IMG/VR virus record: IMGVR_UViG_3300029543_000174 | Span: 1-50,820 of that record | Direction: 5' to 3' (one strand) | Source of the DNA: a virus | Lineage: Duplodnaviria > Heunggongvirae > Uroviricota > Caudoviricetes | Length of the DNA stretch: 50,820 bases | Part shown: positions 1-50,820 of the stretch, piece after piece | How positions within the stretch are numbered: the first letter of the stretch is position 1 | Layout: every line of letters begins with the position of its first letter | The notes under the pieces: generated by a model | The model's database searches: none | Seen by the model: only the letters and a program-made list of their open reading frames with translations | Told to the model about the DNA's origin: nothing | Translations under genes and position numbers: made by a program

Positions 1-579
1 ATGAGAAAATCAGAATTTTTAGAAGAATTTGAAAAAGAATACAATAATATACAAAATAAAAAAAATATAATTAATGCTGACGATATAACTCTTGATTTAA
101 TGAAGGAAAGAGGCAATAAAATTTTGTACTTGGCTGCTTTTTGTGTTTTATTTGCGGCATTATGTGTTATTATTTTTAAAAATGCTCTTGTTATTATTCC
201 GTTTGCTTGTATTATTGCATTCTTGTTATTCAAATTATATTTCAATTATAAATTGTTAAGAAATAACAATATTGTCGTAATTGAATCGGTATGTACGAAT
301 AAGAAACAAGATGTATTAAATTTTGGCGTAAACAAGATTTATGAATTTGAACCAATTAATTCAGAACAATATAATGATTTAATATTTTTATCAATTGCCA
401 ATGAGGATACAGGCGGATTATTCAAGAAAAACCAAAAGATAAAAATAGGCTATACATATTATTTAGCTTTTAAGAAAAATGACGATAAAAAGTATTCAAA
501 CGAGAACTTTTTATGTTTCAAACGAAGTGTCTATAATGAGTCTGAAAGCAAAGAAAACAAGATTAATTCAAATACTTGA
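1..579 (+). CDS. hypothetical membrane protein (two TM helices)
   Basis: 192-aa ORF with two adjacent hydrophobic segments (ILYLAAFCVLFAALCVIIF / LVIIPFACIIAFLLF). Confidence 0.7.
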   Translation: MRKSEFLEEFEKEYNNIQNKKNIINADDITLDLMKERGNKILYLAAFCVLFAALCVIIFKNALVIIPFACIIAFLLFKLYFNYKLLRNNNIVVIESVCTNKKQDVLNFGVNKIYEFEPINSEQYNDLIFLSIANEDTGGLFKKNQKIKIGYTYYLAFKKNDDKKYSNENFLCFKRSVYNESESKENKINSNT

Positions 580-835
580 CAAACAAAATATTATGCGTTA
601 CTATGTGTATAGTAAGTATTATTTAAGTTAATTAATTATTAAAATTAAGTCAGTTATTGCATTTTGCAACAACTGGCTTTTTTTATTTGTAAATTAAATA
701 ATCTTATTAATCCGAAAATGATTTTATGTTCAGATTTCATTTTCAAAAAACTCTTATGTGCAAAAAACAAATAATAATTTAAAATAACTTAGCCGGCACA
801 TTTGAGTCCGTAGGCAACGGAGAAAGGAATTTATT
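576..835 (+). promoter_or_regulatory. establishment-type leader L1: sigma-A promoter, terminator and conserved hairpins upstream of ssb
   Basis: TTGACA 576-581, 17 bp, TACTAT 599-604; terminator 647-684; hairpin 714-744 containing TTATGTTCA; TCCGT-AGGCA-ACGGA hairpin 807-821 abutting the SD; homologous to 40123-40363 and 50225-50530. Confidence 0.8.
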
Positions 836-1261
836 ATGAACAGCTATAACTTTATCGGTAGAATTACAACGGATTTGGAGTTGAAGAAAACGCCAAGTGA
901 TGTATCTCTTGTGAATTTTATGGTTGCAATTGATCGCTACAATGGTAAGAATAAGGAAAAAACCGCAGATTTCATTCCTGTTAGCGCTTATCGTTCAGAT
1001 GCTGAGAATATCGTAAAGTATTTTTCAAAGGGTTCTATGATTGGTATTACAGGTAACATTAAAACCGATACATACGAAAAGAACGGTGAAAAGCGTTATA
1101 CTTGGAAGGTACAGCTTGAAAGTTTCTCTTTTACAGGTGGTAAAAGAGAAACTGCTAATTCAGATGAACAGCCTGCTGCACAACAGCCAGCTCCAAGTTA
1201 TTCATCTGCTGATAACTCAGATTTTGAGGAAGTTGTTGATGATGACGATCTTCCGTTCTAA
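836..1261 (+). CDS. ssb: single-stranded DNA-binding protein
   Basis: OB-fold start (NFIGRITTDLELKKTP, ADFIP) and acidic C-terminal tail DDDDLPF. Confidence 0.97.
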   Translation: MNSYNFIGRITTDLELKKTPSDVSLVNFMVAIDRYNGKNKEKTADFIPVSAYRSDAENIVKYFSKGSMIGITGNIKTDTYEKNGEKRYTWKVQLESFSFTGGKRETANSDEQPAAQQPAPSYSSADNSDFEEVVDDDDLPF

Positions 1262-1305
1262 GGTAGGTGAAACATCCATATGGAATGTGTTTAAAACTTA
1301 ATAAT

Positions 1306-1349
1306 GACAACAAAAAAAGAGAGGACATTTTCCTCTCTTTTTTGTTATC
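1306..1349 (+). terminator. intrinsic terminator after ssb
   Basis: inverted repeat ACAAAAAAAGAGAGG / CCTCTCTTTTTTGT. Confidence 0.7.
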
Positions 1350-1399
1350 AAGAAAATCTAAAAACATAATTATGTCTTATTAGACACGGAGGTAGAATT

Positions 1400-2785
1400 A
1401 TGGTAAAAATGTTAGTTGCTACCTGTAAAACTGATACAGGTAAACTTGCATGTATTGAAATTCAAAAAAATGGCGGTGCAAGCACTGTTATGATTGACTA
1501 TTCAAGAGAAAAAATTTGTTTTTCATCTGTCACTCTTCAGCGAGAAGATGTTGAAGAATATTTTGATCTAATATGTTGTTGTAGAAAAGATTTGTATGTA
1601 ACAAATCTTATAAATGGAGAAAATATAAGCCCATTTAAAAGTGTTTTTACCGATTCATACGTTTTTGATTATGAACTTTATGAATCAATGCCATTTATCA
1701 TAGATGGTGTTTATACAAACGATGATGATTCACCGTTTGTGAATTCAAGAAAATTTGACAAAAACATTGATCAATTTATGGATATTGCTTTTGATGAAAG
1801 CAATTTGCCTGAAAACATTGAAGAGGGTTCTTTTATTACTCCTAAAACAATAATTTTGGAAGAAAAAGATTATACACTTTCACCTGAAAGATTTTTTTCA
1901 TCTGATGAAAAGATTATGCTGGACGAAAATAATCAAATTTGTGAAAGTTATCACACAACCGAACAGATTGAAACTATTATTGCTGAGACTTATTACAATA
2001 AAAAGGCTGCTCCTGATAGAGTAAGAGGTATACGTCTTTATGGTGAAACCGGTACAGGTAAGACTACTGCGGCAAGGTTACTTGCAAAAAGACTTGGTTT
2101 ACCGTATGTATGCTTTAAAGTTGATACAGACAGTGATGAACAATCTTTGTTTGGTACAATTTCGGGAGTAGGTGAGAACATTACATACAATCGTTCTCCT
2201 TTAAGCCTTGCTCTTGAAAAAGGTTATGTGTGTGAACTTCAAGAACTTTCATCTATTTCAAATCAAGGCGTTGAAACAAGACTTAATCCGATTCTTGATG
2301 AAAGTGCAATGTTCCAAGATGTTGATGGCATTACAAAAGCTATCCATCCTGATTGCTTACTTGTATGTACTTACAATCCGGCAGGTGAAGAATTTGTTGA
2401 ATCATCGGATATTGCAAAATCAACTAAAAACCGTTTTGCTTTATCTTATCGTATGGAAATGCCGTCAAATGATGAAATTGTCGAACAGCTTATTGCTAAA
2501 ACAGGATTTAATGATAAGAAAACAATCAGAAAAATAGTTAATCTTGTTTTTAACAAAGGTAATGGCTCTATAAGAAGTCTTATCGAAAACAATGATGTAA
2601 GTGACAGTGTATCACTTCGTCAATGTGAGGCTTGGATTAACAACCACGAGAATTGTCCGTTATATAAGGATGAACCTGACGGTTGGCTCAAGGCATCATA
2701 TTCAACTATTGTTCAGGCAATAGGTGATAATGAACCGGAAGAAATCCAAGATGAAATCTATTCTTTAATTGAGGCTACATTTTAA
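1400..2785 (+). CDS. MoxR/CbbQ/CobS-like AAA+ ATPase
   Basis: Walker A GETGTGKT, variant Walker B VCELQE, sensor TYNP, KNRF, SLRQ; followed by a VWA protein. Confidence 0.88.
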   Translation: MVKMLVATCKTDTGKLACIEIQKNGGASTVMIDYSREKICFSSVTLQREDVEEYFDLICCCRKDLYVTNLINGENISPFKSVFTDSYVFDYELYESMPFIIDGVYTNDDDSPFVNSRKFDKNIDQFMDIAFDESNLPENIEEGSFITPKTIILEEKDYTLSPERFFSSDEKIMLDENNQICESYHTTEQIETIIAETYYNKKAAPDRVRGIRLYGETGTGKTTAARLLAKRLGLPYVCFKVDTDSDEQSLFGTISGVGENITYNRSPLSLALEKGYVCELQELSSISNQGVETRLNPILDESAMFQDVDGITKAIHPDCLLVCTYNPAGEEFVESSDIAKSTKNRFALSYRMEMPSNDEIVEQLIAKTGFNDKKTIRKIVNLVFNKGNGSIRSLIENNDVSDSVSLRQCEAWINNHENCPLYKDEPDGWLKASYSTIVQAIGDNEPEEIQDEIYSLIEATF

Positions 2786-2802
2786 TGTGGCAGGAGGAAA
2801 CT

Positions 2803-5448
2803 ATGAAACTTTCTGTTAAAGAAATAATTTCTGCTAAAAAGCTTTTAATGAATTCATTTTCTGAAGAAGAATTTTGGAAGTTAAAATCAGTGAACAACTA
2901 CTTTACTAAATTAAGTAGGAATGTTACAAGTAAATACAAGTCTATTAAACCTGTATTTACACAGTTTGTTCTTGATGATTCTAAAAATGCCGATGTAGCT
3001 CGCACAAACGGCTTAATTACGGTGATTAATCCAATTAACAGTATGTTTGAAGGCTACAACAGAAAAGAACGTTTTGCTCTTTGTGTAGGACTTCAAGCAC
3101 ACGAATGTGGTCATATTCTTTTTACTAACTTTAAAATATTAAAGGAAGTATTTAAAAAAAGAGATATGTCATTGTTGGACTTTTCCGGTTGTAGTAAAGA
3201 ATTTGAAGAATGGTCAAAAAAATATGAAAAAATATTTCTCAAACTCTTAAAAGATTGTTCTAATATAGTAGAAGACCCTTATGTTGAATATCGTATTGTT
3301 AAACAGTATAAAGGCTCTTTTAAAACTGGTATTGATTCATTAAGAAACCTTTTAGCTGATGACTTAACTAAAAACTATAAGAAGTATTTAAGTCAAAATG
3401 ATACGAGTGAAACAATATCGTTTGATGTAAGAAATCTTCTACTTATGCAAGCAAGAAAATGTTTACCGGAAGAATTAAAATTTGAGGATGAGTGGATTGA
3501 AGTACGAAAATTATTTAATAATATGTATAAACATCCTTACCCAAACACAATTGAACGTTTAAACATTACTTTGCAAATGCTTGACATTCTTTTTGATAAG
3601 TATATTAAAGAACAATTTACACCAAAACCGCCTAAAAAAACTGCTGCTGATAATCATTCAAACGATGAAAATAATTCATCTAATAATGAAGACAGTGAAA
3701 ATTCAGAGAAAAACAGTTCTGATGATAATTCAAGTGAAGATGAAATGTCGGATTCACCGGAAGATAACTGCAATACAGATTCGTCAAATACAGATTCGGA
3801 AGGTGAGTCGGGTGAATGTGATACTTCTCCTGCCTCAAAAGGTTCTGAGTCTGATTTAGACAATGAAGATGATTTACTTGATGATGATAATTTGAACGAA
3901 TCTAATACTGATTCAGACAATGAAGACGATTCGACTGATGATGACGATTTGGAAGAATCTGAAACTGATTATTCAGAAAATGATACTGACGAAATGTCAA
4001 CCGGTGATGAAATATCAGAATCATCTGAAAGTAACGAACTAAGTGACACAGAGCAATCTGATTCTGAACAATTTAATGATGTTGAAGATGATGAAACAGT
4101 TGAAGATGACGATTCGGAAAAAGATAGTTCAGATGAATTAGATTTATCTGATTTAGATGAATTGAGTGAATTAATGGATAATGAAGCTTCTGATGATACA
4201 GAAAATTCTGAAACATCAAGTGATAGCACTAATGGTGAGTTCAATTCTGATGATGCAGAGGATACAGAAGAAACTGATTTTGAAATTTCTGACGAAGACA
4301 AAAGTTTTGATGATGAAACAAACGACTTTGAGCCGAATGATTTTGATTTAGAACAGGCAATTGAAGACATGCTTGATAAACTTTCAGAAAATCCGGCAAT
4401 GCCTACAGATATGGAAGACGATAAAATGTCTGATAGTGAAGGTATTGAAGGTAATGAGGACGATTATAATTCAAGTCTTAATAATTCAGAAGATGCTGAA
4501 TCACAAAAGAATAATCCTAATGAGGTTCTTGATGATATGCTCGATACTTCACCAAAAAATTACTTTGATGAGATTGAACATAAAGAAATCTTACTTGATA
4601 TTCTTGAATATTCCGAAAGTTGTAATGCCGGTTATGATTATGAAGAAGTTGATATTAACAGTATTGATGAAATTGCTTATGTTTCAGACAAAGAGACTAT
4701 TAAACTTCCTGCAAAAATAGCTGCTAATAAAATAAGAGATAAAGTTTTTCAAAAGAAAAAATCTCATAAAAATAATAGGCAGTTAAAAGGCAGTAAGGTC
4801 GATGTTAAAGCTTTTGCTCAAAGAAACAATGAATCAGATTTGGCAATTTTTTCAAATCATTCAAAACCCAACAAAATGCCACATATGTGCATTTCTACGG
4901 TTGTTGACTGTTCAGGTTCAATGTCTGGTCCAAGAATAGATGCCGCAAAAAAAATGGCACTTTTAGTTGAAAATTTTGCTACTCAATTACAAATACCTTG
5001 TAGTTGTATAGGTCATTCAACTGTTAGTTACTGTTTTCCAAAAGAAAATGTCGAAATTTATAAAGTATTTGATTTTAACCATTCTAAACAAGAAGTTAAA
5101 AAGATTTCAGGACTATCAGCAAAACGTAATAATCGTGATGGCTTTGCTTTTAGGTATGCACTTAATAAAATTAAGAAAAGACCTGAACCTTTTAAAGTTA
5201 TTATAATTATTTCTGATGGTTTACCGGCTGCACAAATGTACTTTGGAAAGGTCGGTAAAATGGATATTCAAAACTTTTTAAAGGAAGCAGAAAAAGCCGG
5301 AATATCTGTATTAAGTTTTAATATAGGTTCAGACCAAAAATCACTTGAAGATATTTACGGAGATATTGTTGATTGTTCAAACCTCGATGATGCCCCTAAA
5401 AACATTGCTGAGGCTTTATTCAAAGAAAGCAGAAGATATTTGTATTAA
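2803..5448 (+). CDS. CobT-like protein: N-terminal HExxH zincin-like domain, long D/E/S-rich linker, C-terminal VWA domain
   Basis: HECGH plus NIVED; MIDAS motif DCSGSM, NRDG, ISDG; start moved to ATG 2803 behind AGGAGG. Confidence 0.88.
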   Translation: MKLSVKEIISAKKLLMNSFSEEEFWKLKSVNNYFTKLSRNVTSKYKSIKPVFTQFVLDDSKNADVARTNGLITVINPINSMFEGYNRKERFALCVGLQAHECGHILFTNFKILKEVFKKRDMSLLDFSGCSKEFEEWSKKYEKIFLKLLKDCSNIVEDPYVEYRIVKQYKGSFKTGIDSLRNLLADDLTKNYKKYLSQNDTSETISFDVRNLLLMQARKCLPEELKFEDEWIEVRKLFNNMYKHPYPNTIERLNITLQMLDILFDKYIKEQFTPKPPKKTAADNHSNDENNSSNNEDSENSEKNSSDDNSSEDEMSDSPEDNCNTDSSNTDSEGESGECDTSPASKGSESDLDNEDDLLDDDNLNESNTDSDNEDDSTDDDDLEESETDYSENDTDEMSTGDEISESSESNELSDTEQSDSEQFNDVEDDETVEDDDSEKDSSDELDLSDLDELSELMDNEASDDTENSETSSDSTNGEFNSDDAEDTEETDFEISDEDKSFDDETNDFEPNDFDLEQAIEDMLDKLSENPAMPTDMEDDKMSDSEGIEGNEDDYNSSLNNSEDAESQKNNPNEVLDDMLDTSPKNYFDEIEHKEILLDILEYSESCNAGYDYEEVDINSIDEIAYVSDKETIKLPAKIAANKIRDKVFQKKKSHKNNRQLKGSKVDVKAFAQRNNESDLAIFSNHSKPNKMPHMCISTVVDCSGSMSGPRIDAAKKMALLVENFATQLQIPCSCIGHSTVSYCFPKENVEIYKVFDFNHSKQEVKKISGLSAKRNNRDGFAFRYALNKIKKRPEPFKVIIIISDGLPAAQMYFGKVGKMDIQNFLKEAEKAGISVLSFNIGSDQKSLEDIYGDIVDCSNLDDAPKNIAEALFKESRRYLY

Positions 5449-5457
5449 TTATCATAA

Positions 5458-5492
5458 ATAAAAGGTCACTTTTCAGTGGCCTTTTATTTTTT
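5458..5492 (+). terminator. intrinsic terminator
   Basis: AAAAGGTCACT-TTTC-AGTGGCCTTTT followed by a T run. Confidence 0.75.
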
Positions 5493-5517
5493 TACCATTG
5501 TCAAGTAAAAAGTTAGC

Positions 5518-5553
5518 TGAAAAAATTTTTTTTGCGCGATATATATAGTGAGG
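5518..5553 (+). promoter_or_regulatory. class-2 promoter-like motif T(A/G)AA-N14-GCGATA (copy 1 of 5)
   Basis: TGAA 5518-5521 and GCGATA 5536-5541; the motif recurs at 14505, 22420, 32232 and 38428 ahead of genes or operons. Confidence 0.55.
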
Positions 5554-5580
5554 ATACCAAAGAAAGGAGAAACGATAGTT

Positions 5581-6006
5581 ATGTATAAAGTGAAAAAGAC
5601 CTCAAATGAGCCTCAATTCTATGCTAAATATCTATTTCAAATATTAATAGCACTTGGCTGTTTCTTTATATTAGCTGTTAAACCTATTGATAAAATAAGT
5701 CTTTTGGGCTTTTTTGTAGTTTTAATAGATTTAATATTTTTAATTGTAAGTTTCGTTAGCAGTATTAACGAAATTTATAATTTGTCAGCTACAGATGGAA
5801 GATTGTTATTTGAATTTGGTGACAGAACAGAAGCTTATACTGATATGGAAGTTCTAAAAAACAATGAAAACAAAATCGTTGTAAAAGCTTCTGATTGTAA
5901 TAACACAAAAGTCAAAATGACAATAAAATTTAACGATTATAATGAAAAAAATGAATTTTTGAATTCTTATTGTAAAGATCAAGATTTTTGTGGGAAAGGA
6001 GAGTGA
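5581..6006 (+). CDS. hypothetical membrane protein
   Basis: two hydrophobic helices; ATG 5581 behind GAAAGGAG. Confidence 0.7.
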   Translation: MYKVKKTSNEPQFYAKYLFQILIALGCFFILAVKPIDKISLLGFFVVLIDLIFLIVSFVSSINEIYNLSATDGRLLFEFGDRTEAYTDMEVLKNNENKIVVKASDCNNTKVKMTIKFNDYNEKNEFLNSYCKDQDFCGKGE

Positions 6007-6011
6007 ATTCT

Positions 6012-6500
6012 TTGCCAAACAAAAAAATTGATAAAAATGAAATAAGAATCCTTCGGGCTATGGGTTATGAGTATAGTGAAATCGGAGAAAAAATGAATTG
6101 TTCACGGCAGTATGCGTATATGGTCTGTACACAGGAAGATTATATATCTGCTAACTTATTATGTAAAATCAATAATTTGATTTTAAAAGGATATTCCATT
6201 GAGGATATAAGAGATAATCTTAATCTTGGTGATTGCGAAATTTTCAGAAGAAAAATGCTGTATAAAAAAGTCAAATATCCTGTTTTGAGAAATTATGTCA
6301 TTGTTAATTACGGTACATATAAAAATTTCTGTGACAAAATCGGCTATACGACAATTAATTTCTGTGCAATTATTAACGGCTCCGGCAGGGTGAAAAAACC
6401 AAGCAAATACCTTATTTCACTTATAAAAAGAGAAACAGGAATTGATGAAAAAATATTTTTAAGAGAATCAACAAATGATTTTAAAAAGGATGTGATTTAA
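6012..6500 (+). CDS. HTH DNA-binding protein (sigma-70 region 4-like HTH plus a possible XRE-like HTH)
   Basis: LRAMGYEYSEIGEKMNCSRQY; TYKNFCDKIGYTTINFCAIING; TTG start behind GAAAGGAG. Confidence 0.65.
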   Translation: MPNKKIDKNEIRILRAMGYEYSEIGEKMNCSRQYAYMVCTQEDYISANLLCKINNLILKGYSIEDIRDNLNLGDCEIFRRKMLYKKVKYPVLRNYVIVNYGTYKNFCDKIGYTTINFCAIINGSGRVKKPSKYLISLIKRETGIDEKIFLRESTNDFKKDVI

Positions 6501-6533
6501 ACGATTACGGTAACTAACAATTTAACAAACAAA

Positions 6534-7451
6534 ATGCTTGATAGTTATTTTAACTATTTAGAAAAAAATCGTTTGATTGAACCTGATATTGCCATTCATT
6601 GTGATACAAGAGAAAAAGCAGAATATTTGATTGCAATGTATGCTGCATCCGGCAAAGCTTGGAGTTCAACCTCACCACTTATTACTAATGAAAACGAATA
6701 TGTAACTCGTTGGGGGAAGGACAAAGAAGCAACATGTTATAGAGTTAATGAAAGCGATTATAAATACCTTTTTAAGAGTATAGCAAATGTATACGAAAAA
6801 AAAGGAGTTATTGTTATTGAATTTCAAGATTTATTCCCATTTATATCATTAACTGAACAACCTATTGTTGAAGATGAATCAAACAAAAAGAAAAACAAAT
6901 CAAAATTATTTGGTAAAAAGAAAACTTCAAATACAGAAGAAACCAATGATAATCAGCCAGTAAAAAATGATGAAGATCTAAATGTACAAAATCACAGTTT
7001 GCCTAATGAATCAATTATTACTGACGATAAAACCAATTTTGATGAAAGTCAAGAAAATAATAATGCTTTGATAACTGATGAAAAGAATATTGACATCAAT
7101 AAAACGGTTATTATGCCGGAAAGTAATAAAGCAGATACAAAAACATTTATTGATGATTCTCCAAAACAAAAAAATAAAGATGAGCCTAAACAGAATATTG
7201 ACGTACAGCCAGTAAAAGAGGACAAATTTTCAATTTCCGAAAACAAAGGCTCTATTGTAAAAGATAAATTTGATTCAGTTAATTTACCAATTATGAAGAA
7301 TTTTAAAATAAACGATGATATGTATCGGCTTAATAATTCTTTAATATGCGAAAAATGCTACGGAGCATATTGGTATCCTATACTTAATATCGAAAAATAT
7401 ATATCAATTCTTAATCATATGAAGAACGGTGATGTGAAATATGTTGAGTAA
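6534..7451 (+). CDS. hypothetical protein with a low-complexity central region (may start at ATT 6504)
   Basis: long ORF in an operon; the N-terminal AIHCDTREKAEYL...GKAWSS resembles phage hypothetical proteins. Confidence 0.65.
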   Translation: MLDSYFNYLEKNRLIEPDIAIHCDTREKAEYLIAMYAASGKAWSSTSPLITNENEYVTRWGKDKEATCYRVNESDYKYLFKSIANVYEKKGVIVIEFQDLFPFISLTEQPIVEDESNKKKNKSKLFGKKKTSNTEETNDNQPVKNDEDLNVQNHSLPNESIITDDKTNFDESQENNNALITDEKNIDINKTVIMPESNKADTKTFIDDSPKQKNKDEPKQNIDVQPVKEDKFSISENKGSIVKDKFDSVNLPIMKNFKINDDMYRLNNSLICEKCYGAYWYPILNIEKYISILNHMKNGDVKYVE

Positions 7452-8601
7452 ATTACAAAAAACAATCTTATTTATAACTGCAGTTTCAATTTTTATTGCT
7501 TCAACTGTTTTGACAGCCTATGCAGGTACACCACAAGTAGAAGATAATATTTATGTAGCTGTAGGATATTCTAAAACAATCCCTTGTTCTCTTGATAATT
7601 GTCAAGGCAAAAGGAAAAATTGGAGTGCCGCAAGCAAATACTTTACTATTTCTTCAACCGGTACGCTTAAAGGTATATCACGAGGAAATGGTACGGCTAC
7701 TATTTCTACTGAATCGGGTGAATCGAAAACATGTAATGTTTATGTGACACCTGCTGCTAATCTTTCCTCTAAAATCGGTAAGGTTAAATTAATACGTGGC
7801 AAATCAAAAAAAATCAATGTCACAATAAGCCCTCAAAATGCTTGTTCTGACCTTATTTGGAATTCATCAAACAGCAACATTGCTACTGTTGAAAACGGTC
7901 TTATAACCGCTACCGGCTTAGGAAAATGTGATATTTATTGTAAGACAAATGACGGTGGCTCCGGTTATTTGAGTATCTCGGTTACAGTAAGTAATCCTTC
8001 TACGACAAGTCCTACCGTCAGTAAAAAAATACAAACCACAAAAAAACATAAGGTTACTACAACTAAAAAGAGAGTGACTCATAATAATACTGTTCATTCT
8101 CGTGATGATGCTACTAAATTGACTACAGTTGCTACAACAAAAAAATCAACAACACATCAAAATATTAGCACCAAAAAAAATACAACAAATAATTCAACAA
8201 ATAATATAACAAATAATTCAACAAATGAATCAACTACTTTAGAAACTACTACTGAGAATGTGACTGTTGAAGATGATATTTATTATACCGGAAGCAATGA
8301 AATGCAAGATTATGACTTAAAAGGTATTAGTAAAAAAAAATCACCTATCAAAATAGAATGGAACAAAATTAAAGGGGCAACAGGATATCAATTGTTTTGT
8401 TCTTTCGATATGAAAAATTTTGCATTGATATATGATGGTACAAATAATTTTTATGAACAACACCACTTTCAAAATGGTAAAACATATTATTATTTTGTTA
8501 GAAGTTATAAAGTTGAGAATGGTATAAAAATCACTGATTATAATTCAGATGTACTTGTTCAAAAAAGTGTCGGTAAAGGCATTTTGTCAAAAATAATTTA
8601 G
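7441..8601 (+). CDS. secreted Ig-like (Big_2) / Thr-rich / FN3-like protein
   Basis: signal peptide ending AYA; WNSSNSNIATVENGLITA; C-terminal IEWNKIKGATGYQL...YYYFVRSY. Confidence 0.8.
   Translation: MLSKLQKTILFITAVSIFIASTVLTAYAGTPQVEDNIYVAVGYSKTIPCSLDNCQGKRKNWSAASKYFTISSTGTLKGISRGNGTATISTESGESKTCNVYVTPAANLSSKIGKVKLIRGKSKKINVTISPQNACSDLIWNSSNSNIATVENGLITATGLGKCDIYCKTNDGGSGYLSISVTVSNPSTTSPTVSKKIQTTKKHKVTTTKKRVTHNNTVHSRDDATKLTTVATTKKSTTHQNISTKKNTTNNSTNNITNNSTNESTTLETTTENVTVEDDIYYTGSNEMQDYDLKGISKKKSPIKIEWNKIKGATGYQLFCSFDMKNFALIYDGTNNFYEQHHFQNGKTYYYFVRSYKVENGIKITDYNSDVLVQKSVGKGILSKII
8182..8232 (+). repeat. 12-bp in-frame tandem repeat encoding TNNS/TNNI/TNES
   Basis: four ACAAATAATTCA-like units. 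Confidence 0.7.
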
Positions 8602-8617
8602 AAAGGATAATTTAATA

Positions 8618-8866
8618 ATGATTAAAGGTTATGATTTTGGTAAATACGAAAGCAGAATAGCTATTCTTATTGAAGCTTGTAACACAGTTGATATTGAAAA
8701 AATACATAATGAATATGTGTATCTTAAAGACGTTTCAATGAAAGATAAGGATGAAGTCTTTGCTATTGATTATTTAGAACAAGAAGTAAAAATGCTTTAT
8801 TTCAGAGCTATTGACTTGTTTTCATATGAAATTGCTAAAAAGGAAGGAGGAAAATCCAATGGATAA
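8618..8866 (+). CDS. hypothetical protein
   Basis: SD GAAAGGA; tight operon packing. Confidence 0.65.
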   Translation: MIKGYDFGKYESRIAILIEACNTVDIEKIHNEYVYLKDVSMKDKDEVFAIDYLEQEVKMLYFRAIDLFSYEIAKKEGGKSNG

Positions 8867-9161
8867 TTTGGAAAACAACAAACGACTTAATATTACGATG
8901 AATTTCTCGTTAGAACCAAATGAACATCAAATCAAATTGTCTTCAAAAACTGATTTCTTTCATGATGAATTAACAGAATCAGAAGCAAAATTGCTTTTTG
9001 CAAATGTAGTTAAGCTGTTCATTGATACTGTTAAATCCGACAGAATTAAACTTGAATATGTTGATGAAGACCTTGATGAGAAAAATATTTGCAATGAATT
9101 GTTTGAATCTGCAGAGGTTATTTTAAATGAATACTATACAGAGAAAATAGAGGAGGACTAA
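8859..9161 (+). CDS. hypothetical acidic protein
   Basis: ATG 8859 behind AAGGAGG. Confidence 0.65.
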   Translation: MDNLENNKRLNITMNFSLEPNEHQIKLSSKTDFFHDELTESEAKLLFANVVKLFIDTVKSDRIKLEYVDEDLDEKNICNELFESAEVILNEYYTEKIEED

Positions 9162-9163
9162 TT

Positions 9164-9598
9164 ATGGCAAAATCTTATCAACAGAAAGCATTGAACGGCT
9201 TTTTGTATAAAAGTACATATCCGCAAGGGCACGAATTAAAATTAAAAACAAAGGCTGGTAAAATCAGCCTTTGGGGATATAAACCTGAAGAATACAGAGC
9301 ATTAAAGGCAGCAGGTAATAAAAATATGAAGGTAATCGGTTTTACAAATCTTTTACCTGACAAACCGGTTATTGCAAAAGATAAATTTCTTGTTGAAATT
9401 GAAGGACAAGCTTGTGCTTTTGCAATAACACCTACTCCAAAAAAAGAAGTTTATTTATATTTATCTGTTGGTAAAAACCGTTACGTAGGTCTTGAAGATG
9501 CTTCTCTTAAAGATATGGTTAAAACATATAAGAATGCTAAAAAGTCTGAACGTAAAGAAAAAAAGAAAAGGAAGGCAAAAAAGAATGCAAAAAAGTAA
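9164..9598 (+). CDS. hypothetical basic protein
   Basis: SD GAGGAGG; Lys-rich C-terminus. Confidence 0.7.
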   Translation: MAKSYQQKALNGFLYKSTYPQGHELKLKTKAGKISLWGYKPEEYRALKAAGNKNMKVIGFTNLLPDKPVIAKDKFLVEIEGQACAFAITPTPKKEVYLYLSVGKNRYVGLEDASLKDMVKTYKNAKKSERKEKKKRKAKKNAKK

Positions 9599-11084
9599 AA
9601 AAATTGTTTCAATATTTCTTTTGATTACAACCGTTATTTTTTGTTTCTCAGGCTGTTCATATATTGATCAAATGAAACAGAAAAATGTTAAATATTCGAT
9701 TTCATCTGCCGGTTATTTATACATAGATAACGGCGGAACTGTAATTCCGCAAGAGGAATTTAAAGATAACACCGACATTAGAGTAGCTTATATTCCTGAT
9801 TCTGTTACTACGATTGAAAAAGGAGCATTTGAAGGTTGTAAAAATTTAACCACAGTTACAATGTCAAATAATATTACAGAAATACCTAAAAATTGTTTTA
9901 AAGATTGTAAAGCACTTAACAAAATGGAATTATTTAGTTCTGTTAAAAAAATTGGTGAAAGTGCCTTTGAAGGTTGTACCACACTTAATATGGTTACAGG
10001 TACAACGGAAGTTAAAGAACTTGGTGAAAATGCATTTAAAGATTGTACAACACTTACTAAGTTTGATATGCCGCAATTCGTAGGAATTATTCCTGAATAT
10101 TGCTTTAGTGGCTGTGCTGCTCTTACTTCAATTACTATACCAGATGCAACTGTTCAAATTGACGGATATGCTTTTTCCGGTTGTACAGGTTTAAAATCAA
10201 TCAAAGGTATGAAAAATGTTGCTAATCTTGGTAACGGTATATTTTATAATTGCAATAATGCAACCGAAATTCAGTTACCTTTAAAAACAACTGAATTAAG
10301 TGAAAGCTGTTTTTCTGACTGCAAAGCTTTAACTACAATTACAATACCTAATAATATTACTAAAATTGGTGTAAGCTCTTTTGCAGGTTGTGAAAATCTC
10401 AAAGAAGTGAAAAATTCAAAAAATATTACTTCAATAGGCGATAGTGCATTTGCAAGGTGTTTTGCTCTTGAAAAATTTGACTTTTCCGATAATTTTGTCG
10501 AATTCGGTATGATGTCATTTTCAAGCTGTTATTCACTAAAAAAATTAAATATTCCTATCGGAATCAGCATTATTCCAAGTTCTTGCTTTTCCGGATGTGT
10601 TTCTTTGACATCTTTGGATATTCCAAGCACGATTCAGATCATTGATAAAGCAGCTTTTAAAAGTTGCAAAAATCTTCAAAATCTTACTTTGCACAGTGGT
10701 GCTTTGATCACTATTGATAAAGGAGCATTCGCAAATTGCAAATCATTGACTAATGTTGTTGTTCCTCATTCGGTAAATGTATTAGGGGAAGGTGTATTTA
10801 AGGAATGTAGTTCATTACAAGGCGTTATGTTAAATGCCAACTTGACTTCTATACCTAATGAAACATTCTACAGTTGCACGTCTTTGACTACTGTAAATAT
10901 TCCTAAAAATGTAAAATCAATTGGTACAAGAGCATTTTATAATTGCCCTTCATTGAATAAATTATCTTTCCCAAATGGTCTTGAAACTATCGGTTCTTGT
11001 GCTTTTGAAGATAGTCCTGTTTCAAAAGCTTCTTTACCAAGCTCAGTTATCAGTATTGCTGATGATGCTTTCGGAACTGACTAA
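9585..11084 (+). CDS. BspA-type leucine-rich repeat (LRR_5) surface lipoprotein
   Basis: lipobox-like FSGC; many IPxxVTxIxxxAFxGCxxL repeats. Confidence 0.93.
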   Translation: MQKSKKIVSIFLLITTVIFCFSGCSYIDQMKQKNVKYSISSAGYLYIDNGGTVIPQEEFKDNTDIRVAYIPDSVTTIEKGAFEGCKNLTTVTMSNNITEIPKNCFKDCKALNKMELFSSVKKIGESAFEGCTTLNMVTGTTEVKELGENAFKDCTTLTKFDMPQFVGIIPEYCFSGCAALTSITIPDATVQIDGYAFSGCTGLKSIKGMKNVANLGNGIFYNCNNATEIQLPLKTTELSESCFSDCKALTTITIPNNITKIGVSSFAGCENLKEVKNSKNITSIGDSAFARCFALEKFDFSDNFVEFGMMSFSSCYSLKKLNIPIGISIIPSSCFSGCVSLTSLDIPSTIQIIDKAAFKSCKNLQNLTLHSGALITIDKGAFANCKSLTNVVVPHSVNVLGEGVFKECSSLQGVMLNANLTSIPNETFYSCTSLTTVNIPKNVKSIGTRAFYNCPSLNKLSFPNGLETIGSCAFEDSPVSKASLPSSVISIADDAFGTD

Positions 11085-11097
11085 AATATAACAAAAC

Positions 11098-11122
11098 AGT
11101 CGGGCAGCAGGTCTGCCCGACT
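11098..11122 (+). terminator. GC-rich hairpin carrying GCAGCAGG
   Basis: AGTCGGGCAG-CAGGT-CTGCCCGACT with only a weak U-tract. Confidence 0.5.
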
Positions 11123-11148
11123 TCTAAAAATATTAAGAGGTGATATAT

Positions 11149-11649
11149 GTGAAAAAGAAAATAACTAAAGGATTGTTAATCCAAAACTCAGATTCAATTA
11201 AATACATTTGTCTTTCATCAATACTTCTTTTGGTATTTATAACTTCATTTTTTGTTTTTGTAAATTCAATGCAAAGTATTAAGGATTTAAGTCAACCGAT
11301 ATCTTTAAAGAGTATAATTACAATTGCTCTTTGTGTTACTTCTGTAGTTTTATTACCTCTTACTGATACAATAAAAGCTATAAAAATCCAACATTTTATC
11401 TGTTCGGGCAAATATACCTATGAATATTGCAAAATAGAACATTTTGATATTGACAAAGAAACTCAAAAATATGCTCTTGTTTTAAACAATGGTCGTTCGG
11501 TTGATATTACTGAAAATGAATTCAAATATTACAAAGATAATGAAAATGAATCAGAATTTATTGGATTTAGTATTTTAAACAGATACTTAATATTTGATTG
11601 TAAAGATTATTGCATTGAGAAAGGGGAGAATACAACAATTGAACATTAA
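11149..11649 (+). CDS. hypothetical membrane protein
   Basis: two TM segments; GTG start behind AGAGGTG. Confidence 0.65.
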   Translation: MKKKITKGLLIQNSDSIKYICLSSILLLVFITSFFVFVNSMQSIKDLSQPISLKSIITIALCVTSVVLLPLTDTIKAIKIQHFICSGKYTYEYCKIEHFDIDKETQKYALVLNNGRSVDITENEFKYYKDNENESEFIGFSILNRYLIFDCKDYCIEKGENTTIEH

Positions 11650-12289
11650 CGATACTTTGACTTTATATGATCTTTTTAATTATATGTCTTTAGCTAATAC
11701 TGAAATTAACAAATTAATAAAATCAAGAAAACTTTTCCGAGACAGAGAAAAGATAATTCCTTATTCGTTTAGTGTATCTAAATTGCAAAAATTATTTATT
11801 ATTGCAATGCTGAAATACTTTAACAAATTTTCTAATGATAATCCTGTAGTTGATTTTATTAATGTGAATGTTGTTAATTACGGCTTTTCGGTTGATTGCC
11901 ATAGTACGTGGATGCTACATTTAGACAAATATTACGATAATACAAAACATAAGGACCAAAATAAAAGTTTATATGCTTACCTTAACGATAACTACACAAA
12001 AGCAGATGCTATCAATATGATAGTTGACTCAGAAATGCTCAACACAATGCTCTCTAAGAGCTTTTGCATTCCACGTGAACTTCGATATACCATTATTGAT
12101 ACAATGCTTGAATTTGGGCTGTACAAGCCTAAAACATTGGGAATATTACTAAATGTTTTGAAAAATTCTTCGCACATACCACCTGTTGCACAGACTGTTT
12201 CTATTCAAGATTTATATTTGGCTACAAAATCTATACCTTCTGATGAAAATGTATTGATGGAGTTTATAACAAAAAGAAAAGTAATATGA
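11639..12289 (+). CDS. hypothetical protein
   Basis: TTG start behind AAGGGGAG. Confidence 0.65.
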   Translation: MNINDTLTLYDLFNYMSLANTEINKLIKSRKLFRDREKIIPYSFSVSKLQKLFIIAMLKYFNKFSNDNPVVDFINVNVVNYGFSVDCHSTWMLHLDKYYDNTKHKDQNKSLYAYLNDNYTKADAINMIVDSEMLNTMLSKSFCIPRELRYTIIDTMLEFGLYKPKTLGILLNVLKNSSHIPPVAQTVSIQDLYLATKSIPSDENVLMEFITKRKVI

Positions 12290-12412
12290 AAATATATAAA
12301 ACTTATACTGCTAAAAAGATAATCTTAATATTAATGTAATAATATAGCATAACTGTAAAAATACAAATAAATCATATCAGATTATATAGGAAAGTGAGGT
12401 TAAAAAACAATT

Positions 12413-12595
12413 ATGAAAACCTTTTACAAGAAAGCTTTGAAAAATCGTTATGCTGTTACTTGCCCTTATTGTTGTTCGGCATATATTTCCGAATTAAGTC
12501 ATCCGATTAGCAGTATCAAAAATAATATTACTGTTTACTGTTATCTTTGCCATGATTGTGGTGAAAAATGGTTGGATAAAGAGTTTAAGTTATAA
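12413..12595 (+). CDS. small zinc-ribbon protein
   Basis: CPYC...CHDCGEKW; SD GAGGT. Confidence 0.6.
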   Translation: MKTFYKKALKNRYAVTCPYCCSAYISELSHPISSIKNNITVYCYLCHDCGEKWLDKEFKL

Positions 12596-12609
12596 GAGAT
12601 TTGCAGTAA

Positions 12610-12639
12610 AAAAGAGCCTTGTTAAATCAAGGCTCTTTT
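12610..12639. terminator. bidirectional terminator
   Basis: AAAAGAGCCTTG / CAAGGCTCTTTT between convergent units. Confidence 0.75.
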
Positions 12640-12667
12640 CTATATTTCCCAACTAATATTTCCTTTA

Positions 12668-12817
12668 TCATTTTTTTAGTCTTTCTTCCAAAAGCTTTCT
12701 TCCTTTACCTTTGTTCTTTTCAGACTCTTTAAGAAATTAATCATATCTTTCAGGTGCTACAATAAAACTATGGTTATTTGATATTGCAAAACAAGCTTCA
12801 ATATTTTCTTTTGACAT
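12668..12817 (-). pseudogene. small ORF with an internal stop (MSKENIEACFAISNNHSFIVAPERYD*FLKESEKNKGKGRKLLEERLKK)
   Basis: translated by hand; TAA at 12737-12739 interrupts an otherwise continuous 49-codon frame directly downstream of the pseudoknot array. Confidence 0.4.
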
Positions 12818-12835
12818 ATAACCACACTTTCTTTT

Positions 12836-12957
12836 TCAGTTCCTACTATATGGCAAGGATTTTCCACTTTTTTAAGTTCCTACTATCCGGCAAGGACTTT
12901 CCGCTTTTTTCGGTCCTAATTTTTCGGCTTAAGCTTTCCGCTTTTGTAGCACCTATG
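12836..12957 (-). ncRNA. ToxI-like (type III TA antitoxin) array of three 36-37 nt pseudoknot repeats plus a partial 5' unit, with no toxN
   Basis: units AAAAGCGGAAAGCUUAAGCCGAAAAAUUAGGAC, AAAAAAGCGGAAAGUCCUUGCCGGAUAGUAGGAAC, AAAAAAGUGGAAAAUCCUUGCCAUAUAGUAGGAAC; compensatory changes in both stems; own promoter. Confidence 0.75.
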
Positions 12958-12962
12958 TACTT

Positions 12963-12991
12963 ATTGTATCGCATAATTATTGATTTGTAAA
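12963..12991 (-). promoter_or_regulatory. sigma-A promoter for the pseudoknot array
   Basis: TTTACA-17 bp-TACAAT on the minus strand. Confidence 0.7.
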
Positions 12992-13083
12992 TAGAAAAAA
13001 ACTAATAAATTAGGCGTTGACAAATACAATATTTGCACTTTAAAAATCAAAAAGCCTTTAAACTATTTTTCATGATACATGAG

Positions 13084-13110
13084 AAAAGCAGGTCAAAAGA
13101 CCTGCTTTTC
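13084..13110. terminator. terminator after the DUF3800 gene
   Basis: AAAAGCAGGTC-AAAA-GACCTGCTTTT. Confidence 0.75.
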
Positions 13111-13112
13111 TT

Positions 13113-13805
13113 TTACGGTAAATACGTAATTGTTAAATGTTCATCTTCATTAATTTCTTTATTATTATTAATTTGATAATAAAGTTTATTTGAAATTATA
13201 TCGGCAGCCCTTATTAATGGTAAATATTTTGAATCACAATATTTTAATGTTAAAATGTTACAATTTTTAAATATTGGTTCATAGTAATGTTGATAATTAA
13301 AATTAAAAGTTCCTTTTACAAGTTCTTGATATAAGCCCTCTCTCAATTCGTATTTGCCGCTTGTGGCAACTGCATGTTCATCAACAAAGAAATGTAATTC
13401 TATTTCATCATTTGGTTCAATTAATCCTTTGTCAATTAGATTCATTAAAGCTTTTTTTACGCCGATTTTATATGCATAATCTAAATATCTTTGTTTATTT
13501 AATTTGTAGTCGTAAATATTATTATTAATTCTATTTTGATTGATAATTATTCCAAATTTATAATAATTATTTAAAGACCTATAAATACTATTTTTATGTT
13601 TTTTAGACAAGTGATATGCTTTTAATTCCAATGAATATGAAGATTTAGTTGCTTGTCTTAAATCCTTTTCAATGTGTTTATAATTTCTTATTGCATTATC
13701 TTTGTCTTCTTTGCTCAAAAATATTAAACCGCCAAACACAAAGTTACTATAATGAATATGATCAAAAACCCCTGATTCGTCAGAATATATGTATATTGTT
13801 GTCAT
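13113..13805 (-). CDS. DUF3800 family protein (RNase H-like fold)
   Basis: IYIYSDESG N-terminus and DSK..PLIRAADIISN C-terminus; true start ATG 13805 behind GAGGAG. Confidence 0.85.
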   Translation of the reverse strand: MTTIYIYSDESGVFDHIHYSNFVFGGLIFLSKEDKDNAIRNYKHIEKDLRQATKSSYSLELKAYHLSKKHKNSIYRSLNNYYKFGIIINQNRINNNIYDYKLNKQRYLDYAYKIGVKKALMNLIDKGLIEPNDEIELHFFVDEHAVATSGKYELREGLYQELVKGTFNFNYQHYYEPIFKNCNILTLKYCDSKYLPLIRAADIISNKLYYQINNNKEINEDEHLTITYLP

Positions 13806-13821
13806 AATATTAAATCTCCTC

Positions 13822-13930
13822 AAAAAAAAACCACCTACTAAAAAGTAGGTGGCCCTTGTGACTAACGTACTTACTATACGCCTGAACGGTTGTTTAGCTA
13901 CCACAAGTATGCAGTGTATCTGTACCTGCA
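13822..13930 (-). ncRNA. structured ncRNA/leader upstream of DUF3800, ending in an intrinsic terminator
   Basis: promoter TTGACA(13964-13959)-17-TACAAT(13941-13936); stems UGCAG/CUGCA, CUUGUG/CACAAG, CGUAU/GUACG; terminator CCACCUAC/GUAGGUGG plus U9. Confidence 0.75.
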
Positions 13931-14000
13931 ATATTATTGTACGCAAAATATGTGCTGATGTCAAGATTTAATTTTATTTTTTTTATAAAATATCTTTCGC

Positions 14001-14034
14001 AAAACCACATTCATTTTGGCACGTGGTAGTTCAC
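14001..14034 (+). mobile_element. IS200/IS605-type right-end remnant
   Basis: hairpin ACCAC...GTGGT followed by AGTTCAC, the same terminus as 38219-38225; it supplies the stop codon of the MNT gene. Confidence 0.5.
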
Positions 14035-14321
14035 GATATTTTAACGCCCTCCCTCATAACATTTTCATAAAAAGGAGTTGATTTATCAACCTCACAAATT
14101 TCAAAAGCGTCAACACTTTTACCTGTTATTTGCCTAAGTTCTTCTGCAAACGCAAATATATTTGACTTTTTAAAATTTTCTCCGCCAAAAACGAGCACAT
14201 CAATATCGGAATTTTCTGTCTGTTCTCCTCTTGCATACGAACCGAAAAAAAACGCATATTCTGCATTGTATCGAACAAGAAGTTCTTTTATTGTTTTTTC
14301 AATTTCATCTTTAGTAAGCAT
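14031..14321 (-). CDS. minimal nucleotidyltransferase (MNT) domain protein with no HEPN partner
   Basis: FFGSYARGEQTENSDIDVLV motif; upstream promoter TTGCAT-17-TATAAT. Confidence 0.9.
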   Translation of the reverse strand: MLTKDEIEKTIKELLVRYNAEYAFFFGSYARGEQTENSDIDVLVFGGENFKKSNIFAFAEELRQITGKSVDAFEICEVDKSTPFYENVMREGVKIS

Positions 14322-14660
14322 AATATCGCTCCCTTTCCCTTATATTTTCTATATGTATTATATATTTATCGTTTCTGAAATGCAACGCACAATGCAATAA
14401 TCTTAGTTAAAGTCCTGAAAATGTCTCTTGTTCAGGCAAAAAACAATTATTTAATATCAAAAAAATAAAACTATCAAATACTTTTCTAAAAAAAAATTTT
14501 TTGCGCGATAAAGTATATGAAAGGGTTAAAAACACTCTTTTATGTACCTTGAAAAGTTAATATGATAGTTCTTTATTTCGATATTTATTTGTAAAAAAAG
14601 GTCGCATTTTCTATATATGGTATAGTTAAAATAAAATATACAATATATTGAAAAATGGCG

Positions 14661-14689
14661 TTGACACTCCTATATATCTGCGTTATAAT
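14661..14689 (+). promoter_or_regulatory. sigma-A promoter
   Basis: perfect TTGACA-17-TATAAT. Confidence 0.8.
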
Positions 14690-14716
14690 TAAGATGAACA
14701 AGGGAGGAAGTCAACT

Positions 14717-15985
14717 ATGACTGACAATAGATTTAAGAAAGTAATATCAACCATTATGGCTGTTACAATAGCTTTTACCGGCTTGACTTTGGGTGCTCCA
14801 AGTTATGCAGCAAATAGGAAGCCAAGCTCAACAAGCGTTACGAGTATAAAGGCAATAAATAACGGCTTTACAGTTAAATGGAAAAAGAAGTCTTGCACAG
14901 GCTATCAAATCCAGTATTCGACAAGCAAAAAGTTTGCTAAAAAAGGTACTAAGGTTTTGAAAGTAAACAAGGCTAAAACAACTTCTAAGACTGTAAAGAA
15001 GCTCAAAGCTAAGAAAAAGTATTATGTAAGAGTAAGAGCATATAAGACTGTTAAGAAAAAGAAGTATTACTCAAAGTGGACCAAGACTTATAAAGTAACT
15101 ACAAAAAAGGCTAAGAGTTCATCAAGCAGTAGTTCTTCAACTACTCCTACTATTAAATCTATTTCTTATCTTGATAAGGGATATGGCTTTAAACTTACTT
15201 GGAACAAAGTTTCTAAAGCTTATGGTTATGAGGTTCAATATAGTACAAATAAAAAATTCTCTGATGTTTATGATGATGAGGGTTATGTATTTGACAATAT
15301 GCATAAGGACGTAAGTAAGAACAGTACCTCTGTAAATTTCAAAGTCAGTGATAAAGATCCTGCTGCTGATAACATTTGGTATGTAAGAATCAGAACAGAA
15401 AAGTCCGGTGGAAAGTATTCCGGCTGGTCTAAGACCGTTTCAATCCTTACTCCTGAAAGAAAAGATTATCTCAGACTTATGGATAAGGCTTATGGTGAAA
15501 TGGGTATTGTAGCAACCGATAGTGAATTTGACAAACTTGTTAAAATTCAACGTTGGATTGATTATAATTGGTATTATGACAGAGATACTGTTCATAATGA
15601 TGCAATTAGTGTTTACCAATTAGCAAAATATCATCATGATGGTTGTAATTCTTTTGCCGCTGGTTTTAATTACTTTGCTAATAAAGCTGGTATTCAAAGT
15701 TGCACAATCGGTGGAAGTTCAACTAAGCCATACAGAGAAGGACATTATTGGAATTGGATTAATATTGAAGGATATTGGTATTCTTACGACTGTGAGGTCT
15801 ATAATCCCAATAATTTATTTGATGCTAATCATAAGCCTATGAGATTTTTAAGATATGATTTTATTGGTGACTCTTATGTACTTGATAAAGTATATACTAA
15901 TATTTATACAAATTCAAATCCAAAAGCTGACAAGACAATGATCAACAATATGATCAATCGTATTAATTCAAAACTTTACACTTAA
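14717..15985 (+). CDS. secreted FN3-repeat protein with a C-terminal transglutaminase-like domain
   Basis: signal peptide; two FN3 repeats (FTVKWKK..GYQIQYST, YVRVR); GCNSFA...HYWN...YD triad. Confidence 0.85.
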   Translation: MTDNRFKKVISTIMAVTIAFTGLTLGAPSYAANRKPSSTSVTSIKAINNGFTVKWKKKSCTGYQIQYSTSKKFAKKGTKVLKVNKAKTTSKTVKKLKAKKKYYVRVRAYKTVKKKKYYSKWTKTYKVTTKKAKSSSSSSSSTTPTIKSISYLDKGYGFKLTWNKVSKAYGYEVQYSTNKKFSDVYDDEGYVFDNMHKDVSKNSTSVNFKVSDKDPAADNIWYVRIRTEKSGGKYSGWSKTVSILTPERKDYLRLMDKAYGEMGIVATDSEFDKLVKIQRWIDYNWYYDRDTVHNDAISVYQLAKYHHDGCNSFAAGFNYFANKAGIQSCTIGGSSTKPYREGHYWNWINIEGYWYSYDCEVYNPNNLFDANHKPMRFLRYDFIGDSYVLDKVYTNIYTNSNPKADKTMINNMINRINSKLYT

Positions 15986-16004
15986 TACTATATACAAATA
16001 AGTT

Positions 16005-16043
16005 TAAGAACTATCAATGTAAAAGTTGATAGTTCTTTTTTTA
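16005..16043 (+). terminator. intrinsic terminator
   Basis: AAGAACTATCAA / TTGATAGTTCTT plus a T run. Confidence 0.8.
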
Positions 16044-16445
16044 TACTTTTTTAACAAAAAAAGATGCCGTTCTATTTCTTTTCACTTGGAGAATAGATGA
16101 AAGCCTATGCTCACATTCAAAATATGGAAGTGACTATATTTTGAGTGCCAAAGAAACTGTGTGAGGAGTCGAGGTCAGTGACACTTTGGCAATATTTTTT
16201 CGATATTACAATAAATTTATAGTTTTATTAAAATTTTAAAGGTGGTGAATTGTAATGACTAATAAAAATTACAAAGCATTAAATTGGTCAGGATTTATGT
16301 AGCTAACCTTTTGTGGGTTGGCTGAATATAAATAATGATTAAATGAAATAATTAAAATTCTCATTGTGATTTTAATTATCTGTTTTGAACAATGGTTTTA
16401 ATAATATTATTAAAATACTCTTAAGAAAGGAGAAAAATCAAATAT

Positions 16446-19400
16446 ATGAAAAGATTTAATTCATATAAAGTTAAAGGTCTTGGTAAACGTGTACTTTCTG
16501 TTTTACTTGCCATTTTAATGGTGTTTAGTTGTTTTGCAACAAGTCTTACTGCTCTTGCTGATTCATCAATCAAAGATGTATGGACTTCATCTGACGGACA
16601 TTCACATCACAGATTAAAGGTCAACGGTAAAGATGCCTTTTGTATTAACTACGGTCAAGAATCAACCGGTAAGTTTAAGACTGATTCTGCTGCACTTAAA
16701 TATTGGAACAGTCTTGGCACCACAAAAAAGAATAAAATTCAAAATATTCTTTCTTGTGCAGAAGCTAAAGGCTATATAAACGGTTCTGATAAAGAATATT
16801 TTGGTATTCAGAGAGCAATTTGGAATGTTGTTACTACTAAATCAGAAAAAGAACTGTCGGATTATTTCAAATCACAGACAAATTCTGTATATAAATCGCT
16901 TAATTCAAATTATTCTGATTACGCAAAGAAAGCTCCTAAGTTTGGTACAATCAAACTGGAACCTCAGTATAACAGTAGTGGTAATGTTACTTCATATAAA
17001 GGCTCAGCGACAGACAGTAACAAAGTTTTGAGTAAATTTAAGTTTACTGATAAAGCAGGGCTTAAAACTTCTGTTTCGGGCAATAAACTTACAGTAACAT
17101 CAACTACAAGATTTGATGGCTTAAAAAAGCTTAAAATGACATCTAATAATAAGCATTATACTATTAAGGATAGTCAGGTTGGCCATTTTGGTAATCAGCA
17201 GGTTATTGCTATTGGTAGCCCAAATGTACTTAACGCAAATGTTAGTGTAAGAACGAGTGAAATTAACTTAGGAGATATTACAATTAATAAAATTGCTGAA
17301 ACCGGTGAACCTATGAGTGGTATCCGATTTGATTTGTATAATTCAAATGGCACATACATTAGTTCAGATTGGACTGATGCAAACGGAATAGCAACTTTTG
17401 AAGGTCTTAACGTTGGAACGTACACCGTAACAGAAGTCACTCCTGCCGGTTATGTGCCGTATGGAAACACAAACAGTGTTCAAGTAACAGTAAGAGCCGG
17501 AGATGTAGTCAATGCATCAAACCATTCAAGCGGTAAATGGGTCAACACTTTGCAACGTGGTGATATTTATATCCATAAGACAATTGAGGATACAAGTACA
17601 CCGTATCAGGCAGAATTTACTCTTTACGATTTGGACGGCAATTATGTAATCTCAGGAACAACAAACACTGCCGGCGACCTTTACTTCTGTAATATCCCAA
17701 CAGGATATTATCAAATTAAAGAAACCAATACATATAACAGTAATGTTATAGATTGGCAAGCAACATATACAACATATGATTCGGGTACAGGTCAAACAAC
17801 AACTCATAAAGGTGCACAGATTTATGTATCTTGGGATGGTCAAACGACTTATCCATATACAAACAATGTAAACCATAATGGTTGGCTTAATGACCTTGTA
17901 GGTGGTACAAACCTTTGTGATTGGGTTAATGAGATTAATTTCTCAGGTAACAATACAATCGTAAATAAGTATATGCGTGGCGATTTGAGACTCTATAAAG
18001 TCTCTGAGAAGCCTGATACAACGAGTTCAAACGGATATACATACAAGTATGTTCCTAACGATAATACAGGCTCATATCCAGCCACAAAAGGTGCTAAGTT
18101 CACAATTACAAGTGAGGCAAGCCAAAATGCATTGGGTAAAGATTTAACATTTACTACAACTACGGATGAACAGGGATATGCATACTTCTGTGATGTTCCT
18201 ATCGGCTATTATACAGTAAAAGAAGTTGAGGTTGATAATAAGTATGTTCAGCCTGACAATCAAATCTTTTACGTAGCGTGGGATGGTAATACAAACTATG
18301 ATGTAACAGGTACGAACTGTAGAAACAGTGTTGATTACTATGCAGACTATAATTCAAATACATTAACCTTTATTAACTATTTAAAGTATTTCAGATTTGA
18401 ATTTTCAAAGCTTGATAATGATACAAATAGTTCAAAGGCTCAGGGTGATGCTTCGCTTGCAGGAGCAACATATGAACTTTATAAAGGCAATGAACTTGTA
18501 GGAACTTATGTAACCGATGCAAGCGGTAAGTTTACAACAAACTATCATATTTGTGGTAATGACTATTACCTTAAAGAAGTAGGCTCATCTAACGGTTATT
18601 ACATTAATAAGGAAAACTTAAAGGTATCCGAAGATCCGTCAAAGTACACAGTAAGGCTTAATGATACTTCAAAAACCAACACAGAAACGGTTAAAAAGGG
18701 TAGAATTGAGATTATGAAATTTACCGATGACGGTTCTGATAAATATGTTACACCAGAGCCTAATGCAGAATTTCAAATCTATCTCAAATCGGCAGGCTCA
18801 TACGAGAATGCTAAAAACAACGAGAGAGATTTAATTGTTACCGGTAAAGATGGCTATGCTGAAAGTAAGGCATTGCCTTATGGTGAATATGTAATTCATC
18901 AGACTAAATGTGGTCTTGAAGGTACTCTTTTAGCAGATGACCAAATTTGTAAAATTCAAACAGATTCAAGTGCATACCCTGATAACGGTGATTCAAATGT
19001 TGTAGCAGTTTACAGATATGCAATTAAAAATCTTTTAGATAGTGCATACTTAAAGCTTGTAAAAGTTGATGCCGATACAGGCAAAGCTATTCCGTACAAT
19101 GAACTCCAAGGTGCTAAATTCCAGATTCTTGATAAGGATTTGAATGTAGTCAAAATGACTTATACATATCCTAAGAAAATGGTAATTGATACATTTACTT
19201 TAAATGATGAAGGATATCTTATTACTCCTGAAAAGCTTCCATACGGTAAGTATTATATTGTAGAAGTAGAAGCACCATACGGCTATTTCAATCCAAATGC
19301 TGATAAAATCGTATCAAGGATTGACAGTAACGGTAATACGGTTTACGAGTATGATAAGAAATCTGTTGAAAAAACAGCGTTCAAAATTGATACAGTAAAT

Positions 19401-22310
19401 AACGAAAACAAAGTTGATAAAACAGATGCTCAACGTGCTACAATTGAAGTAAGCATTAAGAATAATGTTCAAACAGCAAATCTCCAAGTTGAAAAACGAG
19501 GAGAAGTTTTCAAAACTGTAACAAAGAATGGTGAATTCTATTCAGCAGTTTATGAAGAACAAGGTCTTGCAGGTGCTGTATATACTGTTTATGCATCAGA
19601 GGATATTGTTACTCCTGACGGTACTGTAAGGTACAAGAAAGGTGATGCAGTATGTACTCTTACAACAGGTGCAACTGGTATTGCAGACTCTAAATTAAGT
19701 ACAACACAATGGTTTGGTAAGTGGCATAAGCTTTATCTTGGCAAGTATGAAATCAAGGAAATTACTGCTCCGAATGGCTTTGCACTTAACGCCGATTCAA
19801 AGAAAATTGAACTTGCATATCAAGGTCAAAATGTTAAAGTTTATGATGTAAATGATACTTTTGTAAATGAAAGACAAAAGGTTGAAGTCAAAGGAACTAA
19901 GGAACTTGAAGTCAATGATATCTACGGTATCGGGAATAATAATGAGGTTGAATCAGTAGTATTTGGCCTCTATGCAAATGAAAATATTATTGCGGCTGAC
20001 GGTACTAAAATTCCTAAAGACGGCTTGATTCAAAAGGTAAATGTATCTGCAAACGGTACGTTTGAATTTGATGCCGACCTTCCATTAAACTTTGATTATT
20101 ATGTAAAAGAAATTGCAACAGATAATCATTACAAGCTTAATGATAAGAAATTTACGTTCAGCTTTGACTATAAAGGTCAAGATATTGCAAAACAAACAAT
20201 TACCCTTAATGGCAATAAGCCTATTTCAAATGAACTTAAATACGGTAAGATTTCCGGTCTTAAAGTAGACGATTTAGGTAATAAACTTGCTAATGTAACA
20301 TTTGGTTTATTCTCAAAAGATGAAACTAAATTTACAAAAGAAAATGCAATCGTAACAGTAACTACCGATAAAAACGGTGTATTTGAAATTGACAATATTC
20401 CGGTTGGTAATTATCAACTTGTAGAGCTTTCTGCTCCAGACGGTTATGCCTTTTCAAAAGAACCAATCGGCATTTCGGTTACTGAGGACAAACAAGTTAT
20501 CAAAAAGCAAGTTGAAAACAAGGTTGTACGTGGTCAAATTGTTATCACAAAACAAGGTGAATTCTTCTATTCTACATCAGAAAATGAAGACGGTACAACA
20601 ACTCCTGTTTATAAGAATTGTAATCTTCCGGGTGCTACATTTGATGTAATCGCTGCTGAAGATATTACTACTCCTGATGGTGTAGTAAGAGCACATAAGG
20701 GTGATGTAGTTGATACAATCACTACTGATGAAAACGGTGTAGCAAAGAGTAAGGAACTCTTCCTTGGTAAGTATGAGGTAAAAGAAACCAAAGCACCAAA
20801 GGGATATTTCCTTGATAAAAACAACTATACTGATGATAATAGCTTTAAGGTTGAACTTACATTTGAGAACAGTGATAAGGAACTTGTTGTAACAAATCTT
20901 GATGCATATAACAAAAGACAAACAGTAAAAGTAAATCTTATTAAATCAATGGAAAAAGATAATATCTTTAAAATTGACGATGTAAATGCACTTAAAAACG
21001 TTGTCTTTGGTTTATTGGCAAGAGAAGATATGACAGCAGTTGACGGTTCTGAAATTAAGGCAAACACACTTATTGAAAGAGCAAAACCTGATGAAAACGG
21101 TCTTGTATCGTTCAATGCTGACCTTCCTTACGGCTACAAATATTATGTAAAAGAAATCTCTACGGATTCTCTTTATACATTAGATGAGACAGAGTATGAA
21201 TTTGCATTTGATACCGAGGAAAACGATGCAGAAGTAACTACAATCTCCATTAATAATGGTACTGTCATTGTAAATACTATTGCAAGAGGTAAGGTAACAG
21301 GTGTTAAAAAGGATACTGACGGTGCACTTGTAAAAGGTGCTTTGTATGGTTTATTCAGCTCTGATGCAACTGAATTCACAAAAGAAACTGCTCTTATGAC
21401 AGCAGAAACAGATGAAAACGGTGTATTCACATTTGACTTAATTCCAAAGGGTAGTTACATTATCGTTGAATTATATGTACCTGTACCATATAAAGTAAGT
21501 AATGAAAAGATTGCATTTACTATCAGTGATGAAGCAAATCAAGTAGCATTTGATGTTACTGATGAATTTATCACAGGTGCTATTTCGGTATATAAATTTG
21601 ATGCAGATTATCCTGAAAATTCATTATCAGGTGCAACATTTACAGTATATAATGACGTTGACGGTAACGGTATTTATGATGAAAATATTGATACTGTTTA
21701 TAATACTTTGAACGAAGTTCAGACAGGATTTTATTTCCTCGACGGCATCAGATACGGTCATTATCTTGTAAAAGAAACTGCTTCTCCTAACGGATTTGCA
21801 ATTGATGAAAATTATTATCCGGTATTCATTGAAGAAGATGGCAAAACATATAATGTTACTAATTCCGGTGAAAGCTTTGTTGATACAGCTCTTAAAGGTA
21901 CTTTAAAAGTAGTTAAATCTTCGTCTAACGGCGTTGTAGAAGGCTTTACTTTCAATATCAAAGGTACAAGTACAACTGGTGAAAAAATTGATATCACAGA
22001 GGTTACAAACAGTAAAGGCGAAATCAATATTTCTGACCTTAGAGTAGGTACTTATACAATTACTGAGGTTGAAAATGATGCTACCGATAACTATAAAATT
22101 GAAGAACCAAAGACTGTTACAATTAAAGCAAACGAAACAGCAACAGTTCATTTCTATAATGAATATAATGCACCGAGTGCACCAAAAGCAGGTCTTGATA
22201 ATAACTTCTTCGGTCTTGCTTGTGCAGGTGTAGGAACTTCAATTATGGGTTCAATTTCTATGTTAGGATACATTGTTTCAAAGAAGAAAAAGAATGATAT
22301 TGACGATTAA
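16446..22310 (+). CDS. large cell-wall-anchored adhesin with SpaA/CnaB-type isopeptide (pilin-like) repeats
   Basis: signal peptide; repeated GATF/Y..KE..AP.GY motifs; C-terminal APKAG, hydrophobic helix and KKKK tail. Confidence 0.92.
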   Translation: MKRFNSYKVKGLGKRVLSVLLAILMVFSCFATSLTALADSSIKDVWTSSDGHSHHRLKVNGKDAFCINYGQESTGKFKTDSAALKYWNSLGTTKKNKIQNILSCAEAKGYINGSDKEYFGIQRAIWNVVTTKSEKELSDYFKSQTNSVYKSLNSNYSDYAKKAPKFGTIKLEPQYNSSGNVTSYKGSATDSNKVLSKFKFTDKAGLKTSVSGNKLTVTSTTRFDGLKKLKMTSNNKHYTIKDSQVGHFGNQQVIAIGSPNVLNANVSVRTSEINLGDITINKIAETGEPMSGIRFDLYNSNGTYISSDWTDANGIATFEGLNVGTYTVTEVTPAGYVPYGNTNSVQVTVRAGDVVNASNHSSGKWVNTLQRGDIYIHKTIEDTSTPYQAEFTLYDLDGNYVISGTTNTAGDLYFCNIPTGYYQIKETNTYNSNVIDWQATYTTYDSGTGQTTTHKGAQIYVSWDGQTTYPYTNNVNHNGWLNDLVGGTNLCDWVNEINFSGNNTIVNKYMRGDLRLYKVSEKPDTTSSNGYTYKYVPNDNTGSYPATKGAKFTITSEASQNALGKDLTFTTTTDEQGYAYFCDVPIGYYTVKEVEVDNKYVQPDNQIFYVAWDGNTNYDVTGTNCRNSVDYYADYNSNTLTFINYLKYFRFEFSKLDNDTNSSKAQGDASLAGATYELYKGNELVGTYVTDASGKFTTNYHICGNDYYLKEVGSSNGYYINKENLKVSEDPSKYTVRLNDTSKTNTETVKKGRIEIMKFTDDGSDKYVTPEPNAEFQIYLKSAGSYENAKNNERDLIVTGKDGYAESKALPYGEYVIHQTKCGLEGTLLADDQICKIQTDSSAYPDNGDSNVVAVYRYAIKNLLDSAYLKLVKVDADTGKAIPYNELQGAKFQILDKDLNVVKMTYTYPKKMVIDTFTLNDEGYLITPEKLPYGKYYIVEVEAPYGYFNPNADKIVSRIDSNGNTVYEYDKKSVEKTAFKIDTVNNENKVDKTDAQRATIEVSIKNNVQTANLQVEKRGEVFKTVTKNGEFYSAVYEEQGLAGAVYTVYASEDIVTPDGTVRYKKGDAVCTLTTGATGIADSKLSTTQWFGKWHKLYLGKYEIKEITAPNGFALNADSKKIELAYQGQNVKVYDVNDTFVNERQKVEVKGTKELEVNDIYGIGNNNEVESVVFGLYANENIIAADGTKIPKDGLIQKVNVSANGTFEFDADLPLNFDYYVKEIATDNHYKLNDKKFTFSFDYKGQDIAKQTITLNGNKPISNELKYGKISGLKVDDLGNKLANVTFGLFSKDETKFTKENAIVTVTTDKNGVFEIDNIPVGNYQLVELSAPDGYAFSKEPIGISVTEDKQVIKKQVENKVVRGQIVITKQGEFFYSTSENEDGTTTPVYKNCNLPGATFDVIAAEDITTPDGVVRAHKGDVVDTITTDENGVAKSKELFLGKYEVKETKAPKGYFLDKNNYTDDNSFKVELTFENSDKELVVTNLDAYNKRQTVKVNLIKSMEKDNIFKIDDVNALKNVVFGLLAREDMTAVDGSEIKANTLIERAKPDENGLVSFNADLPYGYKYYVKEISTDSLYTLDETEYEFAFDTEENDAEVTTISINNGTVIVNTIARGKVTGVKKDTDGALVKGALYGLFSSDATEFTKETALMTAETDENGVFTFDLIPKGSYIIVELYVPVPYKVSNEKIAFTISDEANQVAFDVTDEFITGAISVYKFDADYPENSLSGATFTVYNDVDGNGIYDENIDTVYNTLNEVQTGFYFLDGIRYGHYLVKETASPNGFAIDENYYPVFIEEDGKTYNVTNSGESFVDTALKGTLKVVKSSSNGVVEGFTFNIKGTSTTGEKIDITEVTNSKGEINISDLRVGTYTITEVENDATDNYKIEEPKTVTIKANETATVHFYNEYNAPSAPKAGLDNNFFGLACAGVGTSIMGSISMLGYIVSKKKKNDIDD

Positions 22311-22331
22311 TCAGTAAAGTTCATGTTTTCG

Positions 22332-22360
22332 GAGAGTCGCTTCTGCGGCTCTCTTTTTTT
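22332..22360 (+). terminator. intrinsic terminator
   Basis: GAGAGTCGC-TTCT-GCGGCTCTC plus a T run. Confidence 0.8.
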
Positions 22361-22641
22361 ATGCTTTTTTAAAAAAAATTATTTTTTTATGCATATTCGC
22401 AAAAATAAAAATTTCTTGCGCGATAAATATAATGAAAGGTATTTTATGAGTCAATATCTTTCAATAAGTTTTATTTTGTGTTTAATTTTTTTCTTCTTTA
22501 ATTTGTTATTTTTTTGTTAATTTTTATTGCTTTTTTCTATTCGTTTAACAAGAATTTTATTATCCAAGGAACTATTGAACACATCAATAGTTCTTATTTT
22601 TTTTTTTTTTTGACTCAAATAATTGAAAGGAGAAAGAAACT

Positions 22642-23199
22642 TTGTATCGTCAAAATTTTCAAGAATATGTGAAAAAATTATATGCTTTTTTGTCCGAAGC
22701 AAAGGTAATTACAGTTAATGAAGCTAAAGCATTTTTAAGGGCTTTAGGTATTAAATCTGATTATACAGATACTATTGTAAAGCGTTTAGTATCCGATACA
22801 TCTGTCTGTAAAAAAGACAATTATTTAATGCTTAACTGTAATAGAAGCTTAATGGAATACACTGATTTTAATTGCTTAAAAGGCAAAATTAATGCCCTTT
22901 ATATTAATCTTTTAAATCAATTTAATTGTATTTCATACGAAGTTAAATATCCTTGTAAAGCTGTTTTATATAATTCCCGAACAGGAACTGCATTGTATGT
23001 TTTTTACATTTCAGAGAACTTTGCTAATGATTGTAATTTGATTGAATCACTTTATACAACCAATATGACAAAGCTTTCACCACTTAATGTTGCATTAATA
23101 ATTAATGATAAGGTCGATAAAAAATCAATTGAATTATCAAACAATTTTAATGTGATTATTACTTTTCAAAACAATAAATTTACAGATGAAAGGAAGTGA
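22642..23199 (+). CDS. DUF5697-like conjugative-element protein
   Basis: TTG start behind GAAAGGAG; size and position ahead of the RusA-like gene and virD4, as I recall from clostridial conjugative elements. Confidence 0.45.
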   Translation: MYRQNFQEYVKKLYAFLSEAKVITVNEAKAFLRALGIKSDYTDTIVKRLVSDTSVCKKDNYLMLNCNRSLMEYTDFNCLKGKINALYINLLNQFNCISYEVKYPCKAVLYNSRTGTALYVFYISENFANDCNLIESLYTTNMTKLSPLNVALIINDKVDKKSIELSNNFNVIITFQNNKFTDERK

Positions 23200-23212
23200 A
23201 AAGCAATAAGGT

Positions 23213-23965
23213 ATGAACAAATATGTAATGTGTAAAAAGATTTTTGCTATTAATGAAAACTATGTTGACATATCAAATTCGCTTAAGGATTGTCGAGATT
23301 TAGTCGTTAGAGAAGATAATGACGGACTAAGAAATTACTTGACAAAAACTCTTGTTGAAAGTGAATTAGCAACAATAGAATTGCGTAAATTAATGGCACA
23401 AAATGTTGAAACAAAACCACAAATGATTGAACTTGATTCCAAGATTGTTGATGCTAACGATATCTCAATCGAAGAAAATGACAAGGTACTTTCAATAAAA
23501 ATGCCAATTATTCTGCCATTTAAGAAAGTAAAAGATATCAGAAGAATATCACCTCAATTCAAGTCATCAGAGCAAAGTAACGACTACATAATTGAAGCTT
23601 TAAAGAAAGCTAACAAGCTTGGTCTTGATAATCTTTTTTATAAAGTGAATGCAATTGTAGGTGCTCTTGATATTGCAATGCAGCGTTATTGCGTGAACAG
23701 TACATACGAAGAAAGAATCAAACTTTATTCAAACGGTACTTATGTGTTTACCAATTATTTCAAGTATGAACCGGGGCAGTTATCACCTGATCCTGACAAT
23801 ATGGAGTACAAACAAATTATTGATATTGTGGCTCGCTATCTTTCTTGTGGTAATGATAATCATATAAAAATTATCATTCAAAATAAGCCGGCTAAAAGCT
23901 CGTATACCGAACTTAAAGTGTATCCAAATACATTTGAGCTTATTCCTCAAAAAGTTCAAAAATAA
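23213..23965 (+). CDS. RusA-like / DUF6100-like protein
   Basis: PDPDNMEYKQIIDIVARYL resembles the RusA DxDN..K...D motif. Confidence 0.55.
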   Translation: MNKYVMCKKIFAINENYVDISNSLKDCRDLVVREDNDGLRNYLTKTLVESELATIELRKLMAQNVETKPQMIELDSKIVDANDISIEENDKVLSIKMPIILPFKKVKDIRRISPQFKSSEQSNDYIIEALKKANKLGLDNLFYKVNAIVGALDIAMQRYCVNSTYEERIKLYSNGTYVFTNYFKYEPGQLSPDPDNMEYKQIIDIVARYLSCGNDNHIKIIIQNKPAKSSYTELKVYPNTFELIPQKVQK

Positions 23966-24131
23966 GGAAAATAGGTTGGTTAAAACCGAACCATTCCGGT
24001 TTCACCCATTGCCTTTTTGCCGATTTAGTGAGTGAAATCAATAGTTTTTGGCAAATTTCTTTATCCATTTTGTCCGGTCAGGAGATTTCTTAACAAAAAT
24101 GGACTTAAAAAGTAAGTGAGGAGTGTAAGAG

Positions 24132-25367
24132 TTGACAGCAACACAAGAAAAGGCAAAAACGCCAACACAACAAGAAATCAATAAAGGCATATACACAACA
24201 TTTGAAAAAGAAATAAAGTATGCAGACACAAGCAAAGCAATAATAAAACTACTTTCTGAAAAATATTGTATAGCTAAAGATTTTGAATTATTACAGGAAG
24301 ATTTGCAGGAAAATAAATTGTGGAAAGTAAAAAAAGCAATGAATGAGTTACAAAAAAACAATTATGTAACGGCATTTGCAATAGATTGTGAAAAAGCTAA
24401 CAATCAAAAAGACAGTTGGAAACTAACTAACCGAGGTACTCGATTGGCAAAGTATCTTTTCAATCTTGAAAAAACCAAAAGCTCCACAAGTGCCCGAAAG
24501 GCACAATCCTGCTGTCGAAACAGAAACATAACAGAAACGATGCTCCAAGGTACTTTACAACCAAACGTTCAATATATCAACAGTGAATATTTAGGAACTT
24601 GTTTAAAGGAAGATGAAAAAGCACCATTGAGAGGATTGTATTGCACAGGATATTTACTAACACCGGAGACTAACTATTTACTTTACAGTTTAAGTGATAG
24701 AAATATTGCGGTGTATGAAACAAGAGAAAAAAACTCATTAAGAAAAATCGAGGTACTAAAAGGTACTGAGACAAAAAAAGACAGAGAGAATTATTTGGAA
24801 GGCTTTGACCGAATAATTTTTGTAGAAAATGAAGAAGCAATAAAAAATATGTTTGAGACTGTACCGTTTAATAAATGGTGCAAGAAGAACGGCAAGAGTT
24901 ATGCAAGGAATTATGAAAATGGACTCTTTTATAGAGATGAAACGATAATGAGAGGACAGGCTTTTGTAATTGAACGAAGTATAAATCAAAAAAGTCTAAT
25001 AAAACCTTTTTATAATACACCACAGACAACAATGAGGATGTCTGAGGATGCAGTTAAGCAGTATGTGGAGATAAAGAGGAAAGAATTAGGAGAAAAAGAA
25101 AAGGCAAAAAAATATCAGTTGTCAACAGTAGAAACTGATAGATACATAGTTGTAAATCTGATAGTGCAGGAACTTCACAAAATGGCAATGATAGAAAATA
25201 TCATTGAAGATAAAAATGAAAAACGCGAGGTACTTGTTTTTACAACTGAAAAACAGATTGATTTTATAGAACGTTGTTTTGGAAAAGACAACATAAAGAT
25301 AGCAAAGATTGGAGAAAAAGAGCTTGAAAGATATTTGGAAGAAAAGAGGAAACAAAATATGAGATAA
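24132..25367 (+). CDS. N-terminal winged-helix protein upstream of the coupling protein; candidate relaxosome or replication-relaxation protein
   Basis: wHTH wing DSWKLTNRG; gene context; no catalytic motif confidently recognised. Confidence 0.5.
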   Translation: MTATQEKAKTPTQQEINKGIYTTFEKEIKYADTSKAIIKLLSEKYCIAKDFELLQEDLQENKLWKVKKAMNELQKNNYVTAFAIDCEKANNQKDSWKLTNRGTRLAKYLFNLEKTKSSTSARKAQSCCRNRNITETMLQGTLQPNVQYINSEYLGTCLKEDEKAPLRGLYCTGYLLTPETNYLLYSLSDRNIAVYETREKNSLRKIEVLKGTETKKDRENYLEGFDRIIFVENEEAIKNMFETVPFNKWCKKNGKSYARNYENGLFYRDETIMRGQAFVIERSINQKSLIKPFYNTPQTTMRMSEDAVKQYVEIKRKELGEKEKAKKYQLSTVETDRYIVVNLIVQELHKMAMIENIIEDKNEKREVLVFTTEKQIDFIERCFGKDNIKIAKIGEKELERYLEEKRKQNMR

Positions 25368-25376
25368 AACGAAAGG

Positions 25377-27527
25377 GTGACGGCAACGAAAAAGGAAAAA
25401 CAGAATAAAGAAAACCATTTGGATAAAATGTCAGAAAAATTTGGAAAAACCAAATTAGGTGATTTTGTAATAAGGCATAAATTGTTAGCCGGAATGATGT
25501 ATTTCATAGGATGGTATTTGTCGGGCGTTTTAAGTCAAGCATTATACAAGAGTCATTTGCTTATGAGAGCACCGGATAAAGCAGATAATTATGAAGTATC
25601 GTTTGGATTAAGAAGCTTAGTCCAATGGTGTACTAATTTTCCAACAGGGTTAATAACACTGATTGTTTTTATGGCAGTGATTTCTTGGGTGATAATTCGA
25701 TTTATTGCTCCACGAATGAGAGTAGAGGTCGGCACTAAAGAAAAAGAAAGAAATGTCATAAAAAGCGATAATGACACATATGGTACGGCTGCACTTGGCA
25801 CAACAGAAGAATTTGAAGATGTAACACAGATTGGAAAGATTGAAGATTGTAAGGGAATAATTCTTGGTCAGGATAAAGAGAGCAATGAAGTAATCACATT
25901 ACCAACGGCTGAGGATATGAACTACAAAATCAAAAAGAATAATTGGACTTGGGATGATATTAATAACAATACAAGAAATAGAAATATTCTTGTAATCGGC
26001 GCACCGGGTACAATGAAGACCAGAAGTGTTATTCAAACTTCAATATTGCAGGCTGTACGGCGTGGAGAATCAATTTTTATGACCGACCCGAAGGGTGAAG
26101 GTTATGAAAAGAATAAATCAATGCTTGAATCACACGGCTATACTGTTAGGGCATTCAATCTAAAGGACTTTAAGAATAGTGATAGTTGGAATATGCTTGC
26201 TTCTCTTGATGATAATGATGATGGAAACGCAAAAATATTTGCAGAAACTGTTATAGCAAATGCCGGAGGAGACAGTAATAGCAAAGATTCATATTGGAAT
26301 GATAATGCTATGAACTTCTTAAAGGCTTGCTTGTTATTACATAATACGGATAGTTTTGGTGCACTGTATGATTTTGTGACAGGTACTAATTTGCCGGATT
26401 TTGAAACAGCATTTGCAAATTCACCTGACAGGGTATCTGCGTTAAGGGCATTTAAAGCATTTAATCAATGTTCAGAACAAGTAAAAGGTCAAATCATAAA
26501 CGGTCTTGGAATTATGATAGATGTATTCCAGCAAGATAATGTTAGAAACATAACGGATTCAGACGAAATAGATTTAACATTACCTGCGAGAGAAAAATGT
26601 GCATACTTTGTAATTACTTCTGATCAACACTCAACATATGATTTCCTTGCAATGTTGTTCTGGGTAATGAGCTTTATTAAATTGATTGAGTATATAGATA
26701 AGCATAAAGATGAAAATGGTGACCCAACAACGTTACCAATCAATATGCTTTTTGATGAATTTAGTAATATAGGTATTATTCCAGACTTTAAAAAGAAAAT
26801 ATCTACAGTAAGAAGTAGACATGTCTATTTAACATTGATTATTCAAACATTACCACAATTACAAAATAGATACCCAAATGGTGTATGGGAAGAAATTGCT
26901 GCTTGCTGTGATATAACAATGTTCCTTGGTACGAATGATTTAACAACAGCAGAATACATATCCAAAAGAACAGGTATTATGACAACAAGTGTTAAGACGG
27001 AAAACAATATGTACGAAAGAGACAGAATCGCACTTGATAGAGATGCAACAAGTAGGGAAGTTACATCAGACGGTCAGAGAATGGTAATGACAACTGACGA
27101 AGTACTAAGAATGAAAAACACCGATAGCCTGCTGCTAATAAGAGGAATGAATCCTCTGCTTTGTAGGAAATATGATTATACGAAGCATCCAATGTCAAAG
27201 GAATTAAAGAAAATCCGAATTGAGGACTATATTCCACGATGGAGGCAGAGGAAAATCAATTTTGAGAAAGAAAGAGAAAAAGAGGAAAAGAGGATAGCAG
27301 AAGAACAAGCTGCCGAAAGGGAAAAACGAATAGAAAAAGCATTAGAACGTCAACAAGAGTCAACTGCTCAAGCTGACAATAAGACAAAAGAAACAACAAA
27401 GAAAACAACAGAACAAAAATCTGATTCGAGTGTTGGAATGAGCATGAATGATATGCTGTTAAATTTTGCTATGCCGGCAGACTCGTCAAATGTAAACGAA
27501 GAACTTGAAGAAGATAATGAAGAATAA
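25377..27527 (+). CDS. virD4: VirD4/TraG-like type IV coupling protein
   Basis: N-terminal TMs, TYGTA, GAPGTMKT, TDPKGE, MLFDEFSNIG, QTLPQL; start codon uncertain. Confidence 0.95.
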   Translation: MTATKKEKQNKENHLDKMSEKFGKTKLGDFVIRHKLLAGMMYFIGWYLSGVLSQALYKSHLLMRAPDKADNYEVSFGLRSLVQWCTNFPTGLITLIVFMAVISWVIIRFIAPRMRVEVGTKEKERNVIKSDNDTYGTAALGTTEEFEDVTQIGKIEDCKGIILGQDKESNEVITLPTAEDMNYKIKKNNWTWDDINNNTRNRNILVIGAPGTMKTRSVIQTSILQAVRRGESIFMTDPKGEGYEKNKSMLESHGYTVRAFNLKDFKNSDSWNMLASLDDNDDGNAKIFAETVIANAGGDSNSKDSYWNDNAMNFLKACLLLHNTDSFGALYDFVTGTNLPDFETAFANSPDRVSALRAFKAFNQCSEQVKGQIINGLGIMIDVFQQDNVRNITDSDEIDLTLPAREKCAYFVITSDQHSTYDFLAMLFWVMSFIKLIEYIDKHKDENGDPTTLPINMLFDEFSNIGIIPDFKKKISTVRSRHVYLTLIIQTLPQLQNRYPNGVWEEIAACCDITMFLGTNDLTTAEYISKRTGIMTTSVKTENNMYERDRIALDRDATSREVTSDGQRMVMTTDEVLRMKNTDSLLLIRGMNPLLCRKYDYTKHPMSKELKKIRIEDYIPRWRQRKINFEKEREKEEKRIAEEQAAEREKRIEKALERQQESTAQADNKTKETTKKTTEQKSDSSVGMSMNDMLLNFAMPADSSNVNEELEEDNEE

Positions 27528-27547
27528 AATTAAGAAAGGAAAACATT

Positions 27548-28534
27548 ATGGCAAATAGAAGAACTACAATTGAAATCCCTGAAAGCAAATTGCATAAGCA
27601 AGAGCAGGAAAAGAAAAGGGTAGAAATGTTCCAGACATTAAATCAAAGCTTGGCATCTGCAAATAAAGCAGTAAAGCATTACTTGTCGATTAAGGTAGAT
27701 GGTTTGTGGCCAAACGAGAATACCACTGATATGGGATTGAGGTATTGCGCATGTCATCAGTATGGTGAATGGAAAATAATTGTACCTGCTGCCTTGATGA
27801 ATTTTGACGAAGAAGTAATCAAGGGAAAAGAACCATATCAATTGCAAGGAATATATCAAAGTTACATAAACGAAATGGTTGATGCAACAATTGATGTAGT
27901 TGTAATAGCAATAGATACAGCAAGCAAGAGAGTTCTTGCAAGCCGAAAGATGGCAATGGACTATTTGGAAGAAAGAAATTATTTCAAAGAGGACAAAGGC
28001 GGTTTAAGCAAAATTGAACGAGCAGTAAGAGATAACAAAAACATTGAAAGCAGAGTTATCACAGTTCGTGAAAAATGGGTATTGCTTGACGTACTCGGTC
28101 ATCAGGTCAAAATGCTTGTAAATGATGTAGGTTGGAGATTTGTGCCTGATGCAAGAGCAATTGTATATGCAGGGGATGTAGTACCTGTAAAAGTAAAAGA
28201 ATTGAATATAGACAAAGAGAACAAGAAAATTGAAATGCAAGTAAGTATGAAAGAAGCATTGCCAAATCCAAATGTTGCAAATTCAAAAAAATATCCGGCG
28301 GGATCAACATGCACAGGAACAGTAGTAGCAATAAGCAACGGCGCATATTTTGTGCAGACAGGTGATTTTGTAAACGGTGTGGATATACTTTGTAAAATCA
28401 TCAATTCACCTGAATTACCGGAGGAAAGAGATAAGGTGCTTGTTAAGATAGGCTATGTGAACGAAGAACAAGGAAGAATCTTTGGAACAATAGAGCGAAT
28501 TACATCTAAGCATAATAGGATGCTGAACTTATAA
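27548..28534 (+). CDS. tandem S1 (OB-fold) RNA-binding domain protein
   Basis: RVLASRK, GDVVPVKVKELNIDKENKKIEMQVSMK, GTVVAISNGAYFV. Confidence 0.8.
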   Translation: MANRRTTIEIPESKLHKQEQEKKRVEMFQTLNQSLASANKAVKHYLSIKVDGLWPNENTTDMGLRYCACHQYGEWKIIVPAALMNFDEEVIKGKEPYQLQGIYQSYINEMVDATIDVVVIAIDTASKRVLASRKMAMDYLEERNYFKEDKGGLSKIERAVRDNKNIESRVITVREKWVLLDVLGHQVKMLVNDVGWRFVPDARAIVYAGDVVPVKVKELNIDKENKKIEMQVSMKEALPNPNVANSKKYPAGSTCTGTVVAISNGAYFVQTGDFVNGVDILCKIINSPELPEERDKVLVKIGYVNEEQGRIFGTIERITSKHNRMLNL

Positions 28535-28767
28535 TGCATAGCACACATAATAAATATTACAGTAATTCGTATATAATGGCTATAATATCCGGTATGACCG
28601 GAAATATATTATCAGCAATATTGTTTATTCAAGTAGCATTGGCTAACAACAGTCCGGAATTTCTTTATAAACCGCAAAAGGTAAAAACATATAGTATAGC
28701 GTGTATTATTGAAATTATCTTTCTTGCAGTTCTCTTGCTTATATCATTGATTCAAATACTTCAATAG
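28534..28767 (+). CDS. small two-TM membrane protein
   Basis: TAATG overlap with the previous gene; two hydrophobic helices. Confidence 0.55.
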   Translation: MHSTHNKYYSNSYIMAIISGMTGNILSAILFIQVALANNSPEFLYKPQKVKTYSIACIIEIIFLAVLLLISLIQILQ

Positions 28768-28770
28768 TGA

Positions 28771-28811
28771 AAAAGACTATCTTTCTGAATAAACGGAAGG
28801 ATAGTCTTTTA
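28771..28811 (+). terminator. intrinsic terminator of the conjugation block
   Basis: AAAAGACTATCTTTC / GAAGGATAGTCTTTT. Confidence 0.8.
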
Positions 28812-28914
28812 CTATTTCTTAATTATTTTCTTCATTGCTTTCTTCATAACTAAATGAATATACTTCTGTAGGAATATAGTTGATGACTACTGCAAATATG
28901 TTACTCTATGTATC

Positions 28915-29051
28915 TTGTTTAATTTTAAACTGGTCGATTTCGACCGGGTTAAAATTCATACTATGCTTTTTATCAATAGACTAAGTTAATATTAATATAA
29001 TGCAGTTATATATTGTTTAATTTTAAACCAATCGATTTCGATGGGGTTAAA
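28915..29051. repeat. two 39-bp palindromic direct repeats 98 bp apart
   Basis: TTGTTTAATTTTAAACTGGTCGATTTCGACCGGGTTAAA (28915-28953) and TTGTTTAATTTTAAACCAATCGATTTCGATGGGGTTAAA (29013-29051). Confidence 0.8.
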
Positions 29052-29297
29052 TATTATTTATTATTCCTTACTCCTCAACGATTATATTGACGATAAAAGT
29101 AAAGTACAGTATACGATTATCATAAAACCACAATTAAAAGCCTGAACAGAAATAGCAGCAGGAATACAACAACACCATTTTAGCAGTAATAGTTCACATA
29201 GCAAAAACCACAAACCTTTAGGTGAACATAACAAGTAAAAGATAATTGAATATAACATTAATACAGTAGAACGTTTCTGTTGAATTTGTAAAATTAT

Positions 29298-29450
29298 CAA
29301 AATGTTTCTAAAAAATTCCACAAACTTTTAAACAATTTTTAAAAGTATTAAAATGATTTTAAAAGTTTAAAAGAAAAAACAGCAAATTTTCAAAAGTATC
29401 AAACGATTTCTAAAAGTATTAAACAAATTTAAAAAACTTTAAAAAATAAA
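29298..29450. repeat. degenerate ~20-bp tandem repeats / phased A-tracts
   Basis: AAACAATTTTTAAAAGTATT, AAAATGATTTTAAAAGTTT, AAATTTTCAAAAGTATC, AAACGATTTCTAAAAGTATT. Confidence 0.55.
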
Positions 29451-30289
29451 ATTAAGGTTGTGATGAAATGCAAGAAGAAGGGCAAGAAATAGTTGACTGG
29501 TACTTGACTAAACAATGATTTCACAGCTAAAAAGGGCTAAATCAAGACCTTTATTAACGATTATTTGGTTGACTCGTAGTTGACTGTATACTTTTAGCAC
29601 TCGGCAAGACGGTAATATGAAGATTGTAAAATCAGTAATCGAACATTTGTGTACTTATAGTGGAGATATATAATTGACTTCTATTTGTGTATATACCTGC
29701 TGCACCTAAAATCGTTGCTCAGAGTGCACATTAGCTGACAAAAAGTGTTAAAATTATACATTTAGTACAATTTTCTATATAGAAAAAGCCTTTCATACTA
29801 TTACTCATTGTAATATTTGAGAATAGGAAAAAAACCGTGGAAAAATAATTAACAGCAGGTAAATAAAAAAAGACTTCACAAGGCTGAAATAACGTTTTAA
29901 ACTGCTCAATGTTATCGTAATTGTCTGAAATATAAAATATTGAAATAAAACGGCGTAGAAAGCCACAAAGAATGTTTAATAAAAATTGTTAAGCGTTGTT
30001 TGCAAAAAAAGCAATAAAAAATTTCATTATTTTCACTAAATTTTCACTAAAAATTCACTAAACTGCGTAAAATATTAAAAATTTGCTTGGTTGTTATTGC
30101 GTATTGTAGTAATATTAAATCGTTCTGTGCAGCAGGCTTGTAAAATTCTTGCATATCTCTTGCATATCGAGATGAGATAATATATACTTTTAGGTAGTAG
30201 ATTATGTAAAAACAGCCTAATGCTAATTCCTGTTCGGGCAAATTGCACCAAATTGAGATTTTCGTTATAATAGGTGCTATTTTGACAAG

Positions 30290-30793
30290 GTGGTATTGGA
30301 TTTTGGAAAGTATCCTGATGGAGAAGTAGACAAACCATTAATCGCTTATTTTGAAAAGAAAAATGATTATGTGAAATTCAGGATAAAATATGATAAAAAG
30401 CAGATAACAAAAGGGAAATTCATAGCAACTCCTGAAGGCAACAATGACTACGGTATCTATTATTTTGTTTCAGATGAAACAGCACAGGAAATGACTCGTG
30501 ATGATGCAGAACACATAATTCAAGTTATTGTTACAAGTTATATAGCTGTTAATGCATTGCTATTGTACGGTAATTTGGTAGATGGCACTTCTACAACGGT
30601 AAGAGCCAAAAGTGATGAAGATGATAAACATTATTTCATCAAAGAATACGATAACAAGCTCTACGCTGTAAGTTCACATACACACCGTTCACCGGAAGGT
30701 ATATTTAGTGTAAGAGGGCATTTTAGAAAATATAAGAAGAGTGGAAAAGTCATTTGGATTGATGAGTACCTAAAAGGCACAGAAAAGGATTAA
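30290..30793 (+). CDS. phage-type hypothetical protein, probably 5'-truncated
   Basis: C-terminal VRGHFRKYKKSGKVIWIDEYLKG motif; no convincing SD, and an in-frame TGA 12 codons upstream. Confidence 0.55.
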   Translation: MVLDFGKYPDGEVDKPLIAYFEKKNDYVKFRIKYDKKQITKGKFIATPEGNNDYGIYYFVSDETAQEMTRDDAEHIIQVIVTSYIAVNALLLYGNLVDGTSTTVRAKSDEDDKHYFIKEYDNKLYAVSSHTHRSPEGIFSVRGHFRKYKKSGKVIWIDEYLKGTEKD

Positions 30794-30838
30794 CCTGCTG
30801 CAAGAGGAAGACTATATATAGTGTATCATTAATTTTAG

Positions 30839-30867
30839 TTGACAAAATATGGGATTGGCGATATTAT
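30839..30867 (+). promoter_or_regulatory. sigma-A promoter
   Basis: TTGACA-17-TATTAT. Confidence 0.6.
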
Positions 30868-30913
30868 GAGAAAAAATGATAATATCGTTAAGATATTAGA
30901 AAGGAGAAATCTT

Positions 30914-31216
30914 ATGGAATATCATGTATATCAGAGAACATATACTGCCGACAGAAAAGGCAAGGATTGGACTGCTGATGAGTTGGATGATTTAACAATG
31001 CAATTGACCGAAGATATGGAAATTGATTGCGGCGCATTTGATGACCAAGCTGAAGCTGAGGAAATGTTTGAAGAATGTAAGGTGGAATGTTCATCTAAAT
31101 ATACCGATGATGATAAAGTGGTATTCGATTACTTAACTTTGGAAGAGGTTGAGGAAGATGCCTACGGTAATATTGAGAGCACAATTGATGCTACTTATGT
31201 TGCACCGGTAGAGTAA
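30914..31216 (+). CDS. small, highly acidic protein
   Basis: ATG 30914 behind GAAAGGAG; very D/E-rich; own promoter and terminator (31241-31271). Confidence 0.8.
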   Translation: MEYHVYQRTYTADRKGKDWTADELDDLTMQLTEDMEIDCGAFDDQAEAEEMFEECKVECSSKYTDDDKVVFDYLTLEEVEEDAYGNIESTIDATYVAPVE

Positions 31217-31291
31217 TTAAATATAAAAAATACAATTTATGCAGAGCTTTTCAATGTTGATAAGCTCTGCTTAATTATTAGGAGATATTAT

Positions 31292-32125
31292 ATGCAAATA
31301 ATAAGTCTTATAACAGCAATTATTTCAATGCTTGCAACAATTATAATTGGAATTTTGCAAGTAATACAAAATAAAAAAATTGATAAACGTGATGAGCAAA
31401 GACGTAAAGATTTAATTTATTCAGAAGCAACAAAGTTTATTACGAAATACAGTTTAGATTATAAATATGACATACAATTACTACCATTATGCGTTATGGC
31501 ATATAAATATAATCCTATTTATCCATATCATAGACAAATATATAGTGAGTTCTGTTCTCTTGTCGAAGAAGTTCAAAATTGTATATTAGAAAGATGTAAT
31601 ATTGATATATCAAGTTCCAAAACAAATAAATTTTATGATAAAATTGTAAAACTTTTAGAATCAACCATTAAAATAAATTACCCTAATGATGACGGAAATT
31701 TATTTCACGATAATGGAAAATATTTTAAGTATTCTTTATCAAAATACGGCAATGAGAAAATACCCGATATTTCTTGTAATGCAGATAAATGGTTTGAAAA
31801 AATAAATGCTTCATCAGATAATACTATGGATTATGAAGAACATATTACAAATTTATTAGCTTATGAAAAAGAACGAAAGCCAATTGAACGATTGATGAAC
31901 GAATATACCAGTATGGGAGTTCCAACTACAGGTGCTGGAACCTTGCTTTCATACTTAGCTTGTATTGTGGCTAAATATGCATTTATTTATTCTCATAATG
32001 ATTTACAAAATGAGATTGGATGTATTGAAGATTATCCTTATGAATTATATATGGAAGATTTATTTTTGGATGCATTGTTTAATATTTACTACATAGCAGA
32101 AAATAAAAAATTAATAGAGAATTAA
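31292..32125 (+). CDS. hypothetical protein with an N-terminal TM helix
   Basis: SD AGGAG; very AT-rich; flanked by hairpins. Confidence 0.75.
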   Translation: MQIISLITAIISMLATIIIGILQVIQNKKIDKRDEQRRKDLIYSEATKFITKYSLDYKYDIQLLPLCVMAYKYNPIYPYHRQIYSEFCSLVEEVQNCILERCNIDISSSKTNKFYDKIVKLLESTIKINYPNDDGNLFHDNGKYFKYSLSKYGNEKIPDISCNADKWFEKINASSDNTMDYEEHITNLLAYEKERKPIERLMNEYTSMGVPTTGAGTLLSYLACIVAKYAFIYSHNDLQNEIGCIEDYPYELYMEDLFLDALFNIYYIAENKKLIEN

Positions 32126-32275
32126 AAATCAAATGATTATATTAAAATAAGGACAACAAGTTTGTTGCCCTTATTTTTTTGCGAATTTTTTGTAAATATT
32201 TCTAAAAATGTTCTAAAAAAAACAAATATTTGCGATATTTAATTGGAAACAAAAATGTTGAAAAAGGAATGATTA

Positions 32276-33037
32276 ATTATTAATAATTTTGAAAGTTATT
32301 TATTTGGATTGATTTTGACAGACGGAAGTATTTATTTAACTACAAGAAATAGAGGACATATTTCAATTGAACTTGAGGCAAACGATATTGAATTGTTGAA
32401 AAATATACAAGAAAAAATTCCTGATTCAAAATTAAACACACGAATCAGAAATACAAATTTTAAAGAAAATTACCAAACAGCAACATGGTCTGATTATCAA
32501 AAGGAATTTAGAGAGAAATTTTTTTCTTATGGAATGCCAAAAAAAGATAAAGGTATTTATGGCACAGTTCCTATAGTAAAATATTCAGAAAACGATTTTT
32601 GGAGAGGTGTGATTGATGGAAACGGAAGTATAGGCTTTACAAGTGACGGTGATCCGTTTATTTCATTAACAACTGCAAGTAAAATTTTAAAAGAAAATTT
32701 ATGTGAACTATTATATAAAAAATTCAATATAAAAAAGAATATTAAACCTAATAAAAGAGATAATGTATATAATATTGTTCTAAAATGTGAAGATGCTATT
32801 GCTTTTTGCGATTTTTTATATAAAAATGCTGAGATATATTTACAACGTAAATATATCAAATACATAGAAATAAAAAAATGGAAAAGAACTAAGAAAAAAA
32901 TATATTCTCAATCATGGACGTCAGAAGAAATAGAATTTATAAAAACACATACTGTAAAAGAATCAATGATTCATTTACAAAGAACAGAAAAATCAATAAA
33001 AATGAAGTTATGGAGAGTCAAACAAAATAATTTATAA
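32276..33037 (+). CDS. free-standing two-motif LAGLIDADG endonuclease-like protein with a C-terminal Myb/HTH-like tail
   Basis: YLFGLILTDGSI (needs an ATT start at 32276 or 32279) and FWRGVIDGNGSI; tail WTSEEIEFIK...RTEKSIKMK. Confidence 0.8.
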   Translation: MINNFESYLFGLILTDGSIYLTTRNRGHISIELEANDIELLKNIQEKIPDSKLNTRIRNTNFKENYQTATWSDYQKEFREKFFSYGMPKKDKGIYGTVPIVKYSENDFWRGVIDGNGSIGFTSDGDPFISLTTASKILKENLCELLYKKFNIKKNIKPNKRDNVYNIVLKCEDAIAFCDFLYKNAEIYLQRKYIKYIEIKKWKRTKKKIYSQSWTSEEIEFIKTHTVKESMIHLQRTEKSIKMKLWRVKQNNL

Positions 33038-33058
33038 TGAATTTGAAAGGATGATAAT

Positions 33059-34303
33059 ATGAGAAATTATAATTTAAAGATATTTACAGAAAACATTGAA
33101 CCTGTGGCTTTAAACCAAATATATGAGTTGGTAAAGCAACCTGCATTTTCTGATTGTAAGGTGAGAATAATGCCGGACGTACATGCCGGCACAGGTTGCG
33201 TAATCGGATTTACAGCAGATTTAGGAGAAAAGGTAATCCCTAATATTGTAGGTGTTGATATTGGCTGTGGTATGCTTACAGCAAAGTTAGGTAAGATAGA
33301 TATAGACTATGCAGAACTTGATAGAGTAATTAGAAATTATATTCCTTATGGAAGAAATGTAAGAGATGATGCAGTTGAATGTATATTAGATGATGATATT
33401 GATAAACTCAGGTGTTACAAACATTTAAAAAATATTAATGGAATTAGATGCAGTCTTGGTACACTTGGTTCTAATAACCACTTTATAGAAGTTGATGAAT
33501 CTAAAGATGGTACAAAATACTTGATTATACATACAGGTAGTCGTAATCTTGGTAAACAAGTTGCAGAGTATTACCAGAACAGAGCCATCGAAGAGATGTC
33601 AGGCAAGGATGAACTTGAACAACAGTGCCAGAATCTCATAAAGCAATACAAAGCTGATGGCAGACAAAAGGAAATTGAAAAAGCCTTAAGTGAACTCAGA
33701 CGGAAGTGGCAAAACAAAAAATTAAATGTTCCAAAAGAACTTTGCTACTTAACAGGTCAAAGCAGACTTGATTACCTTCACGATATGACGATTTGTCAGC
33801 AGTTTGCATCATTAAATAGGCTTCGTATTTTTCTTATTATTGCAAGAGCAATGGGATGGGAAGTTGTTTCAAATGTTGCTATAACTCACGATGCGCCTAA
33901 TTTATTTGAAACAGTACATAATTACATTGACTTCACAACCAACCACGATACTAATATGGTCCGAAAAGGTGCGATTTCTGCCAAAAAAGGTGAATATGTA
34001 TTAATCCCTATGAATATGCGTGACGGATGTATTTTAGGAATAGGAAAGGGAAATGAGGACTGGAATTGTTCAGCTCCGCACGGTGCAGGACGGCTTATGA
34101 GCAGAAGTATGGCAAAAGATACTATTTCTCTTGATGAATACAAAAACTCAATGCAGGGTATCTACACGACCTCTGTGTGCCAAGAAACAATTGATGAGTC
34201 ACCACAGGCTTACAAATCAAAAAATGAAATTGTAAAACTTATCGAGCCTACTGTTGAAGTGATTGAGATTTTAAAGCCGGTATACAACTTCAAGGCAAAC
34301 TAA
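33059..34303 (+). CDS. rtcB: RtcB family RNA ligase
   Basis: MPDVHAG, VGVDIGCG, GTLGSNNHFIEV, HTGSR, HNY, RKGA, SAPHGAGR, DESPQAYK. Confidence 0.96.
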   Translation: MRNYNLKIFTENIEPVALNQIYELVKQPAFSDCKVRIMPDVHAGTGCVIGFTADLGEKVIPNIVGVDIGCGMLTAKLGKIDIDYAELDRVIRNYIPYGRNVRDDAVECILDDDIDKLRCYKHLKNINGIRCSLGTLGSNNHFIEVDESKDGTKYLIIHTGSRNLGKQVAEYYQNRAIEEMSGKDELEQQCQNLIKQYKADGRQKEIEKALSELRRKWQNKKLNVPKELCYLTGQSRLDYLHDMTICQQFASLNRLRIFLIIARAMGWEVVSNVAITHDAPNLFETVHNYIDFTTNHDTNMVRKGAISAKKGEYVLIPMNMRDGCILGIGKGNEDWNCSAPHGAGRLMSRSMAKDTISLDEYKNSMQGIYTTSVCQETIDESPQAYKSKNEIVKLIEPTVEVIEILKPVYNFKAN

Positions 34304-34425
34304 ATCTGTTCTGCCATATACAAACTATAGCAAAAACAAGAGTGGAGAACCTGCTGCTCTTGTTTTTTTGTTTTATTTACTTTTATAAAAAATATTTAAT
34401 TAAAAATTTAGAAAGGAAATTTAAT

Positions 34426-35199
34426 ATGAAAGAATTAATTAATCAAAAAGAAATACTGGAAAATGTGAAAAAAATATTCGAAAATTGCGGATTTCATGGA
34501 ATAACGTCTACTGATAAAAAAGAATTTGAGAATTTACTAATGTCAGTTAAAGAAAATGATACGAAAAATAAAACTGAATTTCCTGATTTTATATCCGAAA
34601 ATGGCTTTGTTGAACATTTTCATGTAACATCCGGCAAATCTACACGTAAAGGTTATGATACAACAACACAAGAATCCAAAATGCAAAAAAGTCATGAATC
34701 TTTTATGAAAAATGTTTCTGAAAAAACATTGGAAACATATAACAATGATGAACCTTGTGAAAGTCAATCAGAAACAGCATTTTTGAGAGAAAATGATTCT
34801 ATAGAAAATTTTCACAAAAGTTTCAAAAGATGTTGGGAAAATCACATAGAACATTTACATAATTACAAAGGAAACAAACATTTATCTTGCTTCCTTGTAT
34901 CATCAGATGATGTTTTTGAAATATATGAAATTGTGCAAAGAGAAGAAGGTATGCTTTTTGGAGATTTAGAAAATAAAGAACCAATAGAGTTTTGTCTTTC
35001 TTATGATTTTGAACTACTTGATTATATATATAAATACCGTGATGATATTGACTATGTTATTTATTACAACAAGCATCGAAACTATTTTGAATTATTAAAA
35101 ATTAAAAACATTCCAGCAATTAAGCAAGTTTTATCTGAACGTATATATGAAATACGCCCTTTACCAACAATGGAAGCTTCAATTACTTATAACATATGA
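34426..35199 (+). CDS. hypothetical protein with a PD-(D/E)xK-like motif
   Basis: FPDFISENGFVEHFHVTS; ATG 34426 behind GAAAGGA. Confidence 0.6.
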   Translation: MKELINQKEILENVKKIFENCGFHGITSTDKKEFENLLMSVKENDTKNKTEFPDFISENGFVEHFHVTSGKSTRKGYDTTTQESKMQKSHESFMKNVSEKTLETYNNDEPCESQSETAFLRENDSIENFHKSFKRCWENHIEHLHNYKGNKHLSCFLVSSDDVFEIYEIVQREEGMLFGDLENKEPIEFCLSYDFELLDYIYKYRDDIDYVIYYNKHRNYFELLKIKNIPAIKQVLSERIYEIRPLPTMEASITYNI

Positions 35200-35235
35200 A
35201 AAACTGTCAACAACAATAAATGAGCATAACAAAAA

Positions 35236-35271
35236 AAGACAAGTGCAGCAGGTTTGCACTTGTCTCTTTTT
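35236..35271. terminator. bidirectional terminator with GCAGCAGG at the loop
   Basis: AGACAAGTGCA-GCAGGTT-TGCACTTGTCT flanked by A and T runs. Confidence 0.75.
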
Positions 35272-35296
35272 ATAATTGTACATATTGATTTTTGAC

Positions 35297-35476
35297 AAAA
35301 AAATAAGCACCGAACTAATCCGGTGCTTTTATATGAAACCAAGAAGGAGGTAGACCGTCCTTGGGTTCAGTTGACTTTAAGAAAGATTGAGTATCTATAC
35401 CGTTTTGTAAATTGAAATTTTAAAATATTATATTAGTCCTGAAAACAGAGTGAATTGACACACAATCTTTCTTTTG
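35297..35476 (-). ncRNA. predicted sRNA A with an anti-SD loop
   Basis: promoter TTGCAA(35510-35505)-17-TATAAT(35487-35482) with TGn; 5' stem AAGAAAGAUUG/CAAUCUUUCUU; hairpin with loop CGGUCUACCUCC; terminator AAGCACCGGA/UUCGGUGCUU; G-U wobbles work only on the minus strand. Confidence 0.72.
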
Positions 35477-35726
35477 TCTTGATTATATCACAAGTTTAAG
35501 GACTTTGCAATATAATCAAAGCAAAAGTGGAAATTATCACATCCGGAATTTAAAACCGTTAAGCCGGAATGTTTATTATTAATAGACCATCTCGTAAATT
35601 TGGTAAAAAGTCAATGGCTGTTTTAAAAAATTGTAATAATTGCAGTTTGTTTGATTCACTTATTGCAAATATATATGCAGGAAATTTTAAAAACAACTAT
35701 GAAATTAATAAAAAGATATTCCACTT

Positions 35727-35933
35727 TTGCACAAATGGATGAAAAAATTAGTTGAAATGCTTAGAACTGGTTTTAAAGAAAAACAATATATCATTGAGGA
35801 TTTAATCAATCCGGGTGCATACTTACTGTCAGGTGCACCGAAGTGTGGCAAAACCATCTTAGCAACACAAATAGCAGTTGCAGTAAATATAGCTAAATTT
35901 CGCATCCATATATATCAAACACCTAAAAGGTGA
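35727..35933 (+). pseudogene. fragment of an AAA_25/RepA-like helicase
   Basis: YIIEDLI.PG.YLLSGAPKCGKTILATQIAVAV, then the frame ends. Confidence 0.7.
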
Positions 35934-35944
35934 TGATAACATTT

Positions 35945-36036
35945 TAAAAGAAAGACAGAAATGATTACTTAAAGAGCAAAAAACACAATGGGAAGCTGTG
36001 ATAAAAGAGGTGACAAGTATCTCCCTGTCTTTCTGT
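35945..36036 (-). ncRNA. predicted sRNA B with an anti-SD-like loop (GUCACCUCUUU)
   Basis: promoter TTGACA(36069-36064)-17-TATAAT(36046-36041); 5'/3' pairing GACAGAAA/UUUCUGUC; inner GGGAG/CUUCCC and GAUA/UAUC; could instead encode a 15-aa peptide. Confidence 0.55.
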
Positions 36037-36049
36037 CTTAATTATACTA

Positions 36050-36065
36050 CACTGAATAGTAGGTG
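36050..36065. promoter_or_regulatory. 16-bp operator CACCTACTATTCAGTG (copy 1 of 5)
   Basis: copies at 36050-36065, 36255-36270 (one mismatch), 37466-37481, 37825-37840 and 38040-38055, each overlapping a -35 box and spacer. Confidence 0.85.
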
Positions 36066-36118
36066 TCAATAGGAAAACTGCGAATTTTTTGCGAACATTT
36101 ACTCCATTATGATTAAAG

Positions 36119-36240
36119 TAAAAAGCACCGGAAAACCGGTGCTTTAAAATTATATAAAACCAAAGAGGAGGTATAGTCTTTAGTTTTTGTTTGATAAGAA
36201 AAGCAAAAGTAAAAATATTAATATTCCCTTTGCTTTTCTA
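36119..36240 (-). ncRNA. predicted sRNA C with an anti-SD loop (paralog of A)
   Basis: promoter TTGACA(36274-36269)-17-TACAAT(36251-36246); 5' stem AGAAAAGCAAAG/UUUUGCUUUUCU; hairpin AAAACUAAAGA-CUAUACCUCC-UCUUUGGUUUU; terminator AAAGCACCGG/CCGGUGCUUU. Confidence 0.75.
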
Positions 36241-36499
36241 ACTAAATTGTAACACACTGAATAGTAAGTGTCAACAGAAAAACTGTGAACTTTTTGCGAA
36301 TTATCCCCTCTAAAAATAATGTTTTTAGGGGATTTTTTCTTTTTGTAAAAGAACTAAAAATTTCATCTCCAAATTTTTAAAATTAACACTTGGAGGAATT
36401 ATATCAGCTACGATTGATGTTCGTAATGCCAGAGATTATCATGCTGCCATTGTAGCTTTTATGTCTTTTCGCAAAACAAAAGCCCGGCATAAGCCGAGC

Positions 36500-36631
36500 T
36501 TAGATATTTTTACTTTCGATACTACTCATTAGAAAATTCAGTTGCTCTCTTGTAAGCATCTGAGGTAAATATTTACGATATTGTTTGAGAACAGTATCAT
36601 TGTTGTCCTTTTTTGTAAACTTAATTCTGAT
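36500..36631 (-). CDS. 43-aa ORF with an ATC start, missing from the ORF track
   Basis: SD AGGAG 7 nt upstream; IRIKFTKKDNNDTVLKQYRKYLPQMLTREQLNFLMSSIESKNI; stop abuts the terminator at 36473-36501. Confidence 0.45.
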   Translation of the reverse strand: MRIKFTKKDNNDTVLKQYRKYLPQMLTREQLNFLMSSIESKNI

Positions 36632-36649
36632 ATTAACACTCCTATATCT

Positions 36650-36982
36650 TTAATAACTTTTTGAACCCGGAATATATTCTTGCATGAGATAATCCCAATT
36701 TACCAAGTATGTACTTTGATTCATTTTTTGTAATGCTCTGAATTTACAAAGTTCACGTAAACGCTCACTTACTTTTGATTGAGATACAGAAAATTTGTCG
36801 ATAATTTCCTTCTGCTTAAATGTAACAAAATAATGATCTTTACATTCATCAAAGAAAAACTTGTTTTTACGAGGTACTACAAGTTCATTATCTATTACTG
36901 CTTTTGGCAATAGATATTCAAGTAGTTTTATGTCGTTCTTTGAATATTGTAACATTTCGTCAATTCTTTCAAATACTTTCAT
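36650..36982 (-). CDS. winged-HTH protein (RepL/MarR-like), similar to 39803-40117
   Basis: KQKEIIDKFSVSQSKVSERLRELC...YLVN; ATG 36982 behind AAGGAGG. Confidence 0.7.
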   Translation of the reverse strand: MKVFERIDEMLQYSKNDIKLLEYLLPKAVIDNELVVPRKNKFFFDECKDHYFVTFKQKEIIDKFSVSQSKVSERLRELCKFRALQKMNQSTYLVNWDYLMQEYIPGSKSY

Positions 36983-36995
36983 TAAAAAATCCTCC

Positions 36996-37430
36996 TTAAT
37001 ATACATCCTGATGGTCCTGCACAACAGAATCATCATTATTAACGTTATTGTTGCCGGGGAAATTGTCTTTGCAAGAATATTGATTGTTGTGTGCTTTTAC
37101 ACGTTTCTTGTATTTGCCGCCTTTAATAATCTTTACAACAGCTAAAACTGCATAGAAAACTGTAAGCGTAAGAGCATACAAAGGAATAGTTTTTACGATA
37201 ACACTAACAGTATTGCTGTAACTTAACAGATTTGCAAATTTTACAAAATGATTTTCCAAATAAGCAAATCCGAAATATGTTACTGCACACCAAATACAAT
37301 GGTATAACATTTTGCCTAAAGCACTTTTGCTCGACATATATTTTGCATTACGTAAAAATAATATTACATTACCTATTACATATATAATTATTATGACTTG
37401 GATTACTTTTACAATAGTTTGAGTATCCAT
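36996..37430 (-). CDS. three-TM membrane protein
   Basis: hydrophobic helices; SD AAGGAG; promoter TTGACA(37485-37480)-17-TATAAT(37462-37457) carries the operator in inverted orientation. Confidence 0.75.
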   Translation of the reverse strand: MDTQTIVKVIQVIIIIYVIGNVILFLRNAKYMSSKSALGKMLYHCIWCAVTYFGFAYLENHFVKFANLLSYSNTVSVIVKTIPLYALTLTVFYAVLAVVKIIKGGKYKKRVKAHNNQYSCKDNFPGNNNVNNDDSVVQDHQDVY

Positions 37431-37555
37431 TTTTTATATCTCCTTTTTACACTATAATTATACCACACCTACTATTCAGTGTCAATGCTGAAATGGTAAA
37501 TATTTCTTTAATAATAGCCATTTTTTGTAAAAAGAAAAAGCCACCAATAGGTGAC

Positions 37556-37777
37556 TTATTTTTTGGTGCTATTTCTTTTCTGAGCTGATTTTCTTTTTTT
37601 AATTTCTTTCCTTATCAGCTCTTTGACAAATTGTGTTTTGTTCGGTAGAATGCCTAAGAACTCAATGATATCGGCATCATATTCTTTGTTCAGGGTAAAT
37701 GTAAATTGTTTTAGATTAGCATTTTTATACTCTAAATTATATTTCTTTTTATCAAATTTTTTTGTTTCTTCTGACAT
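37556..37777 (-). CDS. small ribbon-helix-helix-like DNA-binding protein
   Basis: alternating strand KQFTFTLNK followed by two helices DADIIEFL / NKTQFVKELIRKEI; SD AGGAG. Confidence 0.7.
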   Translation of the reverse strand: MSEETKKFDKKKYNLEYKNANLKQFTFTLNKEYDADIIEFLGILPNKTQFVKELIRKEIKKRKSAQKRNSTKK

Positions 37778-37854
37778 AAATACAATATCTCCTAAAAAAA
37801 TAATTTTTTTAAAAATGGCCTTGACACCTACTATTCAGTGCGCTATAGTATAGG

Positions 37855-37930
37855 TGTAGAGGACGTCAAGCCCCCTCTACTTCATTTAAACACTCTTTGT
37901 TTTTTCCCAGAGACAAAGAGTGTTTTTTCT
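37855..37930 (+). ncRNA. predicted ~75-nt sRNA D
   Basis: promoter TTGACA(37821)-17-TATAGT(37844); hairpin GUAGAGG/CCUCUAC; terminator AAACACUCUUUGU/ACAAAGAGUGUUU plus U run; no ORF. Confidence 0.7.
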
Positions 37931-38068
37931 TTTTTGGGTATTGGAAAAAAATGGTAATTATATAATACTTAATTATTATATCATATTTGTTATAATCATA
38001 CAATTACAAAATTTTATTTTTTTTCAAAAATGACCTTGACACCTACTATTCAGTGCGCTATAGTATAG

Positions 38069-38125
38069 ATGTAACAGAGTTACAGACTTTGTTGCTCCTT
38101 TCTGCTCTTATTAGAGCAACATTAT
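38069..38125 (+). ncRNA. predicted sRNA E, 5' part, with anti-SD CUCCUUUC
   Basis: promoter block 38026-38068 nearly identical to 37811-37853; hairpins GUAAC/GUUAC and UGUUGCUC/GAGCAACA. Confidence 0.6.
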
Positions 38126-38130
38126 TGAAT

Positions 38131-38225
38131 ACAACCGCAGGAACTACGGGGTTAGCCTATTGATACTGTGTTTGTTTAAGAACACTTGAGTAGGAAGCTT
38201 GGCATTCTAATGCGAAGCAGTTCAC
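38131..38225 (+). mobile_element. orphan IS200/IS605-type right end / TnpB omega-RNA-like scaffold
   Basis: AACCGCAGGAACTACGGGGTTAGCCT...AGGAAGCT...GCAGTTCAC; pseudoknot pairing GAACT(38141)/AGTTC(38219); no tnpA or tnpB in the window. Confidence 0.7.
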
Positions 38226-38501
38226 TTTGTTTTTGGTGTTTGTCATTTTTTATTTTCAATGATCTACATCAACTCCTTTTTAATCACTTATTGCCAAATA
38301 AGTGATGATGTCTTTTTTCAAAAAAACCTTTTGATTTTTAAATCGGAAGGTTTTTTTATTTTTTTTGCATTTTTTTAGTAAAAAATTAATTTTTTTTTGC
38401 AAATTTTTATGAAAAAATGAAATATTTGCGATATATATATTGGAAGCATTTCCAAATATATACAAAATGCCAATTGAATGGCAAAAAGAAAGGAACATTT
38501 T

Positions 38502-39053
38502 ATGTTAAAATTTTTTACAAATTTTAAATTCAAAGAAGGAGAAAAGGAAAAAATTCAAGATGAGCTAAGTCGTATTGAAAAACATTTTTCAAAAGAAGCA
38601 AAATTATATTTAAGAATTATGTTTGACGAAAAGAAAGAAATCTATACGTCAAGTGTTACTACTAATTTTGCTAAAAAACTTCTTGTCGGAACAGGTGAAG
38701 GCGTAACGTGTGTTGTTGCAACCGATGAGGCTTGCGATATGCTGATTCGCCAAATCAGAAAGGAAAAGACAAAGAAGTTTGACAAAACCGGCAGAACACC
38801 TCTGTCAGAGCTTGCTGCTGAACAGATTACTTCCGATGAAGTGTCTATGGATGATTTTGAAAAATACGGTATGAGTTCTGATAGAATTACGAAGGTAAAA
38901 AATATTTGTGTAGAACCTATTACTGTTGATGAGGCAATTGACGAAATGGAAGTTCTCGGCAGAGATTTCTTTGTTTTTAACGACCCTGACGGTAATGTTA
39001 ATGTTGTTTACAGAAGAAATAAAAACAAAGGGTTCGGACTACTTAAAGGATAG
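38502..39053 (+). CDS. hpf: long-form ribosome hibernation promoting factor (HPF/RaiA)
   Basis: LSRIEKHF, ATDEACDMLIRQIRKEKTK; C-terminal PITVDEAIDEMEVLGRDFFVF...VNVVYRR. Confidence 0.9.
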   Translation: MLKFFTNFKFKEGEKEKIQDELSRIEKHFSKEAKLYLRIMFDEKKEIYTSSVTTNFAKKLLVGTGEGVTCVVATDEACDMLIRQIRKEKTKKFDKTGRTPLSELAAEQITSDEVSMDDFEKYGMSSDRITKVKNICVEPITVDEAIDEMEVLGRDFFVFNDPDGNVNVVYRRNKNKGFGLLKG

Positions 39054-39078
39054 TATCTGAAAAAAGGAGGATATTTTT

Positions 39079-39459
39079 TTGGAACAAAATTTAAACATTA
39101 ATGACTTATTAAGCTTTAGTCCTATGGATTTAGCTCAAATTTTAAATGATACATTTATTTTTGATATTCCGTGTCAGATTGAAACTGAGCAGGAATTAAA
39201 CGAAGTAGGAAAAATGCTTGCTATTACAAGCAATCAATATTCGTTTTTAACATCAATGTTATCAATTGCAAAAGTGAATGTAAGAAAATATAAGAGAGCT
39301 AAAGCTAAAACAAGTTACGAAGATGCAGTCGATAAAAGGGATATTATTTCTTATACCGTGGATGCTGTAAAATTGCGTCATAAAACTTTATCTCGCTTGA
39401 TTACCGTAAAACAAGAACGTAATAATGAGCTTAATATGTCGGAAAGGAGACAGTTTTGA
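39079..39459 (+). CDS. hypothetical helical (coiled-coil) protein
   Basis: TTG start behind AAGGAGG. Confidence 0.7.
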   Translation: MEQNLNINDLLSFSPMDLAQILNDTFIFDIPCQIETEQELNEVGKMLAITSNQYSFLTSMLSIAKVNVRKYKRAKAKTSYEDAVDKRDIISYTVDAVKLRHKTLSRLITVKQERNNELNMSERRQF

Positions 39460-39806
39460 CGTGTAAAAAAATTAGCTTAAACGAATATTTAATTGAGTAT
39501 GATGCTTTGTTTGACAACAAAATTTGGAAAGGTCATACTCGATGTGATAGTACCAAAATTGATGAATCCTTTGTGAAAATTACAAAAGATTTCATCAAAG
39601 AGGATATTCACAGAAATACCAACTGCCCTTTAGATGAAATTATTATTTCAATACAAAATATTAAATGCATTGGCAAAAGAGTAATAGAACTGTCTAAAGA
39701 AGACACTGTTAAATTTAACAATCTATATGCTGAAGAAATGTTCAATGCTCAATTTCTTAAAGCAGTGAAAAATAACAGGAAAAGTAAAGGAGAAAATATT
39801 CAATGA
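39456..39806 (+). CDS. hypothetical protein
   Basis: TTG start behind GAAAGGAG; 4-bp overlaps on both sides. Confidence 0.7.
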   Translation: MTCKKISLNEYLIEYDALFDNKIWKGHTRCDSTKIDESFVKITKDFIKEDIHRNTNCPLDEIIISIQNIKCIGKRVIELSKEDTVKFNNLYAEEMFNAQFLKAVKNNRKSKGENIQ

Positions 39807-40117
39807 CTAAGTATGAAAAATTAGAGGAATATTTCACAAAAACAGAATTTGCCGTTTTAAAATATTTTGTTGACCATTCAGTACCGCTTAATACTATTGA
39901 CGAAATTCCAAAGAATTGGAGAGATTGGTTTGGTTCAAATCATTTGTATAAATGTGAAGCAAAGCAAGCTGACATCGCCAAAGAATTAGGAATAACTCCT
40001 ACTGCGGTAAGCAGAAGTATAACTTTACTTCGTACATACCAAACCGTCACTAAGATAAGAGGCATTAAAGGATACATTGTCAATAAAGATTGGCTTTATG
40101 ACGAATATCAATATTAA
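39803..40117 (+). CDS. winged-HTH protein
   Basis: KQADIAKELGITPTAVSRSITLL...GYIVN. Confidence 0.8.
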   Translation: MTKYEKLEEYFTKTEFAVLKYFVDHSVPLNTIDEIPKNWRDWFGSNHLYKCEAKQADIAKELGITPTAVSRSITLLRTYQTVTKIRGIKGYIVNKDWLYDEYQY

Positions 40118-40122
40118 AAACC

Positions 40123-40363
40123 TTGACATTAATTCTTATTTGCGTTACTATAACAATAGTAATTATTATTATTTAATTTTATAGTATATTAAGTCAGTTA
40201 TTGCAATTTGCGATAGCTGACTTTTATTAATTTAATAAACAATAGCCGATTAATTTTGTGTATACAAATTTAGTCGGCTTTTTTTGTTTTCATAAGAACT
40301 TTCACATAAAAATTTATGCTCAGTGAAAAGTTCAGTCGTAAGGGCAACGACAGGAGGTATTTT
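40123..40363 (+). promoter_or_regulatory. establishment-type leader L2
   Basis: TTGACA 40123-17-TACTAT 40146; terminators 40191-40225 and 40244-40285; hairpin 40296-40333 containing TTATGCTCA; GTCGT-AAGGGCA-ACGAC 40335-40351 followed by AGGAGG. Confidence 0.8.
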
Positions 40364-40426
40364 ATGAGAACAAAATATTCAACACACTCTTATTTACTAT
40401 ATAGGTTCAAATATAAGAAACTATAA
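40364..40426 (+). CDS. 20-aa ORF (MRTKYSTHSYLLYRFKYKKL), a leader peptide or gene remnant
   Basis: perfect SD AGGAGG; occupies the position where ssb and ardC start in the other two leaders. Confidence 0.45.
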   Translation: MRTKYSTHSYLLYRFKYKKL

Positions 40427-40444
40427 GAAAGAGAGGTGTAATAA

Positions 40445-42592
40445 ATGGAAGAAACTGTAACATTGGTCGGTACACATTCGTACACAATCTATGATAACAA
40501 TGGTTTTTCCATTCAAACAATTAAGCTTGTGGAAGAAGGAGGCAGAATTACTGCTAAAGGCTATAATCTTCCACAAGACCAATATACCTATCAATATAAA
40601 GGAACAATCATTGAGGATAAAAAATACGGAAGACAGTTAAATGTTCAACTGTGTACGCTTTATATCAATGAAAAAGAAGATATTATTAAATATCTTAAAG
40701 AAAATATTGCTGGTATAGGTAAAAAGTACGCTGAAGCACTTTATAAAGCATATGGAAAAGATGTATTCAAGCAAGCTAAAGATTATGATGCTGTATTCGC
40801 AGTAATCAGATCTGAAAAGAAAGCAAAGAAGATAACCGAAAGTGCACAATCACAATTAGTATCTCCTGAAATGTTTGAAATTATTTCCAAATACCAAATA
40901 CAACCAAAAATACTGAACAAATTAGGATTTTCTTTTGAAGCTATAAAGGAGAATCCTTTTATTATGTCCGGTAATGTTACTTTCTATAAATTAAATAGAA
41001 TGGCAATTGATTTTGGCTCGGATTTGATATGTTATGACCGCATAAGAGCAGCAGTAAATTATGTTTTAAATGAACTTATAGGTTCACGAGGACATATGTA
41101 CTATCCTTACGATGAATTTGTTACAGTAACATTAAATCTTCTTAATAAGGGCGTACAGAGAAAATGCTCACTTGATGATTTAAAGAAAACTCTAAGAAAA
41201 ATGAACAACGATCAAGAAATTGTACTGCGTAAAGCAAACAATAAATTAATCATTTATTCAAAGTTTAATTATGAAACCGAAAATATAATTTCAGAAAGCA
41301 TCATAAAAACACTTCTTAAACCAAAGGACAAAATCAGCGTAAGTAAAATTAAAGCTGCTATTAATGAAACCGAAAAAGAATTTGGTATCTCTCTTGCAGA
41401 AAAGCAAGAAATAGCAGTAAAAATGGTAATGGAAAACAATTTTTCAATTATCACAGGTTCAGCAGGTACAGGTAAAACAACTGTACTTAAAACAGCAATA
41501 AGAACCTACGAAAAAATATTCAAATGTGAGGATGAAGACATTCTCTTACTTGCACCGACAGGCAGAGCTGCACAAAGAATGAGTGAGGCTACTATGCACA
41601 ATGCACAGACGGTCCATTCAAAACTTCTTATTGATGAAGACGGTTCAGTTGGTCAGGAAATAGAAGAAAAAATCATTTTTATAGATGAAATGTCAATGAC
41701 AGATGCAAAATTGCTTTCACTCATTTTTAAAAATACTAAAAATGATAATGCTAAATTTGTATTCTTAGGCGATCCTAATCAGTTACCAAGTGTCGGTGCT
41801 GGAAACATTCTTGAAGATTGTATTCTTTCTGAAGTTATTCCTACCACAAAACTTGATGTAATCCATAGGCAAGCCAAAGATTCATTGATCATTAAAAACG
41901 CATTGAATATTTTAAAAGGTAATTCTTCTCTTACTCTTGGTAATGATTTTGATTTTGTAAAATCAAATACAATCAAAGATGATTGTGTTGAAATTTTTAA
42001 AAATGAATTTGCCAAATACAAAAATAATATTATGGCTGTTCAAATCATAACACCAATGAAAACGAGAGGAGATTATTGTCAGGAAACCCTTAATAATGCT
42101 ATTCAAAAATTAGTTAATCCGATAGAAGACGGCGATATTACTTTCACAATAAATAACTATAAATTCCATATCGGGGATAAGGTTATTTGTCAGAAAAATA
42201 ATAAATTATCTAAAAACGGTGATATTGGACTTATCAAAGATATTTATCGTGATGAGGATAATAAGTTGTCTGTCGATATAGACTTCTATAATCACATTAT
42301 TTCGTATACAGTTTCTGAATTAAGAGATTTAAAATTTGCACTTGCTTATGCAATTACAATTCATAAATCACAAGGTTCGGAATTTCCATCAGTTATTATG
42401 CCGGTGGGAAGTGAACAAATGTGTATGCTTCAACGAAACCTTATGTATACAGCAGTTACAAGAGCATCAAAAAAGATGACTCTTGTTGGCAGTAAAACTG
42501 TATATAAAAGAGCAGTTGAAAAAAATGTGAAGCAAGTAAGATTAACTGCATTGAAACAATATCTTGTTAAGGCGTATAAAGAAGCAATCTAA
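40445..42592 (+). CDS. recD2: RecD2-like SF1B DNA helicase
   Basis: HhH GIGKKYA; GSAGTGKTT, LAPTGRAA, DEMSM, GDPNQLPSVGAG, HRQ, YAITIHKSQGSEF, YTAVTRA. Confidence 0.95.
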   Translation: MEETVTLVGTHSYTIYDNNGFSIQTIKLVEEGGRITAKGYNLPQDQYTYQYKGTIIEDKKYGRQLNVQLCTLYINEKEDIIKYLKENIAGIGKKYAEALYKAYGKDVFKQAKDYDAVFAVIRSEKKAKKITESAQSQLVSPEMFEIISKYQIQPKILNKLGFSFEAIKENPFIMSGNVTFYKLNRMAIDFGSDLICYDRIRAAVNYVLNELIGSRGHMYYPYDEFVTVTLNLLNKGVQRKCSLDDLKKTLRKMNNDQEIVLRKANNKLIIYSKFNYETENIISESIIKTLLKPKDKISVSKIKAAINETEKEFGISLAEKQEIAVKMVMENNFSIITGSAGTGKTTVLKTAIRTYEKIFKCEDEDILLLAPTGRAAQRMSEATMHNAQTVHSKLLIDEDGSVGQEIEEKIIFIDEMSMTDAKLLSLIFKNTKNDNAKFVFLGDPNQLPSVGAGNILEDCILSEVIPTTKLDVIHRQAKDSLIIKNALNILKGNSSLTLGNDFDFVKSNTIKDDCVEIFKNEFAKYKNNIMAVQIITPMKTRGDYCQETLNNAIQKLVNPIEDGDITFTINNYKFHIGDKVICQKNNKLSKNGDIGLIKDIYRDEDNKLSVDIDFYNHIISYTVSELRDLKFALAYAITIHKSQGSEFPSVIMPVGSEQMCMLQRNLMYTAVTRASKKMTLVGSKTVYKRAVEKNVKQVRLTALKQYLVKAYKEAI

Positions 42593-42620
42593 TATAAGCC
42601 ATTAAGGAGGATTATATATT

Positions 42621-43004
42621 ATGGCTACAGAAACATTAAAGCGTATTTGCCTTCGTTCAGAAAAAAAGATTGAAATGATTTCAAAACTTTTATCTGATGG
42701 TGAACAAATAAACAAATTTATTATGAGTTCCGATTACTATAGAGAACATTTCTATATCAGTACACCTGAACAGACAGACATTCTGTCTGCAATTGAGGAT
42801 ACACTTCACCGTATGATTGAAGCCGGTTGGTCTGATGATGACATTGCTTTTGTTCTTGATGCACATAAAGATGTGTTTGAAGACACAGAAGATGCAGAAG
42901 ATACAGAAGACACAGATGAAACTATCACACCAATTGATTTGGGCTATTCACTTATTGGTGAAGTTATATTTCACAGAAAGGGGTACAAATTGGAATGTCA
43001 ATAG
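42621..43004 (+). CDS. hypothetical acidic protein
   Basis: SD AAGGAGG; EDT/EDA 9-bp repeats. Confidence 0.75.
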   Translation: MATETLKRICLRSEKKIEMISKLLSDGEQINKFIMSSDYYREHFYISTPEQTDILSAIEDTLHRMIEAGWSDDDIAFVLDAHKDVFEDTEDAEDTEDTDETITPIDLGYSLIGEVIFHRKGYKLECQ

Positions 43005-43342
43005 AAAATTTAAGAACTCATTACCTTTATCAGTTTGTTGGCGGAGAGTTAGATGGTCTTATCTTAAGTTATCCAACGCTTAAGTTAAAAAATGTTATTA
43101 ATGGCTATTCTGAGGATTTGACCGAAAAACGAAATAAAGGCTTTTTGTGTAAGCGTGAAGAACTTGATAATCAGCCGATTATCAAAGGCTATTTAGGACC
43201 TATGTACGGTGGCGATTGCTATTTAGTACATGGTCAAATTAAAAAGTCGTACAAATGCACAGATGAAGTAAAAAAACATAATAAACATATTCATATCATC
43301 AGATATGAAACACAAGAAGTATATGATATGCTTTCTTGTTGA
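42995..43342 (+). CDS. hypothetical protein
   Basis: operon packing; FVGGELDG motif. Confidence 0.7.
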   Translation: MSIENLRTHYLYQFVGGELDGLILSYPTLKLKNVINGYSEDLTEKRNKGFLCKREELDNQPIIKGYLGPMYGGDCYLVHGQIKKSYKCTDEVKKHNKHIHIIRYETQEVYDMLSC

Positions 43343-43360
43343 ATTTTGGAGGAAATTATT

Positions 43361-43768
43361 ATGGCAAAAAACAATTTAACACCTTCCGACTTACTGTCGG
43401 AAGATAATGACTATATTGAGTTTTACGATAATGTATTTGATATGTTTGTTGGTTTGGATTATGTATCCGAAAAGGATCTAAACCGTGAAGCTGATAAATA
43501 TTATTATCGTTTTCTCAATTATCTTAATAATAATGTTCAAGTGTTATCTGTGGCAAATTCTACTTGTGCTTGGACTGATTTTATCAAAAAACATATCAAG
43601 GCTTTTAAAAAGTTTACAAAAGAACATTGGGTACGTACATATAAAGATGATTTGGATGAATTTATCTATCAGTGGATAAAAGAACTGCATCTGTATGGTG
43701 CAGGATATGTTAGTGAAAGTGAATACAAAGCACTTGTTGATATGTTAATTGACCCAAATAATAATTAA
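43361..43768 (+). CDS. hypothetical protein
   Basis: ATG 43361 behind GGAGG. Confidence 0.75.
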   Translation: MAKNNLTPSDLLSEDNDYIEFYDNVFDMFVGLDYVSEKDLNREADKYYYRFLNYLNNNVQVLSVANSTCAWTDFIKKHIKAFKKFTKEHWVRTYKDDLDEFIYQWIKELHLYGAGYVSESEYKALVDMLIDPNNN

Positions 43769-43782
43769 GGAGGAGTTGTGAA

Positions 43783-44631
43783 ATGACACAACCTATTACA
43801 TACACTGCATACAGAATTGCATTGATGATTATTGAAAGCGAAGATTTTGAATTAAAAATTGACAAGGATAAAGACGGCAATAAAGTCTTTAAACTTGTTG
43901 ATGATAATTCAGCAAACTGGGGTGATATTGAGTCTGATGAGTTCTATAATTTGGCAACAGTTATTGACAGATTAGAAGCTTATCACGATGATTATTACTT
44001 CAAGGAATTTGAAGAAAAGCGTAACCCTGATATTTTAAGTGGCAAAATTCTGCCGGATCTTTCGGATGGTAAGCCATTTGAAAAATACAGTGACCTTGCT
44101 GCTATCTGTTGGTTTATCAAAAATTCAGCAGATATTCTTAGTAAAATCACGCCGGATGTGGCTGATGCTTTTGATTATGATATGGCTTTAAGTCTTGTTG
44201 ATAGATATGACCGAGATACTGATGAAGAGTGTTTAGACTATTATGTCAGCAAAATGCTTTTCCATATTTTATTTAAAACACTCTCGGCTTACAGAGTTGT
44301 TGAGTGCAATAATCATATTTATTGTACAGCTTATGATGATGCCAAGCTTTGGAAATCGGACAAGGAATTATGTAATTTGATTTACAAACAAGTTGAAACC
44401 GATTTATGCAATTTTGATGATTGGCTTAATGGGCTTCACTCATGGCTCAAAGAAAATTTTATCTATGAATCAACAAGCAATGATTCAAGCGGTAGAGCTT
44501 ACCGTCAAATGCTTGAAAGAGAAGAAGAACAAATTGTTGATGACCTCAAAGACTTAGGCAAAGAAGGTCATTACTTTGACGAATATGCTTTTGCATATCT
44601 TGGTCTTTTAGACGAGTATGATAAAGCATAA
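43783..44631 (+). CDS. hypothetical acidic protein
   Basis: SD AAGGAGG; D/E-rich. Confidence 0.8.
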   Translation: MTQPITYTAYRIALMIIESEDFELKIDKDKDGNKVFKLVDDNSANWGDIESDEFYNLATVIDRLEAYHDDYYFKEFEEKRNPDILSGKILPDLSDGKPFEKYSDLAAICWFIKNSADILSKITPDVADAFDYDMALSLVDRYDRDTDEECLDYYVSKMLFHILFKTLSAYRVVECNNHIYCTAYDDAKLWKSDKELCNLIYKQVETDLCNFDDWLNGLHSWLKENFIYESTSNDSSGRAYRQMLEREEEQIVDDLKDLGKEGHYFDEYAFAYLGLLDEYDKA

Positions 44632-44702
44632 CAAAAAAATAATAACAAAAAGAAAAATCCATTGAGTTATATAATTCAGTGGATTTTTTTATGGAGGTAA
44701 AT

Positions 44703-45134
44703 ATGAGTAATTCATATAAAGAATTAATAGATAAGCAAATGGAAGAAACCAATGCTTTTCCAGTGAAAACTGCCACTAATAGTGAGCATTTTAAAAAAAT
44801 TGTAAATGAATGGAATTTATCTTGTTACGGAAAACAACTTGTTCAGTCAGGTATTGATATGTTTATTCGCAAAAAAGATGTAAAAGCATTCAATGATATG
44901 CTTAACCGTCATCTTGAAGAACATTTAAAAGCTATTGATGAAGATAAAACCGGTGATGGATATATCTATGATATGTTCGTTTACGAATTACAAAAACATA
45001 AGTACAAATATACCAGCCGTGTTGATGATACACTTAATGCTTTGGCTATATCAAGAGAAACATTACAGCAAAATACTGTAATGAATCAAGCATTAGAAAA
45101 AGCTTGTAAATTTGTTATGAGTTTAGATGATTAA
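44703..45134 (+). CDS. hypothetical protein, tandem paralog 1
   Basis: SD GGAGGT; highly similar to the next gene (ETNAFP, GYIYDMFVYELQ, KFVMSLDD). Confidence 0.85.
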   Translation: MSNSYKELIDKQMEETNAFPVKTATNSEHFKKIVNEWNLSCYGKQLVQSGIDMFIRKKDVKAFNDMLNRHLEEHLKAIDEDKTGDGYIYDMFVYELQKHKYKYTSRVDDTLNALAISRETLQQNTVMNQALEKACKFVMSLDD

Positions 45135-45159
45135 GGAGAATTCTTTTATGGAGGTAAAT

Positions 45160-45612
45160 ATGAATAATTCATATAAAGAGCTAAAAGACAAACAAATGGC
45201 GGAAACTAACGCTTTTCCTATTAAAGCTGCTTTCAGTGATGAACAATTTAGAAAAGTTGTTGAAGAATGGAATTTATCATTTGATGAAAATTCTGATGAT
45301 TATTTTGGAAAGCAACTTGCTTCATTAGGATGCGGTGTACTCATCCGTAAAAAGGATGTAAAAGCATTTAATGAAATGCTTAACCGTCATCGTGAAGAAC
45401 ACCAAAAAGCTATTGAGAAAGACACAACAGGCGAAGGATATATCTATGATATGTTTGTATACGAGTTACAAAACTATGAATATGGATATACCGGATGTGT
45501 TGATGATACTCTTGAAGCTTTGGGTATATCAAGAGAAACATTACAGCAAAATGCTGTAATGAATCAAGCATTAGAAAAAGCTCGTAAATTTGTTATGAGT
45601 TTGGATGATTAA
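45160..45612 (+). CDS. hypothetical protein, tandem paralog 2
   Basis: ATG 45160 behind GGAGGT; paralog of 44703-45134. Confidence 0.85.
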   Translation: MNNSYKELKDKQMAETNAFPIKAAFSDEQFRKVVEEWNLSFDENSDDYFGKQLASLGCGVLIRKKDVKAFNEMLNRHREEHQKAIEKDTTGEGYIYDMFVYELQNYEYGYTGCVDDTLEALGISRETLQQNAVMNQALEKARKFVMSLDD

Positions 45613-45626
45613 GGAGGAACATTCAA

Positions 45627-46202
45627 ATGAGAGTTTATGATCCAATAGATGTGAGGATAAGCTCGGACCTTTCAAACGAGGAGAGGGCTTACGAAATATT
45701 TAAGCGTTGCTGGATTAATCAACATATTGATGACATAACAATGACACAAACCGAGGCTCTTTATGAAAATGATGAGTCTAATAAGAACCTTCACGAATGC
45801 GAAGATTCAACAGATGGTATGTCATTCGATGAATATGTTGAAGAATATGGATTTGCCAACGGTGAAATTTATCCTTGCTATGAGGAATTTCTCAATAATG
45901 ATTTTGAAGATTTTCTTTATTATCCTGAAATTGAAAAAATTATTGATAATACAGATGAAGAAGAATCCGGAATGCTAAAGCTTATTTGTTATCGTTATAG
46001 GCTGTCACAGGTTTTAGGTAGAGAATGTATTGATTTTCCGAGTGTTTTTAGTGACAATAAATTACTTATTGAAACACTAAAAAAATTGAAAGTTGATAAA
46101 ATTTCTTTTGGAAACGATGACAACACTGTTGTTAACGAACATCAAGAAAAAACCGATAAACCTATTCATCTATTTTTTGATGAGCTTGTAAATCTGTTAT
46201 GA
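45627..46202 (+). CDS. hypothetical acidic protein with a mosaic C-terminus
   Basis: SD in the junction repeat; ends with QEKTDKPIHLFFDE, which is shared with the next gene. Confidence 0.8.
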   Translation: MRVYDPIDVRISSDLSNEERAYEIFKRCWINQHIDDITMTQTEALYENDESNKNLHECEDSTDGMSFDEYVEEYGFANGEIYPCYEEFLNNDFEDFLYYPEIEKIIDNTDEEESGMLKLICYRYRLSQVLGRECIDFPSVFSDNKLLIETLKKLKVDKISFGNDDNTVVNEHQEKTDKPIHLFFDELVNLL

Positions 46203-46230
46203 GCTTAAATGATTAAGGAGGAAGTTTTAA

Positions 46231-46545
46231 ATGAAAAATTGCAATAAGCCTATTTATTACGATGAATACGAAGATTCAATCGTTATTGATGAAAAATCAT
46301 TTTCAAAGCCAACAATTCTACGTGATGATTATCTTCAAATCAAAACAACAGGTCATCATTATGATTTTATTGCATCTGTTCAAAACAAAACTGACAAACC
46401 TGTTCATCTGATTTTTGATGAAGAAGTTGGAGTGGATGTTGACGAACTTGAAATTGATTCATTAAATTGGTTTGGCATTCTTGCTAATGATAACGGTTAC
46501 AGGATGCTTGAAGCACTTGTAAATAACAAATTTTCAAAAGAATAA
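46231..46545 (+). CDS. hypothetical acidic protein
   Basis: SD in the junction repeat. Confidence 0.8.
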   Translation: MKNCNKPIYYDEYEDSIVIDEKSFSKPTILRDDYLQIKTTGHHYDFIASVQNKTDKPVHLIFDEEVGVDVDELEIDSLNWFGILANDNGYRMLEALVNNKFSKE

Positions 46546-46582
46546 ATTTGTTATGAGCTTAGATGATTAAGGAGGAAACGAT

Positions 46583-47131
46583 ATGAGAGTACATTTATAT
46601 AGAGGCAAGCCGGTAAGTAAAACAGATCATACACTTTATGAAAAACTCTGTAAAGATGCAGATGCTTTTAATAACGGATTTGTCTATGGCTCTTTAATTG
46701 TAAAACATGATAAATACTTTATCTGCGTAGGTGTTGCAGGTGTTTTATTAAACAGTTTAGTAAACAATGCAACGGCAACTCTGATTGAAGTAATACCTGA
46801 AACAGTCGGCGAATATACAAATTTGATTGATTGTCACGATAAAATGATTTTTGAAGGCGATATAATTCGATACGCTGACAATGACGAATATGAAAGTTAT
46901 CTTGAAAGTCTTGAATGCCCTGAAGAATATGAGGGTGTCAATTTTAGCAAAATGTGGACGGTTGATGAGGTTGTTTACGGTGACAAGATTGGTTATCCTG
47001 CGTTTGATTTGAACACTCACGATTTCGATTGTAACGGACTCGCAGAGTTAAACGAAAGTGGTGGTCAATGGTTCTATGAAATTATCGGCAACATACACGA
47101 TAATCCCGAATTGTTAGAGGCAACGAAATAA
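46583..47131 (+). CDS. YopX family phage protein
   Basis: YRGK...VYGSL...PETVGEYT.L.D...IFEGDII...EIIGNIHDNPELL. Confidence 0.9.
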   Translation: MRVHLYRGKPVSKTDHTLYEKLCKDADAFNNGFVYGSLIVKHDKYFICVGVAGVLLNSLVNNATATLIEVIPETVGEYTNLIDCHDKMIFEGDIIRYADNDEYESYLESLECPEEYEGVNFSKMWTVDEVVYGDKIGYPAFDLNTHDFDCNGLAELNESGGQWFYEIIGNIHDNPELLEATK

Positions 47132-47209
47132 CAAATTTAAAAAAATAAAATCAAAAAAATAATTCAATCCCTGCTGCCAAAAGTCAAACAGCAGGGTAGG
47201 AGGTATATT

Positions 47210-48256
47210 ATGACTAACAAAAATTATATGGTTACATACACAAAAGAAGGTAATGAAAATTTCAGTTGTGTATTGGTTGAAGCAATCAATGAAGAACTTG
47301 CTGAAAAAAACTTCAAGGTGTTTAAGCCTGATTGTGAATTTATCGGCATCAGAGAAGAAAGTAATCCTGAAACATACATCAAAAGAGGTATGTCAGTTCT
47401 CAACAATGAATTATTTAATTCAATTGTTGCAAAAATGGATCACATTACTCTTGATGATGAAGTTAATAGTGATTCTTTTGTTATGATTGCCAAAGTAAAA
47501 AATCAAAGAGAACTTGGTGCTCTAAAACTTGATTGTAGTGTTGAAGATGCTACTATATTACAAGAACCACTTCCTAATTTCCCATTCTTTGTTACACTGG
47601 ATTGGGATGGTTTGGAATATACAGTCAGAGCTGTTGAAACTATTGATAGCATAAATGATCCAAATTCTGATGTTGCTTACATTTACAGAAGTTCAAAAAA
47701 CAGAGTAAAGGATATTCAAAAGCTTGTTTTTGGTGATAAATATTTTGATTTCCAAGATAAACTTATTCAGCTTATTGATGCGTTTTCGGATGAACCAAAA
47801 GCACAAGAACAAATCATTAATCGTTTAGCATATGAACTTCATTATGGCAATGTCAAAGGAGTTTTAAACAAACACAGTCACATCAGATTTACTAAGGAAG
47901 ATGTATTAGAAGATAAAGTTCTTATTAATGTATATAAGAAATTTTATCCTCAAAATGAATATTCATACTGTGTTAGGTCTTGGAGAGATAAGTATGACCG
48001 AAATAACGGTAAATCTACTACCACAGCAGGTTATAATAACCTTGATAAAGCACTTGAAGATGCATTTGATATATTCAAAGATAATGAATCAGTCGAGGTT
48101 ATTGCAATTGACAGTGATTATGATGAGTATTCAATTCTTTATCTTGGCCCGGATGATGTTGCATCTAATGATTACGGCTTTGGCGGTATGATTGTTGCTG
48201 AATTTCAAGATATTGAAACAATGAAAAGAGAAGGCTATTTGCCGGAAGATTATTAA
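47210..48256 (+). CDS. hypothetical multi-domain acidic protein
   Basis: SD AGGAGGT directly after the hairpin CCCTGCTG/CAGCAGGG (47169-47197). Confidence 0.8.
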   Translation: MTNKNYMVTYTKEGNENFSCVLVEAINEELAEKNFKVFKPDCEFIGIREESNPETYIKRGMSVLNNELFNSIVAKMDHITLDDEVNSDSFVMIAKVKNQRELGALKLDCSVEDATILQEPLPNFPFFVTLDWDGLEYTVRAVETIDSINDPNSDVAYIYRSSKNRVKDIQKLVFGDKYFDFQDKLIQLIDAFSDEPKAQEQIINRLAYELHYGNVKGVLNKHSHIRFTKEDVLEDKVLINVYKKFYPQNEYSYCVRSWRDKYDRNNGKSTTTAGYNNLDKALEDAFDIFKDNESVEVIAIDSDYDEYSILYLGPDDVASNDYGFGGMIVAEFQDIETMKREGYLPEDY

Positions 48257-48269
48257 TCGGAGGTTTATT

Positions 48270-48806
48270 ATGGCTAATACAACTGTTAAACATAAAGAAC
48301 ATACTCTTTGGAGTAATTATCCTTCTGATTTGAACTTTGATGATTGGAAAGATGATTTAAAGGCTTCTTATCCTGAATTAGATGAATCAGAACTTGAAAG
48401 AAAAATGTATGAAATTAATGATTCATATCTTGATGATGAGTGTATTAATCTTAATGATATTGTTTTTGATTTGCCAATTATCATAATTGGTAAAATTGGC
48501 AGATGGAACGGTACAGTAACAGGATACAAAACTATTGAATCCGGTAAGGTCGTTGATTGTTTTTATACCGATTGTGATTATGCAAAATGGTATGTAGATG
48601 AAAACAATGATTTACGATGCGACTGTTCACATCATGACGGAAGCAACCATTATCTTTACAGAACCTTCAAGACAAGTCTTTATGAAGATGAAATTGAAGA
48701 ATTTAAAGATAAAATTTTAGATAACACCTTCACACAAGAGGATATTGATAAATATACCGACAGTGTTGGAGTTGCTATTCGTGAAGTTTACGGTTGGGAA
48801 GATTAA
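48270..48806 (+). CDS. hypothetical acidic protein
   Basis: SD GGAGG; D/E-rich; HHDG..HY motif. Confidence 0.8.
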   Translation: MANTTVKHKEHTLWSNYPSDLNFDDWKDDLKASYPELDESELERKMYEINDSYLDDECINLNDIVFDLPIIIIGKIGRWNGTVTGYKTIESGKVVDCFYTDCDYAKWYVDENNDLRCDCSHHDGSNHYLYRTFKTSLYEDEIEEFKDKILDNTFTQEDIDKYTDSVGVAIREVYGWED

Positions 48807-48816
48807 GAGGTGTTTT

Positions 48817-49170
48817 ATGTTAGAACAAACATATAAGATAAGACATAACGAAGATGGAACAATAGTATCACAAGATGTAAGAGATATTGTTGATTTAGCT
48901 TTGGAAAATTTGATACTTCAAGGCACTAAAAACGATTATATTTTTGTGTATCGTGAAGCATCTGAAACTAATCCTGAACAGTATCCTGAAGGTTGGTACA
49001 AAGATGATTACGAGATGGTTATTCAAGAAATTATGCATTCAGACGAAGGTTTTAACTGTATTCTTAATGCATTATCTGAAAATGACATCTTATTTGTACC
49101 GACTCTCACAACATCAGTTTTAGATTTTATGAGAGAGTTTCAAAAAGAACTTAATAAGGAGAATAATTGA
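48817..49170 (+). CDS. hypothetical acidic protein
   Basis: ATG 48817 behind GAGGTG. Confidence 0.75.
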   Translation: MLEQTYKIRHNEDGTIVSQDVRDIVDLALENLILQGTKNDYIFVYREASETNPEQYPEGWYKDDYEMVIQEIMHSDEGFNCILNALSENDILFVPTLTTSVLDFMREFQKELNKENN

Positions 49171-49484
49171 TGTCTGATTTTATTGATAGAAAAAAGCTAC
49201 TAAAAAAGAAACAATATTCATTTCAAACTGAGTATGGAGCATTTCCAAGGCATGATTATTTTATCAAACTTTCTGATATAAAAAGTATGCCGACTGTTGA
49301 TACAGAAAAACATGCACATTGGATAGTATTATATAGTGATGTCGGATATGTAACAGCTAAATGTTCTAATTGTTTTGATTCAAAACGTGAAAATATTATT
49401 TGTGTTGACAATGAAAGTGATTTTTATCCGTATTGTCCTTTTTGTGGCTATAAAATGGATAAAAATAAGATTAAGGAGAAATAA
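49170..49484 (+). CDS. phage-type zinc-ribbon protein
   Basis: MPTVD...HAHW...KCSNC...YCPFCGYKMD. Confidence 0.8.
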   Translation: MSDFIDRKKLLKKKQYSFQTEYGAFPRHDYFIKLSDIKSMPTVDTEKHAHWIVLYSDVGYVTAKCSNCFDSKRENIICVDNESDFYPYCPFCGYKMDKNKIKEK

Positions 49485-49487
49485 GTT

Positions 49488-50162
49488 ATGGCTGAATATT
49501 TTGAGAGAGTAACTCCTATTACAACTGTAGTAGAGTTCTACAACAAAAGTGTTAAGAACAACAAAGCTTCACTTTTGAAAATCTATCCGGATGCGTTTCG
49601 TATAAACAGGTTCAGATTTTCATTTGCAAATTGTGATGCAAGTATGAAACGAGTACCTAACGGCTCAATTGATTTTTATCTTGAAGTTGAAAAGGCTCTT
49701 GTGCTTGCAGAAGACATTCTTTCAAGACAATTGAAGAATGATGTTGCAAATGAAGTTGTTGAGCGTAGGAAACGTTCTGAAAAGGATGGTAAAGAATATA
49801 AATATGCAATGCCCGTGCGTTCATATCCGGGAGGTCTTAATGCCCGAAAAGCAAAAGAGAAAAAAATTCGTACCGATGGTATGGCACAGGCAAGGGTTTT
49901 AAAAATTGCCGGTGCTTCAAGCGATAAACTTGATATTATCATTTCTTGTGAATGCGGTCCGGGCAGAGAAACCAAAGAAGGATTGATTGTTCCTACATAT
50001 GAGTATAAACCTGATACAATTGTAAGGGTTGGCATGACTTGGGAACAAGCAAAACAGCTTGCTGTAATGCTGAAAAGCCATTACGATGCATATTTAAGTT
50101 CTTGCTACACGTATGATGAGTTTGCTTATCAAAAGTTTCTTAGAGAACGAAATAAAGGTTAA
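49488..50162 (+). CDS. hypothetical protein
   Basis: SD AAGGAG; followed by a terminator at 50172-50203. Confidence 0.8.
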   Translation: MAEYFERVTPITTVVEFYNKSVKNNKASLLKIYPDAFRINRFRFSFANCDASMKRVPNGSIDFYLEVEKALVLAEDILSRQLKNDVANEVVERRKRSEKDGKEYKYAMPVRSYPGGLNARKAKEKKIRTDGMAQARVLKIAGASSDKLDIIISCECGPGRETKEGLIVPTYEYKPDTIVRVGMTWEQAKQLAVMLKSHYDAYLSSCYTYDEFAYQKFLRERNKG

Positions 50163-50224
50163 TTCTTACGAAAGAACATCACTTCGGTGGTGTTCTTTTT
50201 TTGTTATTTGCAACAGGAAATCTA

Positions 50225-50530
50225 TTGACATTAGTTGATGTTTGCGTTATTATAATGATAGTAATTATTTATGTTTTAATTTTATATTTTGTAATATTCA
50301 GTAGTATATTCTTTAGGAAAATACTGCTGTTTTTTTTATATAAATTTTATACAGCACACCGATAAATTTATTAACCACGAGTTAAGAGTTTATCGGTGTT
50401 TTTTTATTTTCAGCAGAAGTATATTTTTACTTCTGTTTTTTTATATATTTTTTCCATTTTAATGAATACTTGCAAATTACTTTATGCTCATCAGGTATTC
50501 AGTCGTAGGGCAACGACAGGAGGTAGTATT
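50225..50530 (+). promoter_or_regulatory. establishment-type leader L3
   Basis: TTGACA 50225-17-TATTAT 50248; three terminators (50299-50337, 50356-50405, 50414-50442); GAATAC/GTATTC hairpin containing TTATGCTCA; GTCGT-AGGGCA-ACGAC 50502-50517 followed by AGGAGG. Confidence 0.8.
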
Positions 50531-50820
50531 ATGGGAAAAACAAAATTAAATCCGACAAGGCAACTGTTAATCGACAAGTACATTGAGGCACTTGAAAGTA
50601 ACAGGATACCGTTTGAGTACGGTTGGTATGTGGAGGGAATGCCTGAAAACGGTATTACTCACAGAAAGTACAATGGTATTAATGCTATTTTGCTTTCTTT
50701 TATTATGCAATCAGAAAATTTGGAAGGAAACCGTTGGTGTACTTTTAATCAGATTGCAGATAGAGATGGAAAGTACCATCCAAACGAAAAATGGCATCTT
50801 GTTAAGGGCAGTAAATCAGT
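50531..50820 (+). CDS. ardC: ArdC-like antirestriction / ssDNA-binding protein (N-terminal part, runs off the window)
   Basis: translated by hand: IPFEYGW...PENGITHRKYNGINAILL...RWCTFNQ...LVKGSK. Confidence 0.85.
   Translation, partial: MGKTKLNPTRQLLIDKYIEALESNRIPFEYGWYVEGMPENGITHRKYNGINAILLSFIMQSENLEGNRWCTFNQIADRDGKYHPNEKWHLVKGSKS

Follow-up and report, generated by a model that had tools for sequence, protein, structure and literature searches.

A toxin-less ToxI-type pseudoknot array on a probable conjugative element, a candidate inhibitor of ToxN in trans

We analyzed a 50,820-nt stretch of DNA (the window), which forms the first 50,820 nt of the 114,820-nt record G000, and found that its minus strand carries a real ToxI-type array which is neither part of a toxIN operon nor located on a phage. 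By sequence comparison, the three units of the array are homologues of real ToxI repeats. On balance, we lean toward the reading that this toxin-less array was orphaned from a toxIN operon and has been kept as an inhibitor of ToxN in trans; its transcription, processing, binding to ToxN and benefit are what ToxIN biology, by analogy, would lead one to expect. The parts of the locus are as follows.

12963..12991, minus strand: putative sigma-A promoter TTTACA-17-TACAAT, 10/12 consensus match (-35 TTTACA at 12991-12986, -10 TACAAT at 12968-12963)
12942..12956, minus strand: 5' leader of 15 nt, probable 3' half repeat, in the 37-nt register
12905..12941, minus strand: ToxI-type unit 1, of the divergent type, with A-U where the stems join
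12868..12904, minus strand: ToxI-type unit 2, of the canonical type, with U.U, after G, where the stems join
12832..12867, minus strand: ToxI-type unit 3, UGG/CCA stem 1
12668..12817, minus strand: broken small ORF of 49 codons, stop at 12739-12737 (TAA, codon 27), not ToxN
12610..12639: terminator-like hairpin, probably bidirectional, predicted to end the transcript

An earlier note on this DNA had described a minus-strand promoter followed by three units of 36-37 nt separated by A-runs, each able to form an H-type pseudoknot, and all of these features were present as described. The units start at 12941, 12904 and 12867 with a spacing of 37 nt, and when the leader, which resembles the 3' half of a unit, is counted in, the array amounts to about 3.4 repeats. 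An enumerator of H-type pseudoknots (MFE folding does not model pseudoknots) returned exactly the stems that had been listed: CGG/CCG, CGG/CCG and UGG/CCA for stem 1 of units 1, 2 and 3, and CUUAA/UUAGG, UCCU/AGGA and UCCU/AGGA for stem 2. The three units are 50-63% alike to one another over the 30 columns compared. A pairing descriptor, which was designed on the window's own three units, picked out a single three-unit chain from the 114,820 nt of the record, and 60 dinucleotide shuffles contained none. Promoter-type sites with a 10/12 match are common in the window (20 vs 13.6 in shuffles), and the array promoter alone is not above this background; it is kept across the six related loci with single changes.

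The identity of the units was established by their toxN-linked relatives. A search with a two-unit pattern recovered 59 loci on viral contigs. A terminator and toxN follow the array in 46 of them and toxN is deleted or truncated in 5; the rest comprise one unrelated orphan (L005), two relatives of the window and 5 chance matches. All four of the downstream proteins tested matched PF13958 (E~1e-44), and one also matched PADLOC AbiQ. A protein-first search yielded 80 toxN loci, and the toxN-linked clade includes, for example, the ToxN of L043, L052 and L337. From 23 representative loci, 64 distinct toxN-linked units were picked without a pairing filter and aligned with the window's three. In these 67 units the seven core pairs are intact in 468/469 cells. 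Double-sided changes occupy 88 cells, vs 23.7 in shuffles, and are seen in 6/8 pairs. The covariation score was 0.465, compared with 0.142 in shuffled and at most 0.106 in slid alignments, and it was attained by 0/500 shuffles, a test that is inflated by the relatedness of the units. The ToxI pseudoknot thus gains strong support from natural covariation in the 64 toxN-linked units.

When a profile was built from the 64 linked units only, the window's units were the top three matches in 114.8 kb (unit 2, 1e-6; unit 1, 6e-4; unit 3, 3e-3), and the next match had an E-value of 0.81. This profile is the independent test; the RNA model R1 includes the window units, and its matches in G000 are circular. 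The tails ACCG, ACUU and ACUG with their A-run occur in linked arrays too. With this homology to toxN-linked repeats and with covariation in both stems, the ToxI identity first proposed from the letters alone was supported. The comparison with the Rfam ToxI model, which the earlier note had suggested, showed that RF02519 matched unit 3 weakly (16.8 bits vs a gathering threshold of 50) and no other unit, so that the array is not a member of the Rfam ToxI family as curated. The Rfam gathering scan of the window returned DUF3800-I alone, elsewhere than the array.

The array is not followed by a terminator with toxN but by the broken ORF alone, as had been noticed, and no hairpin lies between the array and that ORF. 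The small ORF is a pseudogene of a family of 53-87 aa with an intact 63-aa relative, P0002; its stop is found in 6/6 related loci, and its start is lost in X12. The family had no match in Pfam, NCBIfam or PADLOC and was found only in unnamed Atlas clusters, from which no context was recovered; proteins of this type may precede GNAT toxins. Searches with PF13958 and with our own alignment found no ToxN in G000 (115 kb) or in two relatives, G001 (192 kb) and G002 (58 kb), and the control, G003, was positive. CptN was likewise absent from the three sequences, with a positive control, and a TenpN search gave no match anywhere, its positive control included. The 37-nt units are linked to PF13958/AbiQ proteins and do not have the lengths of CptI (40-48 nt) or TenpI (39-57 nt). 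Six related loci (L001, L002, L184, L187, L192 and L194) share the array-ORF junction and the stop and are all toxin-less; the earlier note would have seen a simple recent deletion had close relatives carried toxN directly downstream, and 6/6 do not. G000 is a fragment whose proteins are found on contigs of up to 817 kb, and toxN may therefore lie outside G000.

Toxin-less cassettes were also found elsewhere. The complete 3.8-kb plasmid pRGI00505 carries one and has no toxN; in this plasmid and in contig L208 the cassette directly follows the mob genes, and the two Mob proteins are 46% identical. Other toxin-less loci are L005, L182, L203, L204, L206, L210 and L364. The 10 GTDB matches comprised 3 linked arrays, 6 toxin-less arrays and 1 at a contig edge, and the 20 metagenome matches comprised 4 relatives of the window, 3 arrays of another orphan lineage, 4 linked arrays, 2 cut at contig ends and 7 chance matches. 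Three samples of 150 genomes searched with the RNA model contained 2 linked arrays, one of them with a frameshifted toxN (G095), 1 two-unit orphan (L364) and 1 degenerate single unit (L369). ToxN matches were found in 0/6 orphan-bearing MAGs, which are incomplete genomes and include that of L364, a negative result that weighs against an in-trans role. A pattern of the 15-nt leader matched 119 loci, and the only array among them was L113, on the contig of L001. With blastn, phages gave no match and pRGI00505 was the sole convincing match in plasmids; the last viral scan gave no contig beyond those already found.

The settings of these loci differ. Toxin-less cassettes of promoter, units and hairpin lie on small plasmid or plasmid-like records at L181:776-930, L208:1-160 and L204:2450-2620 (with Mob_Pre/Rep_1, Mob_Pre and Rep3, respectively), and the first unit of L204 resembles a different pseudoknot type. 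At L210:1873-2580 a toxin-less ToxI array stands tail-to-tail with cptN on the opposite strand (NF047359, 120.6 bits). At L005:2380-2600 three near-identical toxin-less units lie 5' of a gene pair of an excisionase-like gene and an integrase gene, a setting that differs from those of the other orphans. In small gut prophages the toxIN operon itself is frequently found next to the lysis genes (L003, L009, L014, L043, L052 and relatives), and some prophage copies have lost toxN behind the terminator or have another sequence in its place (L016, L030, L040, L048 and L046).

We also analyzed the carrier of the array. The 129 sequences scanned include a VirD4-like coupling protein, a pilus ATPase, a sortase, ArdC, methylases and RtcB, and tRNAs are present too. 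No capsid, portal or tail Pfam family was found among the 129 sequences, and a terminase-ATPase match was sub-threshold (E=5e-4). The genes of the carrier are best explained by a conjugative element and not by a phage. The idea of a phage decoy in the manner of phage phiTE misfits, as conjugation genes are present on the carrier and convincing virion genes are not. A VirD4 search gave best matches of 37-40% identity, in 2/401 genomes. IMG/VR labels the element a provirus. A counter-defence-like gene repertoire lies at window positions 32309-34303 and 38478-39053 and at record positions 50396-53030 and 99644-100490, and comprises a LAGLIDADG gene adjoining RtcB, an HPF/S30AE-like gene, ArdC/MPTase-polyvalent and LPD11 genes and a six-tRNA cluster. 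Closer to the array, an Rfam DUF3800-I RNA (90 bits) precedes a DUF3800 gene at 13113-13964; relatives have different small ORFs there, together with a DUF3825 gene, so that the region upstream of the array is a swap site. An MntA-like nucleotidyltransferase is encoded at 14031-14321 (NF047752, 49.6 bits, below the cut-off of 60; PADLOC PDC-S09). No HepT/HEPN partner matched in G000, G001 or G002, the gene is frameshifted in L002, and it is possibly a second partnerless antitoxin.

It could be argued that the array is a relic which outlasted the loss of the terminator and toxN and has not yet eroded, in a variable accessory spot that also contains an ORF that is broken and an MntA-like gene that has no partner. 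Loss of the toxin is frequent in the clade and every stage was seen: a frameshift in G095, a lost start in L023, a truncation in L046, deletion of toxN in L016, L030, L040 and L048, and a single degenerate unit in L369. The neighbours are decaying as well, as the frameshift in the MntA-like gene illustrates. Furthermore, a core pair is broken in 5/30 distinct orphan units vs 1/64 linked units (p=0.012, for units that are not independent), and because orphan units break pairs more often, the relic explanation retains some weight. However, the alleles of the window lineage include no broken unit despite 6 substitutions in 110 nt. Between the window and L001, 6/110 array positions differ; the mostly coding backbone differs at 56/3762 (p=0.007) and the small ORF at 1/150 (p=0.044), and the four array changes that fall in stems all keep pairing. 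The X12 contig differs from the window array at two positions only, 12940 and 12925, which are paired and show an exact compensatory C-G/U-A swap in unit 1. The chance of two random sites being paired is about 0.004; the swap, counted as one event, could stem from recombination with a toxN-linked allele. A relic, which we consider rather unlikely, also fits poorly with the retention of the cassette in two records of plasmid type whose Mob proteins are 46% identical. Retention after toxin loss, as envisaged earlier, describes the likely origin of the array, but there are signs of continued selection. On the other hand, the same large element might carry a cognate toxN at another site, or the host chromosome might, and the array would then be an ordinary antitoxin that works in trans. 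What the record covers is a fragment of a larger whole, and the 624-kb contig behind L192 lies outside the ToxN search; against this stand three copies, of 115, 192 and 58 kb, in which no ToxN was found, the complete 3.8-kb plasmid without toxN and the six orphan-bearing MAGs without a ToxN match, which make such a split system improbable.

The earlier note had further taken the divergence of the units for an adaptation of an orphan array to several ToxN variants, each unit being tuned to a different one. In keeping with this, the window's units show 50-63% likeness over the 30 columns, unit 1 changes faster than its flanks, and in linked arrays the toxN-proximal unit is the most uniform (15/21 CCCUU) and the upstream units vary. 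However, 23 linked lineages had a median unit identity of 0.76 and 8 orphan lineages one of 0.81 (p=0.70), a count that left out L198, L207, L339, L206 and L364 and in which orphan discovery was biased to CCUU/AGG units; stem 1 was heterogeneous in 3/23 linked vs 3/8 orphan lineages (p=0.16). Divergence as an orphan-specific trait was rejected, since linked arrays are as heterogeneous. The layout of the window array, in which the first unit diverges and the later ones are canonical, matches that of linked arrays; the heterogeneity was therefore probably inherited from the parent ToxIN clade. The linked arrays L273-L352, upstream of toxN, contain units whose identity falls as low as 50% over 30 columns and whose stems are compensated, and most of the arrays also have a 5' hairpin leader. 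Unit variation falls mainly in the stems and the single-stranded tails match those of linked arrays, whereas ToxN recognizes the single-stranded overhangs at both the 5' and the 3' end, according to the available part of PMC8860590; non-identical tenpI repeats both neutralize the same toxin, as the excerpted text of PMC13682666 describes. Given equally diverse linked arrays, conserved overhangs and the tenpI precedent, we rate a decoy against several ToxN variants as very improbable, and avoidance of repeat collapse through recombination would explain the pattern more simply. Finally, the array could control the small ORF in cis, for example as a ToxN-cleavable sensor. The interval between array and ORF has no terminator, and leader positions 12944-12954 perfectly complement 12752-12762 in the small ORF over 11 bp, which 2/5000 shuffles reach; the allele changes at 12947 and 12755 give G.U pairs and are thus wobble-compatible. 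Yet all six loci keep the array but have a broken ORF, and other orphan cassettes lack such an ORF, which renders control in cis extremely improbable. The leader-ORF helix could protect the 5' end, or be due to chance.

For the in-trans inhibitor that we favor, the promoter would direct synthesis of an RNA of ~350 nt, and the ToxN of a co-resident prophage, plasmid or chromosome would cleave this RNA within the A-runs to give ~37-nt pseudoknots. The released pseudoknots would bind and block ToxN, which would protect the element against addiction or abortive growth arrest mediated by ToxN. With its own toxin absent, the element may gain immunity to the ToxN of prophages and plasmids, often of the same clade in this data set. 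The proposed cleavage and the occlusion of ToxN follow the ToxIN biology in the available portion of PMC5086642, which also presents antitoxins as highly toxin-specific, and this counts against the in-trans reading. For a conjugative element or a small plasmid, anti-addiction appears more plausible than escape from abortive infection, and the need for an anti-ToxN activity is less obvious in a conjugative element than in a lytic phage; PMC13617665, in the part available, mentions anti-addiction in general terms only. A weak hint of transcription comes from one RNA-library contig of one study, which spans 12620-12865 without a mismatch and shows neither strand nor ends. Among the matches listed for RNA run X11, there was no other long piece in 3000-22500 and none over units 1-2; this lack of cover proves nothing, and run X11 was found with the window stretch itself.

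More tentatively, the solitary toxI cassettes that gut Firmicutes have on plasmids, conjugative elements and prophages may form a class of RNA anti-toxin genes that is maintained. Such genes would disarm the ToxN addiction or defence of competing elements, would correspond in nature to the phiTE pseudo-ToxI selected in the laboratory and would derive from a ToxIN clade with heavily non-identical repeats. If the cassettes are functional, mobile elements could cancel ToxN addiction or defence with an RNA gene of ~150 nt.

Compared with published ToxI, the window array has a similar organization. ToxI-type repeats are 31-62 nt long and occur in 1.9-5.6 copies (PMC3401426, Table 2, from the accessible part of the paper), and the window array, with a 37-nt period, three units of 36-37 nt plus a half unit (~3.4 copies in tandem) and an A-rich linker, lies within these ranges. 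The H-type pseudoknots have the dimensions of ToxI (stems of 3-4 bp, loop 1 of 3-4 nt, loop 2 of 1-2 nt), with 3- and 4-bp stems, a 4-nt loop 1 and a short loop 2 as in the published structures. The residues conserved in E. coli ToxI are two G-C pairs, the U.U and a G, as given in the available text of PMC8860590. The two stem-1 G-C pairs are invariant in all three window units, and units 2 and 3 have U-A-G-U with the U.U after G, one A being changed relative to A-A-G-U, as in the linked array L211; unit 1 has an A-U junction, a type present in 11/67 units. The likeness to Bacillus thuringiensis ToxI that the earlier note had pointed out was borne out by the consensus in the PMC3401426 supplement (Blower 2012), seen in part, which shares the core CCUURCC..AGUAGG with the window units and whose 3' tail matches 9 nt of the window leader.

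Unlike a toxIN operon, the window array has no terminator and toxN downstream; unlike published ToxI, its units are strongly non-identical with compensated stems and score below the Rfam ToxI threshold. Reported toxI repeats are near-identical, 1-2 nt apart, in the excerpts available of PMC13682666 and PMC12283969. The present units indicate that toxI repeats need not be near-identical, and they offer a ready series for asking what sets ToxN specificity. The divergent tenpI repeats of the same two papers are similar in that the pseudoknot is kept by covarying stems, but they belong with a different toxin family, are longer and, in the text available, are always described with a toxin gene. Human-microbiome structured RNAs upstream of ToxN, Clostridiales included, have been described as HMP2_3156, HMP2_5421 and HMP2_14852 (PMC8040213, consulted in part). 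By description only, they may be the same RNA family as the window units, covering its linked form, but they are reported in cis to toxN. Type III surveys start from the toxin protein (PMC3401426 and PMC8860590, in the portions available), so that toxin-less antitoxin arrays would escape them; in the partial texts that our literature search reached, no natural toxin-less toxI cassettes on plasmids were reported, and the only toxin-less ToxI found was the phiTE pseudo-ToxI. The latter, from a Pectobacterium phage, resembles the window array in that a mobile element carries ToxI-like repeats but no toxN, and RNA mimicry was proposed for it (PMC3475682, available part). According to the same excerpt, wild-type phiTE has 1.5 repeats, encodes no full pseudoknot and expanded its repeats under laboratory selection (PMC3475682). 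In contrast, the window has three intact, naturally diverged units on a conjugative-type element, and similar cassettes are found on small plasmids.

Follow-up and report, generated by a model that had tools for sequence, protein, structure and literature searches.

Predicted small RNAs with Shine–Dalgarno-complementary loops in the control region of a conjugative element

In the C-rich-loop small RNAs of Bacillota (RoxS/RsaE), exposed loops pair with Shine–Dalgarno (SD) regions; these RNAs carry CCCC motifs and are encoded by conserved chromosomal genes. Of the LhrC genes of Listeria, four lie in tandem. In type I toxin–antitoxin systems, a small hydrophobic toxin ORF overlaps or abuts the RNA gene, and counter-transcripts of the FinP/ctRNA type are made opposite the leader and ribosome-binding site (RBS) of a functional gene.

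The csRNAs of Streptococcus are described as siblings of 51-202 nt with their own strong promoters bearing a CiaR site and with intrinsic terminators (PMC3091779). According to that account, they were predicted from a regulator site, a -10 box, an intergenic terminator and an unpaired anti-SD, and then verified, one copy on plasmid pSt0 included; a block of translation initiation was predicted and in part shown, and the activator repeat of CiaR, TTTAAG-N5-TTTAAG, lies upstream, ahead of a -10 box. LhrC1-5 of Listeria monocytogenes form a multicopy family under one regulator, with CU-rich sites in the loop and terminator region that block target SDs, the pairing impeding translation (PMC4132741). 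Conjugation operons of the pLS20 type are reported with a leader attenuator and conAn antitermination (bioRxiv 10.1101/2025.11.24.689506), and the PeSL cassettes of T4-type phages, made up of strong promoters of the sigma-70-like kind plus terminator stem-loops, mediate modular shuffling (PMC2839356).

The window analysed here, a stretch of 50,820 nt in all, belongs to a conjugative element of 114,820 b (~115 kb). Profile searches found a T4 coupling protein, ArdC, PcfJ, a VirB11-like ATPase, a sortase and adhesins, which bears out the earlier view of the DNA as a mobile element. The segment at 35.3-38.4 kb is its regulatory hub, and there the first-pass annotation had placed five units, A to E, as a co-regulated panel of silencing RNAs.

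35297..35476, minus strand: A, predicted small RNA of ~180 nt with a 5' long-range stem, an anti-SD hairpin and a terminator
35305..35328, minus strand: terminator of A, with a stem of 10 bp followed by 7 T (minus strand)
35346..35352, minus strand: UACCUCC in the hairpin loop of A (GGAGGTA on the plus strand; mean unpaired probability 0.68)
35915..36036, minus strand: B, predicted RNA of ~120 nt, long 5' stem enclosing an exposed GUCACCUCUUU
36119..36240, minus strand: C, paralog of A, predicted to yield a 122-nt RNA
36122..36145, minus strand: terminator of C (terminator search)
36156..36187, minus strand: hairpin of C, 11 bp, with the 10-nt loop CUAUACCUCC (0.99 unpaired)
37856..37932, plus strand: D, unit of ~75 nt, hairpin GUAGAGG-N11-CCUCUAC followed by a terminator of 17 bp (37888-37925); z -7.2
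38071..38365, plus strand: E, structured RNA of ~300 nt ending at a 17-bp terminator; z -6.6

Like the csRNAs as described (PMC3091779), the units have their own strong promoter, a common site in all but A, a terminator and an unpaired SD complement, and A (180 nt) and C (122 nt), both of intergenic type with terminators, lie within the csRNA length range. In contrast to the upstream repeat of the csRNAs, the common site here is a 16-20-nt core in the -35/-10 spacer, and this location suggests repression, unlike the activation exerted by CiaR. The promoters read TTGACAC-CTACTATTCAGTG-...-TATAAT, with no TTTAAG repeat upstream. The anti-SD lies in a hairpin loop and not, as in the csRNAs, between two stem-loops; neither in A nor in C does an anti-start CAU precede CCUCC by 5-9 nt, again unlike csRNAs. 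There is no sequence likeness to the published csRNAs, true siblings here are only A and C, and the genes are carried by a conjugative element, where they lie within a dead gene. LhrC RNAs are reported with three redundant CU-rich (CUCCC...UUUU) sites each and with chromosomal, LisRK-induced genes (PMC4132741); A and C have one CCUCC each, and the present units are on a conjugative element. With the csRNAs and LhrC as its nearest known counterparts, the layout is already known in kind, contrary to the initial impression that no such system had been described. No match to Rfam release 15 reached the gathering threshold in 35100-38600, the best being Ref70 with 25.1 bits against 115.

Promoters, shared core and proteins of the hub

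All five promoters claimed for A-E are present, though that of A reaches only 10/12 consensus positions, and a sixth, absent from the earlier list, drives a protein operon.

35482..35510, minus strand: promoter of A, TTGCAA, 17 nt, extended -10 TGTGATATAAT; 10/12
36041..36069, minus strand: promoter of B, 12/12, carries the shared core
36246..36274, minus strand: promoter of C, 11/12, with TG; shared core with 1 mismatch
37457..37485, minus strand: sixth promoter, 12/12
37821..37849, plus strand: promoter of D, 11/12, carries the shared core
38036..38064, plus strand: promoter of E, 11/12, a 55-nt duplicate of D's promoter, 95% identical

The whole element holds 16 sites with at least 11/12 positions, against a shuffled mean of 10.3, and 6 of the 16 fall within ~2 kb, between 36069 and 38036. 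The core between the -35 and -10 boxes is common to B, C, D, E and the sixth promoter. Its 20-mer, TTGACACCTACTATTCAGTG, has five matches at up to 3 mismatches and none in 100 shuffles; the copies are spread across 36050-38055. In the sixth promoter, the core has the plus-strand orientation of D and E and is thus inverted relative to its own transcription. Duplicated blocks at the hub measure 55 and 66 nt. Judged by sequence, the shared core is likely an operator. As the promoter of A lacks it, co-regulation covers B-E and the operon promoter but does not extend to A, so that the original claim stands for the former and fails for the latter. The promoter of A forms a palindromic back-to-back pair (an inverted repeat) with a plus-strand promoter at 35487-35516.

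36650..37036, minus strand: 128-aa protein (113 aa from an inner ATG), weak winged-helix
36996..37430, minus strand: 144-aa protein, first operon gene behind the sixth promoter; no family
37556..37777, minus strand: 73-aa basic two-helix protein (AF2 mean pLDDT 67.9; helices 31-43 and 46-70)
38478..39053, plus strand: long-form HPF-like gene (ribosome hibernation factor; Pfam PF02482 + PF16321), first gene after E

Two of these proteins may bind DNA at the hub. The 128-aa protein, with weak Pfam HTH matches below cut-off and no homologs found outside its own cluster, is a candidate operator-binding regulator, and the 73-aa protein, for which profile and homology searches gave no family, a candidate repressor. 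The 144-aa protein has, by inspection, three hydrophobic stretches.

The two rightward units fit poorly with silencing. E reads to the 17-bp terminator at 38320-38357 and is consequently ~300 nt long; this terminator falls beyond 38125, where the proposed cluster (35297..38125) ended. E stands ahead of hpf and a long run of plus-strand genes. Its CUCCUUUC can pair with GGAAGG of the terminator only when the 5' arm is blocked (-75.0 versus -86.9 kcal/mol), and no convincing antiterminator pairing was found in the leader. The regulated main promoter, the structured terminated leader and the long same-strand array resemble, for E only, the pLS20-type operons as reported (bioRxiv 10.1101/2025.11.24.689506); the differences are the lack of a convincing antiterminator pairing and the HPF-like gene in first place after E. 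For E, a terminated leader or attenuator preceding the rightward array is a likelier reading than a silencer. Likeness to RoxS/RsaE is restricted to D (GCCCCCUC), whose motif is half paired (0.39 unpaired); D is less likely to be a silencer than to be a brief transcript arising as a by-product of the divergent promoter pair, or an operator hairpin at it.

Structure and conservation of the leftward units

A, B and C each run leftward from a promoter to a terminator and contain no credible ORF. In agreement with the first-pass annotation, no unit holds an ORF with a usable SD or a conserved length; one frame in B spans 15, 33 or 48 aa depending on the contig. No conserved small hydrophobic ORF abuts or overlaps the units, unlike in type I toxin–antitoxin loci. 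Terminator-like sites number 14 against 1.4 expected and follow A, C and D in the claimed strand orientation. The promoters of A and C are followed at 120-180 nt by intrinsic terminators on the matching strand, whereas B ends in a weak 5-bp hairpin only.

Folding confirmed the 5' stems, the anti-SD hairpins and a greater stability on the minus strand; A and C are paralogs, as proposed, each with a UACCUCC hairpin followed by a terminator. A folds at -47.4 kcal/mol on the minus strand and -41.0 on the plus strand (z -6.0), and C at -39.8 and -33.2, respectively (z -6.8). In the hairpins of A and C, aligned over 11 pairs, 97% of cells are paired, against 44-67% in slid controls; the pair counts are equalled by 54/500 shuffles. 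Two pairs changed on both sides, from G-C to A-U, and are compensatory; three one-sided changes proceed via G-U or U-G and would mismatch on the plus strand. The loop UACCUCC is unchanged despite these stem substitutions. In the relatives, the sole substitution in the C hairpin is a C to U opposite G, so that the wobble is kept on the minus strand only. Folds and pair comparison thus uphold the claim that the G-U wobbles fit the minus strand alone. With only 8 contigs, 95-99% identical, structural covariation depends on the single A/C pair. The predicted probability that the motif is unpaired is highest in C (0.99), followed by B (0.90), E (0.76), A (0.68) and D (0.39); the final two C of the motif in A are paired (0.09-0.14 unpaired).

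Conservation was assessed in these 8 related contigs (7 distinct), no distant relatives having been found; none of the sequencing runs listed as carrying the sequence is an RNA run. A shows 0 substitution columns in its 180 positions across the 8 aligned contigs, against 6.0 per 100 in other non-coding DNA (P about 1.6e-5) and 3.4 per 100 in coding DNA (P about 0.002). Its invariant run covers 35298-35476 when all variation is counted and 35280-35476 for substitutions only, and the block stops at most 1 nt from the predicted transcription start. A second substitution-free block, of 190 nt, lies at 37397-37586. The terminator and hairpin of C (36105-36182) are likewise invariant in the 8 contigs. 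B has 5 substitution columns in 122. The motif is not conserved throughout: a single relative (v183299) has an altered motif in B and has lost CUCC from that of E. Nor are the scaffolds, since C has 137-184 extra nt in its 5' domain in 7/7 relatives, where it measures 260-306 nt; by sequence comparison, the 122-nt C of the window is a deletion derivative of this longer form. Invariance together with compensatory and wobble changes supports the view of A and the 3' module of C as minus-strand RNA genes under selection.

The A and C loops are the exact complement of the standard SD of the element, GGAGGUA. GGAGGTA occurs 13 times, on the plus strand throughout; in 10 of the copies an ATG follows after 3-7 nt. 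Matches of 9-10 nt at RBSs do exist as announced, at 1400, 50531, 47210 and 11149, but do not exceed controls in which the CCUCC core was kept and the flanks shuffled. For A, RBS matches of 9 nt or more number 5, the control mean being 1.1, and 4% of controls reach that count, without correction for three tests; neither B nor C is significant against shuffled flanks, and the maximum match length never is. No longer complementarity to the units was found within the element. A panel of different specificities, as had been imagined, is not supported: the loops are the ordinary SD complement, and specific matches are at chance level.

Origin and possible function of the units

The units sit within a broken gene.

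35727..35933, plus strand: 68-aa N-terminal remnant, with Walker A, of a decayed AAA_25 helicase-like gene (Pfam PF13481)

The fragment is 88% identical to full-length proteins of 350 aa, and the middle of the gene is replaced by B and C material. The earlier proviso that the units might be remnants of a decayed plus-strand gene therefore holds in part, by their location. The units do not fit the cis-acting FinP/ctRNA type of counter-transcript: the plus-strand SDs are followed by only 9 (A) or 21 (C) codons, and the nearby helicase gene is broken.

Tentatively, A and C, and probably B, are taken as genuine small-RNA genes, with a UACCUCC loop predicted to repress translation through SD pairing. 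The RNAs A, B and C would be made; a neighbouring repressor, the 73-aa or the 113-128-aa protein, would bind the shared core, and on de-repression the output of B and C would go up along with that of D and E, the rightward master promoters, A being constitutive. The loop, as complement of GGAGGUA, would then occlude RBSs in the csRNA/LhrC manner. It is somewhat unlikely that the units are instead by-products or relics without function in trans, their promoters kept as operator copies for tight control or looping, their terminators stopping useless transcripts and shielding the convergent rightward genes, and GGAGGTA being leftover plus-strand RBSs. Since all 13 GGAGGTA copies, 10 of them true SDs, are on the true-SD strand, the A and C loops could indeed be relic SDs; a third orphan GGAGG, at 36392, lies in variable DNA. 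The patchwork of the AAA_25 gene, the spread of operator copies, the persistence of the C locus after its loss of 137-184 nt and the role of terminators in conjugative elements as insulators against spurious transcription, as reported (PMC8955417, PMC11658703), point the same way. Yet A has no operator and is free of substitutions, an insulator needs the terminator alone, whereas the hairpin is kept by compensatory change with a fixed loop, and wobble pairs favour the minus strand. Moreover, no start codon stands at a usable distance behind either SD: in A, TTG follows after 9 nt, then 9 codons, and in C after 15 nt, with 21 codons.

In another RNA mechanism, the units would be tied to the helicase gene as antisense or maintenance RNAs and would not be general anti-SD silencers: A, B and C would derive from counter-transcripts that once controlled the AAA_25 replication-helicase gene, or would now target in trans its intact copy on co-resident islands, the SD complement being only part of a longer pairing. 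In 7/7 relatives, C includes the antisense of an AAA_25 piece; in L005, L006 and L009 it measures 86-88 nt against the intact gene of the Clostridia island L012, and relative to L012 5713-5800 identity is 88.6% in L005 and L009 and 97.7% in L006. These fragment alleles differ among lineages, while the RNA modules are at least 99% alike. Transcripts reading past the weak terminator of B would be antisense to the first 68 AAA_25 codons, and the promoter paired with that of A faces the helicase gene. Such a mechanism is nevertheless unlikely: the window's own C lacks the fragment, the resident gene is dead and so leaves no cis target, helicase sequence was not found in A or the conserved 3' module of C, and the element offers no longer target. 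Very unlikely is a role as PeSL-like recombination cassettes, portable homology blocks of promoter plus hairpin that shuffle or delete neighbours, the RNA being incidental. In OLRZ01005838.1, 37482-38038 is missing, including the 73-aa gene and D, the join falling exactly within the 17-nt core common to two promoter copies, and the gene adjoining A (34342-35199) is replaced in relatives. With the duplicated blocks of 55-66 nt in a plastic region, this recalls PeSLs in behaviour only; in the published description, PeSLs border the protein genes of virulent phages, and no functional RNA is proposed for them (PMC2839356). Repeats would suffice for such events, of which a single deletion is seen among 7 relatives, and neither the invariance of A, which has no repeat, nor the compensatory upkeep of the A/C hairpin is explained.

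The small-RNA reading of A and C remains a well-formed prediction with good anatomical support. A bolder and improbable extension is that of repressor-gated RNA weapons, de-repression firing SD-complement small RNAs and the hibernation factor gene to throttle translation; sister elements would also transcribe, in antisense, a piece of 86-88 nt captured from the replication-helicase gene of a rival island and up to 97.7% identical to the intact gene, so that competing mobile elements would be shut out by RNA made from stolen gene fragments. The locus illustrates how RNA genes of this sort may arise and move, with promoter, hairpin and terminator modules set within a dying helicase gene that they reshuffle. 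Should A and C be expressed and work in the predicted way, the element would bring along translation-repressing small RNAs of its own, wired beside the switch of its main operons, and control of the csRNA/LhrC type would extend beyond chromosomal stress regulons to the establishment of plasmids or the manipulation of hosts.

Anatomy of the promoter hub

The anatomy of the hub at ~35.3-38.4 kb is real and non-random. Five promoters had been assigned here by the first-pass annotation to predicted small RNA units, three leftward (A, B and C) and two rightward (D and E). All five were found by a consensus scan, together with an unlisted sixth one that precedes two protein genes, one for a hydrophobic product of 144 aa and one for a weak winged-helix product of 128 aa.

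Features of the hub (each terminator lies on the strand that fits its unit)
35328-35305, minus strand: terminator of A
35510-35482, minus strand: promoter of A (10/12 consensus, with extended -10)
35727-35933, plus strand: AAA_25 N-terminal fragment (68 residues, Walker A motif; Pfam)
36069-36041, minus strand: promoter of B (12/12 consensus)
36145-36122, minus strand: terminator of C
36274-36246, minus strand: promoter of C (11/12 consensus)
37485-37457, minus strand: sixth promoter (12/12 consensus)
37821-37849, plus strand: promoter of D (11/12 consensus)
37888-37925, plus strand: terminator of D
38036-38064, plus strand: promoter of E (11/12 consensus)
38320-38357, plus strand: terminator of E (17 bp)
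38478-39053, plus strand: HPF-like gene

Promoter sites of at least 11/12 number 16 in the whole element, against a shuffled mean of 10.3, and six of them cluster within 36069-38036. The promoters of B, C, D and E and the sixth promoter have in common a core, TTGACACCTACTATTCAGTG, between the -35 and -10 boxes (five matches at no more than three mismatches, none in 100 shuffles), with no further copies elsewhere in the element. The pair B and C shows a duplication of 66 nt at 83% identity, and the pair D and E one of 55 nt at 95%; the promoter of A differs from the others and stands back to back with a plus-strand promoter (inverted repeat I8). Terminator-like hairpins amount to 14, where 1.4 are expected; that of B is a 5-bp hairpin only. 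E ends at its terminator and is therefore ~300 nt long, running past the end of the region first annotated.

Predicted folding energies (kcal/mol) are -47.4 for A (z -6.0; plus strand -41.0), -39.8 for C (z -6.8; plus strand -33.2), -29.5 for B (z -4.1), -28.8 for D (z -7.2) and -85.7 for E (z -6.6). A, B and C follow a common layout of a long-range 5' stem round a variable insert, a hairpin and a 3' end. The loop of C is CUAUACCUCC on an 11-bp stem; that of A is UCUACCU, with a weak closure by two G-C pairs. The predicted probability that the motif is unpaired is 0.99 in C, 0.90 in B, 0.76 in E, 0.68 in A and 0.39 in D. Short ORFs within the units have no usable Shine-Dalgarno (SD) sequence, and the sole frame of note, in B, measures 15, 33 or 48 aa depending on the contig. 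Interpretations as a retron, a CRISPR, a tRNA-like element or a type I toxin were dropped, no defining part being present in the sequence or in Rfam, where a scan at E up to 10 returned chance-level matches only.

The hairpin of A was aligned with two variants of that of C; MAFFT misaligned the two terminators of this set, which holds three distinct sequences. Its 11 pairs are formed in 97% of cells, and only in 44-67% when the partners are slid by 1-3 columns; a shuffle control, weak with three sequences, equals the alignment in 54 of 500 trials. Between A and C, two pairs are changed on both sides (G-C against A-U) and three have a one-sided change through U-G or G-U. On the plus strand the wobble pairs become A-C mismatches, which agrees both with the original remark that these wobbles work only on the minus strand and with the energy difference between strands.

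In D, a strong terminator comes after an inverted repeat of 7 bp (GTAGAGG-N11-CCTCTAC). This unit, placed between its own promoter and the divergent one of a 73-aa gene, may represent an operator just as well as a hairpin in RNA. The product of that gene has no sequence relative in the PDB; its AF2 model consists of two helices (pLDDT 67.9), and it could be a ribbon-helix-helix protein. The terminator of E lies 113 nt before the HPF-like gene that opens a long plus-strand run, and the scan gave no promoter of at least 9/12 between them. This gene, the first after E, encodes a long-form ribosome hibernation factor with both Pfam domains, its NCBIfam yfiA match being below the cut-off. In this, E resembles the terminated leaders found in conjugation operons of Gram-positive plasmids (bioRxiv 10.1101/2025.11.24.689506); an antiterminator was looked for in E and none was convincing.

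A conjugative element with a broken helicase gene

In IMG/VR, the window makes up the first 50.8 kb of a record of 114,820 b that is classed as a provirus, with a GC content of 29-35%. Of 109 ORFs scanned against Pfam (30 + 25 + 54), none matched a phage structural family. Matches include a type IV coupling protein (25377-27527), ArdC with a metallopeptidase domain, PcfJ, a VirB11-like ATPase, a sortase, surface proteins of the SpaA/thioester and BspA types, SSB, DnaN, RNase H and two DNA methylases. Because conjugation genes are present and phage structural families are missing from these matches, the record is read from its gene content as a large conjugative element. Nearly all its genes are on the plus strand, and the hub is the sole place with three leftward genes and several leftward promoters.

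Elsewhere in the window, a DUF3800-I RNA (Rfam RF02969; 13820-13936, minus strand; 90.2 bits, gathering score 44.2) sits at the 5' end of a DUF3800 gene (13113-13964, minus strand). An RtcB RNA ligase gene (33059-34303, plus strand) is immediately preceded by a LAGLIDADG homing-endonuclease-like ORF (32309-33037, plus strand). Just left of A, a 285-aa gene (34342-35199, plus strand) has no counterpart in relatives, which carry other ORFs instead; the site resembles a slot for variable cargo, with the bidirectional terminator of A as its boundary.

The 68-residue AAA_25 fragment in the hub is 88% identical to full-length 350-aa proteins. One intact gene was found, between integrase-like genes in a Clostridia MAG island (L012); the region upstream of this gene differs. 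In relatives of the window, an insert in C contains a stretch of 86-88 nt equivalent to codons ~238-267 of the AAA_25 gene; compared with L012 in three of them (L005, L006 and L009), it is 88.6% identical in two and 97.7% in the third. Thus, the B unit and the C 3' module stand where the middle of the gene was, and the helicase fragments lie antisense to the leftward promoters. The 30-codon piece occurs in relatives only (L005 1638-1811, L006 1642-1827). Its alleles and those of the N-terminal piece vary between lineages, though the RNA modules that flank them agree to at least 99%. The possibility, raised at the outset, that the units are remnants of decayed plus-strand genes therefore describes in part their setting, a broken AAA_25 gene, and not A or the conserved C module, which contain no helicase sequence. 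Searches by tblastn with the two helicase fragments gave no match in plasmids, and viral contigs yielded no further locus to the intact AAA_25 protein, to a RecD2-like helicase or to its nearest representative, P0005 (47% identity). A 50-nt stretch upstream of hpf (38397-38446, around GAAATATTTGCGATATATATA) is 84% identical to L012 4646-4695, about 310 nt upstream of the intact gene in this unrelated island, and may represent a shared promoter or regulator site.

Conservation among close relatives

Blastn of 35200-38480 gave no match in plasmids or phages. Pattern scans identified as close relatives three IMG/VR contigs and four metagenome contigs, all 95-99% identical to the window. The core 16-mer occurs in 25 IMG/VR stretches; only those of the three contigs are relatives, and the remainder are without a -35 box, most preceding a GxGKT-type Walker-A coding sequence. 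The module pattern occurs in 16 metagenome stretches, eight from the four further relatives and eight unrelated single matches. Among unrelated contigs, L064 (46% GC) shares 33 nt (491-523) nearly identical to the 3' arm of the A hairpin and the start of its terminator (ACCTCCTTTTCTTGGTTTTATATAAAAGCACCGG); the terminator's second arm is absent, and the likeness probably reflects chance or a fragment. For the winged-helix protein, homologs are confined to its own cluster.

The alignment comprises eight rows and seven distinct sequences (two are identical over the region; one row ends at 37600 and one is without 37482-38038). A has no substitution column in 180, against 6.0 per 100 in other non-coding DNA of the alignment (P about 1.6e-5) and 3.4 per 100 in coding DNA (P about 0.002). 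The invariant run spans 35298-35476 with all variation counted, or 35280-35476 for substitutions only, and the next variable position is 35477, a single base ahead of the predicted start of A. This invariance is not unique, since another block, 190 nt in and around the sixth promoter, is likewise free of substitutions. The C 3' module (terminator and hairpin, 36105-36182) is also invariant; elsewhere C is not conserved. All seven relatives have 137-184 extra nt within the 5' stem-loop of C, so that the C of the window is a deletion derivative. Conservation does not extend to the motifs of B and E: contig 183299 has GUUACCUC in place of GUCACCUC in B and has lost four bases (CUCC) from the motif of E. 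One relative is without the 73-aa gene and D, the join falling inside the core common to two promoter copies. In this contig (L060, OLRZ01005838.1), positions 4160-4176 equal both 37465-37481 and 38039-38055 of the window; the loss of 37482-38038 removes the 73-aa gene, the D promoter and D, and brings the operon promoter and the E promoter to overlap.

Taken on sequence grounds, A and the C 3' module look like selected minus-strand RNA genes. No run recorded as RNA holds the hub stretch. Two wastewater runs labelled RNA-Seq (a guessed label) yield 151-nt contigs that touch A (35286-35528), B (35858-36008) and 36332-36482, and otherwise cover little of 26001-46000. These contigs are no evidence either way for expression, because they are unstranded, the runs were selected with this stretch and one contig includes promoter DNA upstream of the A start. 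A joint of 35488 to 36322 in run X2 was left out, its shorter side having 21 letters.

Anti-SD loops and rival readings

The element has 58 GGAGG on the plus strand and six on the minus strand, and its 13 copies of GGAGGTA are all on the plus strand. Ten of the 13 stand 3-7 nt before an ATG and one 6 nt before a TTG; the remaining two are the loops of A and C, with no start codon at a usable distance. Therefore, these loops are exactly complementary to the SD that is ordinary for the element. One more orphan GGAGG, the third (36392, plus strand), is followed by no start codon; it overlaps an extended -10 box (TGATATAAT) of the minus strand and adjoins a plus-strand terminator (36307-36331); the segment 36300-36480 varies at 7.9 per 100 among relatives.

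Targets were sought in 133 predicted initiation regions, with controls that keep the core and shuffle the flanks. Matches of 9-10 nt to ribosome-binding sites, of the kind reported by the first-pass annotation, do exist (A at 1400, 50531, 64827 and 72106; C at 47210; B at 11149) and are not above these controls, which reach an equal best match length in 21-53% of trials and, for the number of matches of 9 nt or more, do as well in 4% of trials for A, 53% for C and 10% for B. Since the controls match as well, there is no evidence for distinct specificities, and the proposed modular panel is unsupported. Outside AT-rich runs, no exact complementarity of at least 14 nt to the element was found; duplex energies among hub RNAs and leaders reach a best z of -2.9, with long loops.

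By its sequence, a loop complementary to the ordinary SD would fit an anti-SD function and a relic plus-strand SD alike. Relic SDs belong to a possible, if rather doubtful, alternative in which the units are operator-bearing promoter copies with insulating terminators; the core common to five promoters is consistent with it, and the minus-strand wobbles and the invariance of A point to RNA genes. Somewhat less probable still are RNAs with a function linked to the helicase gene or exerted through another pairing; the antisense position of the fragments relative to the leftward promoters speaks for them, and the lack of helicase sequence in A and the conserved C module speaks against them. Recombination cassettes resembling the PeSLs (promoter-early stem-loop cassettes) of T4-type phages (PMC2839356) are improbable; the deletion joined within a promoter core speaks for them, and the invariance of A and the compensatory changes in the A and C hairpins speak against them.

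SD occlusion is the most likely mechanism, tentatively proposed by analogy with known sRNAs, the csRNAs (PMC3091779) and LhrC (PMC4132741). The layout, first considered to match no described system, thus has precedent in these sRNAs, and A and C would likewise occlude SDs.
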